Shown here: in pieces, positions 1 through 64,000 of the stretch
Layout: each line of letters opens with the position of its first letter
Position numbering within the stretch: the first letter of the stretch is position 1
Origin: an uncultured bacterium
GTDB taxonomy: Bacteria > Eisenbacteria > RBG-16-71-46 > CAIMUX01 > WJJG01
Direction: 5' to 3'
DNA: 64,000 nucleotides
Assembly: GCA_964603725.1 (NCBI GenBank)
Contig: CAZRWW010000015.1
Coordinates: 18,494 to 82,493 of the forward strand
The notes under the pieces: model-generated
Told to the model about the DNA's origin: nothing
The model's database searches: none
Seen by the model: the letters and a program-made list of their open reading frames with translations, nothing else
Made by a program: the position numbers and the translations under genes

Positions 1-589
1 GGGGACCGGCGTCGGCGGCCTGCGCCGGGAGCAGGCCGCCGCGGGCGTGCCGTACCTGGCGGAATCGGGCGTTCCCAGCGCCGCCACCTGGTGGTTCGAC
101 TTGACCTGGAGCTCGCGGACCCGCTGGACGCTGGGTCTCCACGCCCACCTGCTTCGCGTGGCGATCGAGGACGGCAGCCGCGTGGGCACGTTCGACCTGC
201 TGCCCGTGCTCGCCCAGTTCGGGCTCCGCCGGCCGTTGCTCCGAGAGAAGCTCTGGGGGTTCGTCGCCGTCGGCGCCGGCCTGACGGGCTCGCGGTTCAT
301 TCCGGCCGCCAACGAAGCCGAGTGGGAGGCGATGGGCGGCGGCGGCCTGCAGTTCACCCGCGAGCGCCCCTTTACCGTGGGCGTGCAGGCGGGCTGCGAC
401 TACAGCCTCACCCCCGAGCTTCTGATCGAGGCCGGCGCGGGCGCCATCACGATGGACAGCGAGATCACCTACCGCGTGGCCCGCCGCACCGGGTCCGGCC
501 AGGGCTTCACTGAGGACGCGATGACGAGCATCAGCGCCAGTCACCTCATGGCCACGCTCGGCGTGCGGTGGTGGTTCGAGTGGTGGTAA
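1..589 (+). CDS. 3' fragment of an outer-membrane beta-barrel-like protein (gene starts before window)
   Basis: ORF runs in frame from the window edge. The C-terminus has alternating hydrophobic residues and ends in an aromatic-rich stretch (VRWWFEWW), as beta-barrel OMPs do. No specific family recognised. Confidence 0.35.
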   Translation, partial: GTGVGGLRREQAAAGVPYLAESGVPSAATWWFDLTWSSRTRWTLGLHAHLLRVAIEDGSRVGTFDLLPVLAQFGLRRPLLREKLWGFVAVGAGLTGSRFIPAANEAEWEAMGGGGLQFTRERPFTVGVQAGCDYSLTPELLIEAGAGAITMDSEITYRVARRTGSGQGFTEDAMTSISASHLMATLGVRWWFEWW

Positions 590-592
590 GGA

Positions 593-1024
593 CTAGCGCT
601 TGGGCCGCCCGCGCGGCGGCCGGTCGGGCCGATCGCGCCCGGTGAGACCGTCCGGGATGGGCCAGTCGTCCGCCGGGCCCAGGATCTTCCCACTGTCGCC
701 GGGCTCCAGCTCAGCACGCGCGGCCTCGGCCTGGGCTTCCGCCAGGCGGGCCAGGAGCGCTTCGCGTAGCTCGATGAGCTTGCGCTGCAGCTCCAGCACC
801 CGTTCCCGCAGCATCCCGTCGAGCAGGGCCATGCGATTGTGCGGGCTGCCCATGTTGCGCATCAGCCGCGTGATCTCGTCCTGCAGCGGCTGCAGCTCGG
901 GATGCTCCCTCAGGAACGCGTCGCGGGCTTCGACGGCCTTGCGGATTCGCTCGAAGGCGCTGTCGTCGCTCCGGGAGCTGTCGCCGTTTCGGTCGGCATC
1001 ACCGTTCTGAGGGTTGTGGCTCAT
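593..1024 (-). CDS. hypothetical protein (DUF3135-like, coiled-coil)
   Basis: 143-aa ORF starting at ATG 1024 (MSHNPQNGD...). Charged helical sequence FERIRKAVEARDAFLREHPELQPLQDEITRLMRN. The longer ORF 593..1123 has an implausible N-terminal extension. Confidence 0.4.
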   Translation of the reverse strand: MSHNPQNGDADRNGDSSRSDDSAFERIRKAVEARDAFLREHPELQPLQDEITRLMRNMGSPHNRMALLDGMLRERVLELQRKLIELREALLARLAEAQAEAARAELEPGDSGKILGPADDWPIPDGLTGRDRPDRPPRGRPKR

Positions 1025-1264
1025 CGACTCGCGCTTCCCTGGCCTCGAACAGGTCGGTTGTGACGCGCCGGGTTCCGTCACCCCACCCAGGCCGGTTATC
1101 GGCAGATTCGGGCCATCCGGCAAGCCTTCCAGGCCACCTGGGGGGAATCAACCAATGGGATTCTGCCTTGGGCCGAAGCGCCAGAGCTGACGCCATGGTA
1201 CGATCCGCCGAAATCGGCACTCCATCACCAGGGCGGAAGGCCGCCAGGGCGAGAGGACCGCAAG

Positions 1265-2245
1265 ATGGGTGAGTGGATGGCGCGGCGGGCGAGTGCCGCC
1301 GGGCACGGATCGGCGCGATCGGCACAGCCCGCCGGACACGCCGAGAAGCCGGCGCCCGCGCGGCGAACCGCGGGCGCGCCCCTCCTGGGCGCTCACCTCT
1401 CGATCGCCGGCGGGCTGCACCTGGCCCTGGAGCGGGCCGCCGAGCTGCGCTGCACGGCGGTGCAGATCTTCACCCAATCCGCTCGCCAGTGGGGGCGTCG
1501 CGTCCTGAGCGCCGATGACGTGCGTCTCTTCCGCGAAGCGCAGGCGCGGCTGGCGCCGATCGCGGTGGTCGCTCACGCGGGCTACCTGCTCAACCTGGCA
1601 GCCCCGGAGCGCGCGCTGCGGGAGCGCTCGATCCGCGCGCTCGTCGGCGAGCTCGAGCGCTGCGAAGCGCTGGGAATCCCCCGCCTGGTCCTTCACCCCG
1701 GAGCGCACATGGGCGCGGGCGAGGCCCGGGGCATCGCGCGCGCCGGCGCGTCGCTGCGGCGAGCGCACGCCGCCACGCGGGGATTCGCCGTCAAGACGGC
1801 GCTGGAGAACACCGCCGGGCAGGGCACGGGCCTGGGCCACACGGTGGGCCAGCTCGCGGCCATCATGAACGCCTGCGGCGACGCGGGTCGCCTGGCGCTG
1901 TGCTTCGACACCGCGCACGGCTTCGCGGCCGGCTACGACATCCGGACGTCCGAGGGCTACGATGGGCTGTGGGAAGACGTCGCGCGCCTGATCGGGATCG
2001 ATCACGTGTCCGTGATCCATCTGAACGACGCCCGACGCGAGGCGGGTTCGCGCGTCGATCGCCACGCGCACATCGGGCAAGGCACGATCGGCAAGGCCGC
2101 TTTCGCGCGGATCATGACCGATCCGCGCTTTGGCGCCGTGCCCAAGATCATCGAGACGCCCAAAGAGGGCGAGATGGACCGCAAGAACCTGAGGCTGCTC
2201 AGGCGCTTGGCGAGTCCGGGCTCGCGGGTGGGCAAGAAGCCGTGA
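1265..2245 (+). CDS. nfo: deoxyribonuclease IV (endonuclease IV, AP endonuclease family 2)
   Basis: Full-length match to Nfo hallmarks: LLGAHLSIAGGL, HAGYLLNLA, LVLHPGAH, LENTAGQG, CFDTAHGFAAGYD, HLNDA, GSRVDRHAHIGQGTIG, IIETPK. The exact start is uncertain (several upstream in-frame codons). Confidence 0.85.
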   Translation: MGEWMARRASAAGHGSARSAQPAGHAEKPAPARRTAGAPLLGAHLSIAGGLHLALERAAELRCTAVQIFTQSARQWGRRVLSADDVRLFREAQARLAPIAVVAHAGYLLNLAAPERALRERSIRALVGELERCEALGIPRLVLHPGAHMGAGEARGIARAGASLRRAHAATRGFAVKTALENTAGQGTGLGHTVGQLAAIMNACGDAGRLALCFDTAHGFAAGYDIRTSEGYDGLWEDVARLIGIDHVSVIHLNDARREAGSRVDRHAHIGQGTIGKAAFARIMTDPRFGAVPKIIETPKEGEMDRKNLRLLRRLASPGSRVGKKP

Positions 2246-2273
2246 CGCGGGCGCCACGGGCTGGGAGAGGCTG

Positions 2274-2915
2274 ATGATCAGCGAGCTCGCCTTGCTGCGC
2301 GAGCGGCTCGTCGTGGCGCTGCGCGGCCCGCTTCCCGGGGCTCCCGCCCAGGCGCGCATGGCACCCGTGCCGCGGCCAGGCTGGCGGCCGCATGCGCCGC
2401 CGCCCCCCGGCCGCCCGGCCGCGGTCCTGGCCCTCTTCTATCCGTTGGGTGATGGCGGCCCCACCGCGCCGCCGGCTCTTCTCTATACCGAGCGCACCGA
2501 GACGGTCGAGACCCACCGCGGGCAGGTGTCGTTCCCGGGCGGAGCCGTGGAAACGGGCGAGTCGCCCGAGGCGACCGCGCTGCGCGAAGCGGACGAGGAG
2601 ACCGGCGCCGCGCCCGGGGAGATCGAGGTGCTCGGCCGGCTGACGCCGCTGTGGATCCCCGCCACGGGCTTTCTGGTCACCCCGGTCGTCGGCCTGACGG
2701 CGCGGCGGCCGGCCTTCCGGCCCGGTCCGGGCGAGGTGCGGCGCATCCTCGAGGTGCCCCTGGCGGACCTGGTGCGCCCGGACGCCGTGCGGGCCGAGGA
2801 TCTTCCCCGCCACGGGCGCTGGACCCACGTGCGCTACTTCGACATCGCCGGAACGCGCCTCTGGGGCGCGACGGCGATGATGACGGCCGAGCTGCTGACG
2901 CTGCTGGGGTGGTAG
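2274..2915 (+). CDS. Nudix hydrolase, CoA pyrophosphatase family
   Basis: Nudix box GQVSFPGGAVETGESPEATALREADEETG. Downstream LWGATA motif typical of CoA pyrophosphatases (NudL-like). Confidence 0.8.
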   Translation: MISELALLRERLVVALRGPLPGAPAQARMAPVPRPGWRPHAPPPPGRPAAVLALFYPLGDGGPTAPPALLYTERTETVETHRGQVSFPGGAVETGESPEATALREADEETGAAPGEIEVLGRLTPLWIPATGFLVTPVVGLTARRPAFRPGPGEVRRILEVPLADLVRPDAVRAEDLPRHGRWTHVRYFDIAGTRLWGATAMMTAELLTLLGW

Positions 2916-3046
2916 CGCTCCCAGCGACTGCGCGAGTCGCCCCAAGGCCGCGGCCGGGGCGCCCTCCGAGGGGCCGGGGCGTCGACGTCGGCGGAGGACC
3001 CGGAGAATGGCTGTAAGTCATATGGAAATATACCACTACGAGCTCG

Positions 3047-3090
3047 GCGCAGGCCCCGGGCCAATCCCGCGCAGGCCCCGGGCCAATCCC
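3047..3090. repeat. perfect 22-bp tandem duplication (gcgcaggccccgggccaatccc x2, plus partial third copy)
   Basis: Read directly: 3047..3068 and 3069..3090 are identical. Located in the nudix/RRM intergenic region. Confidence 0.8.
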
Positions 3091-3508
3091 GCGCCGGCCC
3101 GGGGGGCCGTGCCGCCCTCCAGAATCCGTCGGCAGACCCCCGGTTGCCGAAGGAAATGTCTGGACATCAGGGGCCGGACCCACGATAGTAGATGCGTCTC
3201 GTTCGGGGGTCGTACGTGACGAGTTCTCGGCGAGATGGTGGAATGCCTGAGATCTGGGCTCGGAAGGAGATTTCGACTGCCAGCCTATCCAATCCGCACT
3301 CTGGGTTTGCCAGACCGAGATTCTGCTGAGTCGGGCACCTTTCTCTCCCTCGTCGGACAATGACCTTGTTCTTCCTGGGGCTGATGAAAGACCGGAATGC
3401 AGCGGTCCTGCTGGAGACCCACCGAGGAGGTTCTCGGGTCGGTCAATGGAGCAATGGGGGATGCCCTTGGTGCGGTGAGGCCGTCCCCAAGTGAGAGGTG
3501 TTTTGATA

Positions 3509-3814
3509 ATGTCCAACAACAAGCTGTATGTCGGCAATCTGTCCTTCGACACGAGCGAGTCGGAGCTCGAGGAGCTCTTCTCGCAGCACGGCGAAGTCGC
3601 TTCCGCCAAGGTCATCACGGATCGCGACACGGGCCGTCCGCGTGGCTTCGGCTTCGTGGAGTTCGTCCGGGCCGAGGATGCCCAGAAGGCGATCGAGAAC
3701 CTCGATGGCCGTGAGTTCATGGGCCGCAACCTCAAGGTGAACGTCGCCCAGGCTCGCGAGGGTGGTGGACGCCCGGGCGGCGGTGATCGTCGTCCGCCGC
3801 GCCGCTCCTACTAG
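3509..3814 (+). CDS. RRM-type glycine/arginine-tailed RNA-binding protein
   Basis: RNP motifs KLYVGNLSF and RGFGFVEF, with a Gly/Arg-rich tail. RBS gagagg lies 8 nt upstream of ATG 3509. Confidence 0.85.
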   Translation: MSNNKLYVGNLSFDTSESELEELFSQHGEVASAKVITDRDTGRPRGFGFVEFVRAEDAQKAIENLDGREFMGRNLKVNVAQAREGGGRPGGGDRRPPRRSY

Positions 3815-4028
3815 GAGCAAGCCAGCACAACAGCGGATCTGGTGAGAACGGGGCCACGCCAACGTGCGCGACCCCGCGGCTCCTATCCGCCGGCTCGATA
3901 AGGCCCGGCTGAGGCTGCCCGCGAGGCGGCTTCGACCGGGCCTCTTCGTTTGCCGCGCTGCTCGCCTGGGCCGCCAGGTCGTCCGAACACGGAGCCGCGG
4001 CGCCGTCCCGAGCAGGCGCCCTCGCCTT

Positions 4029-5333
4029 TCATGGCGCCCCACCGAGGCCGGCCAGGCGAACCGACCCTTCCTCGTGGAGCTGCTCCAGCTGCGCCACGTG
4101 ATCGGCAGGCGTGAGGATCTGGAGTCGAGGCGAGATGTGGGAGCGGTTCCAGCGACGGACGTCGCCCGCCAGGTGCTTCCAGGCATCCCGATGATCGAGG
4201 CAGACCGGCAGGCACGCCAGGACCTGACGGCGACCCGGCGCTTCCGGGATCGCCGAGAGCGACGGCGTGCCGGGGGGCGAGTCCCGCAGCGTTTCGAGCG
4301 GCGTGCGCGGCCCCACAGGCTCGACCGGGATGCCCCGGCGCACGGCGTGATCGCAAACGGCGCAGACGGAGGCCTCATGCCCGCGCCCGAAGGTTCTGCC
4401 TCGGATCCAGTGCCCGCAAACAATGAGCACGTACGGGCCGGTCGCATCGGTGACCACGAAGGTGCCCCCGGTCGCGCCGCTCGTGCCCGCCGCCTCGCCC
4501 GCGCCTGCGGCGCACGTCGCGGGCTCGGCATGGGGGACTAGAATCAGGGCCCGCAGGTCCGGCCACATGCGCGTGAGGCCCTGGTCGCCGATCCGCAGGG
4601 CCACGCGGGGTGGCAACGGCAGGGCCAGCGCCCGAACCGCTTCCGGATCCGTCCCCGGCGTCACGAGCAGATCCAAGCGGCCCTCTCCGGTCAACTCCCG
4701 CGCGCGCTCGGCACGCGGGGATGCCCGCAACAGCCCGGCCCAGTCGCCCGGCACCGCCAGCCGCAGCGCGGGATCGCGCCTGGCCAGCCCCAGCAACGCG
4801 TCGATCAAGGACTCGCGCTGCCCCGGCGCACGGGGCGCGGCCGGCCCGGTCTCCGGGTCTCCTGCCGGCGGTGGAGCGATGGGCAGGAGGTGGAGGATGC
4901 CGGCATCAAGGCGCAAGGGCGGCAGCGCCAGAGCGCCGGTCACCCGGGCCTGCCCCGGCACCTCGAGCAGCAGGTCGGCCTGCGCGAATCCGGCCGGCTG
5001 GGCAAGGCGGACGGAGAAGGGCATCGGTGTGGGCGCATCGTCCGGCGCCCGGCCGGCGTCACCCGCCGCAGTCGAGCCGGAGCGGAGGTCGCGCCCCGGG
5101 CGCGGCCGATCGCCCGACCATGAGTGGAAGAACTCCTCGCGGCGGCTGCCGTCGATCACACCCAGGCGGGCGCTGCTCGAGAAGCCCGGCGGCGGCAGAA
5201 GAAAGAAGACCCGCGCGACGTCCCTGCGCCGCTTGATCAGCACGGTCGTGGGCCGCACTCGCCAGTCGCCGAGCTGGAAGTGCGGCCAGCCGCCTGCGGC
5301 CGCTTGGGCCGGCGCTAGCTGATCAGCGGTCAT
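4029..5333 (-). CDS. hypothetical protein with C-terminal Cys/His-rich (possible metal-binding) region
   Basis: Long minus-strand ORF starting MTADQLAPAQ at 5333. The C-terminal part contains VLIVCGHW...CAVCDH...CLPVCLDH. The plus-strand ORFs over the same region are Arg-rich artefacts. Function not recognised. Confidence 0.4.
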   Translation of the reverse strand: MTADQLAPAQAAAGGWPHFQLGDWRVRPTTVLIKRRRDVARVFFLLPPPGFSSSARLGVIDGSRREEFFHSWSGDRPRPGRDLRSGSTAAGDAGRAPDDAPTPMPFSVRLAQPAGFAQADLLLEVPGQARVTGALALPPLRLDAGILHLLPIAPPPAGDPETGPAAPRAPGQRESLIDALLGLARRDPALRLAVPGDWAGLLRASPRAERARELTGEGRLDLLVTPGTDPEAVRALALPLPPRVALRIGDQGLTRMWPDLRALILVPHAEPATCAAGAGEAAGTSGATGGTFVVTDATGPYVLIVCGHWIRGRTFGRGHEASVCAVCDHAVRRGIPVEPVGPRTPLETLRDSPPGTPSLSAIPEAPGRRQVLACLPVCLDHRDAWKHLAGDVRRWNRSHISPRLQILTPADHVAQLEQLHEEGSVRLAGLGGAP

Positions 5334-5385
5334 GGCGTCTGATCCAGGCCATTCCCGACGCACCTTTCCCAGAGGTCATGGCCAG

Positions 5386-6363
5386 TCATCCCCGTTGGGC
5401 ATTGATCGTGCGCACGAGGCCGCGCCAGAGGCGCCCGGCGTTCTCGCACGCCAGCTCGCTCATGTGAGCGCAGGCTTCGAAGCCCCAGATGGCGACGGTC
5501 TCGGGCCGATGGGCGAGCAGCCGTCGCGTCCCCTCCATCAGGTCCCGTTCGGCCGTGGCCGGCAGCCGGAAGGCTTGCAGCCAGAGCATCACCGGAATGC
5601 CGGCGCCGCGGGCCGCCGCGCGGGCGGCCTCGGCGTTCAGGTCGATGAAGGCATCGCGCGCTGCCGGGCCCTCGATCTTGAAGGCGTGCCAGTACGGGTC
5701 GGTGCCGAACTCGGTGACGCCGGGAATGGCCGCCACAGCGGGCCAGTCCTGCTCCACGCCCAGCGGAACGCCCTGAGGCAGCAGGCAGATCGAGGATCCC
5801 AGCTCGCGGTCGGCCGCCATGCGCACGACGTCGGTCAGCAGGTCGAGGATCGCGTCCGCCCGGGAGCGGCGCAACGCCTCGGCGGTCGGGTGATCGCCAT
5901 GGCGCGCCCGGCAGTGAGCGCAGGCGCACGGCTCGCCGTCGGGGTTGCGGGGTCCGGGGTGCACCCAGTGCGGCTCGTCCCAGAAGATCGCGTCCGCCCC
6001 GGTGCGCGCTGCCGCGGCGACCCACTCGCTCATCCGCTCGCGCAGCCGCGGGTGGTTGAGGCAGGCGCCGGCCAGGGGCCGGCCCGACGGGCCGCGCTGC
6101 ATCAGGTCGGGATCCTCGAGAATCCACTCCGAGAAGGCCTCGCCGCCGAAGACGCCCGCGACGCCCCAGGGGTCGAGCTGCACCTCGAGGCCTTCCTCCT
6201 TTGAGATCGCGACGATCTCGCGCAGGGTGCCGCTGCTGTAGAAGAGGTCGTTTTCGCAGAACGTGTGAATGACCCGGTCGAAGCCGAGCCGGCGCAGGCG
6301 ACGCATGTCGCTGCGCACATGCCGCGGGATGCGGCAGCCGAAGTAGCTCGTCGCCAGCTTCAT
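5386..6363 (-). CDS. hypothetical protein (possible TIM-barrel hydrolase-like)
   Basis: Start MKLATSYFGCRIPRHVR at 6363 with RBS ggagaag upstream. The track ORF extends further but has an implausible Ser/Gly/Arg N-terminus. No confident family assignment. Confidence 0.5.
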   Translation of the reverse strand: MKLATSYFGCRIPRHVRSDMRRLRRLGFDRVIHTFCENDLFYSSGTLREIVAISKEEGLEVQLDPWGVAGVFGGEAFSEWILEDPDLMQRGPSGRPLAGACLNHPRLRERMSEWVAAAARTGADAIFWDEPHWVHPGPRNPDGEPCACAHCRARHGDHPTAEALRRSRADAILDLLTDVVRMAADRELGSSICLLPQGVPLGVEQDWPAVAAIPGVTEFGTDPYWHAFKIEGPAARDAFIDLNAEAARAAARGAGIPVMLWLQAFRLPATAERDLMEGTRRLLAHRPETVAIWGFEACAHMSELACENAGRLWRGLVRTINAQRG

Positions 6364-6412
6364 GCTTCTCCTTCCAATGCGCGCTCCCGGCCTGCGGGTG
6401 AAGCCAGAGCCC

Positions 6413-7201
6413 CTAGAAACCGGGATGACCCGGCGGGATGGTGAAGATGTCCCCGCGATTCTCGGACAACCGGGCCTGCCCCAGGAGCGTCCACTGCCGG
6501 ATCCGATCGAAGCCGCACTTCTTGTACAGGTCCCCGTGCACGAACGGCGCGTCCAGACTGCCGCTGGCGGTGATGAACTTCGATTTGCCGGCCAGGCGCC
6601 GGACGCACTCATAGGTGAGCAGCGAGCCGAACCCGCGGTGTCGCAGCCGGGGGATGACCTCGATCCAGTCGATGAAGCCCTCGCGCAGCTCGGAGCAGTG
6701 CCCGTGGATCGCGAAGCCCACGGGCTGGGAAGCGCTGGTCTCGACGAGGAAGAACCAACCGCGCGGGTCGTAGTAGGGCGCCTGGGCCATGCGGCGGAGC
6801 TTCTCGGGGGTCATGAGTCGGCGCAGGCTGGGGTAGGCGGCATTCATGAGGCGGCAGGCGGCCTCCAGGTCGCGGTCGGGATCGAAGTTGCTGAATCCAT
6901 AGCCGGGCGGGGTCGTGTCGGGCAGCTCGGGCACCTCGGCCAAGGTAGCGCGGAAGTAGCGCCCGAGCACCGGCAGCCCCAGCATCTCGCTCCAGCTCTT
7001 GCGCCCGGTTTCCATCACGGGCACGAAGGCCAGGCGGCCCATCCGGTGCCGGGCTTGTGCGATCAGGTTGCTCAGGGAAAGCGCCCGCCCGGCCAGCGAC
7101 CAGGTGAACTCGATCGAGTCCTCGACGTAAGCGAGCACGGCGCTCAGGCGTTGGCCGTCGGTCGAGACCAGGTGCTGGCACGACTCGAGCTGAGGACGCA
7201 C
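6413..7201 (-). CDS. GNAT family N-acetyltransferase
   Basis: Acetyl-CoA binding region IEVIPRLRHRGFGSLLTYECVRRLAGKSKFI ... GDLYKKCGF. Confidence 0.7.
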   Translation of the reverse strand: MRPQLESCQHLVSTDGQRLSAVLAYVEDSIEFTWSLAGRALSLSNLIAQARHRMGRLAFVPVMETGRKSWSEMLGLPVLGRYFRATLAEVPELPDTTPPGYGFSNFDPDRDLEAACRLMNAAYPSLRRLMTPEKLRRMAQAPYYDPRGWFFLVETSASQPVGFAIHGHCSELREGFIDWIEVIPRLRHRGFGSLLTYECVRRLAGKSKFITASGSLDAPFVHGDLYKKCGFDRIRQWTLLGQARLSENRGDIFTIPPGHPGF

Positions 7202-7350
7202 CTTGCACAGCGGGGCATAGAGCGCCGCGTGGGGGCCCTGTTCATAGAGCGCCTTGATCAGCTCGATGTTCGTCGTCGGTTCCCCCGCCGCCCCGGCCGC
7301 CCGGGCGCAGCGTCCGCCCGGGTGGAAGCCCTCTCACCGGCGGCCTCCGC

Positions 7351-7456
7351 CCCCGGTCGCGGCGCGCATTTCGAGCGCGACTTCAGTGCCCGGTCGCGGC
7401 CACGGACCTGGAGCGCGACTTCAGTGCCCGGTCGCGGCGCGCACCTCGAGCGCGGC
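7351..7456. repeat. about 38-bp tandem repeat (about 2.7 copies) straddling the stop codon of the S4-domain gene
   Basis: gagcgcgacttcagtgcccggtcgcggc occurs at 7373..7400 and 7411..7438. The flanks ggcgcgcaNNtcgagcgcg are also repeated. Confidence 0.75.
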
Positions 7457-7666
7457 CTCGATGTCCCCGCCCTCACCGACCACCTGGACCAGATCTCCCG
7501 GCTTCACCTGATGGCCGCGATGCGTCTCGACCCGGCCGTTCACGCGCACGCGCCCCGATTGCACCAACAGCTTGGCCTCGCCGCCCGTCGGGACGATCCC
7601 GGCGAATTTAAGCAGCGCATCCAGGTGGATGGCAGGCGTCCGGATGTCGATCGGCGTGCGGTCCAT
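7421..7666 (-). CDS. S4 domain RNA-binding protein (YbcJ / ribosome-associated heat-shock-like)
   Basis: IHLDALLKFAGIVPTGGEAKLLVQSGRVRVNGRVETHRGHQVKPGDLV matches the small S4-fold family. Confidence 0.8.
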   Translation of the reverse strand: MDRTPIDIRTPAIHLDALLKFAGIVPTGGEAKLLVQSGRVRVNGRVETHRGHQVKPGDLVQVVGEGGDIEAALEVRAATGH

Positions 7667-7857
7667 GGGCCCGATCTCCCGCTGGGCGGATCCTACCGGG
7701 CGTGACCCGCGTTCTCAAGCCGTGACCGGCCTGGTAACCGACCTGATGACCGTCCTTGATGCCCGGCCAGGTGGCGGGCGGGCGCATTTACCGGGCGGCA
7801 GCCCGCATGATACGATTCCGGCAGACAGGATCGGGACGCAAGCGGAGGGTTCGAGCC

Positions 7858-8289
7858 GTGTCCAAGGTGCTGCCGTCGCGCGAGAGGGGACACCTGGCCG
7901 TCGCGGCCGTGCGCGTGCTCTGTCATCTCCATGCCAGTCCGCCGTCGGCGGCGCAGATCGGTGAGCTGCTGGCGTGGGGGGATGAGGAGACCCACTTCGT
8001 GCTGCGCGGCCTCGTGGATACCGGGATCCTGCGCGAGCATCAGACGCCCTTCGAGCCGCACTACGAGCTCGTCGACCACAGCCTGATCGAAGCGCTGAAG
8101 CCCGAGGCGGAGAAGGAAGTGCTGGGCGATGAAGTCGAAGACTTCAAGCGCCGTTCCAGGTCCCGGCAGGAGCAGATCGAGAGCATGTTTCGCTCCGGCG
8201 AGCAGGAAAAGAGCAAGCAGGCCAAGCAGTCTTCGCTAGAGCAGCAGTTCGCGGCGTTCAAGAAGAAGAAACCCCGCCCGCGGTCCTGA
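7858..8289 (+). CDS. hypothetical protein, N-terminal winged-helix-like region and Lys/Glu-rich C-terminal tail
   Basis: GTG 7858 preceded by ggaggg. The coding region has lower GC than its surroundings. The charged tail is KRRSRSRQEQIESMFRSGEQEKSKQAKQ. Confidence 0.45.
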   Translation: MSKVLPSRERGHLAVAAVRVLCHLHASPPSAAQIGELLAWGDEETHFVLRGLVDTGILREHQTPFEPHYELVDHSLIEALKPEAEKEVLGDEVEDFKRRSRSRQEQIESMFRSGEQEKSKQAKQSSLEQQFAAFKKKKPRPRS

Positions 8290-8341
8290 GCATCTGGGCG
8301 CGCCCGCCACCCGCGAGCCAGCGCCTGGGGAGCGGCCGCAC

Positions 8342-8377
8342 GGGCGCCCCGGGCGCCCCTGGCACCCCAGGCGCCCC
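8342..8377. repeat. 4 x 9-bp tandem repeat (gggcgcccc gggcgcccc tggcacccc aggcgcccc)
   Basis: Read directly. Intergenic, upstream of selenoprotein paralog A. Confidence 0.7.
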
Positions 8378-8408
8378 TTGGCGCAATTGTATTGCGGTTT
8401 CCTGGGCT

Positions 8409-8421
8409 AAAACCAGGTTTT
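8409..8421. promoter_or_regulatory. perfect AT-rich palindrome AAAACC-A-GGTTTT in lower-GC promoter region of paralog A
   Basis: Read directly. An operator-like inverted repeat about 170 nt upstream of ATG 8589. Confidence 0.3.
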
Positions 8422-8588
8422 CCAAGGCACTAGACGAGCCCCTCCAGGTCAATTGGCTTGCCTGCGCAACCCGCTATCGGATACCATCTATGCTACATAG
8501 GGAGAGCTTCCGGGCGGTCGGGGGTCGCAGGCTGATCTGCCACTCGCTGCCGCACCGGGTGGATGATGACGGCCGAGAGGAGGGAGAC

Positions 8589-10625
8589 ATGAGAGGTAGG
8601 GTATTGCCGCTCGCGGTTTTGGCTGCGACCCTCGCGCTGGCAGCCACCTTGAGCGCCGGGGCTTCCGTTCCCCGGGTGATCATCGCCGAGGACTTCGGGT
8701 ATCCCGGCTGAAGCTACTGCCCCCATGCCCGGTGCGGGCTGGAAACTGTCCTGGCTGAGTTTGGCGAGCGGCTCATCGTGTCCGAGTGGCACACCTCGGG
8801 TGGCCTCAATATTCCCACCGTGGGCCAGCGGACGAGCTTCTACGGCGTTTCGGGTGTTCCGCACGTGCGGATCGACGGCAAATACTCGCAGGTGGGCGCG
8901 GGCTCTTGCTCCGGCGCGGCCGCGGCCTATCGGAATCTGATCAACACGCGCCTGAACGAGACCGGCGGTCTGGCGCCCGTCAAGGTCGAGGGCGTCTACG
9001 GCACGGATCCCAGCAACATCACGATGCAGGTGACGTGCACTCTGGTCGACGCCGTGACGCTGCAGAGCCCGCGGGTGTATCTCGTGGTCCTCGAGAACAA
9101 TGTCTTCCATCAAGGAACAACCTACCATCATATCGTGCGGGCCGAGTACCATCAGGACGTGTCCCTGCCCACCCAGGGTTCGTCGGTGACGGTCTCCTCG
9201 ACCTTCCCCATCGGAGGCACGTGGAACGTCGACAACATCGAGTGCGTCGCGTTCATCCAGAAGATGACCGGCGATAAGGAGATGTACAACTCGGCCCGCA
9301 TCCCGCTGCCGGCCGACTTCGAGTTCGCCTGGGATCAGACGCTCGTGTCGGTGCCCCAGGGCAACGGATTGGCCGAGTTCACCGGCCTGCTGACGAACAT
9401 CAGCGACGATCCGGATCAGCTGACCCTCACGCTGGACAACACCTTCGGCTGGCCGGCCGAGTTCATGGTCGAGGGCGAGGCTGGTTATCATACGACCCCC
9501 AGCATCATCAGCCTGAGCTCGCAGGAAGACGTGCAGGTCTTCATGCGCGTGCACACCGACACGCAGGTGCGCATCGGCACGGGCAACTTCATCGTGCACT
9601 CCGCCCTCACGGACCGCACGCAGCTCTCCTCCGTGCGCGTGTTCAACGGCAGCCCGGCCGTCCTCCTGGTCGACGACGACAACGGGATCCAGCCGACCCA
9701 GGAGCTCTTCGTCACGGCCCTCAATGCCAACAGCTATTTGTTCGACATCTGGGACGTGAAGCTCGGCCACGGCTCGGCGGCGCCCGCGCTGGACGACATG
9801 ATGCCCTACGACCTCATCGTGTGGATCACCGGCTGGGAAACCTATCAGCCGGTGACGCCGGCGGATGGCGAGAACCTCATGGACTTCATGGATCTGGGCA
9901 GGGGCGTCTTCATCTCGGCCCAGGACCTGACGACCGCCTTCCCCGTCGGGCACACCTTCCTGGTCGATTACCTCGGAATCGGTTCGTACACGACCAACGT
10001 CGGCGCTCTCCAGGCCAACGGCGCAGCCGGGGATCCGATCGGCGACGGCCTGCATTTGACGCTCACGTATCCGCTCACCTCGGTGAACCGGGCCGACGAG
10101 TACATCGCCAACGCGATCGGGACGCAGTTCATGACGAATCAGACCGGCCGGCCGATCGCGGTGCGGGCGGACAACGGCACGGCGCGCAGCGTGGCGCTGG
10201 GATTCGCCGGTGAGGCCATCGACGCCAACCCCAACCCCAACAACTGCACCGTGCTCTTGGGCCGGGCCCTCGATTGGATCTACGCGGCTCAGAGCCAGGG
10301 CGTGGCGGAGCGGGACGTCAAGCTCGTCTCCCACATCGGCGTCATCAGCCCGAACCCGTTCAGCTTCCATGGCGCGGGCAATGAGGCCGCCATCCGGCTG
10401 CGGCTGAGCAGCCAGGCGCTGCAGTCGCCGGTCCGGGTGGACATCCTGGACCTGAACGGGCGGCTTGTGCGCAACGTGCTCAACACGACGCTGGCGAGCG
10501 GCTCGACCGCGGCAGCCTGGAACGGGCTCGACGCCGGCGGCCGGCCGGTGGGCTCGGGCGTCTACTACGCTCGTCTGACGACCAGCGAGGGCACGCACAG
10601 CGCCCGCCTGGTGGTCATGCGTTAG
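8589..10625 (+). CDS. secreted thioredoxin-fold putative selenoprotein (paralog A) with in-frame TGA (Sec) at 8709..8711 and T9SS/FlgD-Ig C-terminal domain
   Basis: ORFs 8490..8711 and 8778..10625 share a frame with no other stop between them. Reading through TGA gives signal peptide, then VPRVIIAEDFGYPG-U-SYCPHARCG, then a Trx cis-Pro region GVSGVPHVRIDGK. RBS ggaggga lies before ATG 8589. The C-terminus DILDLNGRLVRNV...GSGVYYARL is a T9SS-type tail. Confidence 0.65.
8709..8745 (+). other. Sec-UGA plus candidate bacterial SECIS hairpin (GCCCGGUGCGGGC at 8727..8739, 15 nt after UGA)
   Basis: The identical hairpin at identical spacing follows the TGA in all three paralogs. Flanking bases differ between paralogs while the hairpin is preserved. 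Confidence 0.5.
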
Positions 10626-10695
10626 CGTACACCGGCGTCGCGGCGGCGAGCAGCGTCAAACCGGTGATGCGGCCGCCGGCCGGACGTGCTGTTGA

Positions 10696-10731
10696 GAAGG
10701 CCGGGTCCCGCCGGGGCCCGGCCTTCCTGTT
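10696..10731 (+). terminator. GC-rich hairpin (GAAGGCCGGG...CCCGGCCTTC) followed by CTGTT, candidate terminator after paralog A
   Basis: 10-bp perfect inverted repeat read directly. Lies 70 nt after the TAG of paralog A. Confidence 0.45.
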
Positions 10732-10922
10732 AGGCCCCGGTGTGCCCCCGTGATAGAATCCCGCCGTGATCATCCAGGATCCTGAAGGGCGGGCGCGCCG
10801 TCCGCGACCCGGCAATGCGAGCGGTTGACCCAGGTTCCGGCGGCGGCGACGGAGGACTCTCGCTGGCGAAGGCCGCCGGCTCAGGTCGGCCCGGGACCAG
10901 GTGCCGAATGGGAGGAGCCACG

Positions 10923-12965
10923 ATGAGCATGAAGAGGCTGAGGCTGTCTCTGGCCGCTCTGGGCGCGGCCGTCGCGCTGGCGGCGCCCATGAGCGCGGGA
11001 GCGTCGGTCGCGCGCGTGATCATGGCGGAGGACTTCGGGTACCCCGGCTGAGGTTTCTGTCCCCATGCCCGGTGCGGGCTGGAAATGATGCTCACCGAAT
11101 TCGGAGAGCAGCTCTTGGTGGCCGAATGGCACACCTCGGGCGGCCTCAACATCCCCACGGTCGGTCAACGCACGAGCTTCTACGGCGTGTCCGGTGTTCC
11201 GCACGTCAGGATCGACGGTAAGTACTCGGTGATCGGAGCCTCGTCCTGCACGGGCGCGGCCGCGAACTACCGCAACATGATCAACACGCGTCTGTCCGAG
11301 ACCGGCGGGCTTTCGCCGGTCGACATCACGGCCGTGCACTCGGTCAGCGCCACCGGCGTCTGGGTGTCGGCGACCTTCACTCTGGTGGATCCGGTGACGC
11401 TGGTCAGCCCCAGTGCCTATCTGATGGTGCTGGAGGACGATGTGCTCCATCTCGGAACCGTCTACGACCACATCGTGCGGGCCGAGTATCACGAGCCCGT
11501 CATCCTGACCAACCCCGGAGATCACGTCACCGTCGAAACCACCTTCCCGATCCAGGGGTGGAACGTCGACAACATCCAGTGTGTCGTCTTCCTCCAGAAG
11601 ATGACGGGCGACAAGGAGATGTACAACGCCAGGAAGGCTCCCATGGTCAGCGACTTCCGCTTCGCCTGGGAGGCCTCGATCATCTCCATCCCCGCCAGGA
11701 ACGGCACGGCAGCTTTCGAGGGCACCCTGACGAACATCAGCGACGGGTCGGACCAGCTCACGCTGACCCTGGACAACACCTTCGGGTGGCCGGCGGAGTT
11801 CATGGTCACGGGCGAGGCAGGCTACCACACCACGCCCAGCACCATCGCGCTGGATCCGCAGGAGCAGGTGGGAATCTACCTGCGGGTGCACACGGATAAC
11901 CAGCTACGCATCGGCGAGGGGCAGCTGGCGGTCTTCTCGGCGGTCAGCGAGCGCACGGCCTACTATCCGGCGCGGGTCTTCAACGGCAGCCAGGCGATCC
12001 TCTTTGTCGACGACGACAACGGCGTCCACCCCACGGAGCAGCCGTTCATCACCGCCCTGAACAACGGCGGCTACCTGTTCGATCGCTGGGACGTCCGGGT
12101 CGAGCACGGAGCCATGGCCCCGGACTTCGAGGTGATGCAGCCCTACGACATCGTGCTGTGGGCGACGGGCTATGACTACTCCGACATCATCACGCCGGCC
12201 AACGCCGGGGACTTGATGGCGTTCATGGACCAGGGCAAGGGCGTGATTCTCTCGAGCGCCGACTTCCTGAACGGGTTCACCGCGGGCAACACGTTTCTGA
12301 CCGACTATCTCGGCATCGCGACTTTCCAGACCAATGTGGGCGCGACCCAGGCGACCGGCGTGGGCGGCGATCCGATCAGCGGCGGCATGAGTCTCACGCT
12401 CGAGTACCCGCATTCGAGCTACAACCGCGCGGACCGCATCACGGCCAGTCCCATCGGAACGATCAACTTCCACAACCAGTCCAGCTACCCGATTGGCGTG
12501 CGGGCCGACAACGGCACGGCGCGCGCGGTCACCTTCACCTTTGCCGCCACGGCGGTCGTCGCGGGCGCCCATCCCAACAACCTGACCACGTTGATCGACC
12601 GGTCGATCGATTGGATCTGGGAGGCGCAGAGCCAGGGCGTTGCGGAGCCCGGCGGACCGGTGCGCGCCTCGCGCATCAGCAGCGTGCGTCCCAATCCGGT
12701 CGGCCCCGCGTCGGGCGGGGGCGCCGCGACGTTCCAGCTGACGCTCACGAACCGGGCCGCGGCGGCGCCCGTGCGCGTCGACGTGCTCGACCTGAACGGC
12801 CGGCTCGTGCGCAACGTCTGCGAAGCCCCGCTGCCGGCCGGCACCTCCAGCGTGAGCTGGGACGGCCGCGACGCGCTCGGCCACCCGGTGAGCGCGGGGA
12901 TCTACTACGCGCGGCTGGCGACGAGCGAGGGTGAGAGCAGCCGCCGCGTGGTGGTCGTGAGGTAG
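10923..12965 (+). CDS. secreted thioredoxin-fold putative selenoprotein (paralog B) with in-frame TGA (Sec) at 11049..11051 and T9SS-type C-terminal domain
   Basis: ORFs 10815..11051 and 11085..12965 are in frame. Readthrough gives VARVIMAEDFGYPG-U-GFCPHARCG. RBS gggaggag lies before ATG 10923. The hairpin is at 11067..11079. About 70% identical to paralog A along its length. Confidence 0.65.
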
Positions 12966-13016
12966 CTCGCGCGTCCAGTCAGAGGAGCCACAGAGGAACA
13001 ACCAGAGCTCGACCTG

Positions 13017-13056
13017 CCGGGGAGTCGCGCGAGGCGCGCGGCTCCCCGGCGTTCTT
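13017..13056. terminator. bidirectional GC hairpin (CCGGGGAG-loop-CTCCCCGG) between convergent genes
   Basis: Perfect 8-bp stem with a palindromic CGCGCG core, followed by GTTCTT. Sits between the stop of paralog B (12965) and the AOR-like gene stop (13150). Confidence 0.5.
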
Positions 13057-13149
13057 GACCGTTCCGTCGCCGACGCCCGCCGCGGGCGCATGGCTTCTCT
13101 GGGCCGCGCCGGCCGCGGATGGGTACGCTCGTGCGGCGGCCTGGCTGCC

Positions 13150-15264
13150 TCAGAACTCCCGCAGCGACTCGTGGATGCCCTTGAGCGTCTCGAACCAGAA
13201 GTCGAGCGCCGCCTCGTCGGGCTCCTGGCGGAAGCGCTCCAGCCAATGCAGCAGTTCGCGGGACTGGTCACCGTCCACCTCGCAGCGGCGCTCCATGAAG
13301 CGGTGAACGAAGTCGAGGTTGCGCCGAGACTCCCAGTAGACGGAGGCGTTGCGGCTGTTGATGCGGCTGGCCGTGCGGTGGATGTTGACGAGGAAGCGAT
13401 CCCGCAGGCCCCACAGCGAGTCCATGACCTCGGGCAGCATCTCCTCCGCCCACTTGCGGTGGAATCGGCACATGCCCAGATCATCCAGGATCAGCTCGGC
13501 GCGCAAGCGCTCCGCTCCCCGCCGCCCGAGCTCGCGCGGCGGTAGGAAGTCGGCGTCGTAGTGCATGTAATACTTGCCCATGATCGCCATCGGTGACAGC
13601 ACGCCCGGCGTCCAGTACTGGTTGGGCACCATCCAGCCGCGGCGCGCGAAGGCGGTGTAGAGGAACGGGTCGAGCACGCGCTTGCCCCGCTCGCGCGCCA
13701 GGCGGCGGGCGAGCTTGCGGGCGCCCTCGCTCAGGTCGAGCACGCCCCGGCGAGCGATGATGGCGTCGAGCAGCGCCGCGCCCAGCCGGGCGTTGTGCAT
13801 CGAATCGCCCTCGAGCGAGAACTCCCGCAAGGAGAGCTGGCCCCGCGAGGTTCCGGCCGTCGCCGCTCCGCCGGCCGACGCGCTGCCGCTCGACGTGCCG
13901 CTCGACGTGCCGCCCGCGGATGCACGGGCCGCGGGGGCCGCCGCGAACACCGGCAGCTCCGTCACCCCCAGGTCTTTCGGGGCCAGGTATCCTTCGGCGA
14001 GGCACTCCATCAGCCACGCCAGCACGCCGCCGGCGGAGATGGCGTCGAAGCCCAGGGTGTCGGCGCGGCCGTTGAGCAGCTCGGCCGCGCGCTGGTCGAA
14101 GATGCCGCACAGGGGGCCCATCGTCTGGTAGGGTTCGTAGTCCTTCTTGTACTCCGCCCGCATCTTCTTGCACACCGCGCTGCAGGGCTCGCCGCATGTG
14201 CGCTGGCTCTTGGTCGCGATCGTCTCCTCGTTGAACTGCTTCAGGTAGTGGTTGGCGATGAAGCGCTCGTGCAACGCCAGACGATCCGCCTCGCTCATGA
14301 AGATGCTGCGGTAGTTGAAGGCCAGGACGCGCCCACCCAGCGTCGCGAAGTTCACGCCGAAGGTGCCGCCCGTGCCAAACTTGGGGTCGAAGCGGTACTT
14401 GAGCGTGGACTCGAGATCCTTTGCGGCCAGACGCTTCCGGTACTTCTCCTCGAACCAGCGGTCGGCCACCTGGCGGTCGCGGAAGTCCTCGTCAATGAAG
14501 GTGCCGCCGTAGATCACGCCCACCAGACCGTGCTCGCGGTAGAGCTTGCTGCCGAGCCCACCCCGGCCCGCCCACGTGTCGACGAACGTGATCCGGCCGT
14601 CCTTGATCGGCGCTGAAGCGATCGCGCCGAAGTCGGTGACCTCGGCCGCGGGCCCGACGGCCAGGATGCGCGGATCGGTTTCATAGGCGCTGCCGCACTG
14701 CGCGAGCGCGTGCTGCATCACGCCGTAGACGCCGCCGCGGCCGGTCGACCACAGGACGCGCGGATCGACCGGGAGGAGATCGACCTGGATCTCCTCGCCG
14801 TGCACGCGGTTCAGGACGAGCAGGGAGCGGCGTTGGGCGCGGCCCACGAGCGAGATCATGTTCACGCCCAGGTTGTCGAAGACCAACCCGGCGCCGCCCA
14901 TCGAAGACACGAAGAAGCCGCTCCAGCAGGGCGAGAAGCCGTTCACGATGAGCCGGTTCGAGCCCGGGAAGATCGAGCCGGCAAGCAGGCCGACGCCGAT
15001 GTTGAGGCTGTTGTGGCGGCCGGCCAGGTGGAGCCCCAGATCCACCGGCCCGAAGAAGTCGCCCAGCGCGAAGCGCCGCACGCGATAGAAGCCGGTGGCC
15101 AGGTCCACGAGCAGAACCCGGATGGTCTGGGCGCGGAATTCCGGACGCGCTTCCCGGGCCGACTCGCCAGCTGGCTCCGCGGCCGAGTTAGCGACCGGGT
15201 CCGGGGGCGATCCCAAGGGTGATCCCAAAGGCGATTCCGAGGGCGATTCCGAGGGCGATTCCAT
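13150..15264 (-). CDS. aldehyde:ferredoxin oxidoreductase (AOR) family protein, divergent
   Basis: The N-terminal domain resembles AOR: TIRVLLVDLATG...GGAGLVFDNLGVNMISLVG. Cys cluster TCGEPCSAVCKK is C-x3-C-x3-C rather than the canonical C-x2-C-x3-C. The N-terminal 20 aa (ESPS/LGSP repeats) are encoded by a 12-bp tandem repeat. Start uncertain. Confidence 0.55.
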   Translation of the reverse strand: MESPSESPSESPLGSPLGSPPDPVANSAAEPAGESAREARPEFRAQTIRVLLVDLATGFYRVRRFALGDFFGPVDLGLHLAGRHNSLNIGVGLLAGSIFPGSNRLIVNGFSPCWSGFFVSSMGGAGLVFDNLGVNMISLVGRAQRRSLLVLNRVHGEEIQVDLLPVDPRVLWSTGRGGVYGVMQHALAQCGSAYETDPRILAVGPAAEVTDFGAIASAPIKDGRITFVDTWAGRGGLGSKLYREHGLVGVIYGGTFIDEDFRDRQVADRWFEEKYRKRLAAKDLESTLKYRFDPKFGTGGTFGVNFATLGGRVLAFNYRSIFMSEADRLALHERFIANHYLKQFNEETIATKSQRTCGEPCSAVCKKMRAEYKKDYEPYQTMGPLCGIFDQRAAELLNGRADTLGFDAISAGGVLAWLMECLAEGYLAPKDLGVTELPVFAAAPAARASAGGTSSGTSSGSASAGGAATAGTSRGQLSLREFSLEGDSMHNARLGAALLDAIIARRGVLDLSEGARKLARRLARERGKRVLDPFLYTAFARRGWMVPNQYWTPGVLSPMAIMGKYYMHYDADFLPPRELGRRGAERLRAELILDDLGMCRFHRKWAEEMLPEVMDSLWGLRDRFLVNIHRTASRINSRNASVYWESRRNLDFVHRFMERRCEVDGDQSRELLHWLERFRQEPDEAALDFWFETLKGIHESLREF
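15204..15263. repeat. 5 x 12-bp tandem repeat (RGGYGATYCCRA) encoding the N-terminal SPSESPSESPLGSPLGSP of the AOR-like protein
   Basis: Read directly from the sequence. Confidence 0.7.
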
Positions 15265-15276
15265 GAGCGACCTCCC

Positions 15277-15305
15277 GTTGGCGCCACAACTCCGTGTGCT
15301 ATAAT
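15277..15305 (+). promoter_or_regulatory. sigma-70-type promoter with extended -10: TTGGCG-N17-TGcTATAAT
   Basis: Perfect TATAAT (15300..15305) with a TG extension at 15297..15298 and a 4/6 -35 at 17-nt spacing. This is a rare sequence in a 70% GC genome. It is oriented toward paralog C (start 15416). Confidence 0.45.
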
Positions 15306-15415
15306 GAGGCCGATGGCCTGCCGGCGCGAGCCCCCCGCGAGCCGGGTGCTCATCTCTTTGCCCGCTGGGGAATTGCGCCGGATTGTCCCGCTACTCCGCC
15401 ACGCGGGGGGATGGC

Positions 15416-16600
15416 ATGTCGGCGCGGGATGGGATCGCTCGGCGGCACGCGCGGCGCCTGGCCGCAGGTTCCGCCGCGCGCCTGGAGGCGGGCTCGGCCG
15501 AACGCCTGGCCGCGGGCTCGGCCGCGCGCCTGGCCGTCGGTCTCGCCTGGCTGCTCGCCTGGCTGATGCCGGCAGCTCAGCCGACCGCCGCCTCGATGGC
15601 AAAGGTGATTCTGGCCGAGTCGTTCACCGCGACATGGTGAGGGCCTTGCACGCACGCCCGGTGCGGGCTGCAGGTGGTCCAGGCGGAGTTCGGCAGCCAG
15701 CTCATTGTCGCCAATCATCACCAGGACGACATGTTCGAGATTCCGTGGGTGGAGACCAGGTCCAATCTCTACGGGGCCGGCTGCATGCCGCACGTGCGCA
15801 TCGACGGCAAGTTCGCCATTCGCGGCGCGCAGAGCTGTAGCTGGGCCGCCGCCCAATACCGCACGGCGATCCAACAACGGCTGGCCGAGACCGAGGGCGT
15901 GAGCCCGGTCGAGATCGCCGGGGCCTACTTCGTCGGGGCCGACTCGGTGTACGTGGCGGCCACCTTCACGCTGACGGAATCAGCCGCCCTGCCCGACACG
16001 CGCGGCTACCTGCTGATGCTCGTGGATGGTCTCTGCTGGGCCTCGGTCTACTACGATCGCGTGACGCAGGGTGCCCACGAGCAGAGCGTGACCCTCAACC
16101 AGCCCGATGACGAAGCCACCATCGCGGCGGCATTTGCGCGCCAACCGGGGTGGGATTCTGATGATATTCATTGCCTGGCCTTCATCCAGTGCCTGAGCGA
16201 CAGCCTCGAGGTGCATCAGGCGACCTGGCTCAGCGAGATCTCCGCCCGGGTCCCCGAAGATCCGGCTCCCGCCTGGCGGGGCCGGATGTGGGCCAGCCCC
16301 AATCCCTTCCCGGCCTCGCGCGGGCTGCTGCGCGTCGGCTTCGCGGAGCGGGTTCTCCAGTCGACCGACATGGGCCTCGCGGGAACCCCGGGCGGCGCGG
16401 CGTGGGGGCCCGTGGAAGTCCTGGACGGACAGGGTCGGCTGGTCGCACAGATCGGGCACGATCCGTCGGCCGGCGCCGGGTGCGTCGCCCAATGGGATGG
16501 CCGCGACGGCCGGGGGCTTCCTCTGCCGCCCGGGGCCTATTGGATTCGCGCCCGGGACGGCCGCGCTGCGACGGCCACGCGGGTCATCCTTGTCCGCTGA
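15416..16600 (+). CDS. secreted thioredoxin-fold putative selenoprotein (paralog C, shorter) with in-frame TGA (Sec) at 15638..15640 and T9SS-type C-terminal domain
   Basis: ORFs 15383..15640 and 15674..16600 are in frame. Readthrough gives AKVILAESFTATW-U-GPCTHARCG, i.e. the Trx signature WCGPC with Sec as the first residue. The cis-Pro region is GAGCMPHVRIDGKF. The hairpin is at 15656..15668. The start may be 15383 (TTG) or 15416 (ATG). Confidence 0.65.
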
Positions 16601-16753
16601 TTCCGCCCCCCCTGGGGCAAAGGCCTTACTTCCATTCTCCCCGATCCCCTCCCATCGAGAGCTTCTTTTCGGGCTGACAGCCGGGGCGCGACGTGTTACG
16701 ATGCGCGGCCAAACTGATTCCAGGATCGGACTTACGCTAGGGGGAGGCCCGCA

Positions 16754-17134
16754 ATGATGTACCGCTGGCACGCCGGGTACGTCGCCTGGCTGCTCAACCG
16801 CATCACCGGCATCGCCATCACCTTCTACCTGGTCCTGCACATCTGGGTGATCCATCACCTGGCGCAAGGGCCGGAGAAGTACGGCAAGGTGATGGCGTTC
16901 CTCAGCAGCAAGCTCTTCATGCTCTTCGAAATCGCGCTGATCGGTGCGGTGCTGTATCACATGATGAACGGCATTCGCATCGTGTTGGTCGATCTCGGCA
17001 AGAGCGTCCAGAATCACAAGACCACCTTCTGGGTGCTGATGGGGATCGGCGTGGTCCTCTACGTCCTGTGCGTCTGGGAACTGGTCGGGGGCTTGTTCGC
17101 CGCGACTCACGCGGCACCGGCGCCGCACGCCTAG
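16754..17134 (+). CDS. sdhC: succinate dehydrogenase cytochrome b subunit
   Basis: Three TM helices with His ligands (LVLHIWVIHHL, VLYHMMNGIRIVLVD). First gene of the sdhCDAB order. Confidence 0.8.
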   Translation: MMYRWHAGYVAWLLNRITGIAITFYLVLHIWVIHHLAQGPEKYGKVMAFLSSKLFMLFEIALIGAVLYHMMNGIRIVLVDLGKSVQNHKTTFWVLMGIGVVLYVLCVWELVGGLFAATHAAPAPHA

Positions 17135-17216
17135 CGCCGGCCGCCTGGTGCCGCACGCCCAGCCTCGCTGGCGGGCGTAGCGTTCACCGCGGGCCGCCAT
17201 ACAGGAGGAAGGGAAG

Positions 17217-17576
17217 ATGCAGGACAGAGGAATCGGATCGGGCGGGGCGCTGCAGTGGCTGTTCCAGCGCATCACGGGGATTGTCCTGGTCCCGATCCTG
17301 TTGGCGCACCTCTTGACGATGCACCGCTACCACCAGCACGGACTGGCCTGGAACGACGTCATCGCTCTGTTCAACAAGCCTTACTGGAAGGTGCTGGAAG
17401 TGTCGTTCCTCGTGATCGCGCTCTATCACGCGGTCAATGGAGCCTACGTGATCGTGCAGGACTACGTGAAGAAGCCCGGCTGGCGCCTCGCCATCTACGG
17501 GGCGCTCCTCGTGCTGGCCGTGGTTCTGCTGGCCTTCGGGCTCGTCACGGTCTTTACGGTCAAGCAGCCGGTCTAG
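17217..17576 (+). CDS. sdhD: succinate dehydrogenase hydrophobic membrane anchor subunit
   Basis: RITGIVLVPILLAHL...IALYHAVNGAYVIVQDY. Sits between sdhC and sdhA. Confidence 0.8.
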   Translation: MQDRGIGSGGALQWLFQRITGIVLVPILLAHLLTMHRYHQHGLAWNDVIALFNKPYWKVLEVSFLVIALYHAVNGAYVIVQDYVKKPGWRLAIYGALLVLAVVLLAFGLVTVFTVKQPV

Positions 17577-17633
17577 GCCGGCGCGGCAGTCAGCGCACAC
17601 AGGCAGGATCCGGCCACATAGAGGAACAGGACC

Positions 17634-19385
17634 ATGAAGCTCGATGTCACCTTCCACAAACACGAAGTGGTGGTCGTTGGGGCGGGAATCGCCGGCCTCT
17701 ACTCGGCGCTCAAGACGAGCGCCGCCGTCGACACGGCGGTCCTGAGCAAGGTCTACCCGACGCGATCGCATTCGGGCGCCGCGCAGGGCGGCTGCGCCGC
17801 CTCGCTCGGCAATATGATGGAGGACCACTGGCAGTGGCACCTCTACGACACGGTGCGGGGCAGCGACTTCCTGGGGGATCAGGACGCCCAGGAGCTGCTG
17901 GTCCGCGACGCCGCCCCCGTGATGTACGAGATGGAGCATCTGGGCGTCCCCTTCTCGCGCACCGAGGACGGCCGCATCGCCCAGCGCCCCTTCGGCGGCC
18001 ACTTCGGGAACTTCGGCAAGTCGCCGATGAGTCGCTCCTGCTACGCGGCCGACCGCACGGGCCATGTCCAGCTCCACACCCTCTATGAGCAGTGCCTGAA
18101 GAACGAGGTGCGCTTCTACAATGAATTCTACGCTCTGTCGCTGATCATGGATCACGGCGTGTGCAAGGGCGTGGTGGCCTGGGACATGCAGAAGGGCGGG
18201 TTGCACGTCTTCCACGCCCGGGCGGTTCACGTGGCCACCGGCGGGTACGCGCGGTGCTGGAAGATCACCTCCAACGCCATGTCGAACACCGGTGACGGTT
18301 TGGCGCTGGTCATGCGGCAGGATCTGCCGCTGGAGGACATGGAGTTCGTCCAGTTCCATCCGACCGGTCTCTGGAAGCATGGGATCCTCGTGTCCGAGGC
18401 GGCGCGCGGCGAGGGCGGCTACCTCATCAACGACAAGGGCGAGCGTTTCATGGAGCGCTACGCCAAGGCCAAGATGGAGCTGGCGCCCCGCGACGTCGTT
18501 TCGCGCGCGGAGCAGAGCGAGATCGACGAGGGGCGTGGCATCGAGGGTCAGGATCGCATCAACCTGGACCTGCGCCATCTGGGCCGCGAGCTCATCCTGG
18601 AGCGTCTGCCCCAGGTGCGGGAACTGGGGATCAAGTTCATGGGCCTCGACATGATCACCGATTCGATCCCGATCCAGCCGACCGCGCACTATTCGATGGG
18701 GGGCATCCCGACCAACCTGGACACGCAGGTGCTCAAGGGCAAGACCAAAGACGACGTCGTGCCGGGGCTGTACTCCTCGGGCGAGTGCGCTTGCGTGTCG
18801 GTGCACGGCGCCAACCGGCTCGGAACGAATTCAACCCTCGAGTGCGCGGTCTATGGTCGGGTGGCCGGGATCAAGATGCTCGACTACGTCCGCGGCCTGG
18901 GCGGCCACGAGGATCTACCCGAGGATTGCGAGGGCATGGCGCGCGAGGAGGTCGAGCACCTGCTGTCGACCGCGGGGACCAGCGGCGTGCGCGCGGTCGA
19001 GCTGCGCGAGCGCCTGCAGGCGACGATGACCAAGAATGTGGCCGTCTACCGCAATGAAAAGGGGTTGCGCGAGCAGGTCTCGATCTGCGAGGACCTGCGG
19101 GCGCAGTACCGCCGCGTCACGATCGATGACGGCGGCACCTTCGCCAATACCGACTTGATCGAAGCGATCGAGCTCGGCCACATGCTCGACTACAGCTACA
19201 TGATCGCCTGCTGCGCGCTCGAGCGCACCGAGTGCCGCGGGGCCCACTGGCGCGTCGACCATCCGGGGCGCAACGACAAGGAGTGGCTCAAGCACACGCT
19301 GGCCTGGCTGAAGGGCGATGAGATCCGGCTCGACTACAAGCCGGTCGTGATCACCCGGTTCCAGCCGGAAGAGCGGAAGTACTAG
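17634..19385 (+). CDS. sdhA: succinate dehydrogenase flavoprotein subunit
   Basis: FAD fold VVVVGAGIAGLYSALK, covalent-FAD region RSHSGAAQGG, HPTG, RGEGG, active-site HYSMGG. Confidence 0.95.
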   Translation: MKLDVTFHKHEVVVVGAGIAGLYSALKTSAAVDTAVLSKVYPTRSHSGAAQGGCAASLGNMMEDHWQWHLYDTVRGSDFLGDQDAQELLVRDAAPVMYEMEHLGVPFSRTEDGRIAQRPFGGHFGNFGKSPMSRSCYAADRTGHVQLHTLYEQCLKNEVRFYNEFYALSLIMDHGVCKGVVAWDMQKGGLHVFHARAVHVATGGYARCWKITSNAMSNTGDGLALVMRQDLPLEDMEFVQFHPTGLWKHGILVSEAARGEGGYLINDKGERFMERYAKAKMELAPRDVVSRAEQSEIDEGRGIEGQDRINLDLRHLGRELILERLPQVRELGIKFMGLDMITDSIPIQPTAHYSMGGIPTNLDTQVLKGKTKDDVVPGLYSSGECACVSVHGANRLGTNSTLECAVYGRVAGIKMLDYVRGLGGHEDLPEDCEGMAREEVEHLLSTAGTSGVRAVELRERLQATMTKNVAVYRNEKGLREQVSICEDLRAQYRRVTIDDGGTFANTDLIEAIELGHMLDYSYMIACCALERTECRGAHWRVDHPGRNDKEWLKHTLAWLKGDEIRLDYKPVVITRFQPEERKY

Positions 19386-19394
19386 ACGGGGGAG

Positions 19395-20102
19395 ATGACG
19401 ATGGAGCGGACCTTCCGGATCTTCAGGTTCAATCCGCAGACCGACAAAGAGCCGCGCTACGACGCCTTCACCATCGAGGTGCAGCCGTCCTGGACGGTGC
19501 TCGATGCGCTGAACTACATCAAGTGGCATCACGACGGCACCCTCGCCTATCGCCGCTCGTGCAGGCACGGCATCTGCGGCTCCTGCGCCATGATGATCAA
19601 CGGCAAGAACGACCTGGCCTGCGAGCTGCAGATATCCGCGCTCAAGGGCGTGATCACGGTCGAGCCGCTCAAGGAGTTCAAGGTGCTCCGGGACCTGATG
19701 GTCGATCAGGAGCAGTTCTTCGAGAAGCTGCGGCTGGTCATGCCGTGGCTGATCAACCACACGCCGCCGCCCACCGACAAGGAGCGCCTGCAGAGCCCCG
19801 AGGACCGCAAGGTCATCGAGGGCTTCTGGGAGTGCATCCTGTGCGGCGCCTGCACGTCCGCCTGCCCGGCCTACTGGGACAACGACAGCTTCCTAGGGCC
19901 AGCCGCGCTGCTCAAGGCCTTCCGCTACGTGGGCGACACCCGCGACCAGGGGTTGGCCGATCGGGCCGGCGTGCTCGACAGCAAGATCGGCGTGTGGCGC
20001 TGCCATACGATCTTCAACTGCGTCGAGGCGTGCCCGAAGTCGCTCAATCCGACGGACGCGATCGTGCGGCTGCGCCGGAGGCTGATCGCCGAGAAGCTGT
20101 AG
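19395..20102 (+). CDS. sdhB: succinate dehydrogenase iron-sulfur subunit
   Basis: 2Fe-2S motif CRHGICGSCAMMINGKNDLAC. 4Fe-4S/3Fe-4S motifs CILCGACTSACP and CHTIFNCVEACP. Confidence 0.95.
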   Translation: MTMERTFRIFRFNPQTDKEPRYDAFTIEVQPSWTVLDALNYIKWHHDGTLAYRRSCRHGICGSCAMMINGKNDLACELQISALKGVITVEPLKEFKVLRDLMVDQEQFFEKLRLVMPWLINHTPPPTDKERLQSPEDRKVIEGFWECILCGACTSACPAYWDNDSFLGPAALLKAFRYVGDTRDQGLADRAGVLDSKIGVWRCHTIFNCVEACPKSLNPTDAIVRLRRRLIAEKL

Positions 20103-20353
20103 GTTCCGGAGCGAAGACAGTGTACTCCTGTTCTCCTGTCGGCGGCTGCCGCTAGGCCGTGGGCAAGATCCGCGTTCCCTCGCCATCCGCGGCCCCCTGC
20201 CTAGCCTGCGGCGCGCCGCAACTCTGCCCTGCAAGCACCCGAGCGACCCCGGGTCGATAGACGGATCCGCCCGCGCCCGGAGCATGGCCTTGGCGCCGCA
20301 GTGGGAGGGGGAGTAGACTCTCGGTGGACGTCCCACGAGAGAGGAGGTTGCTC

Positions 20354-21985
20354 ATGTCATCGAAGTCTGCTGCACTCGTCCTCTTCCCCCTGATGATGCT
20401 GGTGGCCCAATCCACCGACGCATCGGATGTGCGCACTTTTCTGAGGCCCGGCCTGGCGGGCGTCGATGTGATCCAGGAGATCACCGCCCCCCAAGCGCTT
20501 CCCGAACCGGTTGCCGCTGACCGGCTTTGCGAGGGCGCGCGAACGGATCTGGAAGAGCTCTGGCACCGTCACTACACCGACGCGATCTACACAACCACGG
20601 CGGTCTGCGGGGCCAGTGGCCTGATCGCCGCCGGAACCTACCTCAATCCGCCCAAGCAGGTGGAGGTCGTTCCCATCGAGGGTGTGGGAACGCCCGATTG
20701 GACCTATCCGGGGGTGGAGTTCTACGTCGACGCTTCAGGAGATGGTTCGATCATTGCGGGCGTCGACTACAATCAGCCCGCTCTGACGGTGACCGTGCAT
20801 TGCTGGGAGGCCGGGTCCGCCGTGCCGCTCTGGTCGACCACGATCCCCAACGCAAGCCGCGGCTCCTCCCGGACCGTGGATGTCTCCGCCGACGGTTCGA
20901 CGATCGCGGTGCTCGTGACGATGCAAACGGGAAGCCCGGCGGCGCGCCTGTACTTGTACAGCCCGGCTTCGTCGACGCCGCTGGGCGTCTTTGATGGGCC
21001 GGCGGGATTCGGACGCAACCTCTCGCTGGGTGATGACGGGCGCTTTGCCGCCTTCATCGGCCTGGCGACCATGTACGTCGTCGATCGCGACCTCGGCACA
21101 ATGCGCTGGAGCGGGAGCATGGGGGCTTCCAGTGACCCGGTGGCCATCTCGACCGACGGCAAGTACCTGGCCTTCGGCTGGACCAGCCTTAGGATGATGC
21201 AGTGGAACGGGCAGAGCTACGCCTCGCTCTGGACCGTCTCGGGCGGCAGCTTCGCCCTGGGAACCGTTGCATTTTCCGGTGACGGCCAGACGTGCGTTTC
21301 GGGCTGGTACCGCAGCGACTTCCGCCAGAACCGGATTCGGCCCTTCGCCATGCCCTCCAGCACGCCCCTCTGGACGTACGATTACGTCCAATCCAATGGG
21401 GTCTACCAGGAGACGCCGTACGACATCGCCGTCACCCCGGCCGGGGACTTCTTCGTCGTGGGCAGTTGGGGCGACATCGAGAACCTCAATCCGGAGGTGC
21501 ACCTCTTCGGCCGCGATCAGGCCACGCCGTTGGCTACCCTGGACACGCCGGGTTCGATGTTCGATGTGGACCTGCGCGGCACCGCGGCCGGGCTGATCGT
21601 CACCGCGGCGGGGAAGACAGTCCACGGGAATCAAACCGGTCGGGGCGGAGACCTCTATGCGCTGCGCTACGGGGACCCTGCCGAAGTGGCGGAAACGCGC
21701 CCCAGCGCGGCGACATTGCGGTTGGAAGCGGTCCCCAATCCGTTCTGCGCCGGCGCCGGGTTCAGCTTCGCGCTGGCCGAGGGGCAACCGCTGCGCGTCG
21801 CGCTCTACTCCGCCGACGGCCGGCAGGTGCGCATCCTGGCCGATGAGGTCTTTGCGACCGGCCGGCACAGGCTCGCCTGGGATGGCCGCGATCAAGAGGG
21901 CAGTGAGGTTCCCGCGGGTCTCTACCTGCTGCGCCTGGAGGGATCCGGCCACGCGGCCATGGCCCGGGCCGTTGTGGTTCGATAG
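20354..21985 (+). CDS. secreted beta-propeller-like repeat protein with T9SS/FlgD-Ig C-terminal domain
   Basis: RBS gagaggagg and signal peptide MSSKSAALVLFPLMMLVAQS. Repeated D-G-S / W-strand segments. The C-terminus is VPNPF...LYSADGRQVRIL...WDGRDQEGSEVPAGLYLLRL. Confidence 0.7.
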   Translation: MSSKSAALVLFPLMMLVAQSTDASDVRTFLRPGLAGVDVIQEITAPQALPEPVAADRLCEGARTDLEELWHRHYTDAIYTTTAVCGASGLIAAGTYLNPPKQVEVVPIEGVGTPDWTYPGVEFYVDASGDGSIIAGVDYNQPALTVTVHCWEAGSAVPLWSTTIPNASRGSSRTVDVSADGSTIAVLVTMQTGSPAARLYLYSPASSTPLGVFDGPAGFGRNLSLGDDGRFAAFIGLATMYVVDRDLGTMRWSGSMGASSDPVAISTDGKYLAFGWTSLRMMQWNGQSYASLWTVSGGSFALGTVAFSGDGQTCVSGWYRSDFRQNRIRPFAMPSSTPLWTYDYVQSNGVYQETPYDIAVTPAGDFFVVGSWGDIENLNPEVHLFGRDQATPLATLDTPGSMFDVDLRGTAAGLIVTAAGKTVHGNQTGRGGDLYALRYGDPAEVAETRPSAATLRLEAVPNPFCAGAGFSFALAEGQPLRVALYSADGRQVRILADEVFATGRHRLAWDGRDQEGSEVPAGLYLLRLEGSGHAAMARAVVVR

Positions 21986-22348
21986 AGATCCGAGCGCCTG
22001 AATCCACGCTGGGAGGTGAGGGGGCGCCGGCCATCCGGCCGCCGGTGCCCGCCTCCCGCTGAGCGACCCTGCCCATCGCCTGCGGTCCGACCTCTCGGAA
22101 CAGCAGTACTACGTCCGCCAGACTCCCGCCGCCGGCGATGCCTGAGGCGACCGGGCTGCGGAACCGTGTTCGGTCGGGGTAGCTGGCTCGTCTTGGATGA
22201 CGCAGACCAGAAAGCAGGGCACGGCGGGCATGGAGCCCAACCGGCGCGACACCCATCCTGCCCGGGATCTGTGCGGGCCAAGATCCCTCTGGTCCGGGAT
22301 CTGCCCGGCGAGGCAGCCGTCCGCCCGGGCTCGGCGATCGGCGGAGCC

Positions 22349-23059
22349 ATGCTGACGACGCAAGCGGAACCCGCGCTTCAACAACAGCGGCTGGCAGTCT
22401 ATGATGCCCGCGTTCCAGCTCCTTTGGTCCGTGGATCCGCACTCACGGAGGCTGCCGGCGTGTCCACCGAACAGGGCCCCGATCCAGCGCGCGGCTCGCT
22501 GGAGAATGAGGCGACCCTCAGCCTCGTGCACCGGGCCCGCGATGGTGATGCGGGAGCGCTCGCTGAGCTGTGCCGTCGCTATCGGCCGCGGCTGCAGCGT
22601 TGGGCCACGGGCCGGCTGCCCGGCTATGCGCGCGACCTGCTGTCCACCGAGGACCTCGTTCAAGACGCCCTGCTCCAGACGGTGAGCCACATTGGGGCCA
22701 TGCGGGCCGAGCGTGAAGGGGCGTTCCAGGTCTATGTGCGGCAGATCCTGCTCAATCGCATCCGTGATCAAGTCCGCCGGCCGCAGGTCATCCGTTCGGA
22801 CGCGGAGGTGCCCGAGGCGACAGATCGAGCGCCATCGCCGCTGGAGGAGGCCATCGGGCGCGACACCCTGGAGCGCTACGAGCAGGCCCTGGCGCGTTTG
22901 AGGCCCGAAGATCGCGAGGCGGTGGTGGCTCGCGTGGAGATGGCGGGGGGGTATCAAGAGCTCGCCGGCGTTCTCGGCAAACCCTCGGCTGATGCGGCGC
23001 GCGTGGCCGTGGCCCGCGCCCTGGTTCGCCTGGCCAAGGAGATGGGACATGAAGGCTAG
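22349..23059 (+). CDS. ECF-type RNA polymerase sigma factor (sigma-70 family)
   Basis: Region 2 LVHRARDGDAGALAELCRRYRPRLQRWATGRL...EDLVQDALL. Region 4 YQELAGVLGKPSADAARVAVARALVRL. The start could be GTG 22460 instead. The stop overlaps the kinase start. Confidence 0.8.
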   Translation: MLTTQAEPALQQQRLAVYDARVPAPLVRGSALTEAAGVSTEQGPDPARGSLENEATLSLVHRARDGDAGALAELCRRYRPRLQRWATGRLPGYARDLLSTEDLVQDALLQTVSHIGAMRAEREGAFQVYVRQILLNRIRDQVRRPQVIRSDAEVPEATDRAPSPLEEAIGRDTLERYEQALARLRPEDREAVVARVEMAGGYQELAGVLGKPSADAARVAVARALVRLAKEMGHEG

Positions 23060-24842
23060 CGATGATCGGCTCGAGTCCCTCGGGCTCGGGGTCTCCGATG
23101 GCGTCGAACTCGATTGGGAATCGGCCGCGGCGGCCGCAGCGGACGAAGACGAGCGCAGGTTGATCACCAATCTGCGCAGTCTCTCCCTGGTGGCAGGGTT
23201 CTTCCGCGAGTGCCACGGCGAGGTCCGTCCGTTGACCGCCGGGGAGCGTTGGGGGCACCTGGAGATCATCGAGCACATCGGCCGCGGCAGCTACGCCGAC
23301 GTCTATCGGGCACGGGATACCGAGCTCAACCGCGAGGTGGCCCTCAAGCTCATCCGCGGCCGGCCGGGCGAGAATGGCGCCGTGCCATCGATACCGCTCG
23401 AGGGTGAACGCCTCGCGCGCGTGAAGCATCCACACCTGGTCGTCATTCACGGCGCGGCCGTGCACGCGGGCGCCTTGGGGCTGTGGATGGAATACGTGCG
23501 GGGCACGACCCTTCAAGATCTCGTGCGTCGCCAGGGTCCGCTGGGCGCGCGCGAAGCCGCGCTAATCGGGATCGAGCTGTGCGGCGCGCTGGCGGCCCTC
23601 CACGCGGCTGGTCTCCTGCATCGCGACATCAAGGCCCAAAACGTGATGCGCGAGCAGGGCGGGCGCATCGTGCTGATGGATCTGGGCGCCGGCGCGGAGA
23701 TCGTGCGCGCGACCGGCTGCCCGCCCGCGGCAGTGTCGGGTACGCCGCTCTACATGGCGCCGGAGGTGCTCGCAGGTACGGCATTGACGAGTGCCGCCCA
23801 GACGCTCGCGACGCAGCAGGGTGACACACTGGCCGATCTCTACAGCCTGGGCGTGCTCCTCTACTTCGCCGTCACCGGCACGTACCCGGTCAGGGCCGAG
23901 ACACTGGCCGAGCTGCGCCGGAAGCACGCGTTTGGCGAGCGGCACCGGCTGCGTGACGTGCGACCCGATCTGCCGGCGGCCTTTGTGGCGGTGATCGAGC
24001 GGGCGTTGTCGCCCGAGCCCGAGCGGCGGTTTGCCAGCGCCGGGGAAATGGAGATGGCGCTCAGCGCCGCGCTGGGGCTCGGCGAGGGACCAACCGCGCT
24101 GGGGCATGGGCAACTGGCAGCCAGTCGGCTGACGGGCCAAGACCACCCGGCGCGCCCCGGTCGCAGACCAGTCAGCAAGTGGGTGCCCGGGATCATCGCG
24201 CTGGGCGTGGTCGCCGCGGCGGCACTGGTGGGCTTGCTCGTTTGGCCCGGGTGGCTGGCCACGCCCTACACGGTGCATGCGACCCTGCATCGGGTCGTCC
24301 CTGGGGGCGACCAGGAGCTGCTGCCCGGGGCCCGCGTGGCGCCCGGCGACCGGCTCTACCTCGAGTTTGAAGCCTCGCGAGACATGCACGTCTACGTCTT
24401 GGCCGAGGACGACCGTGGAGAAGCGTACCTGCTCTTTCCGATCCCGGGATCCGCAGTCGCCAACCCCCTGGCGGGTCGCAGCTCCCACCGCTTGCCCCCC
24501 GATCGCGGTGAGGTCAAGTACACCTGGGGCGTCTCCAGCTCCGGCGGCACCGAGCATGTCCTGATCGTGGCCAGTCCCGAGGATCTGGCCGGCTTCGAGC
24601 AAGCCCTGGCGGCCCTCCCGTCCCCGCGGGAGCTGGGTTCCGCCCAGGGCTCGGCGGTGCCGCTGGACGCCCAGGCCCTGGGGGCGCTACGGGGCATCGG
24701 GTTGCTGCACGAGCAAGCGTCTGGGCCCGATCCGACCCGGTCTCGCCCTGTCTTTGCGCTCGCTCGCCAGCTCGCGGGCGGTCCCGAACGCCACCGCGGC
24801 ACATGGGTGCGGCAGATCGATCTCGTGAATCCCGGCCCCTGA
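23049..24842 (+). CDS. serine/threonine protein kinase with TM segment and extracytoplasmic C-terminal domain
   Basis: Hanks motifs GRGSYADVYRARD, VALK, HRDIKAQNVM, DLGAGAEI, GTPLYMAPE. TM helice WVPGIIALGVVAAAALVGLLVW. The start ATGAAGGCTAG overlaps the sigma-factor stop by 11 nt (translational coupling). Confidence 0.85.
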   Translation: MKASDDRLESLGLGVSDGVELDWESAAAAAADEDERRLITNLRSLSLVAGFFRECHGEVRPLTAGERWGHLEIIEHIGRGSYADVYRARDTELNREVALKLIRGRPGENGAVPSIPLEGERLARVKHPHLVVIHGAAVHAGALGLWMEYVRGTTLQDLVRRQGPLGAREAALIGIELCGALAALHAAGLLHRDIKAQNVMREQGGRIVLMDLGAGAEIVRATGCPPAAVSGTPLYMAPEVLAGTALTSAAQTLATQQGDTLADLYSLGVLLYFAVTGTYPVRAETLAELRRKHAFGERHRLRDVRPDLPAAFVAVIERALSPEPERRFASAGEMEMALSAALGLGEGPTALGHGQLAASRLTGQDHPARPGRRPVSKWVPGIIALGVVAAAALVGLLVWPGWLATPYTVHATLHRVVPGGDQELLPGARVAPGDRLYLEFEASRDMHVYVLAEDDRGEAYLLFPIPGSAVANPLAGRSSHRLPPDRGEVKYTWGVSSSGGTEHVLIVASPEDLAGFEQALAALPSPRELGSAQGSAVPLDAQALGALRGIGLLHEQASGPDPTRSRPVFALARQLAGGPERHRGTWVRQIDLVNPGP

Positions 24843-25145
24843 CGGTCGGAGGCTGCCGATTCGGCCCGCCATGCGATCGCCCGCCGCCACCCCGATCGTC
24901 CCCGGCCGCCTCGGTCATCTCTCACCATGCAGGTCGCGCCCGGCGCTCGGTTTCCATCCATTGTTGGGCAACCCGGTCACGGGGCGATATGATAGGAGTT
25001 GGACCCCGTGCTCGGCCCGGAAGCACCACCGGATGCGAGGGGGCTGGATACGGGGGGACACGGCCCTGGGGGGGACTCGCGGTGATTGCACCCAGAGAAG
25101 CGTCTCTTGCAGACTCGTGGTGACTCAACGCGGGGGAGATCTTTC

Positions 25146-28100
25146 ATGCGGTGTCGATCGGTCGCGACGCTCCTAGCTCTCCTGTGCGGCATGGCGGCCG
25201 TCATCTGCGCGGCGCGCGGCCAGGTGCCGGCGGGTGCTGCGCCGGACAGCGCAACTGCCGTGACCCAGGCGGCGCACGCCGACTCGATCGACCAGGCGGT
25301 AGCGATGATGCGCGCGGGACGCTACGCGGAGGCCGAGGTCTTCTTGCGCGGATTCCTGGCGCGGTCCGAGTCAATCTTCGGGCCCGCATCTCCTCAGGCA
25401 GCCACGACCCTCGATCAACTCGTCATATGCCTCTGGCGCCTCGGCCGTAGCCAGACGCGGGAGACGATCGAGCTGGCCGAGCGGGCCGTCGGCCTCAAGG
25501 AGCAGCTCCACGGCCCCGATGACCCGGAGGTGGCCACGAGCCTGTTCAACCTGGGTGTGATCCGCACGATGGGCGGCGCCTTCGCCGAAGCGGATCCGAT
25601 CTTCGCGCGCGTGCTCGCCATTCGGGAGGCGCACTTCCCGCCCGGGCACCACACGATCATCTCCTCGATCAACGCGCTGGCCAACGTCAAGGCCTACAGC
25701 ACCGACTACGCGGGGGCGCTGCCGCTCTACCGGCGTTCGCTGGAGATGGCCGAGACGTGGGGTGGGACGCTGGATCCGCAGGCGGTCAACATCCGCGGCA
25801 ACGTGGCCTCCGCGCTGATCGAGCTGGGCGAGTACACCGAGGCGCAGACACTCCTGCGCGGGCAGATTGACCTGCTCGAGGGCGAGGAGATGGTGACCGA
25901 GGATCTCGCCTACGCTTACAGCCTCCTGGCCGGGCTCTACTTTCGCATCGGCGATCATCAGGAGGCCGTGCCCCTGCGGCTGCGCTGTCTCGAAATCCGT
26001 GAGGCGATACACCCCGAGGGGCATCCGCGGATCGCCGAGTCTCTGCTCAATCTGGGCAGCGAGCAACACATGCTCGGTAACCACGCCGAGGCGCTGTCCC
26101 ACGCGGAACGTGGCCGGGCGATCTGGGAAGGAAACTACGGGCCGGATCACCCGCACCTGGGGAGCTTCTTGGAGCTCCAGGGACGCATCGCGCAGGCCAC
26201 GGGCGACCTGTCCGAGGCGCGGCGCCTCACCGAACGCGTCCTGGCGCTGCGGGAGCGGGGTTTCGGTTCGGAGAGCCCGCACGTGGGCGAAGTGCTGCGA
26301 AGTCTGGCCGGCATCGAGCGCGAGGACGGGAACCTGGATCGAGCGCGCGAGCACCTCATGCGCGCACTGGCGATCGGCGAGCGGCAGCTCGTACGCGGCC
26401 ACCCCTGGACCGCGGCGTACGCCAGCGATCTGGCGCGCGTGGAACTCCTGGATGGCAATCTGACGCGCGCTGCCGAGCTGGCATTGGAGGCGGAGCGCGG
26501 GTCGCGCGAGCACCTGCGGCTGACCATGGGGGCCTTGCCGGAACGGCAGGCGCTCACGTACGCGCAACAGCGCAGCGGAGGGCTGGACCTGCTGCTGTCG
26601 CTGCTGGACGTGCTCGATGACGCTGGACGATTCGCGGTGGAGGCTCTGGACGCGGTTGTGCGGTCCAGAGCGCTTGTCCTGGATGAGATGGCTGCCCGCA
26701 ACCGGTGCCTGGCGCTGTCGGCCAGCGCAGGCACGGCTGACCGGGTGATTGCGCTTCGTCACGCTAGCACCAGGCTCGCCAACCTCTACGTTCAGGGGCC
26801 GGGGGATCACGACGCCGAGACCTACGAGCGCATGCTCGACGTTGCCCGCCGGACCATGGAGGATGCTGAGCGGTCCCTGTCCGAGGCCGGCGCGCCGTTG
26901 CTGTCCGGGCCGGCCACGCCGGATGTGGGCTGGCTCGAGGTTCGACGCAGTCTGCCGGCCGGCAGCGCGCTCGTTTCCTACATCCTGTACGAGCACGCCG
27001 GCGATGGTCGCAGCGGGCATAGAGGCGGCCACCCGGCCTATCGCGTGTTCGTGCAAGGGCCGGCGGGTGGTGCTCCGGTGCAGATTGACATGGGGTCAGC
27101 CGCGAAGCTCGACGCGCTCATCGCCGCGTGGCAGAGCGAGGTCGCACTGGGGGCTCTGCGCACCGACCGCTCCGGCGTGGAGGCGCTGGCAGCCTACGAG
27201 CGGGCAGGGACGGCGCTGCGCGCGGCGGTCTGGGACCCGGTCGTCGAGCACCTGAGGGACGTCGAGCGCGTCTTCGTGGTCCCGGACGGCCAGATCCACC
27301 TGGTCAATCTATCGGCACTGCCCGACGACGCCGGCGGGTACCTCCTCGAATCGGGTCCGATCTTTCACTGTCTATCCGCCGAGCGGGAGCTGGCTCAGCT
27401 CCCGCCAGTGCTCCCCGTCGCTGGTGGGGCCCTCGTGCTGGGCGCACCCGACTTCGAGCGTGCGCGTGCCTCTGCTGCGGTTGATCCGCCTGGTGCTCAG
27501 CCGCAGGACCGGGGGGAGGAGCCTGCGGGTCCGCTCTTCCGTGGCCAGCGCCCCGAGTGCGGGGTACTGCGCGGGCTGCGCTTCGCGCCGCTGCCGGGCA
27601 GCCTCTCGGAGGTTCAGGAGGTGGCAGCGCTGTGGGAGGTGCGATTGAGGAGCGACGGCGAAGCCGCAGGCCGCGCCGAGGGCGCCGCGGTCGTCCTGCG
27701 CACAGGGGCGGAAGCGAGCGAGGAAGCGCTCAAGCGCCTGGCGCCGGGCAGCCGGCTCTTGCACGTGGCTACACACGGCTACTTCCTCAACGGCGAGTGC
27801 CCATCCGGTCTGGTCGGCAGCCGGGGCATCGGCCTGCTGGCACCCGCGGACGGGCCTCCGGTCGGCGAACGGCTCGAATCAGGGCCCGTCGGGGAGGAGC
27901 CCGAGGAGCGGCCGGGCGTGCCAGCGCCACGGCTGCAACCCGCCGTTCAGAACCCACTGCTGCTCTCGGGGCTCGCCCTCGCGGGCGCCAATCGGCGCGA
28001 CGAGTCGGGAAGCGAAGGCGAAGATGGGATTCTGACCGCGCAGGAAATCGCGGCGTTGGATCTCACCGCCGTTCGCTGGGCTGTGCTCTCGGCCTGCGAA

Positions 28101-28385
28101 ACGGGCACCGGAGAGGTGCTCAGCGGCGAGGGGGTCTTCGGGCTGCGGCGGGCGTTTCGCATCGCCGGGGTCCGCACGCTGGTCACGAGCCTGTGGGCCG
28201 TGCGCGACGACGACACGCGCGGCTGGATGCGAGCCTTCTATCGAGGGCTCGCCGAGCGTGGGCTGGCCACGATCGACGCTGTCCGCGAGGCGAGCTTGTC
28301 GAGCCTGCGCGAGCGGCGGGCGCGCGGCGAGTCGACCCATCCTTTCTACTGGGCAGCGTTCCTGGCGTCGGGCGACTGGCGCTAG
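25146..28385 (+). CDS. TPR-repeat protein with C-terminal CHAT (caspase-like) peptidase domain
   Basis: Signal peptide, then many TPR-like repeats (ATSLFNLGVIRTMGGAFAEADPIFARVLAIRE etc.). CHAT catalytic dyad context LLHVATHGYF and LSACETGTG. Confidence 0.8.
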   Translation: MRCRSVATLLALLCGMAAVICAARGQVPAGAAPDSATAVTQAAHADSIDQAVAMMRAGRYAEAEVFLRGFLARSESIFGPASPQAATTLDQLVICLWRLGRSQTRETIELAERAVGLKEQLHGPDDPEVATSLFNLGVIRTMGGAFAEADPIFARVLAIREAHFPPGHHTIISSINALANVKAYSTDYAGALPLYRRSLEMAETWGGTLDPQAVNIRGNVASALIELGEYTEAQTLLRGQIDLLEGEEMVTEDLAYAYSLLAGLYFRIGDHQEAVPLRLRCLEIREAIHPEGHPRIAESLLNLGSEQHMLGNHAEALSHAERGRAIWEGNYGPDHPHLGSFLELQGRIAQATGDLSEARRLTERVLALRERGFGSESPHVGEVLRSLAGIEREDGNLDRAREHLMRALAIGERQLVRGHPWTAAYASDLARVELLDGNLTRAAELALEAERGSREHLRLTMGALPERQALTYAQQRSGGLDLLLSLLDVLDDAGRFAVEALDAVVRSRALVLDEMAARNRCLALSASAGTADRVIALRHASTRLANLYVQGPGDHDAETYERMLDVARRTMEDAERSLSEAGAPLLSGPATPDVGWLEVRRSLPAGSALVSYILYEHAGDGRSGHRGGHPAYRVFVQGPAGGAPVQIDMGSAAKLDALIAAWQSEVALGALRTDRSGVEALAAYERAGTALRAAVWDPVVEHLRDVERVFVVPDGQIHLVNLSALPDDAGGYLLESGPIFHCLSAERELAQLPPVLPVAGGALVLGAPDFERARASAAVDPPGAQPQDRGEEPAGPLFRGQRPECGVLRGLRFAPLPGSLSEVQEVAALWEVRLRSDGEAAGRAEGAAVVLRTGAEASEEALKRLAPGSRLLHVATHGYFLNGECPSGLVGSRGIGLLAPADGPPVGERLESGPVGEEPEERPGVPAPRLQPAVQNPLLLSGLALAGANRRDESGSEGEDGILTAQEIAALDLTAVRWAVLSACETGTGEVLSGEGVFGLRRAFRIAGVRTLVTSLWAVRDDDTRGWMRAFYRGLAERGLATIDAVREASLSSLRERRARGESTHPFYWAAFLASGDWR

Positions 28386-28552
28386 AGGCGCTCCTCCCCG
28401 CCGCCCACCTACCCCTCGACCCCGACCGATCCCGCCCCTGCCCACCGACTCTCCCTGTTCGGTTCGCGAGCCTCGCTCGTCTCTTGCCCTTGGAACCAAT
28501 CCATCATCCGTAGAGAGGCGATGATCCAATCCTTCTGCAGCAGGAGTAGGCC

Positions 28553-31489
28553 ATGATTGCTAACTACCTTCCCCAGAGGACATTGCTGGTCTTGGCGGTC
28601 GCTGTCGTCGTAGTGGTCGGACTGCCGGCCGCACCTTCCGCTCAGGTCAGCTCCACCGCGTTCACCTACCAGGGTGAGTTGAAGGATGAGGGGGTCGGGG
28701 TCAATTCCTCGGTCGCCCGCTTCAACTTCCGCCTGTGGGATGCTGAAACGGCCGGCCATCAACTCGGCAGCGACTGGGTCGTGCGGCCGGTCGAGATCGC
28801 CGATGGCATCTTCACCGTCCTGGTCGACTTCGGCGAGGAGGCCTTCAACGGCCAGGTGCGCTGGCTCGAGATCGGTGTCGATCCGTCCGGTGGACTCAAT
28901 TACACCTGGATGACACCCCGTCAGCCGCTGACCGCGACGCCCACCGCGCTGCATGCGCTGCACGGTGGGGACAACCCCTGGACGATCACGGGCAACGACA
29001 TCACCTTCACGACCGGCAATGTGGGCATCGGGACGACGTCTCCCACGTCGAAGTTGCATGTGCAGGCCTACAGCACCGAGCCGGTTGTGAAGGGTGTTTC
29101 GCTGGAGCACGGCAGCGACTACGGCTACGGCGTACTAGGTCAGGTCGCCGGCACGCGCGGCAACGGTGTCCGCGGCGAGGCCCCCAACGCCAGCGGCACG
29201 GCGGTGGGCGTGCAGGGAACCGCCGCCTCCCCGAGCGGCATCGCGGTCCGGGGCCACAACGAAGCAACCACGGGTAACGCCATCGGTGTCTACGGCCGCA
29301 GTGACAGCCCGGCGGGTTACGCCGGCTACTTCTTCGGACGGGGCTACTTTGACGGCTGGCTCGGCATCGGCGAGCTGAACCCCTCGAGCGCGCTCGACGT
29401 GAACGGTGCGGTGTCAATGAACGGCTTCCAGCTCGACACCGCGACCCAGGACGGGTACGTGCTCACCTCGAATGCCAACGGCCGCGGTAGCTGGCAACCG
29501 GCGCCAGCAACCGGCGGCTACTGGGAACCGGGCGAGGGGTGGATCTACTACGACGATGGCGACGTGGGCATCGGTACCAATGAAGCGGACGCCCCGCTGC
29601 ACGTGCGGGGCACGGGCACAGATCCCGTGCTCCGGGTTGAGTCCTACGACAGCGGCGCCGCCAGCGGTCAGGGCATCTATGCGGAGCTCGAGGACGGCGC
29701 CGGCAAGGCCATCTACGGCTCGGCGCTATCCGTCACAGACGCTACATTCGGCGTCTTCGGCGATGTCTACTCGGCGTCGGGTCACGGCGTGTACGGCTAC
29801 AACGGAGCGACGCCGGGCGGCGGCTCGGGCGTGCAGGGCCGTGCGATCGGCGAACAGAGCGCGGCTGTGCTGGCGATTCACGCGAAGACCACCGGCTCCG
29901 GCAAGGCCTTCTTCGGTCGCAGCGACAGCCCCGACGGCTTCGGCGGTTACTTCATGGGCAAGGGCTACTTCAGCGGCAACGTCGGCATCGGCACGACCAG
30001 CCCGGCGGAGAAACTGGACGTTGACGGCACCGTCAAGATGAACGGCTTCAAGCTCGCCGCGGCACCGCAGGACGGCTATGTGCTCACGTCGAATGCCGCG
30101 GGGCAGGGCACCTGGCAGCCGGCCAGCGACGGACTGTGGTCCCCGGGCACGAGCGGCAAGATCTACTACAACGGCGGCAACGTCGGCATCGGGATCAGCA
30201 ATCCCAACTCGCCCCTGTCCGTGAGCGGACAGATTGAGTCCAACACTCTGTACACGAACACGATCGATGCCAACTCCCTCAAGCTGCGCGACACGCCCAC
30301 GGTCGGCCACGTGCTGACGTGCATGGATGCTCAGGGCAACTCGGAGTGGCAGCCGGCCGCCGACGTCTACTGGGATCCGGGAGCGGGTGGCGCCATCTAC
30401 TATATGGGCGGCAACGTGGGGATCGGCACCTCGTACCCGACCTCGAAGCTGGATGTGAGCGGGACGTTGGAGGCCAACGGTCTGAAGATCCCTATCTCCC
30501 CGCAGTCCGGCTACGTCCTCACCTCGGACGCCTCCGGCAATGGCACGTGGCAGCCGCCGGCGGGCGGGTTGACGCTGCCCTACAGCGGATCGACCAGCTC
30601 GACCAGCTCTGCGTTCAGCGTGACGAACACGGGCACGGGCGTTGGCGCGCATGCCATATTCGGCAAGATCGACAACACAGGCGGAAGTGCGGACGCCGCG
30701 GCGGGCTACTTCTGGGCCGCCACGCACGGCCATGCCATCTACGCCAAGAGCGACGGTGGCTCCACAGTCTATGCCTATAACTCAGATACGGGCAGCGCGG
30801 TCTATGGGAGTGTCGGCGGCTCGCAGTCCGCAGGCGGCGAGTTCCGCGCCAGCGGCTCCCAGAGCCACGGGATCAAGGGCATTGCCACGGGCGAAGCCGG
30901 CCATGGCGTCTACGCCACCGCCTCCGGCGGCGGCGCGGCCCTGATGGCCGAGGCCACGGGCAACAGCACGATCGGCCTGGTGGCGAAGGGCTCCAGCCAG
31001 GCCGGCAAGTTCTACGGCAACGTCGCGATCTACGACTACACCACCGAGGACATCGTGCTCGAGCTGGGCAAGGGCCTCGACTATGCCGAGGGCTTCGACA
31101 TCACCGCCACCGATCAGGCCAGTGTCGCCCCCGGCACCGTGCTGGTGATCGACCCGCAGGACCCGGGGCGACTGGCGCAGAGCCGCAGGGCGTACGACCG
31201 GCGGGTGGCTGGCATTGTGGCCGGCGCCAACGGCCTGGGCTCGGGCGTGCGGCTAGGTGCCGGCACCTTCGACCGTGACGTCGCCCTGGCAGGCCGCGTC
31301 TACTGCAACGTCATCGCCGTGGACGAGGACATCGAGCCGGGCGACCTGCTCACGACCGCCGATCTCCCGGGCTACGCAATGGAGGTCCGGGACCATGTGC
31401 GTGCGCAGGGGGCCATCCTGGGCAAGGCCATGGGCCGACTGACCAAGGGCGAGCGGGGTCAGATTCTGGTGCTCGTCACGCTGCAGTAG
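28553..31489 (+). CDS. large secreted repeat protein with tail-fibre-like G-N-V-G-I-G-T-x-x-P repeats
   Basis: Signal peptide. At least 6 copies of GNVGIGTTSPTSKL(H/D)V...NGFKL...QDGYVLTS(N/D)A.G.GTWQP. Confidence 0.7.
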   Translation: MIANYLPQRTLLVLAVAVVVVVGLPAAPSAQVSSTAFTYQGELKDEGVGVNSSVARFNFRLWDAETAGHQLGSDWVVRPVEIADGIFTVLVDFGEEAFNGQVRWLEIGVDPSGGLNYTWMTPRQPLTATPTALHALHGGDNPWTITGNDITFTTGNVGIGTTSPTSKLHVQAYSTEPVVKGVSLEHGSDYGYGVLGQVAGTRGNGVRGEAPNASGTAVGVQGTAASPSGIAVRGHNEATTGNAIGVYGRSDSPAGYAGYFFGRGYFDGWLGIGELNPSSALDVNGAVSMNGFQLDTATQDGYVLTSNANGRGSWQPAPATGGYWEPGEGWIYYDDGDVGIGTNEADAPLHVRGTGTDPVLRVESYDSGAASGQGIYAELEDGAGKAIYGSALSVTDATFGVFGDVYSASGHGVYGYNGATPGGGSGVQGRAIGEQSAAVLAIHAKTTGSGKAFFGRSDSPDGFGGYFMGKGYFSGNVGIGTTSPAEKLDVDGTVKMNGFKLAAAPQDGYVLTSNAAGQGTWQPASDGLWSPGTSGKIYYNGGNVGIGISNPNSPLSVSGQIESNTLYTNTIDANSLKLRDTPTVGHVLTCMDAQGNSEWQPAADVYWDPGAGGAIYYMGGNVGIGTSYPTSKLDVSGTLEANGLKIPISPQSGYVLTSDASGNGTWQPPAGGLTLPYSGSTSSTSSAFSVTNTGTGVGAHAIFGKIDNTGGSADAAAGYFWAATHGHAIYAKSDGGSTVYAYNSDTGSAVYGSVGGSQSAGGEFRASGSQSHGIKGIATGEAGHGVYATASGGGAALMAEATGNSTIGLVAKGSSQAGKFYGNVAIYDYTTEDIVLELGKGLDYAEGFDITATDQASVAPGTVLVIDPQDPGRLAQSRRAYDRRVAGIVAGANGLGSGVRLGAGTFDRDVALAGRVYCNVIAVDEDIEPGDLLTTADLPGYAMEVRDHVRAQGAILGKAMGRLTKGERGQILVLVTLQ

Positions 31490-31502
31490 GAAGGGGGAAG
31501 TC

Positions 31503-33074
31503 ATGACTTGGCGACTGCAAGCGAGCGACCTTCTGCGGTCGAGCCTGCTCGTGACGGCGGCGATTCTCGGGGTGGGTCCGACGGTCTTCGCGGCCCATGC
31601 CGCGACAGCCACCACCGATGAAGCCCGCCTGGCGGCACAGAACTACGTGGCGATGATCCTCGAGAAGGACAGCTCCTGGGGCGACTACGAGACAGCGCGC
31701 GTCGTGTCGATCGAGCCCTTCATGCGCGCTGATCGCCAGTTGGGATACCTCTGCGCGGTCGAACCGGTGGGCTACCTCGTGTTGGGTCTGTACAAGGACC
31801 TGACGCCCGTCCGGATCTATTCCTATCGGTCAAGCCTGGATCCGCTGGCCGAGGATGGGTTGACGGACCTGATCAAGGACAACCTCGAGGCATTGTACGA
31901 CTACCTTGGCACGGGGCTGGGTCACCCGCTCGGTACCAATGACGACCTGCGCAGCCTCCTGGTACGGGATTTCCGCGCCACCTGGGCGGCCTTGACCGAT
32001 CCTGGCTTCGACCCGGCGCTCTACCGGGACGACCGGGATCTGCGATCGGCCGGCATGGACTACCAGGAAGGCGAGACCCTGCTCGACATCACCTGGTATC
32101 AGAAGCCGCCATACAACGACCACTGTCCCGACCGGGGCTGCGAGTGGCCAAACCATGGGTACTACAACACCAACGCCGTGACCGGCTGTGTCGCCACGGC
32201 CGGTGCCATGGTTCTCAAGTACTACAACTGGCCCCCGGGTGGTGTGGGAACGCCCTACAACGATGGCTACGACTGGTGGTACATGGGCGAGTCGTACCGG
32301 TACAACAGCGGCACCGGTCAGATGGAAGTGCGAGTCGACGGGCAGTGGCGCGCGGCCACCAGCCAGGAGATCTACGCGGTGGCTCAGGTCAGCTCGCACG
32401 TGGGCATAGCGGTGGACATGGATTACGGGTGCGGCGGCTCGAGCGCCCACACCTACGACCTGGAGGGGGCCTTCCAAGGTCCCTTCCGCATGGACGACGA
32501 GTGCGACGTCTGGTACATGGACGGCCACAATTACACCGATCGTTGGGAGATGCTCAAGCGCGAGTTCAACGCCAATCGACCCGTCGTCCATCGCATCCCG
32601 GGCCACGCAGTCGTGTCCGATGGGTGGCGCGTCCAAGATGTCGGCGGAGTCCCGACGGATCAGGTCCACATCGTCTACGGGCACAACGGGAGCAACGACG
32701 GCTGGTGGGCTCTCGACGAGGTCCCGGGCAGCGTGTGGCTGGAGGACTACTTCGTGCGGGAGATCTGGCCCGAGAGAAGCATCCATAGCACCCTGGCCGC
32801 GAGCTACGCCGCGACGGACCTCTACCGCTACTTCGACCGCGACGCCTCCGGCCCGCGGTCGAACTTCGAGGCGGGGCAACGACTGCAGGTGCTGACGTCC
32901 GGTTTCCTGCTCACCAACACGGGGACGGGCGCCACAGACGAGATCGTTTTCAACGGGGCTCCGCACGACGAAATGCGGATCTTCATGAACGGTGATCCCA
33001 TGGGCGATCCGCGCATCAACGTCGTCGACGGCCAGCTCAAGGTCCTGGCCGGCGGTCAGATCGCGATCTACTAG
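31503..33074 (+). CDS. peptidase C10 (streptopain-like) family cysteine protease
   Basis: Signal peptide and an N-terminal inhibitor-like region. Catalytic Cys context WYQKPPYNDHCP...GCVATAGAMVLKYYNWP and His region typical of the C10 family. Confidence 0.7.
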   Translation: MTWRLQASDLLRSSLLVTAAILGVGPTVFAAHAATATTDEARLAAQNYVAMILEKDSSWGDYETARVVSIEPFMRADRQLGYLCAVEPVGYLVLGLYKDLTPVRIYSYRSSLDPLAEDGLTDLIKDNLEALYDYLGTGLGHPLGTNDDLRSLLVRDFRATWAALTDPGFDPALYRDDRDLRSAGMDYQEGETLLDITWYQKPPYNDHCPDRGCEWPNHGYYNTNAVTGCVATAGAMVLKYYNWPPGGVGTPYNDGYDWWYMGESYRYNSGTGQMEVRVDGQWRAATSQEIYAVAQVSSHVGIAVDMDYGCGGSSAHTYDLEGAFQGPFRMDDECDVWYMDGHNYTDRWEMLKREFNANRPVVHRIPGHAVVSDGWRVQDVGGVPTDQVHIVYGHNGSNDGWWALDEVPGSVWLEDYFVREIWPERSIHSTLAASYAATDLYRYFDRDASGPRSNFEAGQRLQVLTSGFLLTNTGTGATDEIVFNGAPHDEMRIFMNGDPMGDPRINVVDGQLKVLAGGQIAIY

Positions 33075-33084
33075 GAGGCTGATC

Positions 33085-33660
33085 ATGTCCAGAGAAATGC
33101 GGCCCGCTCCTGGAGTGGTTCTGGTGTGCTTGGCGCTGGCTCTGTGCTGCGCTGCATGGCCTGCGCGGGCGGACCTGTCGCTCACCTGGCACACCATCGA
33201 CGCCGGGGGCCTCACCCTCGGCGCGGGCGGCACCTACTCGTTGGGCGGCACCGCAGGGCAGCCGGACGCGGGCGTGGCCCTCGGAGGCCACTACCATTTG
33301 GGGGGCGGCTTCTGGCGCGGCGGACAGGGCTTCAGCGGCGTGGGAGAGTGCCCCGGCCCCGAACAGGAGCTCCCTGTTCCGGTGGCGTTCCGCGTGCTGA
33401 CCGATGATCCCAACCCTTTCACGACCCAGACGAGCATCCGTCTGGATCTGCCCGAAGGGCGGCCAGTCGACGCATGCATTTTCGATCACACCGGACGTCT
33501 GGTGAATCGCATCTACGAGGGCTGGCTGCCACCGGGCAGGCACAACCTGGTGTGGACCGGGAACTCCGCCAGCGGCCGACAAGTGCCGACCGGGATCTAC
33601 CTGCTCCAGATGCGGGTGGGCGACCACACCACACGCAAGCGACTGGTCTTCTTCAAGTAG
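33085..33660 (+). CDS. small secreted protein with T9SS-type C-terminal domain
   Basis: RBS aggagg, signal peptide and Gly-rich segment. The C-terminus is PNPFTTQTSIRLDLPEGRPVDACIFDHTGRLVNRI...GIYLLQM. Confidence 0.6.
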   Translation: MSREMRPAPGVVLVCLALALCCAAWPARADLSLTWHTIDAGGLTLGAGGTYSLGGTAGQPDAGVALGGHYHLGGGFWRGGQGFSGVGECPGPEQELPVPVAFRVLTDDPNPFTTQTSIRLDLPEGRPVDACIFDHTGRLVNRIYEGWLPPGRHNLVWTGNSASGRQVPTGIYLLQMRVGDHTTRKRLVFFK

Positions 33661-33993
33661 GTCTCTTCTTCAGATCAGCCCGTCTCATCCTGGCGAGGAT
33701 GACCAGCGGCCACCCCCCGCGACGGAGGGTGGCCGCATCACGCTCCAGCCGGCCGCCCGATCGATCTTCTCCCGTTGGTCAAGGGGTGTGCGTGCGAGGG
33801 ACGCAATCCAGTTTCAAGCGCCGGTATGGTGCGCCAAGAGCGGATCAGCACGATACTCGAGACTTCCTGGAACCGGATCGCTTTCGGGCAGTACTGCGAG
33901 TGCATTGAATCGCCAACATGTTCCGAGTCGCCCGAGGGGCCGACCGGAGCGGATAAAGGCTCGTTCGCGTGTTCTGAAACAGAGAGGTGCTCT

Positions 33994-34722
33994 ATGTTCA
34001 TCGTACACAGCCGCTTCTTGCGTCTTGCGCTCGTCACCCTGGCGGCCGTCGCCAGCGTCGCGCTCCTGAACGCCGGCCCTGCCGGCGCGGTTGAAACCAT
34101 CGTCCTGCGCAGCGGCAATGCTCTCCCGGGCAACCCGGATCCCTACATCAACGTGCTCGTGGGCAGCGGGGGCACGGCCCTGTCGCCGAACCCGTTCATG
34201 CCCAGCCACTTCGCCGAGGCCTGCGCCGGCCCCAGCGCGGTGGTCATCTCCCAGCCGATCTCGCCTTGGGTTCAGCACCTCGAGTGCGATCTCGAGGCCA
34301 AGTGGATTGGCATCGATGCCCTCGCCACGCCGGCGTCGGCGCTCTACTGCCAGCCCTTCGAGATCGAGACAGCCTGCATCGAGCGGGCGACGCTCCAGAT
34401 CTGCTGGGCGGCCGACGACAATATCGGCGACCAGCTCTTCGGCGGCGGCAACCCGGAGGGGGTCTTCGTGAACGGCGTGGCGGTCACTCCCATGATCACC
34501 GGCGGCAGCTACGCCGCGCAGACCCAGTCCCTGGTGACCGATATTGCGAGCCTGGTGTCCACCGGGATGAACTACCTCCAGATCTACAACCGCGACGCGG
34601 CCTTCGTCGTCAGCGGCGTGATTTACAGCGCCACGATCGAGATCTACGAGTGCGCGGTCCCCGCGGAGACCTCGACCTGGGGCGCGGTCAAGTCGCTGTT
34701 CGACACCCGCGAGCGGCAGTAG
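33994..34722 (+). CDS. secreted hypothetical protein
   Basis: RBS gagagg and signal peptide MFIVHSRFLRLALVTLAAVASVAL. Ends TWGAVKSLFDTRERQ, which is similar to the C-terminus of the Cys-rich protein at 44586..45830. Confidence 0.55.
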   Translation: MFIVHSRFLRLALVTLAAVASVALLNAGPAGAVETIVLRSGNALPGNPDPYINVLVGSGGTALSPNPFMPSHFAEACAGPSAVVISQPISPWVQHLECDLEAKWIGIDALATPASALYCQPFEIETACIERATLQICWAADDNIGDQLFGGGNPEGVFVNGVAVTPMITGGSYAAQTQSLVTDIASLVSTGMNYLQIYNRDAAFVVSGVIYSATIEIYECAVPAETSTWGAVKSLFDTRERQ

Positions 34723-34890
34723 CCCGCGGGCGGCTCTGGGTTGGACCGGTTCGGGGCCGTGGCGCTCGTTCGCCACGGCCCCGACGCATTTGGGTTGCAT
34801 GCTCGGGCCGGTCCATGGAAGGTGCGGCCCGGGGGATCGGACCGGAACGCCGAGAGGGCAGACTGACGGAGCTTAGCCCTTTTCCCGCCG

Positions 34891-36828
34891 TCAGAACCCG
34901 AGTATCTTGCGCACCATCTCCGGCCCGTTCTCCCAGAACGCCAGCACGACGCCCATCAGGCTCTCGCCGGCGATGACGCCCGAGGCGACCGGGAAGGTGT
35001 ACTGCTCTGCCAGCTTCGGGCGCTTCTTCTCGAACCAGGAGCCGATGACCGCGCCCAGGAAGAAGAGGAACCCGTAGTACCAGTGGAACGTCCAGGCGAG
35101 GCCCAGTCCGGCCGGTGAGGGGAACCATTTGGCCTTCTTCGGGAAGGCGCGCGAGAGCAGTGGCAGGATGATGCCCACCAAGCCGCCAACGAGGATGAAC
35201 CAGAGCTTCACGGGTTCGAGCGAGGTGAGCCCGCGGCTCAAGGCCTCGGCCACGGCCTTCCACGTCTGGGCCGCGGGGGCGGGGAATTGGTCCCCACCGA
35301 GGACCGAGGCATTGGGCACGAGGATGTTGAAGCAGAGCACAGGGATGAGAGTCCCGACGAAGATGCCGGCGAACTGCGCGATGAACTGCTTCTTGGGATT
35401 GGCGCCCAGCAGGTAGCCGCTCTTCAGATCGGTGAGCAAGTCGGCCGACGACCCGGCGCAGGCCGCCGTGACGTTGGCGCTCATCAGGTTCACGTTCATG
35501 TTGCCCGGACTGATCGCGCCGAAGGTGAGCTGCGTGATCTTGCCCATCGCCCCGACCGGGGTCGTGTCGGTCTCGCCGGTCACGCGGCAGGCGACGAGCG
35601 CCAGCGCAAAGGAGAGGACCACCGCGATGAAGGTCTGCCAGTAGGGCATGCCGAATGTGATGTGGCCGAGGACCGCCAGGCCGGCGAAGCCGGCGCTCTG
35701 ACCGAGGAAGAACCAGTACGAGGGCGTCTCGATCGCCTGCAGCGGGTCGTCGCTCTTGACGCGGCCCTGCCGGAACATCTTGCCGAAGCCGCTGAAGGCG
35801 CGCACGGCGCTCTTCCACTGCATGGCGAAAGTGAGAATGCCCGAGGTGACCATGCACGAAGTGCCCGCCCACAGCGTCCAGGTGACGATGTTGCGGTAGC
35901 CGCCCTCCGGCACGACCAGGCCGTGACTCTGCAGGAGCGGGGCGGCGATCATCCAGCAGGTGATGCTGCCGATCAGCATGGAGACGCACACCCGCAATCC
36001 GGTGATCGCGCCGGCGGCGATGAACATCGGCTCCCACGAGAAGAGCACGGTTCGTCCCATCCAGGAGGACCCGAAGGCTCGTTCATTGAGGGCACCAATC
36101 CAGGTCCCGATCATGTACGGCTCGAGGGACGTGTGAATCCGCACAAGACCCTCGGTCAGGAATTTGCTGGCCAGTCCCAACAGGCCGGCCACGCCCAGCG
36201 CGCGCGCCGATTGCATTCCCTGCTCGCCCTTCGAGTGCAGCGCCCGCAGGGTCTCGGCGGCGGCGATCCCGCTCGGGAAGCGGAGCTGTTCGACGTTGAT
36301 CATCTGGCGCTTCATCGGGATGGCCATCGTCACGCCCAGCAGGGCGAGGAAGAAGACCCAGGCCATCATCAGCCCCACCGGCATCGTCGTGTCGTTGAGC
36401 AGGATGAAAGCGGCGAAGGCCGAGACGAGCGTGCCGCCGGTCGAGTAGCCGGCCGAGCTGGCGGTCGACTGCATGCAGTTGTTCTCCAGGATCGTCATCG
36501 GCGTGCGGGCCAGCCTGATCTTGTGGAGGAAGGTCCAGATCGCGTAAGAGAGGATGCAGGCCGTGATGGCCACGCCGAAGCCCCAGCCGGCCTTCAAGCC
36601 GATGTAGAGGTTGGTGAGCGAGAGAACCCCGCCCAGGATCGAGCCCATCAGGACCGCGCGCCAGGTGAGCTGCAGCATGCTGTCGCCCCGGCCCGTGTAG
36701 ACCTTGTCAAACCATTGTCGCTCGATTTCCTCGGGCGTGCCCTGGAAGCCCTCGATCGGCAGGCGATCCGTCTCAGCGGCCGGCTCGGCGGGCGCGCCGG
36801 GCCTGGGATCCTTCGGCGTAGCGCTCAT
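34891..36828 (-). CDS. OPT family oligopeptide transporter
   Basis: Polytopic membrane protein with OPT-family blocks (NLYIGLKAGWGFG, GETDTTPVGAMGKITQL, AGSSADLLTDLKSGYLLGANPKKQF). Start ATG at 36828. The longer track ORF has a Pro/Arg-rich artefactual extension. Confidence 0.85.
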   Translation of the reverse strand: MSATPKDPRPGAPAEPAAETDRLPIEGFQGTPEEIERQWFDKVYTGRGDSMLQLTWRAVLMGSILGGVLSLTNLYIGLKAGWGFGVAITACILSYAIWTFLHKIRLARTPMTILENNCMQSTASSAGYSTGGTLVSAFAAFILLNDTTMPVGLMMAWVFFLALLGVTMAIPMKRQMINVEQLRFPSGIAAAETLRALHSKGEQGMQSARALGVAGLLGLASKFLTEGLVRIHTSLEPYMIGTWIGALNERAFGSSWMGRTVLFSWEPMFIAAGAITGLRVCVSMLIGSITCWMIAAPLLQSHGLVVPEGGYRNIVTWTLWAGTSCMVTSGILTFAMQWKSAVRAFSGFGKMFRQGRVKSDDPLQAIETPSYWFFLGQSAGFAGLAVLGHITFGMPYWQTFIAVVLSFALALVACRVTGETDTTPVGAMGKITQLTFGAISPGNMNVNLMSANVTAACAGSSADLLTDLKSGYLLGANPKKQFIAQFAGIFVGTLIPVLCFNILVPNASVLGGDQFPAPAAQTWKAVAEALSRGLTSLEPVKLWFILVGGLVGIILPLLSRAFPKKAKWFPSPAGLGLAWTFHWYYGFLFFLGAVIGSWFEKKRPKLAEQYTFPVASGVIAGESLMGVVLAFWENGPEMVRKILGF

Positions 36829-38004
36829 GCGGTCGATTCCCCTCCCCATGGGCCGGCCAGCGGACGGGCGCCTTCTGCGCCTCGCTCCCGCCGGCCGCGC
36901 GAATGCCGGGCGCCGGCCCCCGCGGTACCGCCGCTGCGGCCTGAAGAGAGAAGCGTACGCCGGGGCCGGTCTGGCGTCCATAGGCCGGAGGCCCCGCCGG
37001 AGGGCGTGACGATAGGCGGAGGTCACGGAAGGGCCGGGAGGGGGCTGGCGCGACCATCGCCGGAACCGGCCCGGGCGGGCCGGCTCCGGCGAAGTCGGGA
37101 GGTCCGGAGTCCCGGGAAGCCGCCTCTGGTGCGGAGTGGTGGGTGCGGCCCCCGAGAGATGTGCTTGGTCGTCGATGCCGCAGTCACGCGCCCGGCCTGG
37201 CAGGTTAGGCCGGGAGGGTCTCGCATCGAGGGTGACCTGGGTCACCCGATCCGGCGCCCGCTCCGTTCCTCCTTCCCCATCAGTGCCGGCCTCGGCGGCG
37301 GCGAAACGCCGCGCGGCCGGTGACAGATCGTTTTCGTCAGGAACGCTGCTCAGTGCCTGGGTGATTGGTCCCGCTTGCCAACCGCGCCGCAGGCGGTCGC
37401 TCCGAGTGCTGGATGGGGTGCCGCCCCCCCAAGTCGAATCAAGAACTGCCCGCTATCGCTGCGGACGACACCCCATCGCTGCTGTTCCGGCGTGAAGACA
37501 GGTTTCCGTCGCCCCCACGACGGATTCCGGCCAGAAACCCGGTCTCGGCTGCTGACTCCACGGCTGCGCTAACCGAAAAAGGCGCCACCGGGGAGGTCTC
37601 TCTGGCGAGATCACCTCGGCAACGCCTTCGTCTTACAGATCGGGTTCCTGTTCGACAAGGCATCTGCGGCCGGGCCGCGAACCTTGCACGCTAGTACGTA
37701 TCGGATCCCCATCGGCAAACTTGAGTCCGAAGTCTCCGGCCTGCCTGGTCAAACCGGGGCTTCCTGTACCGGCATCGCGGCTACACCGGGGCGCCCGGGT
37801 GGCCTCGCGGGCGCTCGCCCCGCCCGCTCCCGGCGGCTGGCGCGCCGCGGTCCCATGCCCTCCGGTCGGGGTTGCAAGCGGGCCGCCGGGCGCGCATCCT
37901 GACAGAACGAAGGCCGCGCCGGCGGCGGGCCGGGGGGCGCCAGTGGCTGCCCGCCGGGCGGAAGAGGTCCGCCCGAGGGGTCGCCCGGGGTGGGGGAAGA
38001 AGGC

Positions 38005-38571
38005 ATGCAGTCGATCGCGCGATTTCTGTTCGAGATCGGCCACCTGAAGCGCATCGCGCGTTCTGGCTGGTGGGTAGCCGGCGTGCGGGATCCCGAGTCG
38101 GTCGCCGAGCACAGCTTCCGCTGCGCCTGGATCGGGTACTTCCTCGCCCTGGCCGAGCGGGTCGACCCCGCCCGCGTAGTGCTCATGTGCCTCGCGCACG
38201 ACGTCCACGAGGCTCGCATCAACGACCAGCACAAGGTGGGGCAAGCGTACCTCGACCCGAAGCCGGTCGAGACGCGCGTTTTCGCCGACCAGGTGGCCGG
38301 CCTGACCGCGCGGGACGACCTCGCCGCGATCCATGCCGAATACCGCGCCGGCGACACGTTGGAGGCGCGCGTGGCTCGTGACGCGGACCGCCTGGAATGC
38401 GCCTTCCAGGCCCTCGAATACGTGGAAGAGGGGCACGGCCCGTGCCGGGACTGGTTCGTCAACACCGAGGCCGCCCTGACCACCGCGTCGGCCAGGTCGC
38501 TCTTCGCCGCCCTCGACGGCTGCGATCCCAACGCCTGGTACCGCCGGTTGCCGGGACACGGCGGGAGGTAG
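38005..38571 (+). CDS. HD domain phosphohydrolase (YfbR-like)
   Basis: HD motif context VAEHSFRCAWIGYFLA...LAHDVHEARINDQ. Confidence 0.75.
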   Translation: MQSIARFLFEIGHLKRIARSGWWVAGVRDPESVAEHSFRCAWIGYFLALAERVDPARVVLMCLAHDVHEARINDQHKVGQAYLDPKPVETRVFADQVAGLTARDDLAAIHAEYRAGDTLEARVARDADRLECAFQALEYVEEGHGPCRDWFVNTEAALTTASARSLFAALDGCDPNAWYRRLPGHGGR

Positions 38572-38577
38572 TCGGTC

Positions 38578-39603
38578 ATGCCTGAGCTCCACGAGGCCCG
38601 CTGGTGGCGCCCCGACCCCGAGCGGCCGGGTGTCGCGAACTGCGGCCTGTGCCCGCGGGCGTGCCGCCTCAGTGACGGCCAGACCGGTTTCTGCGGCGTG
38701 CGCCGCAATGTCGGCGGACGCCTGCGCGCTCTGACCTATGGGTATCCGTCCAGCCTGGCGACCGATCCGATCGAGAAGAAGCCGCTCTTTCACTTTCTGC
38801 CGAGCACGCCAGTGCTGAGCTTCGGCACGGCCGGCTGCACGCTCGGCTGTCGCTTCTGCCAGAACTGGACGCTCAGCCGGGGCGACATCGAGCGCCTGCG
38901 CGGCCGCTTCGTCGCACCGGAGCAGATCGTGGAGCTGGCCGTGCGCGAGCAGTCGCCGGCGATCGCCTACACGTACAACGAGCCCACCGTCTTCGCCGAG
39001 TACATGCTGGCGGTGAGCGCCCTGGCGCGCGCGCGCGGCATCCGCAACGTCGCGGTCACCAACGGCTACGTGACGGCCGAGGCGCGGAGCGAGGTGTTCG
39101 GCCTGCTGGATGCGGCCAACGTCGATCTCAAGGGCTTCAGCGAGGACTTCTACGCCCAGCAGGCCCAGGCCCATCTCGCGCCGGTGCTCGAATCGCTGCG
39201 CTGGATCGCCCGGGAAACGAGCATCTGGCTCGAGATCACCACGCTGCTCATTCCCGGATTGAACGACGGCGACGATCTGATCGCCGCCGAGTGCGAGTGG
39301 ATCCGCGCTAACCTGGGCGCGGACGTTCCGCTGCATCTGACCGCCTTTCACCCCGCTCACCAGATGACCGACCGCCCGCGCACGCCGGTCGAAACCCTCG
39401 TCCGCGCGCGCCGCCTCGCGCGGGAGAAGGGCCTGCGGTTCGTCTACGTGGGCAACGTGGCCGAGGCCGACGCGCAGAGCACCTGCTGCCCGGCCTGCGG
39501 CGCCCTGCTCATCCGGCGGACCTGGCATGTCGTCGAAGAGCTGGGGCTGGAAGGCGGCCGTTGCCGGGCGTGCTCGGCGCCGGTGGCGGGGGTGTTCGGC
39601 TGA
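38578..39603 (+). CDS. AmmeMemoRadiSam-system-type radical SAM enzyme (PFL-activase-like)
   Basis: Family-characteristic N-terminus CGLCPRACRLSDGQTGFCGVR. DPIEKKPLFHF. Radical SAM cluster CTLGCRFCQNW. Starts 6 nt after the HD gene. Confidence 0.85.
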   Translation: MPELHEARWWRPDPERPGVANCGLCPRACRLSDGQTGFCGVRRNVGGRLRALTYGYPSSLATDPIEKKPLFHFLPSTPVLSFGTAGCTLGCRFCQNWTLSRGDIERLRGRFVAPEQIVELAVREQSPAIAYTYNEPTVFAEYMLAVSALARARGIRNVAVTNGYVTAEARSEVFGLLDAANVDLKGFSEDFYAQQAQAHLAPVLESLRWIARETSIWLEITTLLIPGLNDGDDLIAAECEWIRANLGADVPLHLTAFHPAHQMTDRPRTPVETLVRARRLAREKGLRFVYVGNVAEADAQSTCCPACGALLIRRTWHVVEELGLEGGRCRACSAPVAGVFG

Positions 39604-39653
39604 GCCGCCCGGCGCTCCGGACGCGGGCGGCACAACCGGAGGAGGACAGGCGC

Positions 39654-40058
39654 GTGATTGAGACGCTCACGATCAAGACCGGGGCGCACGAGCAGCTCCT
39701 CGATGTCACCGATCGGGTCCAGGCGGTTCTGCAGGCCGCGGGCATCGCGGCGGGCGTGGTCTGGCTGTACGTGCCGCACACGACGGCGGCGGTCACGATC
39801 AACGAAAACGCCGATCCGACCGTGGTTCACGACGTCCTGGCCGACCTCGACCGGCTCGTGCCCTGGCGGCAGGGTTACTATCGCCACACGGAGGGCAACA
39901 GCGCCGCCCACCTGAAGTCGAGCCTGATCGGGTGCGACCAGAGCGTGCCGTTCGAGAACGGCCGGTTGTCCCTGGGCACCTGGCAGGGGATCTACTTCTG
40001 CGAATTCGACGGCCCGCGCACGCGCAAGCTGCTCGTCAAAGTCATGGGGAGCGCGTGA
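39654..40058 (+). CDS. YjbQ family (UPF0047, secondary thiamine-phosphate synthase-like) protein
   Basis: GTG start after ggaggagg. LTIKTGAHEQLLDVTDRVQ...HTTAAVTINENADP...GNSAAHLKSSLIG...IYFCEFDGPR. Confidence 0.8.
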   Translation: MIETLTIKTGAHEQLLDVTDRVQAVLQAAGIAAGVVWLYVPHTTAAVTINENADPTVVHDVLADLDRLVPWRQGYYRHTEGNSAAHLKSSLIGCDQSVPFENGRLSLGTWQGIYFCEFDGPRTRKLLVKVMGSA

Positions 40059-40106
40059 TGGTCGCCGCACGCTGCGGGCGCCGCTGCGCACGGGAATGAG
40101 CGGCCA

Positions 40107-42674
40107 GTGGACGGGCGCTTCTACAAGGGATTTCCGCGACAGCCGGATCGCTTCTGCATCACCGACGTGGGCAGCACGACCACGAAGGCGCTGCTCTTCC
40201 GCCGCGCCACCGGCTGGCGGTTCGATCGCCGCGAGGCGCCCACCACGGTCGAGCGTCCCCAGGAGGACGTGACGATCGGCGTCACCCGGGCGCTGCGGGC
40301 CCTGGAGAATGCGACCGGGGAATCGCTGCTGGCGCAGGATCGTCCGGCGGTGCCCTATCTGTCGACCTCCTCGGCCGGCGGCGGACTGGCGATGGTCGTC
40401 ACCGGCCTGGTGCGCGAGGTGACCAGCCGCAGCGCCGAGCGCGTCGCGCTCGGGGGCGGCGCCATCCTGCTCGACGTGATCGCGCTGGACGATGGGCGCA
40501 CGCCCTACGAGAAGATCGAGGCGCTGGCCCGGTTGCGACCCGACATGGTGCTGCTGGCCGGCGGCTTCGACGGCGACGCGCTCTCGGGTCCGGCGTTCCT
40601 GGCCGAGCTGGTCCGCGAAGCCGGCCTGCGCCCGAAGCTCAGCCCCACAAAGGCGCTGCCGGTCATCTACGCCGGCAATGTCCACGCCCGCGACTTCGTC
40701 CGCGCGACGCTGGGCGCCGAGTACCTGTTCCATCCCGTTCCGAACATCCGCCCGGCGGCGGATCGCGAGGACCTCGACCCGGCCCGGGCCGCGATCCACG
40801 AGATCTTCATGGATCACGTCATGTCCCAGGCGCCCGGCTACGAGCGGCTGACCGAGTGGGTCGATCGGCCGATCCTGCCCACGCCGGCCGCGTTTGCCCG
40901 GATCCTCGAGCATGCCTCGGCGCGACTGGGCTTGCGGATCCTGGCGGTCGACATCGGCGGCGCGACGACCGACGTCTTCACTGCCGGCGAGGGACGGGTC
41001 TGGCGCACGGTCAGCGCCAATCTGGGGATGAGCTACAGCATTCTCAACGTGGCCCGCACGGCCGGCATCGACGCCATCGTCGGCGCGCTCGAGGAGCCCC
41101 TGAGCGCGCGCGAGGTCTGGGACCTGATCGGCGAGAAGCTGGTCGCGCCGACGGCGCTGCCCGCCAGCCGGGAGGCGGCGCAGATGGAGCGCGCCGTGGC
41201 GGTGGTCGCCGTGCGGGAAGCGGTCAAGGAGCACCTCGACGTGCTGCGCGGCGTGTCGCTGAGCCGCTCGCACGCGGAGCTGCGCATCAGCCGCGACTTC
41301 GTTCAGACCGTCGCGCGCAAGTCGCTCCGCCGGGAAGAGCTGGCGTTGCGGGGCTACGATCTCGTGATCGGCAGCGGGGGCATCCTGTCGCATTCGCCGC
41401 GCGAGGTGGCCGCGCGCATCCTGCTGGCGGCGCTGCGGCCGGAGAAATCCGTCGAGCTGGCCGTGGACAGCGCGTTCATGTTCCCGCACCTGGGCGCGCT
41501 CTCCGAAGCGGCGCCCGACCTGGCGGTGCGCCTGCTCGAGGAGGTCGGGCTCGTGCGGCTGGGTCGCGCGGGGGAACTGGCGCGCTCCGCCCGCGCGGTG
41601 CCGGGAGGCGGGCCGCCCGCGCGCGACGACGCGCGCGACGACGCGCGGGCGGCGGCCGCGGCGGGTGGCGATCGGGTTCGCCGCGGCGCCCTCGAGCTGG
41701 CCCGCGAGCTGGCGGCACCGGGCGAGGTCTTCGTCCGCGTGGGCGAGCGGGTCGGCTCCGAAACGCTTGTCGCGCGCAGCAGCCGCGAGTTCCTGCGGCC
41801 TTTCTTCCTCGATGTGGCCGGCGCGCTGCGGGTCGCGCCGCACGAGGCGGCCGCCTGCCTGCTCAAGCGCGTCGGCGACGAGCTGGCCGAGGGCGAGGTC
41901 ATCGCCCGCCACAGGGCCGGGCCGCTGCGCACGCGCTCGTACAATGCTCCCGTGGCGGGCCGCATCGAGCGCATCCTGCCCACGGGGGTTCTCGTCGTGC
42001 GCGAACGGCCCGAGGAGGCGCGCCAGCTCGTGGCGGTGCACGTGGCCCGCCACCTCATGGTGCACGCTGAGCAGATTCGCCCGCATCTGCGCGTGGCGGC
42101 CGGCCAGCCGGTGGAGCGCGGGCAGTGGCTGGCGGCCATCCTGCGCAGCGGCGAGCTGCGCCCCTGCCCGTCGCCGGTGCGCGGGCGCATTCGGCAGATC
42201 GATCTGGGCCACGGCATCGTCACGATCGAGCCCCTGCGCGAGGAGCTGGAAGTGCGGGCCTGGCTGCCCGGACGCGTGATCGCCGTGACTTCGCGCGGAT
42301 GCCGCGTGACGGCCGGGGCGACCGCCATCGACGGCACGTGGGGGCGTGGCGGCGAGGCGGCCGGATTGTTGGCGCTGGGCGAGGCCTCGCCCGGAGCGGT
42401 CGTGGTGCGCGATCGCCTGACGGCGGATGAGATCAGTCGCCTGGCGGCGGCCGGCGCGGCCGGGGTGATCGCGGGCAGCGTGCATCTGGCGGACGTGATC
42501 GATCGGGAGCTGCCCTGCACGCTGGTGGTCACGGAGGGCTTTGGCGAGGTGGCGATGGCGGCGGAGATCCGCGCCAGCCTCACGGCGCACGAAGGGCGCC
42601 TGACGCTCGTGGACGGCACCACGGTTCTGCGCGTGGGCGTGCGGCGGCCGCGCGTGATTCTGGCAGAGGAGTGA
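40107..42674 (+). CDS. GlmL/MutL-like (glutamate mutase accessory protein family) N-terminal domain protein with long C-terminal extension
   Basis: N-terminal signature FCITDVGSTTTKALLF and DIGGATTDVF typical of the GlmL family. About 400 extra C-terminal residues of unknown function. Confidence 0.55.
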   Translation: MDGRFYKGFPRQPDRFCITDVGSTTTKALLFRRATGWRFDRREAPTTVERPQEDVTIGVTRALRALENATGESLLAQDRPAVPYLSTSSAGGGLAMVVTGLVREVTSRSAERVALGGGAILLDVIALDDGRTPYEKIEALARLRPDMVLLAGGFDGDALSGPAFLAELVREAGLRPKLSPTKALPVIYAGNVHARDFVRATLGAEYLFHPVPNIRPAADREDLDPARAAIHEIFMDHVMSQAPGYERLTEWVDRPILPTPAAFARILEHASARLGLRILAVDIGGATTDVFTAGEGRVWRTVSANLGMSYSILNVARTAGIDAIVGALEEPLSAREVWDLIGEKLVAPTALPASREAAQMERAVAVVAVREAVKEHLDVLRGVSLSRSHAELRISRDFVQTVARKSLRREELALRGYDLVIGSGGILSHSPREVAARILLAALRPEKSVELAVDSAFMFPHLGALSEAAPDLAVRLLEEVGLVRLGRAGELARSARAVPGGGPPARDDARDDARAAAAAGGDRVRRGALELARELAAPGEVFVRVGERVGSETLVARSSREFLRPFFLDVAGALRVAPHEAAACLLKRVGDELAEGEVIARHRAGPLRTRSYNAPVAGRIERILPTGVLVVRERPEEARQLVAVHVARHLMVHAEQIRPHLRVAAGQPVERGQWLAAILRSGELRPCPSPVRGRIRQIDLGHGIVTIEPLREELEVRAWLPGRVIAVTSRGCRVTAGATAIDGTWGRGGEAAGLLALGEASPGAVVVRDRLTADEISRLAAAGAAGVIAGSVHLADVIDRELPCTLVVTEGFGEVAMAAEIRASLTAHEGRLTLVDGTTVLRVGVRRPRVILAEE

Positions 42675-42678
42675 GCGC

Positions 42679-43935
42679 GTGCCGGCGGAGCATCCCATCC
42701 GCATCGATCCGACCATGGCGCGCCGCCTGGCGATCGTCCGTCAGGGGCTCGCGGGTCCGCCCCGCGATCCGGCGGCGGTCGACGCGAGCGCCGTGCTGGC
42801 GCTCGCGCGCGACCTGGGGTGCTTGCAGATCGATCCCATCAGCGTCGTCGCCCCTTCGCACCGGCTGGTGCTCTGGAGTTGCCTCGGGCGCTTCGATGCC
42901 GCGCTCATCGAGGACCTGCGCTGGCGCGAGCGCAGCCTGTTCGACTACTGGGCCCACGAGGCCTCGATCGTGTTGGTGGACGACTACCCGATCCACCGCT
43001 GGTGGATGCGCCGGCGAGGCACCCCGGCGTGGCCATGGCGGCCGTCATACCAGCAGTGGCTGGACGCGAACCAACCGCTGCGGCGGCGAGTCCTCAGGGA
43101 GCTCCGCCGTCACGGGCCCCTCACGGCCCGCGACCTGTCCGCCGAATCGCCGCCCCAAGATCGCCGGTCGGGGTGGGGATCCGGACACGCCGCGCAGTGG
43201 ATGCTCTACGACCTGTGGCACAAGGGGCTGGTGTTGGTGGCCGGTCGCGCGGGCGGCGGTCGCACGTGGGACCTGGCCGAGCGCGTGTTGCCCGTCTGGA
43301 CGCCGCGCGAGCGGCTGAGCGGTCGCGAGGTCGCGCGACGCTCGGCCGAGCGGGCGCTGCGCGCGCTGGGCGTGGCCCGGCCCGAGCACGTCCGCGAGCA
43401 CTTCACGCGCCGGCGCCATCCGGAGCTCGAGAGAACGCTGGCCGACCTTTGCGCGGAAGGGCGCATCCTACCCGTGGAGATCCGCGAGGGGCAGCGGGCC
43501 TGGCCGGGAAGCTGGTGCGTGCACCGGGACGATCTGGCGCTCCTCGACCGGCTCGCGGCCGGGCGCTGGGAGCCGCGCACGACGCTCCTGTCGCCCTTCG
43601 ACAACCTGGTGTGCGATCGCAAGCGCGGGCGCCAGCTCTTCGGCTTCGACTTCGCCGTCGAGATCTACAAGCCGGCCGCGCAGCGCCGGTTCGGATACTA
43701 CGCGCTGCCGATCCTGCACGGGGATCGCCTGATCGGGCGCGCCGATCTGGCGGTCGACCGCGGGAGCGGGCGTCTCGAGGTCAAGGCGATCCAGGCCGAG
43801 TGCGACGCGCCCGGCACGCGCGCGGCCGCGCGGGCGATCGCGGGCGCCATTCGCGACCTGGCCGCCTTCGCCGGCGCGCGGGACGTCGCCTACGGACCCC
43901 GGATGCCCGCCGTGTGGAAGGCGCACCTGCGCTGA
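42679..43935 (+). CDS. winged-helix DNA-binding protein, YcaQ/AlkZ-like (DUF1006) putative DNA glycosylase
   Basis: RLAIVRQGL...LGCLQIDPISVVAPSHRLVLWSCLGRF...LFDYWAHEASIV and C-terminal FDFAVEIYKPAAQRRFGYYALPIL match the YcaQ family layout. Confidence 0.65.
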   Translation: MPAEHPIRIDPTMARRLAIVRQGLAGPPRDPAAVDASAVLALARDLGCLQIDPISVVAPSHRLVLWSCLGRFDAALIEDLRWRERSLFDYWAHEASIVLVDDYPIHRWWMRRRGTPAWPWRPSYQQWLDANQPLRRRVLRELRRHGPLTARDLSAESPPQDRRSGWGSGHAAQWMLYDLWHKGLVLVAGRAGGGRTWDLAERVLPVWTPRERLSGREVARRSAERALRALGVARPEHVREHFTRRRHPELERTLADLCAEGRILPVEIREGQRAWPGSWCVHRDDLALLDRLAAGRWEPRTTLLSPFDNLVCDRKRGRQLFGFDFAVEIYKPAAQRRFGYYALPILHGDRLIGRADLAVDRGSGRLEVKAIQAECDAPGTRAAARAIAGAIRDLAAFAGARDVAYGPRMPAVWKAHLR

Positions 43936-44214
43936 GCTCGGACGCCTGCGCCGAGGCGGGATCGCGGTCGCGGTGGTGCGCTGGCCCGTGGACACGATCG
44001 CACGCGCGGGCACCGGCGCAGGCCGCGGCAACTGGCGGAACCGCGCTCGTGGCCGGGACGGAAAAACGGCGCGGGACCCGCAGGGGGGCCCCGCGCCGGC
44101 GGAAGGTCGGGTGGCACGCACCGTTACCGGCCAGGGTCCGTCGAGCACGGCGCCCTTCGCCGTGCCACAACGCAGCGCCGTGCCACCCGCACACCGTGAG
44201 CTGTCGGCCTGCGA

Positions 44215-44499
44215 TCAGAAGTTGACCTTGTAACCGTTCTCCAGGGCGATGGTCCGCAGCACGTGGACCGCCTCCGCGACGTTGTGCGAGACGCGCGCCA
44301 GCTTGCGCGGCGCGCGCGAGATCAGCGAGATGACCGGCGCCGCGCCGGCCGTGAGACCCTCCAGGGGAACCCGCACGAGGTCGCCCGTGTCGGTGAAGAT
44401 GTAGCACCCGGGCCGTTGGATCTGATCCCAGGTGCACTCCTCGAGCCCGCCCGTCCATCCGAATCCGCGCGGCGGCTGCGAGCGCTCAGGCGGCGTCAC
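44215..44499 (-). CDS. small hypothetical protein (94 aa), possible
   Basis: GTG at 44499 preceded by GAGGAG at 6-nt spacing. Ends ...ALENGYKVNF. It lies in the tail of an artefactual long ORF, so the call is tentative. Confidence 0.3.
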   Translation of the reverse strand: MTPPERSQPPRGFGWTGGLEECTWDQIQRPGCYIFTDTGDLVRVPLEGLTAGAAPVISLISRAPRKLARVSHNVAEAVHVLRTIALENGYKVNF

Positions 44500-44585
44500 C
44501 GTACACTCCTCATCTGCGCCCGGGGGGCCGCCGCAGAGATCCGCGGCTGCCGGAGGGGATGGCGGCGGCTCCCGCGGGCCCTCAT

Positions 44586-45830
44586 CTAGCGATAAAGCGA
44601 CTTGATCCTGCCCCAGGTGGCCTCCTGAACAGGCGTTCCAAAGCAGGGGTTGTCGGGAATGGCGCAGGTGCGGCGCGGATGCCAGATGCGTCCCGGCACG
44701 AACGGCTGTTCCGGGGGCATGCCGTTGAGCACCTTGCATTCGGCCTCCCAGACCATCCGGCAAACCGTGTTGATGCAGCACGCGCCCAGGGCGTCGCAAT
44801 GCGCATCGTCGCACGTCGAGTAGCTCTCGTGCCATGTGCCGCCCAGGGCGCTGCACTGCGCCGAGCTCAGGATCTGGCAGCTCTCGTCGGGCAGGCAACA
44901 GACGCGCTCGGCCTGCACCACGCACGGGTTGGGATTGCAGGGCACGCCCTCGCCCTGCCAGATGCCCTGGCCGTGGATCGGGTGAGGCTTGGTCAGGCAC
45001 ACGGCCTCCGAGTAGACATCGCAGCGAATCACCGCCGTGCCCCAGCAGCAGGCGCCCAGGGGGATGCACGGATTGACCGGCGCGCAGAGGGTCTCGCTGG
45101 GTTTCCAGATGCCGCCGGCGGCGGCGCAGTCGGCCTCGGTCTTGATCGTGCAGGCATAGGTGGTCGGGTTGCAGCAGACGCGCTCGGGAGCCGTGTAGAC
45201 CGGATGCACGGCCACGCCGTTGGCGTTGATGCCCAGGCCCCCGCGATTGGCGGTTGTCACGGGATAGAGCTGCGGGGGGTTCTGCATGTTGCTGAACTCG
45301 CAACTGCCCGTGGCCGGCTCGACGCCGATCTGGATGATCGTGGAGCCCTGGCCGGGACCGTAGGCGTATCCCGCGAAGCAGTAGAGCGGAACATAGTTGC
45401 CCGACCAGGATCCCGTCGTTCCCACGCCGACGATCGCCGTGCCCTGATTGGGTCCGGGCCACCCCGACGTCGGCAGCTCGAGCCCGCCCGCGCTCGGGTA
45501 ACAGGGGCCGAAGTAGTAGAAGCTGAACATGGCGGCCGTGTAGTTCGCGAAGCCGAAGGCCACGCCGCGCCATACCTTCGGCTCGTTCCAGGCGCCCAGA
45601 ACGTACCAGACCGCGTTGTCCAGCGGCCCGTTGATGCGCGTCGACTGGTTCTGCGAGCTGGTGATCGCATACGGAGCGTAGGCCGCCGCCCAGTCCGAGA
45701 CATCCGCGCTGTAGGCCAGCCCCTGCACGTAGTGGGTGATCAACACGCCGCCTGAGAGGTCATTGGGGTCCGCCGCGGCGGACAAGGCGCCCGCGAATAG
45801 GGCCAAGAAGAGCACAGTGGTTTGCTTCAT
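44586..45830 (-). CDS. secreted Cys-rich repeat protein (4 x about 40-aa CC-C-C-W-C-(N/D)PC modules)
   Basis: Signal peptide MKQTTVLFLALFAGALSAAA. Four modules such as RVCCNPTTYACTIKTEADCAAAGGIWKPSETLCAPVNPC. Ends EATWGRIKSLYR. A sigma-54 promoter lies upstream. Confidence 0.65.
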   Translation of the reverse strand: MKQTTVLFLALFAGALSAAADPNDLSGGVLITHYVQGLAYSADVSDWAAAYAPYAITSSQNQSTRINGPLDNAVWYVLGAWNEPKVWRGVAFGFANYTAAMFSFYYFGPCYPSAGGLELPTSGWPGPNQGTAIVGVGTTGSWSGNYVPLYCFAGYAYGPGQGSTIIQIGVEPATGSCEFSNMQNPPQLYPVTTANRGGLGINANGVAVHPVYTAPERVCCNPTTYACTIKTEADCAAAGGIWKPSETLCAPVNPCIPLGACCWGTAVIRCDVYSEAVCLTKPHPIHGQGIWQGEGVPCNPNPCVVQAERVCCLPDESCQILSSAQCSALGGTWHESYSTCDDAHCDALGACCINTVCRMVWEAECKVLNGMPPEQPFVPGRIWHPRRTCAIPDNPCFGTPVQEATWGRIKSLYR

Positions 45831-46007
45831 GTCCGTAGCCTCCTCCCGCACGAATCCGCTGTGCGGTGCCGGGACCCGCGCCCCGCTCGCGCGCCGGGAC
45901 GCCGGGGAGCCCCTGGAGCACTCCGCGTGGCGACCGGCACTGCGACCTGCTTCTGCCGCGGCAACCGGCCGCCACGCGAGTGAGGGAAGCCGTGCTGGAA
46001 CGGAATC

Positions 46008-46023
46008 AGCAAGGAGAGTGCCA
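46008..46023 (-). promoter_or_regulatory. sigma-54 promoter (minus strand TGGCAC-tctcc-TTGCT, canonical -24/-12 spacing)
   Basis: The reverse complement of 46008..46023 is TGGCACTCTCCTTGCT. About 165 nt upstream of ATG 45830 and immediately downstream of the NtrC-type activator gene. Confidence 0.55.
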
Positions 46024-46179
46024 GGGCGGTCGATCGCGTATTGGCTTGTAATGGATTATGTTGCGACGTTCACCCGGCGGGGGCGACCGGGGCGTGGCGC
46101 CCGGGGGTTCCGCCGCTGAGGGGGCGCGCGGCCGGAATCCAGCGTCCCGGGAGCGAGTTGCGGGCGGTGGGGCAGAACG

Positions 46180-47572
<1,393 letters not shown>

Positions 47573-47580
<8 letters not shown>

Positions 47581-49171
47581 GGTTCCTCTCCCCGGGCGCC
47601 AGGGATCCTGACACCTGTTCGCCCACGACTTCTTCACCCGGCCGCCCGTGATCCCGCTCCCCGGCTGTTCGGGCGTCGACCGGAAGGTGCACGGTGACGC
47701 GCGTGCCCCGATTCACCTCGCTGGCGACGTCGATCCAGCCGCCGTGCTCCCGGACGATTCCGTAGGCGATCGAGAGTCCCAGGCCCGATCCTTCGCCGAC
47801 ACCCTTCGTCGTGAAGAAGGGATCGAAGATCTGGGCGAGCGCGTCGGGCGCGATGCCGTGGCCGGTGTCGCTGAAGAGCACGGAGGCGTACTCGCTGGCG
47901 GGGTCAGCGGGGCGCAGGGGGCTCTGGCGACTGGCGGTCGAAACCGCGATCTCCAGCCGCCCGCCCGCGGACATGGCTTCGACGGCGTTGAGACACAGGT
48001 TGAGGAAGACCTGGCTGAGCTGATCGCGATCGGCGTAGATCCAGGGCAAGGACTCGGGGAGCTCCAGGCGCACGGCGACTCCCCGGCGCTCGAAGCGCGG
48101 GTCGAGGAACTCGATGACGCTGTGCAGCACGCGCGCCAGGTCGACCGGCTGGAGCTGCGGCGTGCGGGCCCGGGCGAAGTCGAGCATGCCGTGCACCGTG
48201 CGCGCGATGCGATCGATCTGCCCGAGGATGCTCTGCAGATTGCGCTCAGCCGCCTCGTCCATCGGCAGCTTGCGCTGCAGCGCCTCGACGCGCCCACTGA
48301 TGACGTTGAGGGGCGTGCCGATCTCGTGGGCCAGGCCCGCGGAGATCCGCCCCAGACTGGCCAGCCCCTGCGACAGGCGCATCGCCTTCTCGGCTCGGCG
48401 GCGCAAGTCCTGCTCGGCCAGCACGGCGCGCTCGGCCTCGGCCAGACGCTCCGCCATGGCGTTGAACTCCTGCGCCAGGCGTCCGAGCTCATCGCGGGAG
48501 CGGAAGGGGACGCGCGCACTCAGGTCGCCGGCCCCCACCTGGCGGAAGCTCCGCACCAACATCCGGGTGGGTCGGCTCAGGTAGAAGTAGCTGATCAAGG
48601 AGATCGTCAGCGCGACCGCCAGGGCCATGGCCAGCGTCAGCAGCAGGATCGACCGCCGCGACGCGCGGGCTTCATCGTCCATGAAGGCGGCGAGCTGCAG
48701 CACCTGCAGCGCGCCGAAGCGCGCGCCGGATGGACTGGTCAGGGGGGCGAGAAACGAGATCGTCGACTGACCGTCGATCCTGCGCTCGGACTGGTCGGTC
48801 GCGCCCTCGCGCAGCACGCGGCCGAGGGCCTCGCCGAAGACGAACGGCTGATCAGCGAGGCTCGCGGACTGGTAGATCAGCCGTCCGGCGGCGTCGAAGA
48901 CCCGCACCCCCAGGATGCGCTCGTAGAGCGTCACGTTGTCGATCAGCTCGCGCACGTCCTGCAAGTCGCGGTTGCGGAAGTAGTCTTCCATGGCGAGCTG
49001 GAGCGTCCGGGCCACCGAGCGACCCTCGAGCACGAGCTCGGCGTGGAGCGCCCGCCGGGTGCGGCGGTCGTCGATGTACCCGAAGACGGCCATCAAGAGC
49101 ACGAGCGGCACGACCAGCAGCAGGGTCATCTTGGCGCCGATGTTCACCCGATTCCTCCCTGGAGCGCGCAT
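47573..49171 (-). CDS. sensor histidine kinase (HAMP + HisKA + HATPase)
   Basis: Two TM segments flanking a periplasmic domain, then a HAMP domain. H-box LGRISAGLAHEIGTPLN. N, G1 and G2 boxes (LCLNAVEAM, DTGHGI, GSGLGLSIA). The stop overlaps the regulator start. Confidence 0.85.
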
Positions 49172-49274
49172 CGCTGCCCACGCCGCCGCGGGCGGACCCG
49201 CGCACCGGTCGCCCGCGCCGCCGCCGGCGACCCCGCGAGCCCGGCCGGCCGCGGCAGCGGGGGCCCCGGGCAGC

Positions 49275-51875
49275 CTAACGCACGCGGATGACTCGGCGCA
49301 CTTCCTCGAAGGCCTCCGCCCGGCTTTCCAGGCGATAGAAGTAGAGGCCCGAGGGCACGGGGTTGCCACCGTTGTCGCGACCATCCCACAGGAGGCGGTG
49401 GCGGCCCGTGGCGCGCGGTCCTCGGACCAGATGGCGCACCACGCGACCTTCCAGGTCGAGGATGCTCAACTCGACGTCGCTCTCGCGCGCCACGTCGAAG
49501 AGGATCAGCGTCTGATCGCGGAACGGGCTGGGCCCGCCGACGCTGAGCGCCGGCCGCAACGGCAGCTCGATCTCAGTCTCGATGCCCGAGGCCGAGTTGG
49601 TGCCCAGCACGCGCACGTCGTCGATGTACCAGCCCTCGAGGGTCTCGGCCAGATTGTCGCCGTCGCTGCCGAAACGGAAGCGGAACTGCACCGTCCCGGT
49701 GAAGCCCTCGATCTCGAAGACCGACTCGCGCCAGAGCCACCAGCCCGAGAAAACCGGGGTCTGGGGCGGAAACGGCCCGGGCGGGTTGGTCTCGGCAATG
49801 ATGAAATCGTAGCCCGTCGGCGGGTAGATCTGCGTCCAGGGCCCGCTGTTGATCGAGGCCTCGACGATGCCGCCGTCGCTGGCCTTCCCGAAATGGCCGA
49901 AGGCCAGCTCGGCCCGCATGAAGTGCCAGAAGCGAAGCTGCGTGCGCTGCGCCAGCGGAACCGGCGGCGACTCCAGGATGGCGTCGAGCAGGTTGGGGTA
50001 GGTCGCGCCGGAGTCGGGGGAGCCGCACTTCCAGCTCGTCGTCCCGCCGGGCGTGTGGTTGCGCAGCGTGCTCAGGTGCCAGGCGTCGCCGTAGCCGCCG
50101 ATGCCGCTGGTGTGGCCCCACTCACCCGACCCGCCCTCGAACAGGTCCACGAAGCCACCGATCGGGATCTCGAAGGGGATCCGCGCGGTCACGCCCCAGT
50201 CGCCGGTGACCAGCAGGTCCCCGGTCAGGATCTCGGGATTGGGGGCCGCGGGCGAGACACGGATCTCGTAGGGTGGAGCCAAGGTCTCGATCTCGCCGAT
50301 CGCCAGGGTGTCGATGCCAGCCAGGGGCTGCAGGATCTCGAGGTGGGGCGTAGTCGGATGCGCCTCGCCCACGATCGAGGTGGCGCCGACGGCGCCGCGG
50401 TTCTCGAGCGCGATCAGCAGCGTGCCGTCCTCGCCCGGCTCGAGGATGCCACCGCCCGGATCGGCCGCGACGGTGAACGGACAGGTCAAGCTGGCCGATC
50501 GGCCGGGCAGCGAGAATGTGCGCGTCCAGAGCGCGGGCACGCGGCCGCCGGCGGGACCGATCTCGGCCATGACGCGCAGCGAGAAGCTGGCGTTGAAGTA
50601 AGCCGGGGCGGTCGGGCTGACGCGCGCGACAAAGGGCGAGACCGGCAGGCTGCTTTGCTCCGGCTGCAAATTCGGATAGGCGTTGCTGCTGTCCAGAAGG
50701 GTGACGTATCCGTCCAGCGCCCGCAACACGCCCAGGATCTGCGTGGCCGCCGTTCCGCCCACGTTCTGCAGGCGCAAGTCCAGCTCCACGATCTCACCCG
50801 CGTTGAGCACGCCGTCGCCGTTGCCCTGGCTCTGGCCGAGGGCGTCGTCGTTCACCTTGACGCTTTCCAGCGCCAGCCAGGCGCCCGGCGGCGGGTAGAC
50901 CGTCACGAAGCGGGGCGGGTCGACCCGTGTGAAGATCGCCAGGCTCTTGGGCGGCACCGAGCTCCAGCCGGTGGTGTCCGTGCCCACCGGCTCGGAGGCC
51001 ACCACCCACGCCCCGGGAATCTGCTTGTAGCGCAGCTTGTAGCGGGACTGGTCGGTGGTGTCGAATCGCAGGGCGTACAGCGTGTCCCCGCTGGCGGCCA
51101 GGCAGTTGATCGAGCTGTTCGCGGCGCCAGCGTCGTAGATGCGCAGGGCCGCGTCGCGGATGGCTTGGCTGACGCAGGCGGGGCGCGACGCATCCCCGGT
51201 GCGCTCGCCCAGCTCGAGCTGCTTGAGCACGTAGAGGAAGTAGAGCTCGCTGTCGACGTAGGGCGTGTCGTAGTCGGGGGGGTGCTTCTGGAGATACCCC
51301 GGGGTCCCTTCCTCGAGCAGCGCCTGGATGGTCGCCACCACCACCGAGCCGTTGTGCGCCATGCACAGGTTGCCGCGCACGAAGGGATGAGGATCGGGCG
51401 CGTTGGCGTGACCGCTCGAGGCGGCCCGCACGTGCGCCACGGCGCAGTGGGCGTCCTGCTGGCCGATCTCGGCGGCGGCGAGCCGGTAGCGCGGATCGTT
51501 GGGATCGTCCGCGGGCGGCCCGCCGCGCAGCACCTGCGGGCGGGTCAGCCCGGTGCCGCTCAGGCCGGCAGCCCAGTAGGCGATGCCCCAGCCGTCTCGA
51601 TTCGAGGCGGCCAGCGTCATCATCGATCTCGTGCCGCTGACGAGCTGGTCGTCGAGCACGGCGTCGTCAGGCGCGGCGCCGATCATGCCCCACAGGCGGC
51701 AGGCATGCTCAGGAGGCGCGCCGGCGCCGGGCCCCTCGCCCGCGCGGGCGACCGCCGCGGAGCCAGCCATCACGGCCGAGCCGATCACTGCGATGAGGCC
51801 GAAGGCAGCGAGCGGAGGCCCGCCGCGCCGGCGCCGCGCGCGCCGGCCCGCCAACCTTGACGAGATCTCGATCAC
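49275..51875 (-). CDS. secreted class-II glutamine amidotransferase-like (Ntn hydrolase) protein with MAM-like domain and T9SS C-terminal domain
   Basis: GTG start 51875 after GAGGGG. Signal peptide, then ACRLWGMIG...DGWGIAYW...MAHNG (YafJ-like GATase2). The distal domain WHLSTLRNHT...FRFRFGSDG...GWYIDDV is shared with the C25 protein. Ends with a T9SS tail. Confidence 0.65.
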   Translation of the reverse strand: MIEISSRLAGRRARRRRGGPPLAAFGLIAVIGSAVMAGSAAVARAGEGPGAGAPPEHACRLWGMIGAAPDDAVLDDQLVSGTRSMMTLAASNRDGWGIAYWAAGLSGTGLTRPQVLRGGPPADDPNDPRYRLAAAEIGQQDAHCAVAHVRAASSGHANAPDPHPFVRGNLCMAHNGSVVVATIQALLEEGTPGYLQKHPPDYDTPYVDSELYFLYVLKQLELGERTGDASRPACVSQAIRDAALRIYDAGAANSSINCLAASGDTLYALRFDTTDQSRYKLRYKQIPGAWVVASEPVGTDTTGWSSVPPKSLAIFTRVDPPRFVTVYPPPGAWLALESVKVNDDALGQSQGNGDGVLNAGEIVELDLRLQNVGGTAATQILGVLRALDGYVTLLDSSNAYPNLQPEQSSLPVSPFVARVSPTAPAYFNASFSLRVMAEIGPAGGRVPALWTRTFSLPGRSASLTCPFTVAADPGGGILEPGEDGTLLIALENRGAVGATSIVGEAHPTTPHLEILQPLAGIDTLAIGEIETLAPPYEIRVSPAAPNPEILTGDLLVTGDWGVTARIPFEIPIGGFVDLFEGGSGEWGHTSGIGGYGDAWHLSTLRNHTPGGTTSWKCGSPDSGATYPNLLDAILESPPVPLAQRTQLRFWHFMRAELAFGHFGKASDGGIVEASINSGPWTQIYPPTGYDFIIAETNPPGPFPPQTPVFSGWWLWRESVFEIEGFTGTVQFRFRFGSDGDNLAETLEGWYIDDVRVLGTNSASGIETEIELPLRPALSVGGPSPFRDQTLILFDVARESDVELSILDLEGRVVRHLVRGPRATGRHRLLWDGRDNGGNPVPSGLYFYRLESRAEAFEEVRRVIRVR

Positions 51876-52017
51876 ACTGCACCCCTCGGGCCCATGCCCC
51901 TGCCGGGTCGCGTGCCTGCGCCGGTCCGCGGGGCGCGGCTGCCGTCGCGCCGCCGGTCCGCGGTTGCGCACCGTCGCGCCCCTGGCACCCGGCCGCGCTC
52001 CCCCAGCCGGAAGGTGC

Positions 52018-55000
52018 CTATCGCAGCAACGTCATCTTGCGCACCTGGCTCGCGGCATCGCTCTCCAGGCGGTAGAAGTAGATGCCCGCCGGCTGCGGGT
52101 GTCCGCCGCCGTCGGCGCCGTCCCAGATCACAGCGTGGCGGCCCGCGGCCAGCGGCCCGTCGAGCAAGCTGCGCACGATGCGCCCCTGCACGTCCATCAC
52201 GCTCAGCCGCACCTCGCCGGCGACCGGGAGCAGGAAGGCGATCTGGGTCTCCGGCGCGAACGGATTCGGGCGGTTGGCGAGGAGCACCGGCCGCAGCGCG
52301 AGCGCGCGACCGGGCTCCGGGATGGCGCTGGCCGGCGGCCACGAGTGAACCTCGACGTCGTCGATGTACCAGCCCTCCATCGCGTCAGCTCCATCGCTGC
52401 CGAAGCGGAAGCGGAAGCGCGCCATGCCGGACGGGCCCTCGATCGTGAAGGTCTCGAGCTGCCAGCCGTGCGAGCCCGAGAAGACCGGCGTGTCGGCCGG
52501 GAACGGGCCGGGCGTGCTCCCGGTGCGGATGGTGTAAGGGTACCCGCCGTCCGGGTCGATCCGCGTCCAGGGGCCGCCGTCCAGCGACAGCTCGACCAGG
52601 CCGCCGTCGTAGCAGCGGCCCGGGTAGGCGGAGCTCACCTCGGCCGCGATCCAGTGCCAGAAGGTCAGCACCGTCGTCTCGGCGATCTCGATCTCGCCGG
52701 TCATGAGGGCGCCGTCCGCGAGGTTTGTATAAGTTCCCGTGCCCGCGGCCCCGAACTTCCAGCTATGGGATCCGCCCGATGTGTGGTTGCGCTGGCTCGA
52801 GAGGTGCCACTGGTCGTTGAAGCCCGGGGTGACGACCGCGTGACTCCAGGCGCCTTCGCCCGCCTCCATGTCATCGGCGAAGCCGCCGATCCCGATCGGG
52901 GCGCTCAGGTCGATGGCGAGGCTCCAATCGGCGCTGACCCGCAGGCGGCAGGTGACGATGCCCGGGGACAGCGCCCAGGGCTCGAGCATGACCTCGAACG
53001 CCGGCGACAAGGTGGCGGCGCCGCCCACGGGGATCTCCGGCGCGCTCCCGACGGCCTGGGTGACGACGAGCCCGCCGCCCCCGGAGAAGAGCATCCCCGC
53101 GACCGTCGTCGCGTTGCGATGGCCGGCGTTGCTCAGGGTGACCGTGACGAGGGCGGTCTCACCGGGGTCGAGACAGCCATCGCCGTCGCCGCCGAGCTCA
53201 TCGTCGATGGCCAGCGTCACGATCGCCAGCGTGGGGGCATCGGCCGTGTACGTGAAGGAGCCCGTCCAGTGGCCGCTGCCGGCATCGCGGATGTCCAGCG
53301 TGAAGGGCAGCGCGTGCTGATCGGGGCAGTTGCCGGCGATCTGGAAGGTGTAGTGGTCGCCTCCCTGGCCGCCCGCGACGCCGCCGCCGGGGATGGTCCC
53401 GTAGGCCGCCGCCCCGTCGAGGATCGTGACCTCGGGGCTGGCGCACGCCAGCGTGGCCGTCACGCCGGCGATTGGCGCGTTCCAGACGTTGCACAGGTCG
53501 ACGTACAGGTGGATCGTCTCGCCCGCATCACAATCGCCGTCGCCGTTGCCGGCGATGCCGTCATCGATCCAGTGCGATTCGATCACCACGTAGGGTCCGT
53601 TGGGCACGATCGGGAAGGTCGTCTCGGTCACGAGCAGGTCGGCATCCGACACAACCAGGTGCATGGTGCCGGGATAGCCCGGCGCGACCGGGACGGTGAC
53701 GCTGCCGGCGGCGCCGGTGACGCCGAACCCGTAGCAGGTGCCCAGCTCGTCCCACAGACAGACGCGCGCGCCGGCGATCGGCTCGCCGTTGGCCGACACG
53801 GTGACGCCGTAGCTGGTCTGCCCGAGCACGAAGACCCCGGCGTGATCGAGCTGGGGCGTCCGCGGGCGGGCGGTCCAGAGCGGCATCGACGGGTCGCCGA
53901 AGGCGGTGACCTCGTAGTGCACCCAGCGGTTGGATTCGTAGGCGATGTAGGGCACGTTGTCCGTCCGTGAGTCGTCGTTGGCCGCCCCCAGCTCGTTCAG
54001 GCCCTCATCGAAGAGCGCGTCGACGAACTGGCGGTGGTAGTACTGCGAGGAGCCGTTGGTCGTGTAGTGGACGCCGAAGCCGTAGCGCGTGTTGCCGATC
54101 CAGGCCACGAAGCCCTTCTCGGCGTGGACGAACTCCTCATGGATGCAGTCGGCCTGGTCGAAGCACCCGGCGTAGCAGCCTTGAGAGTAGCCGAAGTTGT
54201 AGGTGTGGGTGATGCCATCGGCCGTGAAGGAAGGAATGTCGGAGACGTAGACCTTGACGTCGTAAGTCTCATTGGCGTGCCCCAGGTGATGGGCCATGTG
54301 GCAGCCGCTCGACATCTTGCTGATGAACTGGCTGCCGCTCCAGCTCCCGAACTCCTCATAGAAGGTCGTTGTGTTCCAGCTCAAGGGCACGCCGGCGGTC
54401 GTGTAGCCCCAGGTGCTGGCGCCCAGGCGGATCTCCTCCATGTACCAGTCGCCGTAGGTTCCTTCCCAGAGATACTCGCCGTAGAAGCTGGCCGATTCGA
54501 TCTCGTTGACCACGGGCTGGCGCTCGTAGCGCAGCACCTTGTTGACGTAGTTCAGCGCCTCGCTGGCGTTGTCGGCGCACACGCGCCCGACGTGGATGTC
54601 GGGCACGAGATCGGCCTCCCCGACCTCTCCCCAGCGATCATCTCCGTCGTCGTTCCACGTGCCGTCCAGGCCGCCGTAGTAGAGCTCGCAGCAGAGGTCG
54701 TTGGTCTCCATCGGGTTGCCTTCGTCGATCACGTAGCAGTAGCAGTCCCGATCGGGGATGACGTTGTTGTCGCCCATGAAGAAGATGTACTCGCTCTCCC
54801 AGTTCTGGTAGGCGTCCAGGATGAAGTTGCGGATGCGCTCCTGATTGTCGCGCCCTGTGTAGCTCGCGTAGATGTCGTCGACCGTGACGATCGTGGAAGG
54901 CAGGCCCTTGGCGGTGCGATCGGCCACCAGCGGCTGGCAGGCCGGCACGAGGGCCTGGGTGGTCACAATGACGTGCAGGTACGTGTCGGCCGGATCGACG

Positions 55001-55746
55001 AATGTGCGCCCGTCGCCCGGGCCGCCCGAACCGCCGCCCGGATCGCCCGCGCGGCCGGCGCGGTCGAAGAGCCCGCGGCCGCCGGCGGCGGCGTAGCGAT
55101 CGGCCATCTCGGGGTTGTCGATGTGCCGGGCCAGCCAGGTGCGCGTGGCCTCGTCGGCGCGGAAGGTCGCCGCCGAGCGCGCGCGGGCGCTCTCGTCGGG
55201 CCCGGTCGTGATCTCGACCCTCAACCGCGACCAGAATTCCACCTGGCGGGAGGCCGGCCGAGCGCGCAAGGGGAAGAGCTCGACGTACGCGATGCGGTGG
55301 CCGCGATAGATCTGCACGCTGGCCAGCCGTCCGGCCTCGGCGGGAAAGAGCGCGTCGCTGCCGTAGATCGCGGCCTTGGGCTGCGTCGGCGCGATCGGGC
55401 CCTCGAAGGAAAGCGGATACTCCCGCTGGGCCGGGGCCGGCAGATGCGACGACGCCTGCGCCGCGGCTTCGGCGACGACCCGCACGGAGACGATCTCCTC
55501 GCCCGGCGGCAGGAGGATGCGCGCGGCGCCCACGGGCAGGAGCGGCTCGCCGGCCTGGCCGATCGTGCGGGTGCCGGCGATGGCGGGGACCTCGTGGCCG
55601 GGCCAAGTGGGGTCGCTCTGCCAGGTGGGGGCGGCGAAGGTGTAGCTGAAGGAGAGCTCCTCCGCGACGGCGGGGGAGAGCCCCGCGGCGAGGGTGGCCA
55701 GACCGATCCATGCGAGGGCCCGCTGTGACGCCTTGCTCAGTCTCAT
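52018..55746 (-). CDS. peptidase C25 (gingipain-like) family protein with Ig-like repeats, MAM-like domain and T9SS C-terminal domain
   Basis: Start MRLSKASQRAL at 55746 with a signal peptide. C25 N-terminal domain layout YLHVIVTTQALVPACQPLVADRTAKGLPSTIVTVDDIY...IRNFILDAY...YIFFMGDNNVIP...HVGRV. The C-terminus is PNPF...VMDVQGRIVRSL...GIYFYRL. Confidence 0.7.
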   Translation of the reverse strand: MRLSKASQRALAWIGLATLAAGLSPAVAEELSFSYTFAAPTWQSDPTWPGHEVPAIAGTRTIGQAGEPLLPVGAARILLPPGEEIVSVRVVAEAAAQASSHLPAPAQREYPLSFEGPIAPTQPKAAIYGSDALFPAEAGRLASVQIYRGHRIAYVELFPLRARPASRQVEFWSRLRVEITTGPDESARARSAATFRADEATRTWLARHIDNPEMADRYAAAGGRGLFDRAGRAGDPGGGSGGPGDGRTFVDPADTYLHVIVTTQALVPACQPLVADRTAKGLPSTIVTVDDIYASYTGRDNQERIRNFILDAYQNWESEYIFFMGDNNVIPDRDCYCYVIDEGNPMETNDLCCELYYGGLDGTWNDDGDDRWGEVGEADLVPDIHVGRVCADNASEALNYVNKVLRYERQPVVNEIESASFYGEYLWEGTYGDWYMEEIRLGASTWGYTTAGVPLSWNTTTFYEEFGSWSGSQFISKMSSGCHMAHHLGHANETYDVKVYVSDIPSFTADGITHTYNFGYSQGCYAGCFDQADCIHEEFVHAEKGFVAWIGNTRYGFGVHYTTNGSSQYYHRQFVDALFDEGLNELGAANDDSRTDNVPYIAYESNRWVHYEVTAFGDPSMPLWTARPRTPQLDHAGVFVLGQTSYGVTVSANGEPIAGARVCLWDELGTCYGFGVTGAAGSVTVPVAPGYPGTMHLVVSDADLLVTETTFPIVPNGPYVVIESHWIDDGIAGNGDGDCDAGETIHLYVDLCNVWNAPIAGVTATLACASPEVTILDGAAAYGTIPGGGVAGGQGGDHYTFQIAGNCPDQHALPFTLDIRDAGSGHWTGSFTYTADAPTLAIVTLAIDDELGGDGDGCLDPGETALVTVTLSNAGHRNATTVAGMLFSGGGGLVVTQAVGSAPEIPVGGAATLSPAFEVMLEPWALSPGIVTCRLRVSADWSLAIDLSAPIGIGGFADDMEAGEGAWSHAVVTPGFNDQWHLSSQRNHTSGGSHSWKFGAAGTGTYTNLADGALMTGEIEIAETTVLTFWHWIAAEVSSAYPGRCYDGGLVELSLDGGPWTRIDPDGGYPYTIRTGSTPGPFPADTPVFSGSHGWQLETFTIEGPSGMARFRFRFGSDGADAMEGWYIDDVEVHSWPPASAIPEPGRALALRPVLLANRPNPFAPETQIAFLLPVAGEVRLSVMDVQGRIVRSLLDGPLAAGRHAVIWDGADGGGHPQPAGIYFYRLESDAASQVRKMTLLR

Positions 55747-56016
55747 GATGTGGGAATCCTCCCTGTGTGTAGGACCGCCTCGGGCTCGGCGTTCCTCGGG
55801 GCTTCCGGGGACCGCGCGGCGAGCGCGCACCCCTCTCGGTCGCCTACGGCAGAGCCGGCCACGGCGGCTGCGCGCTGGCGCGGCGGGAGCCCCGGCGAGC
55901 GGGGGGTGAAACTCACTACGATTCTACCACATGGGCAAGGCGAGCGGGTCCTGCGGCATGGCTCGGGGCCGAAGCCGGCGACAGAGCGGGCGGACACTGT
56001 CTGCCCGGGGGGCCTG

Positions 56017-57234
56017 CTATCCCACGTGCTTCTGCGCGTCGAGCGGGCGCCTCTCCTGGGGCATCGGCGCCGCCGGCCTGAGGAGCGCCAGGGTGGCGGT
56101 ATGCATATGCAGGTAGTTGGCCCCGCGGATGGGGCCGATCTCGCCGGCGCTGAGCAGGCCGGCCATCGGCACGCGGTAGCCCAGCGTGCGGATGATCTGC
56201 TGGATCGGGAGCCCCTCGCCGGCCCCCACGCGCGGCCAGCTTCCCACCAGGAAGCCGCCGGCGGCGGGGGAGTCGAGGATCTGGGGCAGGAGCAGCATCT
56301 GGAGATCGTCGGCCAGCGTGTCGTCCCAGGCGTGGAAGCGGATCGTCTTGCCGACGCCGACCTCGCCCGCCAGCGAGATCGTGCCCTCCTTCTGGTCCAC
56401 CGCCACGACGGGCCGAATCAGGAAGTCGCCCCGCCCGAACTGCGTGCTGGGGGCGATGACGGCCTGCCCGAACATGAGCCCTTCCTGGAGCAGGTGCTGC
56501 TCCTCGGACGACAGCGCGGAGACCATCTCCTGCAGCGCCCGCATGGCCGGCACGCCGCTCAGCTCCTGAATGACGTTGCGGTCGGCCTTGGTGACCGTGA
56601 AGGTGCGGCCGACGGGGCGGCAGCCCTGCGACACGACCACGTCCGCGCGGATGTTGCCGGCAAAGGCCGCGCCGACGAGCCCGCTGCGCCGCACGGCCTC
56701 GTTGAGCATGAGCACGTTGAAGCCCGGGCGCCGCCCGCCGCTCGCCAGCCCGCCGATCACGGGCACGCCCGGCGCGAGCATGTTGAGCGACTCGAGCAGG
56801 TCGCCGATCGGCGTGCTGAAGGGATCAGCCAGCAGGATCATGAGCTGCGGATCGGGAAGCAGCTCCAGCAGGTCGCGCCAACGCTCGAGTCCGGCTTGCG
56901 CTTCGGAGAAGTCCTCCTGCTCCATGAGCACCGGCGCGATCTTGACGCCGGGCAACGAGCCGGCCATCACCGTCATCGCGCCGCGATCGACCGAGCGGCC
57001 GGCGGAGTGGATGATGCCGGCGGCCGTGGCGCCCAGCAAGAAGGCCTGGGGCCACGTTCCGCGCAGCAGGTCGCTCACCTCGCGCATGCGGCGGGCGTGA
57101 TCCTGCGTGGCGAAGAGCAACAGCAGATCGGGCGCCAGGCCGTCATCGGCCAGATGCCTTTCCAGCGCGGTCAAGATCTCGCGCGCAGCGCTCAGCGAAT
57201 GGCGCTGATGCGATGTGACCGAGATGAACTTCAT
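56017..57234 (-). CDS. FIST domain signal-transduction protein (FIST N + FIST C)
   Basis: MKFISVTSHQ... with LLLLFATQDH, IGGLASGG and FHAWDD blocks typical of FIST sensors. Confidence 0.7.
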   Translation of the reverse strand: MKFISVTSHQRHSLSAAREILTALERHLADDGLAPDLLLLFATQDHARRMREVSDLLRGTWPQAFLLGATAAGIIHSAGRSVDRGAMTVMAGSLPGVKIAPVLMEQEDFSEAQAGLERWRDLLELLPDPQLMILLADPFSTPIGDLLESLNMLAPGVPVIGGLASGGRRPGFNVLMLNEAVRRSGLVGAAFAGNIRADVVVSQGCRPVGRTFTVTKADRNVIQELSGVPAMRALQEMVSALSSEEQHLLQEGLMFGQAVIAPSTQFGRGDFLIRPVVAVDQKEGTISLAGEVGVGKTIRFHAWDDTLADDLQMLLLPQILDSPAAGGFLVGSWPRVGAGEGLPIQQIIRTLGYRVPMAGLLSAGEIGPIRGANYLHMHTATLALLRPAAPMPQERRPLDAQKHVG

Positions 57235-57503
57235 GGCTGCCAGCCTTGCCGCCCCCTGCTCCGGCGCCGCGCGCCCCGATGCCCTCGGGCTCGGCGCGGC
57301 CCGATCTGCGCGTCCCGCGCAGCCCATTCATGTATAGCATATTCAGGTACACCGCCGGCAGGACAAGGTTCTTGCGCGCCGCGCTACTAGAATCTCAGTC
57401 TACCACAGGCCTGCGGCGGGGAAGCCACGAGTCCAGCTCGAGAACGTCGCTCCGTGCCGCCGGGCGGGCCGTCCCATTGCCGGGCCGGCGGACGGCCGGG
57501 CCG

Positions 57504-58682
57504 TCACGCCCGCGCGCCCGGGCGGGTCACCGAGCGCGAGGCCTCTTCCCCCGCCAGCACCTCCAGGAGGAAGGCCGCGGCCTGCGCGGCCCCCGAGGGG
57601 CGGCCCTCCAGGCGGCGCAGCGCCAGCAGCCCGGGGAGATGTGCAACCCAGTCGCCGCCCGCGAAGCTCTCGGGCTGGATCGTCAAGCCCTGCAGGTGCA
57701 TCTCCGCAAAGGCCTCCAGTGGGCGGCACTCCGGGAAGCGCGAGCGGGTGACGAACGCGGCGGGCGTGCCGGCGCAGTAAGCCTCGGCCAGCGTGCTGTA
57801 GCCGAGCTTGGTGACGACGGCATCGGCCGCCCGGATCAGATCGGGGTGGTAGCAACTTCCGCTCCAAGGCAAGAAGGTGACGTTGTCCCGGGCCAATCGC
57901 GCGGGAACGTCGCTGGGGACGAGAAAGCGCACGCTCGGCTGCTCGCCCAGCCGCGCCAGGGCCGGGTGCCCTGGGGCCAGTCCCCCCAGCGAGACGAGGA
58001 CCGCCGGCTGATCGGCCGCCAGCCCCAGGTCCCGCCGCTGGTCGGCTCGCGGGGTCCGGCCAGCGCGGCTCACGGGCGCGGTGACGAGGTCGGGCCGGGC
58101 TGGGCGGCAGACCGGCTCGGTCTGGATGTGGAAGTCCGCGGCGGCGAAGAGCGCGCGCAGGTAGGTCACGTGGCGCGAGAAGGCGGGCAGCTCGCGCTCG
58201 TACGCCGAGTAGATCCAGTCCCAGGTGAAGTTCTCCTGCAGCACCGCCGGCAATCCGGCCCGGCGACCCGCCGCGATGCCCAGCGGCGCGATGTCGCTGA
58301 CCACCAGGCGGCAGCCCAGGGCTCGGAGCTGCTCGGCCAGGGCGTCGACCTGCGCGGGACGCAGCGGATAGAACTCGTCGAGGGCGGCCAGCGTTCGGCG
58401 CGGGTCCTCCTCGAGGGGCGTCGTCTGGACGAGGCCGATGTCGGTGTCCAGGGTGTGAAAGCCGAACGACCCGGAGAGGGTCTCGGAGAAGAGCCAGGCG
58501 GGCGCCGCGGTGAAGACCTCGCAGCGCACCTCGGGCCGGCGAGCCTGGATGGCCGCCATCACCGCGGCCGAGCGCGTGGCGTGGCCGAATCCGTGCGCCG
58601 AGACGAAGAACGCGATCGCGGGCGCGCCGCCGCCGGGCGGCTGTGTGCGCGGGCTCTCCATGAGATCGACGGGCTCCCTCAT
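57504..58682 (-). CDS. glycosyltransferase-like protein (GT-B fold, MGT/UDP-glycosyltransferase-like), uncertain
   Basis: N-terminal FFVSAHGFGHATRSAAV resembles the GT-B N-domain nucleotide-sugar acceptor motif. The overlapping ORF 57400..58698 in another frame is rejected as an Arg-rich artefact. Confidence 0.5.
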   Translation of the reverse strand: MREPVDLMESPRTQPPGGGAPAIAFFVSAHGFGHATRSAAVMAAIQARRPEVRCEVFTAAPAWLFSETLSGSFGFHTLDTDIGLVQTTPLEEDPRRTLAALDEFYPLRPAQVDALAEQLRALGCRLVVSDIAPLGIAAGRRAGLPAVLQENFTWDWIYSAYERELPAFSRHVTYLRALFAAADFHIQTEPVCRPARPDLVTAPVSRAGRTPRADQRRDLGLAADQPAVLVSLGGLAPGHPALARLGEQPSVRFLVPSDVPARLARDNVTFLPWSGSCYHPDLIRAADAVVTKLGYSTLAEAYCAGTPAAFVTRSRFPECRPLEAFAEMHLQGLTIQPESFAGGDWVAHLPGLLALRRLEGRPSGAAQAAAFLLEVLAGEEASRSVTRPGARA

Positions 58683-59860
58683 TCGCTCGCCGGTTCACCG
58701 CCGGCGGCCTGCGCGCCGGCGGGCCCGGTGCCCGGGGCCTGCGCGCCAGCGGGCAGCCCGGGGTGCGTTGCGCCGTGCTGGCCGAACGCGGTCAAGCCGC
58801 CCAGGGCGCCCAGGCCCATCGTCTCGACCGCTGTCGAAGGCACGATGATCATGCTGCCCTTCTGCTTCAGCCCCTCGAACACCATGTTCATCGCGCGCAG
58901 GTGCAGCGCGACGGGATTGTCGCGATAGGCCTCGCTGGCGCGCGCGAACTTCTCGGCGATCTCCGTCTCGGCCGTGCCCAGGATCACGCGGCTCTGGCGT
59001 TCGCGCTCGGCCTGCGCCTGGCGGCTCATGGCGTCCTCGAGCGCCTTGGGGATGATGATGTCGCGGATCTCGACCGACTGGATCGTGATGCCCCAGGGAT
59101 CGGTCTTGCGATCGAGCACCTGCTGGATCTCGTGGCCCAGACGCTCGCGCTCCGAGAGCATCTGGGCCAGCTCGTGCCGGCCGATCGCATCGCGCAGGGC
59201 GGTCTGGGCGCTCAAGGTGACCGCCTCCTCGTAGTTCGCCACCTCGAGGACGCTCATCTTGGCGTCCCACACCAGCCAGAAGGCGATCGCATCCACGTTG
59301 ACCGGCACCGTGTCGCGGGTCAGGGTCGTCTCGGCGCGAAAGTCGGTCACCCGCACGCGGTGGTCGATGTACCGGTCGACGCGGTCGAGGAGCGGCAGCA
59401 CGAGGAAGATCCCCGGCCCGCGCAGGCAGCGGAACTTGCCGAGCCGCAGCACGATGCCCTTCTCCCACTGATGCGCGACCTGCACCGAGGCCGAGACCAG
59501 CAGACCCCCGTAGGTGGCAACGTAGGTAGGTAGGAGGTCGACCCGCCGGTAGATCACCTGCATCAAGACCCAGTGGACCGCGCCCAGCGCGACGAGGGTC
59601 TGCCACTTCGGGCATGCCGACAGCACGGCGCCGAGCACGAGCCCGCTCAGGAGCAGCATGATGTCGGGACGAACGGGAAAGCGCGACCAGCCCAGCCCGT
59701 CAGCCTGCGCCTGGACGATCGCGCCCGCGACGACGCACACCATGAGCACGATCAGGTTGGTGGCGCCGAAGCGGAAATCCTGGCAGACCGCCTTGGACGG
59801 CGGCGTCACGGAATCCTGCGCCTGGGACTTGGGATTGAACAGGGTGAGCAGCTCTTTCAT
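58679..59860 (-). CDS. SPFH/band-7 (stomatin/HflK-C-like) membrane protein
   Basis: N-terminal TM helices, then an SPFH core RVTDFRAETTLTRDTVPVNVDAIAFWLVWDAK...ALRDAIGRHELAQMLSERERL...IQSVEIRDIIIPKALEDAMSRQAQAERE. Strong RBS GAGGAGG. Confidence 0.85.
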   Translation of the reverse strand: MKELLTLFNPKSQAQDSVTPPSKAVCQDFRFGATNLIVLMVCVVAGAIVQAQADGLGWSRFPVRPDIMLLLSGLVLGAVLSACPKWQTLVALGAVHWVLMQVIYRRVDLLPTYVATYGGLLVSASVQVAHQWEKGIVLRLGKFRCLRGPGIFLVLPLLDRVDRYIDHRVRVTDFRAETTLTRDTVPVNVDAIAFWLVWDAKMSVLEVANYEEAVTLSAQTALRDAIGRHELAQMLSERERLGHEIQQVLDRKTDPWGITIQSVEIRDIIIPKALEDAMSRQAQAERERQSRVILGTAETEIAEKFARASEAYRDNPVALHLRAMNMVFEGLKQKGSMIIVPSTAVETMGLGALGGLTAFGQHGATHPGLPAGAQAPGTGPAGAQAAGGEPASE

Positions 59861-59862
59861 GG

Positions 59863-60267
59863 CTATTCCTCCTCAGGCCGCGGGGCCGCCGCCCGCTCCG
59901 AGAGATACTCGAGGATCTCTTGCGGGCTGTAGCCGAACTCGGCCGCCTTGGACAGGAACTCGGTGACGATCTCACGGAGCTTGGCCGCCCGAACGACCTC
60001 GTCGGGCGAGACCGGACGATCGGCGACGAAGGTGCCCTTGCCGCGCAGCGTATGAACGATCCCCATCCGCTCCAGATCGAGGTAGGCGCGCGCCACCGTG
60101 TTGTAGTTCACGTTCAGATCCACGGCGAGCTGGCGGACGGTGGGGAGTTGCTCCCCGGGCGTGAGCTCACCGCCCGCCACGCAGACGCGCACCCAGTCGA
60201 CGATCTGCCGGTAGATGGGGACCCCGCTGGCGGTGTCGAGCGTCAGGGTTGGCTTCTGGTTCGACAT
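59863..60267 (-). CDS. GntR family transcriptional regulator (short YhcF-type)
   Basis: wHTH IYRQIVDWVRVCVAGGELTPGEQLPTVRQLAVDLNVNYNTVARAYLDLERMGIV. First gene of a GntR-SPFH-glycosyltransferase operon. Confidence 0.8.
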   Translation of the reverse strand: MSNQKPTLTLDTASGVPIYRQIVDWVRVCVAGGELTPGEQLPTVRQLAVDLNVNYNTVARAYLDLERMGIVHTLRGKGTFVADRPVSPDEVVRAAKLREIVTEFLSKAAEFGYSPQEILEYLSERAAAPRPEEE

Positions 60268-60545
60268 GACTGGCTCGTCCTTCGTCCTGATTCATTATTG
60301 TACTAAAACACTAGTTCAATGATTCGAGGGCGTCAAGCAGATTCTTGAGCAGATTCTGGGTGGCCGTCGTTCCTGTTCGAGTCTCGGGGGGTGCTTCGTA
60401 AGTGATCATAATACAACATATTAGCGCATATACATCCCGGACCGGGACCGGGCGCAGCCTCGAATTCCCCCATTGGCCGGCAGGCTCCCGGCCGCTAGTA
60501 TCCCGCGTCACCCCCTTTCGAAGCCCGGCAAAGAAGAGGTCAACC
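60268..60545. promoter_or_regulatory. AT-rich divergent promoter region with operator-like repeats (gcagattct x2 direct repeat, GTAC...ACTAGT palindromic elements)
   Basis: Local GC falls well below the 70% background. cagattcttgagcagattctg and ttgtactaaaacactagttcaa are read directly. Lies between the GntR start and the TonB-receptor start. Confidence 0.4.
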
Positions 60546-62573
60546 ATGCTTCAGGTCCTTGTCCCGCTCGCGTTCCTGATCACCGGTCCACAACCGCTCG
60601 AGGCGGGCGCCGCGACCCCACCGGCGGGAGCGGACACGCTCTCCGGCGCGATCGAGATGCCCGAGCTGATCGTGACCGCGGACCGCGCGGGCCGCTTCCT
60701 GGCATCGGGCGCCGCGCGCGTTGGCGAGATGGCGCTCGAGATTGCCGACGGCCGCGCGATCGCCGATCTGGCGCCGCTGCTGCCGGCGACCAAGGGCATC
60801 GTCAACTCGCGCGGTGAGGCGCTCTTCATGGTGCGCGGCGCATCGGAGCGCCATCTGCCGGTCTTCATCGAAGGCATTCCGCTCACCGTGCCCTGGGATG
60901 AGCGCGCCGACCTCTCGATGATCCCGACCGACGCCGTCGCGCAGGTGTACGCCCAGCGTGGCGTGCACAGCGTTCTCGATGGGCCGAACGCCCTGGCGGG
61001 GGTCGTCCACCTGGTGCCGCAGGAGCGGGCGGCCGACGGGCAGGGCACGCGCTTGACCCTCCAGGCCGGGGAGATCGAGCACCTCGAGGCGCGTGAGACG
61101 TACACCGCCCGGCGCGGCCAGTGGCACGTCCTGGCGGCGATCGCCCATCGCCAGTGGGCGGCGCGCTCCGTGCCGGCCGACTACGCCGCGGCCTTCCACC
61201 AGCCCGCGCGGCGCAGCCGCACCAACAGCGACCTCGAGCAGACGGCGCTGACCGTCCGCCTGGGTCGCGAGTGGAGCCGCACGGCGCGGCTCGGTCTGCT
61301 CCTGCTGGCGGCCGACGGGTCCAAGGGCGTTCCCCCGGAGGCGCATCTCGATGCCGGCGACGCTCGCTTCTGGCGCTACCCCGAGCATCGCCGCGCGGTC
61401 GTGGGTCTGACCGGGCGGACGGGGCTGGATCGAGCGGGCCGGTGGGACTTGCAGGCCAGCGTCTCGGCCGACCTCTTCCGCCAGGAGATCCGCACGTTCG
61501 ACGATGCCAACTACGCGACGCCGGCGCTCTCGCCGGGCGTCGACTACGAGACCGATCGGGACCACACCGGCTACGCGCAGCTTCAGGTGGGACGCCGCGT
61601 GGGAACATCCGGACGCGTCGCCTGCAAGGGCGTCGCGCGCTACACGCGGCACGGCGAGTCGCTCGTCCTCGGCGGGCCCGAGCTCCACTACGCGCAGTGG
61701 ATCACCTCGCTCGTGGCCGAGGGCGCGCGCGAGTTCGCCGGCGGCTGGCGCATCATCGCCGGGGCGGGCATCGAAAGCGCCATCACGCCCGAAACGGGCG
61801 ACAAGCCGAGCCGCGATTCGACCTCCGATCCGGTTCTGCAAGCGCGGGTCGAGAAGAGCTGGAGCCGGCTGATCGAGACCTACGCCGGCGCATCGCGTCG
61901 CAGCCGCTTTCCCTCGTTGCGCGAGCTCTACTCGGGCGCGCTGGGCAAGTTCGTGCCGAATCCCGATCTGGAGCCCGAACAGCAGGACCTCTACGAGGCG
62001 GGCCTTCTGACTCGCTGGACGGGCGGCGCGCTGGGCGTTTCGGCCTTCGCCGGCTATCTGCGCGGCGGCATCGAGAAGGTCAGCCTCCCGGAGCGGAAGT
62101 TCCAGCGCGTGAACGTGCACGAGATCCGGACGCTGGGAGTGGAGCTCGTCGCGGAGTGGCGACCTGTTGCGGCCCTGCGCCTGCACGGCAGTCACACCGT
62201 GCTTCAGGCGCGGCGGCAGCAGGACGGTGACTACACACTCCCGGTGGAAGACCGCCCGGACTACCTGACGGCTTTCGAGGCGGCCTGGGATCCGACCCGC
62301 TGGCTCGCGGCCAGCGTGGAGGCCAGCGTCATCGGCGCGCGGCACAGCGCCGATGTCACCGATGCCGACGACGGCCTGCGGCGGCTCCCCGTCCAGGGCT
62401 GCTGGAGTGTCAGGCTGGGCTGGCGCCGGAGCACGCCGGAAGGGTGGGCCGAAGACAGAGAGATCTTCGTGCGCCTCAACAACGTGTTCGACCAGTCCAT
62501 CGAGTATCAGACCGGGCTGCCTGAGCCCGGCCGGATGCTTTTGGTCGGGCTCAAGCTCGGGCTCGGCGCCTAG
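60546..62573 (+). CDS. TonB-dependent outer-membrane receptor
   Basis: Signal peptide, TonB-box-like ELIVTAD, plug domain (IVNSRGEALFMVRGASERHLPVFIEGIPL...GPNALAGVVHLV) and a long beta-barrel region. Confidence 0.75.
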   Translation: MLQVLVPLAFLITGPQPLEAGAATPPAGADTLSGAIEMPELIVTADRAGRFLASGAARVGEMALEIADGRAIADLAPLLPATKGIVNSRGEALFMVRGASERHLPVFIEGIPLTVPWDERADLSMIPTDAVAQVYAQRGVHSVLDGPNALAGVVHLVPQERAADGQGTRLTLQAGEIEHLEARETYTARRGQWHVLAAIAHRQWAARSVPADYAAAFHQPARRSRTNSDLEQTALTVRLGREWSRTARLGLLLLAADGSKGVPPEAHLDAGDARFWRYPEHRRAVVGLTGRTGLDRAGRWDLQASVSADLFRQEIRTFDDANYATPALSPGVDYETDRDHTGYAQLQVGRRVGTSGRVACKGVARYTRHGESLVLGGPELHYAQWITSLVAEGAREFAGGWRIIAGAGIESAITPETGDKPSRDSTSDPVLQARVEKSWSRLIETYAGASRRSRFPSLRELYSGALGKFVPNPDLEPEQQDLYEAGLLTRWTGGALGVSAFAGYLRGGIEKVSLPERKFQRVNVHEIRTLGVELVAEWRPVAALRLHGSHTVLQARRQQDGDYTLPVEDRPDYLTAFEAAWDPTRWLAASVEASVIGARHSADVTDADDGLRRLPVQGCWSVRLGWRRSTPEGWAEDREIFVRLNNVFDQSIEYQTGLPEPGRMLLVGLKLGLGA

Positions 62574-62635
62574 GCGCCCCGGGACAGCCCGGGCCGCTCA
62601 GAGACCGGGGTCTGCCCGGGCCCGCGCGGCGCGGG

Positions 62636-64000
62636 CTATCGAATCAGCAGCATGCGCTGCGTGTCGGATCGCTCCGGCGTCTCCAGCTGGTAGTAGTAGA
62701 CGCCCGCCGGCAGCGGCAGGCCCGCCTCGTTCGTGCCGCTCCAGTCGAGCGCGTGCGGCCCGGCCGGCAGCGCGCCCCGGTGCAGCGTGCGCACCAGCCG
62801 GCCGTCGAGATCGAACACCCGCAGCGCCACCGCCTCCGGCCGCGCGAGCTGGAAGCGGATCGTCGTCGCCCCGCTCCACGGATTCGGCTCGTTGCGCAGC
62901 AGCAGGCGCGCCTGCGCGCCGCGCGCCTCGCCGGCCACCCCCGCGAAGCCGGGCTGGTTGGTCGTGTAGCGCAGCGCCAGCCCGCTCGCGTAGGCCGCCG
63001 CCGTCGCCGGCCGCTGGCGGTAGTAGCAGAAGGTGATCCCCGTGGAATGATCGGCGTTCTGGATCCCGGCCGTCGAGTACATCTGCTCGGAGTCGGTGTC
63101 CTGGATCTGCTCGTACATCACCTCGACGATGCCGTCGCCCGTCGCGGTCGGATAGTGGGCCGGATCGTAGAGGATGATCTCGAAGCTCTCGGTGCCGCCG
63201 CCGTAGTCGTTGCGCACCATGTCCCAGGCCACGACGAAGCGGTGGTTGGCGGTGTCGCTCCAGTAATAGACCTTGTTCGTGCCGCTCTGGTACAGGTCGT
63301 CCCAGAAGGCGGCGATCATGTTGGCCGGCCCCTCGGCCGAGGGCAGGTTCCAGTTGCGGTAAGAGACCAGGTAGGTGTGGTCCATCGACAGCCAGCCGTT
63401 GGAGCAGACCGTCACCCGGTCGTGGGGCTGCCCGTAGAAGACGAAGGTGAAGGGCAGATCCAGCGTGGCGGAGTCGTCGCCGCCGGCGCTGAAGTCATTG
63501 AGGCCGGCGCTCGCGCCGGGCCCGCCGCTGGCGGGGTTGATGTCGATCCAGTGGTAGATCGGGGCGTCCGGGTAGCCGGTGTCGGTCTGGTCGTAGCACC
63601 AGTAGCCGTAGGCGTCGGGGCCGGTCGGCTCGTTCGAGTCGGCCGTGCCGACGGGGAGGGTGAAGGGCACCGTCTGGCGCACCCCGTCGGCGCAGACCAG
63701 GACGAGCCGCAGGTGGGCGAGCTGGCCGGGGATGCAGTTGCCGGGCGAGGTGATGCGGAAGGCGTCGAAGTTGTTCATGCCCGTGCCGCCGGGCAGGATG
63801 GTGTTGTAGCTGGCGGCGGCGTCGATGACCTGCACCGAGTAGGAATCGGAGGCCAGCATGGCGCTGATGGGGCCCTGAGCGGCGTAGGCGCCGGCATTCT
63901 TGAGCACCACCTGGAGGTCGGCGGACTCGCCAGGGTCGAGCTGCGTTCCGGCCCCGACCAGCGTGACGCTTTGGAAGACCAGATCCGAGCCCGTCGTGGG
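62636..64000 (-). CDS. secreted protein with T9SS/FlgD-Ig C-terminal domain, 5'-partial (continues beyond window end)
   Basis: The ORF is open to the window edge. The C-terminus is NEPNPWSGATTIRFQLARPEAVALRVFDLDGRLVRTL...WSGTNEAGLPLPAGVYYYQL. Confidence 0.6.
   Translation of the reverse strand, partial: PTTGSDLVFQSVTLVGAGTQLDPGESADLQVVLKNAGAYAAQGPISAMLASDSYSVQVIDAAASYNTILPGGTGMNNFDAFRITSPGNCIPGQLAHLRLVLVCADGVRQTVPFTLPVGTADSNEPTGPDAYGYWCYDQTDTGYPDAPIYHWIDINPASGGPGASAGLNDFSAGGDDSATLDLPFTFVFYGQPHDRVTVCSNGWLSMDHTYLVSYRNWNLPSAEGPANMIAAFWDDLYQSGTNKVYYWSDTANHRFVVAWDMVRNDYGGGTESFEIILYDPAHYPTATGDGIVEVMYEQIQDTDSEQMYSTAGIQNADHSTGITFCYYRQRPATAAAYASGLALRYTTNQPGFAGVAGEARGAQARLLLRNEPNPWSGATTIRFQLARPEAVALRVFDLDGRLVRTLHRGALPAGPHALDWSGTNEAGLPLPAGVYYYQLETPERSDTQRMLLIR

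What the first reader, a model, noticed from the sequence alone, without database searches (positions are those of the whole stretch)
8589..16600. Three paralogous secreted thioredoxin-fold proteins with an in-frame TGA exactly at the first active-site cysteine: putative U-x-x-C selenoprotein family with T9SS tails
In all three loci a short ORF (signal peptide plus first Trx beta-strand) stops at TGA and is in frame with the large downstream ORF, with no other stop between them. The shared pattern is signal peptide, then (V/A)(R/K)VI(I/M/L)AE(D/S)F....-TGA-x-x-C-(P/T)-H-A-R-C-G-L, then a cis-Pro loop G(V/A)(S/G)(G/C)(V/M)PHVRIDGK(Y/F).
- Paralog A (TGA 8709..8711): FGYPG-[TGA]-SYC.
- Paralog B (TGA 11049..11051): FGYPG-[TGA]-GFC.
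- Paralog C (TGA 15638..15640): FTATW-[TGA]-GPC, i.e. the canonical thioredoxin WCGPC with the first Cys replaced by the stop codon.
Three independent paralogs placing a stop at the redox-active position of a Trx fold is hard to explain except as selenocysteine recoding (U-x-x-C redox centre). TGA terminates other genes in this window (nfo, kinase, rSAM, YjbQ, GlmL-like, YcaQ-like), so this is local recoding rather than a genetic-code change. The Trx domain is fused to about 250-550 further residues of unrecognised domains and to a T9SS-type C-terminal sorting domain. That predicts an exported, cell-surface redox selenoprotein, which is an architecture I do not recognise from described selenoprotein families.
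Basis: partly seen in the sequence, partly recalled or inferred. Interest (0 to 1): 0.92.

Follow-up and report, generated by a model that had tools for sequence, protein, structure and literature searches.

The report
Surface thioredoxin-like selenoproteins in Eisenbacteria
Three neighbouring genes in a Candidatus Eisenbacteria genome almost certainly encode exported thioredoxin-like proteins whose key active-site cysteine is replaced by selenocysteine (read from an in-frame TGA); this is a real but mis-annotated relative of an already curated selenoprotein family, not a new kind of biology.

Summary
Three + strand genes (8589-10625, 10923-12965, 15416-16600) each carry one in-frame TGA at the first position of a thioredoxin C-x-x-C motif. 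The selenocysteine reading is well supported.
- Of 40 homologous gene copies from Eisenbacteria MAGs, 38 have TGA there (never TAA/TAG) and 2 have TGC.
- Natural Cys forms read W-C-x-x-C.
- A conserved hairpin starts 12 nt after the UGA. It shows compensatory changes and strongly biased synonymous codons.
- TGA is an ordinary stop for 9 of 18 other genes in the window.

NCBIfam already has "Omp28-related selenoprotein" (NF045500). It is the best family hit for these proteins, but they score 34-72 bits against a cutoff of 200. They also carry extra domains: an Ig-like sandwich, a GATase1-like domain and a FlgD-Ig/T9SS-type tail. So this is a divergent, unannotated variant of a known kind.

Not tested: selA/selB/selC/selD, which are absent from the window, and actual T9SS export.

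The parts
8589..10625 (+). Paralog A, a 678-residue readthrough protein. By homology to the P0017 model (A residue = P0017 residue minus 3) the domains are: signal peptide about 8589-8666; Trx domain about 8679-8963; Omp28-like beta-sandwich about 8979-9308; Ig-like beta-sandwich about 9318-9647; GATase1-like alpha/beta domain about 9660-10280; FlgD-Ig/T9SS-type C-terminal domain about 10335-10622; stop TAG.
   Evidence: GGAGG lies 6 nt upstream of the ATG. The signal peptide is judged by eye, not by a predictor.
8709..8711 (+). In-frame TGA of paralog A, the proposed Sec codon (residue 41, U-S-Y-C).
8723..8742 (+). SECIS-like hairpin of A: CCA-u-GCCCG GUG CGGGC-UGG. It overlaps the codons P-H-A-R-C-G-L.
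10923..12965 (+). Paralog B, a 680-residue readthrough protein with the same five-domain architecture; stop TAG.
   Evidence: 69% identical to A in the N-terminal domain, 56% in the middle region.
11049..11051 (+). In-frame TGA of paralog B (U-G-F-C).
11063..11082 (+). SECIS-like hairpin of B, identical to that of A.
15416..16600 (+). Paralog C, the short form: signal region, Trx domain, Omp28-like sandwich and C-terminal domain, without the Ig-like and GATase1-like domains. It is 394 residues if translation starts at 15416, but the start is uncertain. It ends in TGA.
   Evidence: Orthologs of this short form exist (P0031; about 31 hits of roughly 300 aa).
15638..15640 (+). In-frame TGA of paralog C (W-U-G-P-C).
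15652..15671 (+). SECIS-like hairpin of C: GCA-c-GCCCG GUG CGGGC-UGC. The lower stem is changed compensatorily relative to A and B.

Best explanation
Each of the three genes encodes one continuous exported protein in which UGA is decoded as selenocysteine.

How the recoding works. The UGA is the first, nucleophilic position of the thioredoxin C-x-x-C motif, giving U-x-x-C. A stem-loop begins 12 nt after the UGA, with a 5-bp G+C upper stem, a GUG loop, a bulged pyrimidine on the 5' side and a 3-bp lower stem. It is embedded in the codons for (P/T)-H-A-R-C-G-L and would act as a bacterial SECIS, recruiting SelB with Sec-tRNA(Sec).

What the product is. It consists of a signal peptide, an HBP35/Omp28-type module (Trx domain plus beta-sandwich) and a FlgD-Ig/T9SS-type C-terminal beta-sandwich. 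In A and B an Ig-like sandwich and a non-catalytic GATase1-like domain are inserted between the two. By analogy with P. gingivalis HBP35, it is a thiol-disulfide (here selenylsulfide) oxidoreductase displayed outside the cytoplasm, probably on the cell surface.

Shown here:
- the in-frame TGA and its conservation;
- the Cys, Ser and Ala forms in homologs;
- hairpin conservation, covariation and codon bias;
- the Trx fold and structural homology to HBP35;
- TGA being a normal stop elsewhere in the window.

Inferred:
- that Sec, and not another residue, is inserted;
- SelB dependence;
- export route and surface location;
- redox function and substrate;
- a structural C24-C82 disulfide.
For: 1. 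Sec/Cys pattern. Of 40 gene copies, 38 have TGA, 2 have TGC and none TAA/TAG. Of 140 database homologs, 111 were called from a start just after the site, 7 have Cys, 1 Ser and 1 Ala, and 20 are fragments. Examples are P0017 W-C-V-D-C, P0079 W-C-T-Y-C and P0109 W-C-G-Y-C.

2. RNA element. For the named hairpin on 23 sequences, 81% of cells pair, against 26-46% in slid registers. The covariation score is 0.274 against 0.116 in shuffles, with 0 of 500 shuffles as high. The lower stem shows CG/GC/UA/AU swaps.

3. Codon bias. In 20 copies encoding A-R-C-G, the codons are GCC 20/20 (background 0.46), CGG 19/20 (0.33) and GGG 19/20 (0.19; binomial P = 2e-13). The single exception, L016, changes three codons together and forms the alternative hairpin GCCA-GGUG-UGGC.

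4. Position. A SECIS immediately 3' of the UGA is the bacterial rule (PMC9312934).

5. Fold.
- The profile matches MJ0307 thioredoxin 1fo5 (E = 8e-9), with the Sec column on Cys14 of CPHC.
- It matches HBP35 5y1a (E = 1e-7), with the Sec column on Cys48.
- The AF2 model of P0017 has pLDDT 86.6 and beta-alpha-beta-alpha-beta-beta-alpha topology.

6. Function precedent. HBP35 C48/C51 are required for insulin-reducing activity, hbp35 complements an E. coli dsbA mutant, and HBP35 reaches the surface through its C-terminal domain (PMC2907840).

7. Only the readthrough protein has a signal peptide, which a protein with a secretion C-terminal domain needs.

8. TGA is a normal stop for 9 of 18 genes, including paralog C.

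9. NF045500 'Omp28-related selenoprotein' is the best NCBIfam hit for all 13 members tested.
Against: - No selA, selB, selD or tRNA-Sec gene is in the 64-kb window or in 25 related loci. The rest of the genome could not be searched.
- The hairpin is not thermodynamically unusual against dinucleotide shuffles in this 69.5% G+C sequence (z = -0.59 to +0.12).
- RNAalifold did not recover the hairpin unaided, and no Rfam model matches.
- The hairpin overlaps a conserved peptide. One Cys form (P0017) keeps a similar 5-bp hairpin with a CUG loop, so a hairpin alone does not discriminate Sec forms from Cys forms.
- The active-site residues 43-45 of the model have pLDDT below 50, because the alignment is shallow there.
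- All scores against NF045500 are far below its cutoff.
- T9SS is described for Bacteroidota or the FCB group, and no T9SS machinery gene was identified in this window.
Confidence: 0.86

Rival explanations
1. UGA is recoded through the same hairpin, but a residue other than Sec is inserted. One route is Cys from a tRNA-Sec-like tRNA with Cys identity, a recoding system I recall from the literature. Another is plain near-cognate readthrough giving Trp, Cys or Arg.
For: Sequence alone cannot tell which residue is inserted. The Sec machinery was not seen. Cys is functionally acceptable at this site in natural homologs.
Against: Keeping UGA in 38 of 40 copies, when a one-base change to UGC or UGU gives Cys directly, argues that UGA delivers something Cys cannot. 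The closest curated family is annotated as a selenoprotein.
Confidence: 0.05
2. The TGAs are true stops. Each locus would then be a short upstream ORF plus a separate downstream gene, as current gene calls have it, or an inactivated pseudogene.
For: Gene callers produce exactly this: P0001 and P0008 start after the TGA, as do 111 of 140 homologs.
Against: - The split would cut a Trx fold between strand 1 and helix 1 and would remove the signal peptide from a protein that carries a secretion C-terminal domain.
- Natural Cys forms are continuous across the junction.
- The upstream peptide is conserved down to about 25% identity.
- The stop is always TGA and always at the same codon.
- Independent nonsense mutations would not recur at one codon in 38 copies.
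Confidence: 0.03
3. The organism uses a genetic code in which TGA is a sense codon (Trp or Gly).
For: None beyond the in-frame TGAs themselves.
Against: TGA ends 9 of 18 identified genes. For nfo, the rSAM enzyme and YjbQ, the family HMM alignments reach the last 1-13 residues before that stop. Paralog C and several orthologs use TGA both internally and as their terminal stop.
Confidence: 0.01
4. Sequencing or assembly artefact.
For: The window comes from a metagenome-assembled genome.
Against: An independent Logan assembly has the identical sequence. The same feature occurs in 24 other loci from many MAGs and studies.
Confidence: 0.01

Closest known systems
NCBIfam NF045500, 'Omp28-related selenoprotein' (equivalog_domain, 377 positions)
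   Same: It is the best NCBIfam hit for A, B and C and for 10 further members (E = 5e-20 to 4e-5). The match always covers the Trx plus Omp28-like module, model positions about 38-266. It is curated as a selenoprotein.
   Different: Scores are 23-72 bits against a cutoff of 200. Model positions about 267-377 are never matched. The proteins here carry other C-terminal parts: an Ig-like sandwich, a GATase1-like domain and a FlgD-Ig tail. I could not see the model's Sec position or its taxonomic range.
Porphyromonas gingivalis HBP35 (PDB 5y1a), hemin-binding protein 35
   Different: HBP35 has Cys, not Sec, is only about 15% identical, and lacks the Ig-like and GATase1-like domains. Its hemin binding has no demonstrated counterpart here.
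P. gingivalis Omp28 (Pfam PF11551, PDB 2r2c) and NF033782 Omp28 family lipoproteins
   Different: Scores are below the Pfam and NCBIfam cutoffs (29.7 against 34.9; 22 against 150). These proteins are not lipoproteins by their N-termini.
Thioredoxin-fold U-x-x-C selenoproteins: Trx, Grx, thiol:disulfide interchange protein, DsbA-like, DsbG-like, GOS_C TRX_GRX_like
   Same: They share the redox motif, with Sec at the first position of C-x-x-C, and the fold. Several are predicted to be exported. They are listed in the table of PMC9312934.
   Different: None in that list is Omp28/HBP35-like, multidomain, or carries a T9SS-type tail.
Bacterial SECIS, with E. coli fdhF as the type example
   Same: It is a stem-loop immediately 3' of the UGA (PMC9312934). 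From my own knowledge of fdhF, it has G-U in the apical loop about 20 nt after the UGA and a bulged pyrimidine on the 5' side. Here G24/U25 compare with G23/U24 in fdhF, counting the U of UGA as 1.
   Different: The hairpin here is shorter (5 + 3 bp with a 3-nt loop). Binding to SelB is untested. Some clades use other hairpins (L006-L008, L017, L023).

Membership tests
Bacterial selenoprotein (SECIS/SelB-dependent UGA recoding) | In-frame UGA conserved among orthologs, flanked by coding sequence on both sides | tested here: met
   38 of 40 copies have TGA. The upstream and downstream peptides are conserved.
Bacterial selenoprotein (SECIS/SelB-dependent UGA recoding) | Homologs with Cys at the aligned position | tested here: met
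   TGC in L009:5223 (= P0017) and L015:3118. Further Cys forms are P0079, P0109, P0160, P0168, P0173 and P0034.
Bacterial selenoprotein (SECIS/SelB-dependent UGA recoding) | Stem-loop immediately 3' of the UGA, maintained by selection | tested here: met
   Pairing is 81% against 26-46% in slid registers, and 0 of 500 shuffles reach the covariation score. Codon bias reaches P = 2e-13. Caveats: the MFE z-score is not significant and RNAalifold does not recover the hairpin.
Bacterial selenoprotein (SECIS/SelB-dependent UGA recoding) | selA, selB, selD and tRNA-Sec in the same genome | not testable with these tools
   They are absent from the 64-kb window and from 25 flanking loci.
Bacterial selenoprotein (SECIS/SelB-dependent UGA recoding) | Selenium actually present in the protein | not testable with these tools
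   Needs 75Se labelling or mass spectrometry.
NCBIfam NF045500, Omp28-related selenoprotein | Whole-protein score at or above the curated cutoff (200 bits) | tested here: not met
   A scores 72.1, B 48.4 and C 33.8 bits. Ten other members score 23-67 bits.
NCBIfam NF045500, Omp28-related selenoprotein | Homology to the family's Trx plus Omp28-like module | tested here: met
   It is the best NCBIfam hit in all 13 proteins, E down to 5e-20, covering model positions about 38-266.
Thioredoxin fold | beta-alpha-beta-alpha-beta-beta-alpha topology, C-x-x-C at the N-terminus of helix 1, conserved Pro before strand 3 | tested here: met
   The model of Cys homolog P0017 has E34-40, C44-x-x-C47, H48-64, E65-71, H79-88, E95-98, E102-105 and H110-128. 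P66 is invariant. The profile aligns to 1fo5 thioredoxin. The model is of a 40%-identical homolog, not of the window protein itself, and the cis conformation of the Pro was not measured.
T9SS cargo (type A C-terminal domain) | C-terminal beta-sandwich matching TIGR04183 at or above its cutoff (23 bits) | tested here: inconclusive
   A scores 25.1 (passes), B 19.0 (fails) and C has no hit. Homologs P0079, P0160 and P0168 score 27.8-33.4. Pfam FlgD_ig passes for A and B (32.5 and 43.1 against 27) and fails for C (24.0).
T9SS cargo (type A C-terminal domain) | T9SS machinery (PorK/L/M/N, SprA, PorU/V) in the genome | not tested
   No T9SS machinery gene was identified among the ORFs scanned. Reviews place T9SS in Bacteroidota or the FCB group.
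Class I glutamine amidotransferase | Catalytic Cys-His-Glu triad | tested here: not met

The most novel reading that the evidence does not exclude
Eisenbacteria and relatives display a large, tandemly expanded family of multidomain selenoenzymes on the cell surface via a T9SS-like C-terminal tag. Sec forms outnumber Cys forms by roughly 16 to 1. This would be the first family of secreted, outer-surface selenoproteins in bacteria. It would imply that selenocysteine is selected for redox chemistry in the oxidising extracellular space, for example disulfide reduction of protein substrates alongside the gingipain-like and C10 peptidases that share the same tail, or heme or metal(loid) handling as in HBP35.
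Probability: 0.3. Interest if true: 0.65.

Novelty: new variant of a known kind. Interest (0 to 1): 0.48.

Why it matters
- Annotation. Every database entry I saw for this clade is truncated at the TGA (111 of 140). The entries therefore lose the signal peptide, the first beta-strand and the catalytic residue. A profile that spans the site would repair hundreds of gene models in a candidate phylum.
- Biology. It adds a Sec-dominated branch to the HBP35/Omp28 superfamily. It also suggests that uncultured Eisenbacteria use selenium; I found no paper linking the phylum to selenoproteins.
- Location of the chemistry. If export is confirmed, it places selenocysteine redox chemistry outside the cell, next to secreted peptidases that carry the same sorting tail.
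- A constrained RNA. The SECIS overlaps the conserved peptide A-R-C-G-L, so it is an example of an RNA signal and a protein motif constraining each other.

Tried and rejected
- Rfam at gathering and at permissive thresholds: no SECIS or other relevant match.
- Single-sequence folding: the hairpin is predicted, but its energy is not better than shuffles.
- RNAalifold on the 23-sequence alignment: it did not return the hairpin. I therefore relied on pair counts, slid-register controls and codon statistics.
I modelled the natural Cys homolog P0017 instead.
- afdb50 fold library: unavailable.
- Word-indexed profile search with the N-terminal domain: only 5 hits.
- The look-up of encoding contigs for P0001: only a 2.2-kb Logan contig, useful solely as an independent assembly.
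- Sec machinery: NCBIfam scans of 30 ORFs and a Pfam scan of 10 ORFs (partly the same ones) found no sel gene, and ARAGORN found no tRNA in the window or in 25 loci.
- Other TGA-interrupted genes in the window: a GC3-based look at adjacent same-frame segments found only antisense or alternative-frame artefacts.
- Literature searches for Omp28 + selenoprotein, Eisenbacteria + selenocysteine or selenoprotein, and selenocysteine + type IX secretion: nothing relevant.
- I rejected the pseudogene, split-gene, code-change and artefact readings, for the reasons given under rival explanations.
Full report
OBSERVATION

The three loci are exactly as described. In-frame translation of 8589-10625, 10923-12965 and 15416-16600 gives one internal stop each and no other. 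The stops are TGA at 8709, 11049 and 15638, in the contexts FGYPG-*-SYC, FGYPG-*-GFC and FTATW-*-GPC. The window contains exactly these three paralogs. An independent Logan assembly of run ERR4549765 is identical across the TGA of paralog A. The window is 69.5% G+C, so long spurious ORFs abound, but that does not affect this finding.

ORGANISM AND RELATIVES

A protein search found 27 full-length relatives. Those that carry a source name are from Candidatus Eisenbacteria. All but one cover only about 91% of the query, because their gene models start just after the TGA position. The exception, P0017, is a 678-residue protein that reads W-C-V-D-C where the window proteins read (G/W)-TGA-x-x-C.

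A scan of one genome per species returned 27 loci, almost all from Eisenbacteria MAGs. Reading the DNA of every copy in those loci gave 37 gene copies: 35 have TGA at the aligned codon, 2 have TGC and none has TAA or TAG. With the window, that makes 38 TGA and 2 TGC out of 40. Some MAGs are close relatives of one another, so these are not 40 independent events.

Tandem arrays of two or three paralogs are typical. They include mixed arrays such as Sec then Cys in L009 and Sec-Cys-Sec in L015.

An exhaustive profile search found 1,187 cluster representatives at E <= 1e-30, although part of these share only the C-terminal domains. I classified the 140 collected proteins that contain the N-terminal domain:
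- 111 begin just after the active site;
- 7 have Cys;
- 1 has Ser and 1 has Ala;
- 20 are fragments.

THE RNA ELEMENT

All three window copies carry the same hairpin 12 nt after the UGA. In A and B it is CCA-u-GCCCG GUG CGGGC-UGG. In C it is GCA-c-GCCCG GUG CGGGC-UGC.

I tested this structure on 23 UGA-containing sequences aligned from the UGA:
- 81% of cells pair, against 26-46% when the 3' partner is slid by 1-3 columns.
- The covariation score is 0.274 against 0.116 for shuffles, and 0 of 500 shuffles reach it.
- The lower stem shows CG, GC, UA, AU and UG pairs.

The hairpin encodes the conserved peptide A-R-C-G-L, so I checked whether the conservation is only at the protein level. In the 20 copies that encode A-R-C-G:
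- Ala is GCC in 20/20 (46% in the rest of the same genes).
- Arg is CGG in 19/20 (33%).
- Gly is GGG in 19/20 (19%; binomial P = 2e-13).

The single exception, L016, uses GCC AGG TGT GGC, which forms the alternative hairpin GCCA-GGUG-UGGC. These tests treat the copies as independent, which they are not strictly. However, the proteins diverge to 25-45% identity, so synonymous sites should be saturated.

A stem-loop immediately 3' of the UGA is the defining bacterial SECIS arrangement (PMC9312934). The loop G-U lies 24-25 nt from the U of UGA, close to G23/U24 of E. coli fdhF as I recall it.

Caveats on the hairpin:
- Its energy is unremarkable against shuffles.
- RNAalifold did not find it unaided.
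- Rfam has no match.
- The Cys form P0017 keeps a similar hairpin with a CUG loop, while the Cys form L015:3118 has none.
- Some clades (L006-L008, L017/L025, L023) use different hairpins at the same place.

THE PROTEIN

A profile of the N-terminal domain matches two solved structures:
- M. jannaschii thioredoxin 1fo5 (E = 8e-9), with the Sec column on the first Cys of C-P-H-C.
- P. gingivalis HBP35, 5y1a (E = 1e-7 over 211 positions), with the Sec column on Cys48 of W-C-G-Y-C-P.

Invariant columns are the Sec/Cys position, the second Cys, R56, P66 (the proline expected before strand 3) and G78. Two further cysteines, C24 (the Cys of A-R-C-G) and C82, are present together or absent together, which suggests a structural disulfide (inference).

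AlphaFold2 on P0017, 40% identical to paralog A, gave mean pLDDT 86.6 and pTM 0.70. The model contains:
- a beta-alpha-beta-alpha-beta-beta-alpha thioredoxin topology, with C44-x-x-C47 just before helix 1;
- two beta-sandwiches;
- a Rossmann-like alpha/beta domain;
- a C-terminal beta-sandwich.

Residues 43-45 are modelled with low confidence, because few aligned sequences span the site.

| Region | Best structural match | Score |
|---|---|---|
| Whole model | HBP35 (5y1a) | Foldseek E = 1.9e-12 |

The alpha/beta region has no invariant Cys or His. It is therefore GATase1-like in fold and probably not catalytic.

Pfam and NCBIfam find the FlgD-Ig / T9SS type A sorting domain at the C-terminus. 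It passes the cutoffs for A (both models) and for B (FlgD_ig only), and falls short for C.

Paralog C is a short form that lacks the Ig-like and GATase1-like domains. Such short forms are common among homologs.

KNOWN RELATIVES

NCBIfam contains NF045500, 'Omp28-related selenoprotein'. It is the best NCBIfam hit for A, B and C and for ten other members, always over model positions about 38-266. The scores are 23-72 bits against a cutoff of 200. This clade is therefore homologous to a curated selenoprotein family but is not a member by that family's own criterion, and its C-terminal architecture differs.

The experimentally studied relative is HBP35 (PMC2907840):
- Recombinant HBP35 reduces insulin faster than E. 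coli thioredoxin.
- The C48S/C51S mutant is inactive.
- The gene complements an E. coli dsbA mutant.
- The protein reaches the cell surface in a way that depends on its C-terminal domain.
- It binds hemin.

A 2022 review table of more than 80 prokaryotic selenoprotein families lists many Trx-fold U-x-x-C families but nothing Omp28- or HBP35-like (PMC9312934). I found no paper linking Eisenbacteria to selenoproteins.

CONTEXT

No sel gene and no tRNA is present in the window or in the 25 flanking loci. TGA terminates 9 of the 18 identified genes.

The same C-terminal domain ends six other ORFs in this window. One belongs to a gingipain-like C25 peptidase with its propeptide (52021-55923, minus strand). 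Another lies just downstream of a C10 peptidase ORF. From my own knowledge, gingipains are T9SS C-terminal-domain cargos in P. gingivalis, and PMC2907840 shows the same for HBP35. The parallel supports a sorting role for this tail here. It does not prove it, because published reviews place T9SS in Bacteroidota or the FCB group and no T9SS machinery gene was identified.

Three genes upstream of the array are syntenic with it in six or seven other loci: ORF 7756-8289 of unknown function, a GNAT-like ORF and another ORF.

MECHANISM AND VERDICT

Most likely (0.86), UGA is decoded as Sec through a SECIS embedded in the codons for H-A-R-C-G-L. The product is an exported U-x-x-C oxidoreductase of the HBP35/Omp28 type, displayed by a T9SS-like tail.

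Shown here: the recoding signature, the fold and the homology.
Inferred: the identity of the inserted residue, SelB dependence, export, and the substrate.

Rival readings are unlikely for the reasons listed in their own section. They are another residue inserted at UGA, true stops or pseudogenes, a code change, and an artefact.

Interest is moderate.

Noticed in passing
window 52021-55923 (-): A gingipain-like protein with Propeptide_C25, Peptidase_C25 (181 bits) and a FlgD-Ig C-terminal domain. It has the same tail as the selenoproteins and parallels the gingipain/HBP35 cargo pair of P. gingivalis.
   Followed up: partly
window 21785-21982 (+), 33424-33657 (+), 49323-49508 (-), 52021-52212 (-), 62639-62860 (-), 16412-16597 (+): The C-terminal domain of paralog A has six further tblastn matches in the window, including paralog C. 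With A and B, that makes eight proteins in 64 kb that end in this domain, which looks like a general sorting tag.
   Followed up: partly
window 31443-33074 and 32989-33660 (+): A Peptidase_C10 ORF is followed by an overlapping ORF in another frame that carries the C-terminal sorting-type domain. This may be a frameshift that splits one C10-plus-tail protein, or two separate genes.
   Followed up: no
window 13150-15264 (-): An aldehyde:ferredoxin oxidoreductase-family gene (GAPOR-like, 307 bits, below cutoff) sits between paralogs B and C. It has a Ser/Gly/Ala-rich insert and an N-terminal ESPSESPSESPLGSPLGSP repeat. A homolog also flanks the array in L003.
   Followed up: no
window 7756-8289 (+), 6416-7333 (-), 5389-6810 (-): Three ORFs upstream of the array are syntenic with it in six or seven other Eisenbacteria loci. 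The 177-residue ORF directly upstream has no Pfam or NCBIfam hit. The second is weakly GNAT-like.
   Followed up: partly
alignment A4, columns C24 and C82 (paralog A residues 49 and 107; window 8733-8735 and 8907-8909): The Cys of A-R-C-G and a Cys in G-A-G-S-C are nearly invariant, and both are lost together in the two L023 copies. This suggests a structural disulfide between helix 1 and the start of helix 3. The UGC codon of the first also supplies part of the hairpin loop.
   Followed up: partly
L009:5094-7130 (= P0017) next to L009:2740-4932: A Sec copy and a Cys copy lie in tandem in one genome. The Cys copy still has a perfect 5-bp hairpin (GCGCG-CUG-CGCGC), but with C instead of G at the first loop position. 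This may mark a recent Sec-to-Cys conversion.
   Followed up: no
P0068 (1151 aa) and P0141 (349 aa): Rare homologs have Ser (G-S-P-F-C) or Ala (W-A-S-Y-C) at the Sec position while keeping the A/S-R-C motif. They could be monothiol or inactive forms, or they could reflect sequencing differences (TGA versus TCA/GCA).
   Followed up: no
window 15416-15560 (+): The putative N-terminal region of paralog C contains an imperfect peptide repeat (RLAAGSAARLEAGSAERLAAGSAARLAVG) ahead of the hydrophobic signal segment. The true start codon is uncertain.
   Followed up: no
window 49278-52031 (-): A 918-residue protein with a class II glutamine amidotransferase-like domain, an M36-like region and the same FlgD-Ig tail.
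   Followed up: no

What the first reader, a model, noticed from the sequence alone, without database searches (positions are those of the whole stretch)
8727..8739. Identical GC hairpin 15 nt downstream of each candidate Sec-UGA: putative bacterial SECIS
GCCCGGUGCGGGC occurs at 8727..8739, 11067..11079 and 15656..15668. In every case it lies exactly 15 nt after the TGA. It is a 4-5 bp G:C stem with a GU-containing apical loop, and flanking bases extend the helix. Bacterial SECIS elements are hairpins placed immediately 3' of the UGA with G/U apical-loop residues read by SelB. The 15 nt between TGA and hairpin differ between paralogs (AGCUACUGCCCCCAU, GGUUUCUGUCCCCAU, GGGCCUUGCACGCAC) while the hairpin and its spacing are invariant. 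That conservation suggests an RNA-level constraint, although the protein-level HARCG conservation could also produce it.
Basis: partly seen in the sequence, partly recalled or inferred. Interest (0 to 1): 0.7.

Follow-up and report, generated by a model that had tools for sequence, protein, structure and literature searches.

The report
Selenocysteine-insertion hairpins in three paralogous genes
Three related genes for exported thioredoxin-like proteins each carry an in-frame UGA followed by the same small RNA hairpin, and comparison with 23 relatives shows the hairpin is conserved as RNA, so it is very probably an ordinary bacterial selenocysteine-insertion signal in a protein family that gene callers usually cut in two.

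Summary
GCCCGGTGCGGGC occurs exactly three times (0.07 expected), each 15 nt after an in-frame TGA in one of three paralogous genes. These genes encode a signal peptide, a thioredoxin/Omp28-like domain with a U-x-x-C motif, and a FlgD-Ig/T9SS tail.

The SECIS reading is supported by comparison, not by folding alone.
- All 26 TGA-containing homologous sites I collected (11 lineages below 50% identity) keep the TGA and the spacing.
- The hairpin Arg codon is CGG in 23/23 sequences, against 22% CGG at other conserved Arg columns. Gly is GGG in 20/21, against 18% elsewhere.
- One stem pair shows compensatory change (C-G to G-C four times, U·G once).
- An R-to-W variant keeps the stem and loop G. 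An AAC variant has a different 9-bp hairpin at the same place.
- Cys, Ala and Ser homologues mostly lose the loop G (4 of 5) or the stem (3 of 5).

The geometry fits the bacterial SECIS consensus and resembles E. coli fdhF: an 11-nt spacer, a helix starting at nt 15, a bulge, and a GU loop.

Caveats: folding z-scores are not significant, 38% of the window's TGAs pass the consensus, and no Sec machinery was found in the window.

The proteins hit NCBIfam "Omp28-related selenoprotein" below its cutoff. This is a new member of a known kind.

The parts
8589..10625 (+). Paralogue 1 (long form, about 678 aa). It has a signal peptide, a thioredoxin/Omp28-like N-domain with U-S-Y-C, a middle domain, and a FlgD-Ig/T9SS C-terminal domain.
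   Evidence: The frame is continuous apart from the TGA at 8709. ATG 8589 is preceded by GGAGGGAG. Pfam hits are FlgD_ig at 32.5 bits and Omp28 at 29.7 bits, the latter below its cutoff. NCBIfam hits are NF045500 Omp28_seleno (E=5e-20, 72 bits, cutoff 200), TIGR04183 T9SS sorting domain (25.1 bits, cutoff 23) and TIGR00411 thioredoxin (E=4e-6), all.
8709..8711 (+). In-frame UGA of paralogue 1, read as selenocysteine (the U of the U-x-x-C motif).
   Evidence: This codon is TGA in all 26 Sec-form homologous sites and TGC/TGT in the Cys forms L013-L015. TGA is otherwise an ordinary stop in 10 of 26 window genes.
8723..8742 (+). SECIS-like hairpin of paralogue 1: CCA/U-bulge/GCCCG [GUG] CGGGC/UGG. 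It occupies nt 15-34 counted from the U of UGA. The 13-nt core is 8727-8739.
   Evidence: -12.2 kcal/mol; 5-bp upper stem, 3-nt loop, 20 nt from UGA to loop.
10923..12965 (+). Paralogue 2 (long form, about 680 aa), U-G-F-C. The start is approximate (ATG 10923 or 10929).
   Evidence: It is 68% identical to paralogue 1 over the N-domain.
11049..11051 (+). In-frame UGA (Sec) of paralogue 2.
11063..11082 (+). SECIS-like hairpin of paralogue 2 (core 11067-11079).
   Evidence: -12.2 kcal/mol.
15416..16600 (+). Paralogue 3 (short form, about 394 aa): N-domain plus FlgD-Ig tail, U-G-P-C. The start codon is uncertain. It lies directly upstream of sdhCDAB.
   Evidence: It is 35-40% identical to paralogues 1 and 2.
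15638..15640 (+). In-frame UGA (Sec) of paralogue 3.
15652..15671 (+). SECIS-like hairpin of paralogue 3: GCA/C-bulge/GCCCG [GUG] CGGGC/UGC (core 15656-15668).
   Evidence: -12.3 kcal/mol.

Best explanation
Each hairpin is a bacterial selenocysteine insertion sequence (bSECIS) embedded in the coding region.

Proposed mechanism. When the ribosome reaches the UGA, the hairpin 11 nt downstream is still folded. It is an 8-bp helix with one bulged nucleotide and an apical G-U-G loop. [quoted passage not shown] Selenocysteine is then inserted instead of terminating. This yields one exported protein whose thioredoxin-like active site is U-x-x-C.

Shown here: the repeat, its fixed spacing, the conserved in-frame TGA aligned to Cys in homologues, and RNA-level conservation and covariation of the hairpin.

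Inferred, not shown: SelB binding, actual Sec insertion, and the presence of selA/selB/selC/selD in this genome.

The amino-acid motif A-R-C-(G/A)-L and the hairpin share the same 13 nt. The protein fixes codon positions 1 and 2. The RNA fixes the third positions and the loop G.
For: 1. The exact 13-mer occurs 3 times against 0.07 expected, always 15 nt after an in-frame TGA.

2. Sec/Cys pairing. All 26 collected Sec-form sites have TGA at the first position of x-x-C. The Cys homologues P0004, P0036 and P0038 have TGC/TGT there.

3. One polypeptide. The signal peptide lies upstream of the TGA, and the catalytic and C-terminal sorting domains lie downstream.

4. TGA is an ordinary stop in 10 of 26 window genes, so there is no global reassignment.

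5. Frozen synonymous sites. Arg is CGG in 23/23 sequences, covering all 8 lineages that have Arg, against 16/74 at three control Arg columns. Gly is GGG in 20/21 against 18/98. Control Ala columns use 4 codons, whereas the hairpin Ala is GCC when its partner is G and GCG when its partner is C.

6. Pair counts. 94.6% of cells in the 5-bp stem are paired, against 18-65% when the partners are slid. The covariation score is 0.154 against 0.073 shuffled (0 of 500 shuffles reach it). Pair 21-29 is CG:19, GC:4, UG:1. The RNAalifold consensus is the same 5-bp stem and GUG loop.

7. Amino-acid changes that keep the RNA. L022a (A-W-C-A) has GCGUG[GUG]CGCGC. L023a (A-A-C-G) loses the register but has CAUGCGGCC[UGCG]GGCuuCGCAUG at the same place (-12.7 kcal/mol).

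8. First loop nucleotide. It is G in 25 of 26 Sec forms and in 1 of 5 non-Sec forms. My hand-computed one-sided Fisher p from these counts is about 8e-4.

9. [quoted passage not shown]

10. The geometry parallels the E. coli minimal SECIS as described in PMC8659212: nt 15-31, 11 nt from UGA, bulged U17, loop G23/U24. Here the helix is nt 15-34, the bulge is nt 18, and the loop is G24 U25.

11. The proteins hit NCBIfam NF045500 "Omp28-related selenoprotein" (U-x-x-C; listed as GOS_C in PMC13188914) at E=5e-20.
Against: - Folding energies are not better than shuffled sequence (z from -1.2 to +0.7).
- In this 69.5% GC window, 38% of all TGA triplets pass my re-implementation of the bSECIS consensus, and 13% do so with MFE of -12 or lower. 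Meeting the model proves little on its own.
- Two Cys-form homologues (L013, L014) also form a perfect 5-bp stem from GCG CGC TGC GCG. Preferred codons for A-R-C-A can therefore create the stem without any Sec. Alternatively, these are remnant SECIS structures of the kind described in PMC1794560.
- A-R-C is conserved in non-Sec forms too, so part of the nucleotide identity is protein-driven.
- Two Sec-form sites have a weak hairpin: L001 has a C.C mismatch (-5.5) and L019 has A-V-C-G (-3.9).
- The lower 3-bp extension is unpaired in 4 to 11 of the 26 homologues, depending on the pair, and the bulged base is not conserved.
- There is no tRNA at all in the window, so no selC. No selA, selB or selD was recognised among the ORFs inspected.
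- Only five non-Sec homologues could be examined at the DNA level.
Confidence: 0.87

Rival explanations
1. The hairpin has no RNA function. The identical 13 nt are a by-product of a conserved A-R-C-G-L peptide motif plus strong GC3 codon bias and recent duplication.
For: A-R-C is conserved in the Cys, Ala and Ser forms as well. The Cys forms L013 and L014 make a 5-bp stem from the most frequent codons GCG CGC TGC GCG. Paralogues 1 and 2 are 68% identical and may share codons by descent. Folding z-scores are not significant.
Against: The frozen codons are not the preferred ones. CGG is 29% of Arg codons and GGG is 21% of Gly codons in the window. At control columns of the same alignment they are 22% and 18%, yet in the hairpin they are 23/23 and 20/21 across 11 lineages whose synonymous sites are otherwise scrambled. 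There is a compensatory change at pair 21-29. Hairpins are retained when the peptide motif changes to AWC or AAC. The loop G is lost in 4 of 5 non-Sec forms.
Confidence: 0.06
2. The hairpin is a functional RNA element but not a SelB-dependent SECIS. It could, for example, be a structure that slows the ribosome to promote near-cognate read-through of UGA as Cys or Trp, or one that stabilises the mRNA.
For: SelB binding was not tested, and no Sec machinery is visible in the 64 kb. Hairpins downstream of stop codons can stimulate read-through in other systems (my own knowledge, not checked here).
Against: The UGA aligns with the nucleophilic Cys of a CxxC redox motif, which is the classic Sec/Cys signature. 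The loop G-U, its distance from UGA and the bulged helix match the SelB-recognised layout. The protein family is related to a curated selenoprotein family.
Confidence: 0.05
3. The TGAs are true stops. Each locus would then be a small leader ORF plus a separate downstream gene, or a pseudogene, and the hairpin would be incidental.
For: Public gene calls split the homologues exactly this way, for example a 42-aa ORF followed by a truncated ORF. Most database representatives start just after the hairpin.
Against: Amino-acid conservation runs uninterrupted across the TGA in 26 sites from 11 lineages. The downstream part would lack a signal peptide although it carries a secretion-sorting C-terminal domain. 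Cys homologues are continuous. Three paralogues in one genome and five on one related contig all keep the TGA.
Confidence: 0.02

Closest known systems
E. coli fdhF/fdnG-type bacterial SECIS (SelB-binding hairpin immediately 3' of Sec-UGA)
   Same: It lies in the coding region. It starts 11 nt after the UGA, at nt 15. It has a short G:C-rich upper stem, a single bulged pyrimidine on the 5' side in the window copies, and an apical loop with G followed by U at nt 24-25 (E. coli G23/U24). The E. coli description is from PMC8659212.
   Different: The sequence is unrelated. The upper stem above the bulge is 5 bp with a 3-nt GUG loop (or 4 bp with a GGUGC loop), rather than 4 bp with a GGUC loop (my recollection of the E. 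coli fdhF hairpin, not checked in a paper read here). The bulged base is not conserved among homologues (U, C, A or none), whereas U17 is essential in E. coli. There is no long lower stem reaching back to the UGA. SelB binding was not tested.
Consensus bSECIS model of bSECISearch (Zhang and Gladyshev), as summarised in PMC13188914
   Same: All four criteria are met at the three sites: a 3-nt loop, a 5-bp upper stem, G then U at the start of the loop, 20 nt from UGA to loop, and MFE of -12.2 to -12.3 kcal/mol.
   Different: The model is permissive in this genome. 38% of all TGA triplets in the window pass it, so it adds little discriminating power.
NCBIfam NF045500 'Omp28-related selenoprotein' (= 'Hypothetical protein GOS_C', U-x-x-C, from the GOS metagenome)
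   Same: It shares the Omp28-like/thioredoxin-like N-domain with a single Sec in a U-x-x-C motif. It is the best NCBIfam hit for paralogue 1 (E=5e-20) and paralogue 3 (E=2e-8).
   Different: Scores of 72 and 34 bits are far below the family cutoff of 200, so these are not members by NCBI's rule. The proteins here carry an extra A-R-C motif, a FlgD-Ig/T9SS C-terminal domain and, in the long form, a middle domain of about 330 aa.
Cys-containing Omp28-like / small archaeal thioredoxin (MJ0307, PDB 1fo5/1nho) proteins
   Same: The CxxC sits at the same position as U-x-x-C. There is weak but consistent similarity over the first 80 or so residues (TIGR00411 E=4e-6; 1nho E=0.008). The full-length Cys homologues P0004, P0036 and P0038 are 35-48% identical.
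   Different: Those proteins have Cys, not Sec, and need no recoding signal. In their DNA the loop G is replaced by C, and in some the stem is broken.

Membership tests
Bacterial SECIS element (bSECIS consensus model) | [quoted passage not shown] | tested here: met
   The hairpin core starts 15 nt after the in-frame TGA in all three paralogues and in all 26 homologous Sec-form sites.
Bacterial SECIS element (bSECIS consensus model) | Apical loop of 3-9 nt on an upper stem of 4-16 bp | tested here: met
   The loop is GUG (3 nt) on a 5-bp G:C stem. 94.6% of stem cells are paired across 26 sequences.
Bacterial SECIS element (bSECIS consensus model) | G in one of the first two loop positions, usually followed by G or U | tested here: met
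   The loop is G-U-G. The first loop nucleotide is G in 25 of 26 Sec forms, and the following U is invariant. The U is also the first base of the Cys codon.
Bacterial SECIS element (bSECIS consensus model) | 16-37 nt between UGA and the apical loop | tested here: met
   The distance is 20 nt at all three sites.
Bacterial SECIS element (bSECIS consensus model) | Hairpin MFE of -7.5 kcal/mol or lower | tested here: met
   The values are -12.2, -12.2 and -12.3. However, 38% of all TGAs in the window also pass the whole model, and z-scores against shuffles are not significant.
Bacterial SECIS element (functional definition) | Binds SelB and directs Sec insertion at the UGA | not testable with these tools
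   This needs a reporter assay, 75Se labelling or mass spectrometry.
Bacterial SECIS element (functional definition) | The host genome encodes selA, selB, selD and tRNA(Sec) | tested here: inconclusive
   There is no tRNA in the 64-kb window. None of the ORFs translated or scanned is SelA, SelB or SelD, but not all ORFs were scanned. The rest of the genome is not available.
Bacterial SECIS element (comparative definition) | RNA-level conservation beyond what the protein requires, and loss in Cys homologues | tested here: met
   Synonymous sites are frozen. There is a compensatory pair. An alternative hairpin appears in the AAC variant. The loop G is lost in 4 of 5 non-Sec forms and the stem in 3 of 5. 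The limit is that only 5 non-Sec forms were examined.
NCBIfam NF045500 Omp28-related selenoprotein | Score at or above the curated cutoff (200 bits) | tested here: not met
   The scores are 72.1 bits (paralogue 1) and 33.8 bits (paralogue 3). These proteins are related but are not members by NCBI's threshold.
NCBIfam NF045500 Omp28-related selenoprotein | A single Sec in a U-x-x-C motif within an Omp28-like domain | tested here: met
   The motifs are U-S-Y-C, U-G-F-C and U-G-P-C. The motif listed for NF045500 in PMC13188914 is UxxC. The Pfam Omp28 hit is below its gathering score.
Selenoprotein (Sec/Cys-pair criterion) | In-frame TGA aligned to a conserved Cys in homologues, with conservation on both sides and TGA-containing orthologues in other organisms | tested here: met

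The most novel reading that the evidence does not exclude
Sec rather than Cys may be the majority state of a large, almost entirely mis-annotated family of exported (signal peptide plus T9SS/FlgD-Ig tail) U-x-x-C oxidoreductases in uncultured high-GC bacteria.

The family has 525 representatives at the 50% clustering level. About 90% of the closest ones are truncated at the TGA.

In this family the SECIS hairpin and the adjacent A-R-C-(G/A) peptide motif occupy the same 13 nt and co-evolve.

The short form is syntenic with sdhCDAB in the window and in three other loci from different samples (two nearly identical). This hints at a dedicated extracytoplasmic redox role linked to the succinate dehydrogenase / fumarate reductase complex.
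Probability: 0.3. Interest if true: 0.5.

Novelty: new member of a known kind. Interest (0 to 1): 0.3.

Why it matters
The practical consequence is for annotation.
- The three genes should each be annotated as one selenoprotein gene. They are not a 40-aa ORF plus a truncated ORF.
- The same correction applies to most database members of this family. All 8 truncated representatives I checked at the DNA level have the upstream in-frame TGA.

The locus is also a clean worked example of a coding-region RNA signal overlapping a conserved peptide motif. The protein fixes codon positions 1 and 2. The RNA fixes position 3 and tolerates only pair-preserving amino-acid changes.

It adds exported, T9SS-tailed U-x-x-C proteins to the catalogue of bacterial selenoproteins.

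It does not change the understanding of Sec decoding. The element looks like a textbook bSECIS.

Tried and rejected
- **Thermodynamic significance.** The 60-nt folds are no more stable than shuffles. I dropped this as evidence.
- **bSECIS rule set as a discriminator.** My first strict version, which used only contiguous-stem energy, rejected even the three sites. The version that allows the bulged extension passes them, but it also passes 38% of all TGAs. It is therefore used only as a membership check.
- **Rfam.** There were no hits at gathering thresholds over the whole window, and only noise near the site at E up to 10.
- **Covariance model of the element.** Model R1, searched over the window and 18 loci, found no further copies in the window beyond the three. 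There are no other genes with this SECIS type here.
- **The 1-mismatch copy at 2720.** It has no upstream TGA and is unrelated.
- **Global UGA reassignment.** Rejected, because TGA terminates 10 of 26 genes.
- **Broad alignment for the metagenome scan.** The narrower alignment returned only 6 loci.
- **Word-index homologue searches.** They found few relatives. The exhaustive representative search was what revealed the family.
- **Literature search for 'Omp28' with 'selenoprotein'.** It returned nothing.
- **Scan for further in-frame TGA genes in the window.** It found only one spurious antisense hit and was too strict to recover the three known sites, so it is uninformative.
Full report
**1. 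Observation**

GCCCGGTGCGGGC occurs exactly three times in the window, at 8727, 11067 and 15656 on the + strand. The expectation is 0.07, and none of 100 dinucleotide-preserving shuffles reached three. A one-mismatch copy at 2720 has no TGA upstream and is unrelated.

Each exact copy begins 15 nt after a TGA (8709, 11049, 15638).

**2. The genes**

Each TGA is in frame inside an otherwise open reading frame.
- Paralogues 1 (8589-10625) and 2 (about 10923-12965) are about 680 aa.
- Paralogue 3 (about 15416-16600) is about 394 aa.

All three have an N-terminal signal peptide upstream of the TGA. Next comes a thioredoxin-like/Omp28-like domain whose first motif is U-x-x-C-x-H-A-R-C-G. The C-terminus is a FlgD-Ig/T9SS sorting domain. 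The two long forms also have a middle domain.

Supporting hits:
- Pfam FlgD_ig is above threshold, and Omp28 is below it.
- The best NCBIfam family is NF045500 "Omp28-related selenoprotein", at E=5e-20 and 2e-8. The scores of 72 and 34 bits are far below the 200-bit cutoff.
- TIGR04183 (T9SS sorting domain) passes its cutoff for paralogue 1.
- TIGR00411 (MJ0307-type thioredoxin) matches residues 36-106.
- The only PDB sequence hits are the small archaeal thioredoxins 1nho and 1fo5.

A 2026 review lists NF045500 as "Hypothetical protein GOS_C", U-x-x-C, with one Sec (PMC13188914).

The window has 69.5% GC and about 90% GC3. TGA ends 10 of 26 genes and TAG ends 16, so UGA is not globally reassigned.

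**3. The family**

An exhaustive search with the post-TGA part of paralogue 1 found 525 cluster representatives (E up to 1e-3), of which 39 are at E up to 1e-30.

Thirty-five of those 39 begin within a few residues of the point just after the hairpin, typically "ML.EFG.QL". This is the signature of gene callers stopping at the TGA and restarting downstream. A minority are full length with C-x-x-C, namely P0004, P0036 and P0038. P0029 has Ala at the Sec position and P0049 has Ser.

All eight truncated representatives I checked at the DNA level have the in-frame TGA upstream.

In total I collected:
- 26 distinct Sec-form sites: 3 in the window and 23 in loci L001-L012 and L019-L023;
- 5 non-Sec sites: L013, L014, L015, L017 and L018.

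The 26 Sec forms fall into 11 clusters at 50% amino-acid identity.

**4. Is the hairpin more than a shadow of the peptide motif?**

The 13 nt encode A-R-C-G plus the first base of L. Codon positions 1 and 2 supply stem pairs 1, 4 and part of 5. The remaining pairs and the first loop base depend on third positions: Ala-3, Arg-3, Cys-3 and Gly-3.

*Codon usage.* In the Sec forms these third positions are frozen.
- Arg is CGG in 23/23 sequences, covering all 8 clusters that have Arg.
- Cys is TGC in 26/26.
- Gly is GGG in 20/21.
- Ala is GCC in 20, GCG in 5 and GCT in 1.

The frozen Arg and Gly codons are not the preferred ones. In the window CGG is 29% of Arg codons and GGG is 21% of Gly codons. 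In the same alignment, the other conserved columns vary freely.
- Three Arg columns use 3-5 codons each, with CGG at 16/74.
- Four Gly columns have GGG at 18/98.
- Two Ala columns use 4 codons each.

If the clusters are treated as independent, eight out of eight CGG at a 22% background has a probability of about 5e-6 (my arithmetic).

*Covariation.* The Ala third base pairs with the second base of the Gly/Ala codon. It is C when the partner is G in 19 sequences. It is G when the partner is C in four (L012, L020, L021, L022a), which is a compensatory C-G to G-C change. It is U opposite G once (L022b). L001 has a C.C mismatch and L023a a G.G.

*Pair counts.* On the 26-sequence alignment, 94.6% of cells in the 5-bp stem are paired, against 18-65% when the partners are slid. 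The covariation score is 0.154 against 0.073 for shuffles, with 0 of 500 shuffles as high. The RNAalifold consensus structure is the same stem and loop.

*Variants that change the peptide.* L022a has A-W-C-A (GCG TGG TGC GCG). It keeps the loop G and turns pair 4 into U.G. L023a has A-A-C-G and loses the register. It gains a different 9-bp hairpin, CAUGCGGCC[UGCG]GGCuuCGCAUG, whose loop sits one nucleotide away from the usual position (-12.7 kcal/mol).

**5. Non-Sec forms**

- L013 and L014 (Cys) have GCG CGC TGC GCG. This still makes a perfect 5-bp stem, but with loop C-U-G.
- L015 (Cys, GCC CGC TGC GCC) has two mismatches.
- L017 (Ala form, GCC CGT TGT GCA) has a broken stem.
- L018 (Ser form, TCC CGG TGC GGT) also has a broken stem.

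The first loop base is G in 25 of 26 Sec forms and in 1 of 5 non-Sec forms.

The two Cys-form hairpins show that preferred codons for A-R-C-A can create the stem by themselves. Alternatively, they are remnant SECIS-like structures after a Sec-to-Cys change, a phenomenon reported by Zhang et al. 2006 (PMC1794560). Because A-R-C persists in forms that need no SECIS, the peptide motif has a protein-level role as well. In more distant C-x-x-C relatives the R-C is not conserved.

**6. Fit to what is known about bacterial SECIS**

The consensus model quoted in PMC13188914 requires four things. The table compares them with the three window sites.

| Criterion | Model | Window sites |
|---|---|---|
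| Apical loop | 3-9 nt | 3 nt (GUG) |
| Upper stem | 4-16 bp | 5 bp |
| UGA to loop | 16-37 nt | 20 nt |
| MFE | -7.5 kcal/mol or lower | -12.2 to -12.3 |

Count from the U of UGA as nt 1. The helix occupies nt 15-34 and follows an 11-nt spacer. One nucleotide is bulged at nt 18, and the loop is G24-U25-G26.

PMC8659212 describes the E. coli minimal SECIS as nt 15-31, 11 nt from the UGA, with bulged U17 and loop G23/U24 as the SelB contacts. The layout here is nearly superimposable on that.

There are differences. The bulged base varies among homologues. The 3-bp lower extension is only loosely kept, with its three pairs unpaired in 7, 11 and 4 of 26 sequences.

**7. Weaknesses**

- Stability is not significant against shuffles.
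- The consensus model is passed by 38% of all TGA triplets in this GC-rich window.
- L001 and L019 have weak hairpins.
- Only five non-Sec homologues were available.
- The window holds no tRNA and no recognisable selA, selB or selD among the ORFs inspected. The organism's ability to decode Sec is therefore inferred, not shown.

**8. Verdict**

The element is an ordinary-looking bacterial SECIS in three paralogous genes for exported U-x-x-C thioredoxin/Omp28-like proteins. These proteins are related to the curated "Omp28-related selenoprotein" (GOS_C) family but fall outside its cutoff. This makes them a new member of a known kind.

The finding matters mainly for annotation, and as a clear case of overlapping protein and RNA constraints. 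It is of modest interest to a specialist.

Noticed in passing
window 15416-20102; L022 1252-7955; L023 6086-10575; L024 5812-10344: The short-form selenoprotein gene sits directly upstream of a succinate dehydrogenase/fumarate reductase operon. In the window this operon is two Sdh_cyt genes at 16754-17134 and 17217-17576, SdhA at 17634-19385 and SdhB at 19398-20102. The same order is seen in three loci from other samples, though L023 and L024 are nearly identical to each other. In L022 a Peptidase_C1 gene lies between the selenoprotein gene and the sdh genes. This may indicate a functional link.
   Followed up: partly
L003/L006 (contig CAZDKK010000010.1), TGAs at L003 3698, 6040, 8409, 10489 and L006 6925: One related contig carries four tandem long-form paralogues plus one short form. 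All five have the in-frame TGA and the hairpin. Contig Ga0209164_1000267 (L007 and L010) has the same long-then-short arrangement as the window, with up to 84% identity.
   Followed up: partly
Public gene calls in L019-L024 (e.g. L022 1126-1254 + 1291-2208): Gene callers split each Sec gene into an ORF of about 40-50 aa (the signal peptide up to the TGA) and a truncated ORF starting just after the hairpin. About 90% of the closest database representatives are truncated in this way.
   Followed up: yes
window, 26 predicted genes: Stop codon usage is unusual for a 69.5% GC genome: TAG 16, TGA 10, TAA 0.
   Followed up: no
window 20351-21985, 49275-52031 (-), 52018-55923 (-), 62636-64000 (-) and the three paralogues: At least seven proteins in the 64 kb end in the same FlgD-Ig/T9SS-like tail (…G.Y..RL…R..V..R*). 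This suggests an organism with a large exported proteome using this sorting domain. The taxon could not be determined with the tools.
   Followed up: no
window 15416-15560: The N-terminus of paralogue 3 upstream of its signal peptide contains an odd repeated peptide, RLAAGSAARLEAGSAERLAAGSAARL. Its true start codon is uncertain and may lie downstream of this repeat.
   Followed up: no
window 13150-15264 (-): An aldehyde:ferredoxin oxidoreductase-like gene (AFOR_N and AFOR_C domains) lies on the opposite strand between paralogues 2 and 3.
   Followed up: no
L002 13-60: One Sec-form homologue has U-G-P-W, so the resolving Cys is replaced by Trp. It keeps A-R-C-G and the exact hairpin. In that protein the downstream Cys of A-R-C might serve as the resolving residue.
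   Followed up: no
window 2720-2732: GCCCGGTCCGGGC is a perfect 6+6 palindrome one mismatch from the hairpin core. It is not preceded by a TGA and is probably unrelated.
   Followed up: yes

What the first reader, a model, noticed from the sequence alone, without database searches (positions are those of the whole stretch)
44586..46023. Canonical sigma-54 promoter driving a secreted Cys-rich four-module repeat protein, next to its NtrC-type activator and sensor kinase
The reverse complement of 46008..46023 is TGGCACtctccTTGCT. This is an exact -24 GG / -12 GC architecture with correct spacing. It lies about 165 nt upstream of the minus-strand gene 44586..45830 and directly downstream of the sigma-54 enhancer-binding protein gene (46180..47580) and its histidine kinase (47573..49171). 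The target protein carries a signal peptide and four copies of a roughly 40-residue module with the Cys pattern CC-x(5-7)-C-x(6-9)-C-x(3-8)-G-x-W-x(4-9)-C-x(2-5)-(N/D)PC (at least 20 cysteines in about 170 residues). I cannot assign the module to a known disulfide-rich domain family. A disulfide-rich exported protein under enhancer-dependent control beside surface proteases and secreted selenoproteins is suggestive of a regulated extracellular function.
Basis: partly seen in the sequence, partly recalled or inferred. Interest (0 to 1): 0.6.

Follow-up and report, generated by a model that had tools for sequence, protein, structure and literature searches.

The report
Sigma-54 operon for a surface protein

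Summary
TGGCACtctccTTGCT at 46008..46023(-) is the only exact match in the window (0.03 expected). It keeps GG-N10-GC at the aligned position in five orthologous loci and is degenerate in a sixth.

It lies downstream of a histidine kinase and an NtrC-type activator. Together these look like one unit: candidate enhancer, promoter, structured leader, the 414-aa gene, a missed 93-aa ORF and an intrinsic terminator.

The 93-aa gene looks like the older target. In three distant loci it follows a sigma-54 site beside the same kinase or activator family, with no Cys-rich gene present.

The exported protein has four parts:
- a signal peptide;
- four 6-Cys modules of a common ~37-aa repeat, absent from Pfam and NCBIfam, whose only weak match is a segment of the iRhom homology domain;
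- a strictly C-terminal tag, [ST]WGxIKx[LM]Y[RQ].

In relatives other C-terminal ends, mainly T9SS-type domains, take the tag's place. Eisenbacteria MAGs carry at least 9-11 paralogues each; only this orthologue group has the promoter.

The regulation is ordinary; the protein parts are uncharacterised. rpoN and the transcription start could not be tested.

The parts
47573..49171 (-). Sensor histidine kinase. It has an N-terminal membrane segment, an extracytoplasmic sensor region of about 150 aa, then HAMP, HisKA and HATPase_c. It overlaps the activator gene by 8 nt. The start codon is uncertain.
   Evidence: Pfam hits. It is 47% identical over its full length to the kinase beside the 93-aa gene in L058. 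It is syntenic in L001, L003 and L004.
46180..47580 (-). NtrC-type response-regulator enhancer-binding protein: receiver, AAA+ sigma-54 interaction domain and Fis-type HTH. The sigma-54 contact loop reads GSFTDA instead of GAFTGA.
   Evidence: Pfam hits. The G(S/A)FTDA loop occurs in all orthologues. It is 62% identical to the receiver-less activator beside the 93-aa gene in L056, which carries the same loop.
46160..46205 (-). Candidate enhancer (UAS). Two copies of ATTC(G/T)GCCCC lie 21 bp apart (GATTCGCCCCAG ... CGTTCTGCCCCAC). They overlap the last codons and the stop codon of the activator gene, about 158 nt upstream of the -24 element. This assignment is inferred, not shown.
   Evidence: TYCKGCCCC occurs at 0.056 per kb per strand in all fetched DNA. 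It lies at -157 to -160 from the -24 element in the window, L001, L003 and L004. A near variant lies at -159 in L058 and another at -127 in L056. In L004 the motif is non-coding and is duplicated upstream of an inserted OmpA gene.
46008..46023 (-). Sigma-54 (-24/-12) promoter, TGGCACtctccTTGCT.
   Evidence: It is the only exact match in the window, with 0.03 expected. GG-N10-GC is kept at the aligned position in L001, L053, L003 and L004. An AT-rich tract lies just upstream in a genome of about 69% G+C.
45923..45979 (-). Conserved inverted repeat or hairpin in the leader (GCGTGGCGGCCGG ... CCGGTCGCCACGC) with a variable loop. Its role is unknown.
   Evidence: RNAalifold on five orthologous leaders gives a 16-bp stem. 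The arms are almost invariant and only one pair covaries. Nothing in Rfam matches. The whole leader folds only slightly better than shuffles, z = -1.7.
44586..45830 (-). First gene: an exported 414-aa protein. Signal peptide at 45771..45830. Cohesin-fold N-domain at 45189..45770. Four 6-Cys modules at 44643..45182. Linker plus C-terminal tag TPVQEATWGRIKSLYR at 44589..44636. RBS GGAGGAGG lies upstream.
44215..44499 (-). Second gene: a conserved 93/94-aa protein with no signal peptide. GTG start with RBS GAGGAG 6 nt upstream. No known family.
   Evidence: It is conserved downstream of the target in all six orthologous loci at 57-84% identity. GC3 is 0.91. It has 16 homologues. In L055, L056 and L058 it follows a sigma-54-like site beside the same activator or kinase family, without the Cys-rich gene. 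There are no hits in Pfam, NCBIfam, PADLOC, PHROGs or PDB sequences.
44067..44098 (-). Intrinsic terminator that closes the two-gene unit: a 13-bp stem with 12 G-C pairs, followed by TTTTT.
   Evidence: No terminator-like site lies between the two genes. No sigma-70-like promoter was found in 43900..46300.

Best explanation
This is a two-component, sigma-54-dependent transcription unit.

Proposed mechanism:
1. The membrane kinase (47573..49171) senses an unknown signal outside the cytoplasm and phosphorylates the receiver domain of the activator (46180..47580).
2. The activator binds an enhancer about 150-180 bp upstream of the promoter. The candidate site is the tandem ATTCKGCCCC repeats that overlap the 3' end of its own gene.
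3. Across an AT-rich, probably bent spacer, the activator uses ATP to open the sigma-54 holoenzyme complex at TGGCAC-N5-TTGCT (46008..46023).
4. The transcript has a leader of about 166 nt with a conserved GC-rich hairpin. It carries two genes and ends at the terminator at 44067..44098.

Gene 1 encodes a Sec-exported, disulfide-rich surface or extracellular protein. It has a cohesin-fold domain, four 6-Cys modules and a short C-terminal tag. The tag most likely acts as a sorting or attachment signal, because other family members carry a T9SS-type domain, a dockerin-like end or a hydrophobic-plus-basic tail in its place.

Gene 2 encodes a small cytoplasmic protein. It is the evolutionarily older target of this kinase/activator family and may act back on the system. 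That last point is inference only.

Shown here: the sequence features, their conservation, the synteny, the fold class and the strict C-terminal position of the tag.

Inferred: activator binding at the proposed site, the transcription start, co-transcription of the two genes, the localisation of gene 1's product, and the function of both proteins.
For: Promoter. It is the only exact match, with 0.03 expected. GG/GC and their spacing are conserved at the same aligned column in the window, L001, L053, L003 and L004, within an intergenic alignment of 53% mean identity.

Specificity. In 37 paralogue loci not next to an activator, I counted two upstream sites scoring 18.0 or more against about 1.9 expected from the background rate (my arithmetic).

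Regulators. Domain content is, and synteny of kinase, activator, target and 93-aa ORF is.

Linkage of the 93-aa gene to sigma-54 sites in distant loci:
- L058: TGGCACGCAGTTTGCG about 70 nt upstream of the small gene, followed by an orthologous kinase and a receiver-domain gene cut off by the contig end.
- L056: CGGCGTGGACGTTGCA between a 62%-identical GAFTDA-type activator and the small gene.
- L055: GGGCATGGCCGTTGCA in the same position.

Enhancer candidate. A rare motif (0.056 per kb) lies at a fixed distance of about -158 in loci with different gene content.

Operon end. There is a terminator only after the second gene.

Protein.
- Among the 148 best family representatives, 67 end in the tag, about 45 by my reading end in a T9SS/FlgD_ig-like tail, and others end in dockerin-like or hydrophobic-plus-basic tails.
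- The tag also occurs on proteins with neither the N-domain nor the modules.
- It lies 0-6 residues from the stop in 53 of 53 cases.

Sigma-54 control of cell-exterior functions is a documented theme (PMC3162934).
Against: - No rpoN gene was seen in the window or in any fetched locus. The rest of the genome could not be searched.
- The activator's sigma-54 contact loop is GSFTDA rather than the canonical GAFTGA. F and T are kept.
- The sixth orthologous locus, L054, has a degenerate site (TGGTGCGGTCTGTGTA, with GT at -12) and a chimeric kinase-activator gene.
- One small-gene homologue (L057, Gemmatimonadales) has neither an activator nor a sigma-54 site nearby.
- The enhancer motif is a direct repeat, whereas Fis-type HTH dimers usually bind inverted repeats. 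In three loci its conservation could partly reflect the coding sequence it overlaps.
- The hairpin shows almost no covariation.
- No expression data of any kind were available.
Confidence: 0.75

Rival explanations
1. The promoter exists for the 93-aa gene only. The Cys-rich gene landed between promoter and target and is expressed mainly from a promoter of its own, so sigma-54 control of the surface protein is incidental or weak.
For: In L055, L056 and L058 the small gene alone follows the sigma-54 site. In L004 two further genes (OmpA and a 731-aa gene) sit between the activator and the target, which shows the region accepts insertions.
Against: - In all orthologous loci the -24/-12 element lies upstream of the Cys-rich gene, not between the two genes.
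- In L004 the promoter and the enhancer motif stay immediately upstream of the Cys-rich gene despite the insertion.
- No sigma-70-like promoter and no terminator lie between the promoter and the small gene.
- In L054 the two genes are 12 nt apart.
Confidence: 0.12
2. The match is a chance occurrence in G+C-rich intergenic DNA, and the genes are transcribed from an unrecognised promoter type of this phylum.
For: Promoter consensus sequences for Eisenbacteria are unknown. rpoN was not observed. The activator loop is non-canonical.
Against: Only 0.03 exact matches are expected per window. The site is conserved in position in four further orthologous loci. Independent sigma-54-like sites lie beside the same activator family in three distant loci. 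The site is adjacent to the only activator gene in the window.
Confidence: 0.05
3. Alternative function for gene 1: the cohesin-fold domain of one molecule binds the C-terminal tag (or a Cys module) of the next. The family would then self-assemble into a surface fibre or lattice, and the tag would be a docking or donor peptide rather than a sorting signal.
For: - The cohesin fold is a protein-protein docking module.
- Relatives that carry only the Cys modules end in dockerin-like sequences.
- Each genome has many paralogues.
- C25 (gingipain-type) peptidases are neighbours. From my own knowledge, such peptidases mature type V pilins in Bacteroidota.
Against: - The tag also occurs on proteins that lack the cohesin-fold domain.
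- Many family members carry a T9SS-type C-terminal domain where the tag would be, which fits a sorting role better.
- AF2 places the tag with pLDDT below 50 and does not dock it.
- There is no sequence similarity to cohesins.
Confidence: 0.15

Closest known systems
NtrC-class two-component sigma-54 regulons, such as NtrB/NtrC-glnAp2, or PrsK/PrsR of the PEP-CTERM system
   Same: A membrane or sensor kinase is translationally coupled to a receiver-AAA+-HTH_8 activator. There is a GG-N10-GC promoter with an upstream element about 150 bp away and an AT-rich spacer. The regulated product belongs to the cell exterior, in line with PMC3162934. As in the PEP-CTERM case (PMC1569441, seen; the comparison rests on my own knowledge), the target carries a short C-terminal tag.
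   Different: The contact loop is G(S/A)FTDA rather than GAFTGA. The candidate enhancer is a direct repeat that overlaps the activator's own stop codon. The conserved target is an uncharacterised 93-aa protein. The signal is unknown.
Cohesin modules of cellulosomal and non-cellulosomal scaffoldins (Pfam Cohesin)
   Different: Sequence identity is 3-12% and there is no Pfam match even at E = 10. The domain is about 190 aa, so it carries extra elements. No dockerin partner is known in these genomes. Binding was not tested.
iRhom homology domain (the luminal Cys-rich domain of eukaryotic iRhom1/2)
   Same: A profile of 44 modules matches only iRhom1/2 among 177,635 PDB sequences, at E 0.0013-0.004. 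All six Cys are aligned: CC-x5/6-C-x7-C-x13-C-x4-C. Foldseek independently lists iRhom1 chains at probability 0.91-0.92 and 19-20% identity.
   Different: The match covers one segment of about 36 aa in a 240-aa domain held by eight disulfides (PMC13277793). Here the unit is a free-standing tandem repeat in bacterial exported proteins. The E-values are borderline, and convergence of a small disulfide knot is not excluded.
T9SS C-terminal sorting domains (Por_Secre_tail / FlgD_ig-type) and other C-terminal sorting tags
   Same: The tag occupies the same extreme C-terminal position on exported proteins. In family members the two are alternatives to each other.
   Different: The tag has only about 10 conserved residues after a Pro/Thr linker. 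It is not an 80-aa beta-sandwich and it has no transmembrane helix. No processing enzyme or receptor is known. No model in Pfam or NCBIfam hit it, and the motif did not turn up in the paper library.

Membership tests
Sigma-54 (-24/-12) promoter | GG and GC dinucleotides separated by 10 nt within TGGCAC-N5-TTGCW | tested here: met
   There is an exact match at 46008..46023(-). It is the only one in the window, with 0.03 expected.
Sigma-54 (-24/-12) promoter | Conservation of the element in orthologous upstream regions | tested here: met
   GG-N10-GC is kept at the aligned position in L001, L053, L003 and L004. The element is degenerate in L054.
Sigma-54 (-24/-12) promoter | An rpoN gene in the same genome | not testable with these tools
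   No RpoN box was found in the window or in 58 fetched loci. Presence of rpoN is inferred from the presence of an activator.
Sigma-54 (-24/-12) promoter | Transcription start about 12 nt downstream of the GC, dependent on the activator | not testable with these tools
   No transcript data were available.
NtrC-type response-regulator enhancer-binding protein | Receiver + AAA+ Sigma54_activat + HTH_8 architecture | tested here: met
   Pfam E-values are 1.6e-28, 2.2e-69 and 2.6e-14.
NtrC-type response-regulator enhancer-binding protein | GAFTGA sigma-54 contact loop | tested here: inconclusive
   The loop is GSFTDA here and GAFTDA in relatives. F and T are kept, and Gly-5 is replaced by Asp. The variant is conserved across the subfamily, including L056.
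Cohesin (Pfam PF00963) | Nine-stranded jelly-roll fold | tested here: met
Cohesin (Pfam PF00963) | Sequence-profile match to the family | tested here: not met
   No Pfam hit at E up to 10 for residues 21-213.
Cohesin (Pfam PF00963) | Binds a dockerin | not testable with these tools
   No partner was identified. Dockerin-like ends occur only on relatives that carry the modules without the N-domain.
iRhom homology domain | Cys spacing and sequence of the conserved CC...C...C...C...C segment | tested here: inconclusive
   The profile hit has E 0.0013 with six of six Cys aligned, and iRhoms are the only family hit. Foldseek gives probability 0.92. The significance is borderline.
iRhom homology domain | A domain of about 240 aa with eight disulfides, placed between TM1 and TM2 of a rhomboid-like protein | tested here: not met
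   Here the unit is a tandem repeat of about 37 aa in a soluble exported protein. The domain description comes from PMC13277793.
T9SS cargo (Por_Secre_tail / FlgD_ig C-terminal domain) | A C-terminal sorting domain of about 80 aa | tested here: not met
   The target has no such hit. Neighbouring genes and many family members do.

The most novel reading that the evidence does not exclude
The 10-residue end [ST]WGxIKx[LM][YF][RQ], which follows a Pro/Thr linker, is a previously undescribed C-terminal sorting or attachment signal of Eisenbacteria and their relatives. It would be interchangeable with T9SS C-terminal domains. It marks a large unannotated surface-protein repertoire built from a cohesin-fold domain and a 6-Cys repeat of about 37 aa. 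That repeat may share ancestry with the core of the eukaryotic iRhom homology domain. This operon would be the first member of the repertoire with an identifiable regulator.
Probability: 0.35. Interest if true: 0.7.

Novelty: new member of a known kind. Interest (0 to 1): 0.45.

Why it matters
The regulatory logic is textbook, so it adds only a clean, conserved example from an uncultured phylum. It also documents a distinctive GAFTDA-loop activator subfamily with a conserved 93-aa partner of unknown role.

The larger value lies in the target. Its profile finds 8,010 cluster representatives in public metagenomes, and Eisenbacteria MAGs carry at least 9-11 copies each. None of its three building blocks is in Pfam or NCBIfam.

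If the C-terminal tag is a sorting signal, it points to unknown export or anchoring machinery. That machinery could be sought by phylogenetic profiling.

If the link between the 6-Cys repeat and iRhom is real, it gives a bacterial relative for a eukaryotic domain; I found no paper describing a bacterial relative.

Tried and rejected
Searches that failed or found little:
- A genome-collection scan with the 20-sequence alignment failed because no stretch was conserved enough. It worked with 8 sequences.
- The metagenome scan with the single protein returned only the locus already held.
- Rfam had no match in 44000..46400 at E up to 1.
- Pfam at E up to 10 gave nothing on either half of the target or on the 93-aa protein, apart from a chance Gp10_D3 hit at E 0.25.
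- NCBIfam, PADLOC and PHROGs gave nothing meaningful.
- The afdb50 fold library was unavailable.
- The 93-aa protein profile had no meaningful hit against PDB sequences.
- Literature searches for the tag motif and for Eisenbacteria secretion or sigma-54 found nothing relevant.
- A 37-aa profile was too short for the homologue search. A five-module query returned 12 unnamed proteins and gave no taxonomic information.
- There is no paralogue of the target elsewhere in the window.

Weak results:
- The AF2 model of the 93-aa protein was poor (pLDDT 48), so I ran no fold search on it.

Ideas considered and dropped:
- A riboswitch in the leader. There is no Rfam hit and almost no covariation.
- A precise IHF site. 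The tract is AT-rich, but only L054 matches the consensus I recalled.
Full report
**Observation**

On the minus strand, 46008..46023 reads TGGCACTCTCCTTGCT. This is an exact TGGCAC-N5-TTGCW element with GG and GC 10 nt apart. It is the only exact match in 64 kb on either strand. Dinucleotide-preserving shuffles give 0.03 expected. Allowing one mismatch adds no further site.

The element ends 177 nt before the ATG at 45830, which is preceded by GGAGGAGG.

Immediately upstream, 46180..47580(-) encodes Response_reg + Sigma54_activat + AAA_lid_14 + HTH_8. 47573..49171(-) encodes HAMP + HisKA + HATPase_c. The two genes overlap by 8 nt.

The 414-aa product of 44586..45830 starts with a signal-peptide-like sequence. 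It contains four modules of six Cys each, at residues 217-255, 259-303, 309-345 and 349-396.

**Is the promoter real?**

The protein has 28 relatives in the word-indexed search. The closest (60-78% identity: P0001, P0003, P0004) lie in the same gene order: C25 peptidase, GATase_4/FlgD_ig protein, kinase, activator, target, 93-aa ORF. P0002 is on a 2.2-kb contig and P0005 is 43% identical. Both add the target and small-ORF pair, and the P0005 locus (L054) also has an activator-like gene upstream.

I aligned the six upstream regions; mean identity is 53%. The -24/-12 element sits at one aligned position:
- window: TGGCACTCTCCTTGCT
- L001: TGGCATCCTCCTTGCG
- L053: TGGCACGCCCCCTGCA
- L003: CGGCATGCGTTGTGCA
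- L004: TGGCACGCTCCCTGCT
- L054: TGGTGCGGTCTGTGTA, which is degenerate

L054 also has a chimeric kinase-activator gene and may be decaying.

A species-representative genome scan found 43 loci that encode relatives. Single Eisenbacteria MAGs carry at least 9-11 copies.

I then scanned 450 nt upstream of 37 paralogues that are not next to an activator. By my count two sites scored 18.0 or more, against about 1.9 expected from the background rate. The paralogues therefore show no enrichment, and only the orthologue group has the promoter.

**The unit is an operon, and the second gene is the older partner**

A 93/94-aa ORF (44215..44499, GTG start, RBS GAGGAG, GC3 0.91) follows the target in all six orthologous loci, at 57-84% identity. 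In L054 the gap between the two genes is 12 nt.

The consensus scan finds no terminator between the two genes and no sigma-70-like promoter in the region. It finds a 13-bp, 12-GC stem followed by TTTTT at 44067..44098(-), after the small ORF.

The small protein has 16 homologues. Their contexts are as follows:
- In L056 it lies directly downstream of a receiver-less activator. That activator is 62% identical to the window's AAA+/HTH region and has the same unusual loop. CGGCGTGGACGTTGCA lies between the two genes.
- In L055 it follows fragments of an activator gene and GGGCATGGCCGTTGCA.
- In L058 a near-perfect TGGCACGCAGTTTGCG lies about 70 nt upstream of it. A kinase 47% identical over its full length, and a receiver-domain gene cut off by the contig end, follow it.
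- L057 (Gemmatimonadales) is the exception, with a GerE-type gene next door and no sigma-54 site.

None of these four loci carries the Cys-rich gene. The conserved module is therefore kinase + GAFTDA-type activator + sigma-54 promoter + 93-aa gene. In one Eisenbacteria clade the Cys-rich gene has become the first gene of that operon.

**Other cis-elements**

The motif TYCKGCCCC is rare, at 0.056 per kb per strand in all fetched DNA. It lies at -157 to -160 from the -24 element in the window, L001, L003 and L004. A near variant lies at -159 in L058 and another at -127 in L056.

In the window there are two copies 21 bp apart (GATTCGCCCCAG and CGTTCTGCCCCAC). They overlap the last codons and the stop codon of the activator gene.

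In L004 two genes are inserted between activator and target. There the element is non-coding, stays in front of the target, and is duplicated in front of the inserted OmpA gene. That gene also has a sigma-54-like TGGCCCGCTTTGTGCA.

I take this motif as the candidate enhancer. That is an inference.

An AT-rich tract lies between it and the promoter.

The leader contains an inverted repeat, GCGTGGCGGCCGG...CCGGYCGCCACGC (45923..45979). Its arms are conserved, its loop varies, and only one pair covaries. Rfam has no match. Its role is open.

**The protein**

Neither Pfam nor NCBIfam matches any part.

*Alignment.* It shows a signal peptide, a conserved N-domain of about 190 aa, a variable number of Cys modules and an invariant C-terminal end.

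*Family size.* A profile search of 1.84 billion cluster representatives finds 8,010 proteins at E of 0.001 or better and 1,409 at 1e-30 or better. Some are giant proteins with many copies of either part.

*Cys module.* Its consensus is GACCLxDGxCxVLTExDCxAxGGxYQGDGTSCDPNPC, commonly 37 aa with six Cys. I counted 1,695 modules in 176 fetched proteins. Proteins with about 30 such modules still get no Pfam hit for the repeat. A profile of 44 modules matches only iRhom1/2 among all PDB sequences, at E 0.0013-0.004 with all six Cys aligned. Foldseek independently listed iRhom1 chains at probability 0.91-0.92. The iRhom homology domain is a 240-aa region held by eight disulfides (PMC13277793). The similarity covers only one segment and is borderline.

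*C-terminal tag.* The motif [ST]W[GS]x[IVM]Kxx[YF] occurs 53 times in ORFs of the fetched DNA, always 0-6 residues from the stop and never internally. It is also found on proteins without the N-domain or the modules, including a second protein in this window at 33991..34722(+).

Among the 148 best representatives, 67 end in the tag. By my reading about 45 end in T9SS/FlgD_ig-like tails. Others end in dockerin-like or hydrophobic-plus-basic tails. This choice of alternative ends suggests that the tag is a sorting or attachment signal. I found no description of it.

**Mechanism and limits**

The best reading is a standard pathway. The kinase senses an external signal. The phosphorylated activator binds the upstream repeats and opens the sigma-54 complex. 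One mRNA then yields an exported disulfide-rich surface protein and a small cytoplasmic protein. This fits the documented link between sigma-54 and the cell exterior (PMC3162934).

Several things are not shown:
- rpoN in this genome (none in the fetched DNA);
- the transcription start;
- activator binding at the proposed site;
- co-transcription of the two genes;
- localisation and function of the two proteins.

The activator loop GSFTDA departs from GAFTGA but is conserved in the subfamily. The model of the 93-aa protein was too poor to use.

**Verdict**

The regulation is a new member of a known kind. The protein's building blocks are the novel part.

Noticed in passing
window 33991..34722 (+): A second exported protein of about 243 aa, with no Pfam hit, has neither the cohesin-fold domain nor the Cys modules. 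It ends in ...PAETSTWGAVKSLFDTRERQ*, the same C-terminal tag. This shows the tag is modular.
   Followed up: partly
window 49275..51971 (-), 52018..55830 (-), 32992..33660 (+), 31503..33074 (+): This is a cluster of exported proteins. One is a GATase_4 (class-II amidotransferase-like) domain fused to a FlgD_ig tail. Others are a C25 gingipain-type peptidase with a FlgD_ig tail, a small FlgD_ig-tailed protein and a C10 peptidase. The GATase_4/FlgD_ig and C25 genes are syntenic with the kinase in L001-L003.
   Followed up: partly
L004 3165..6424 (same contig as L005 and L010): In this relative an OmpA-domain gene and a 731-aa gene of no known family are inserted between the activator and the target. 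The OmpA gene has its own copy of the CTGTGGCATCCTGCCCC motif and a sigma-54-like TGGCCCGCTTTGTGCA, so the regulon may have grown by duplication of the control region.
   Followed up: partly
L054 3751..5118: The gene upstream of the P0005 orthologue looks like a kinase-activator chimera (HAMP/HisKA fused to the C-terminal half of the AAA+ domain and HTH_8). The promoter there is degenerate. This could be decay of the system or an assembly artefact.
   Followed up: no
window 45923..45979 (-); also L055 about 5850-5880 and L056 about 5910-5950: GC-rich hairpins follow the sigma-54 site in all loci. In L056 the arm sequences (GCCGCCA...TGGCGGC) appear in the opposite order to the window's (GTGGCGGCC...GGTCGCCAC). 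That would fit an RNA stem better than a DNA-binding site, but it was not tested.
   Followed up: partly
L013, L019, L028, L031, L035, L038, L039, and proteins P0029-P0176: The cohesin-fold domain also occurs inside very large proteins (up to 4,145 aa with 15 matched stretches). It combines with beta-helix and PMP repeats, T9SS tails or dockerin-like ends, so it is a widely reused surface module.
   Followed up: no
L007 1595..3670: A relative's contig encodes SelB next to tandem paralogues of the target. Selenoprotein synthesis is therefore plausible in this lineage.
   Followed up: no
window 25086..28385 (+) and 56017..57327 (-): A 1,099-aa TPR + CHAT (caspase-like) protein and a FIST-domain sensor protein lie in the same window. 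Neither has an evident link to the operon.
   Followed up: no
window 42679..43935 (+): An AlkZ-like DNA glycosylase gene lies between the MutL-like gene and the operon's terminator. It is absent at this position in L001, L003 and L004, so it is a local insertion relative to close relatives.
   Followed up: no
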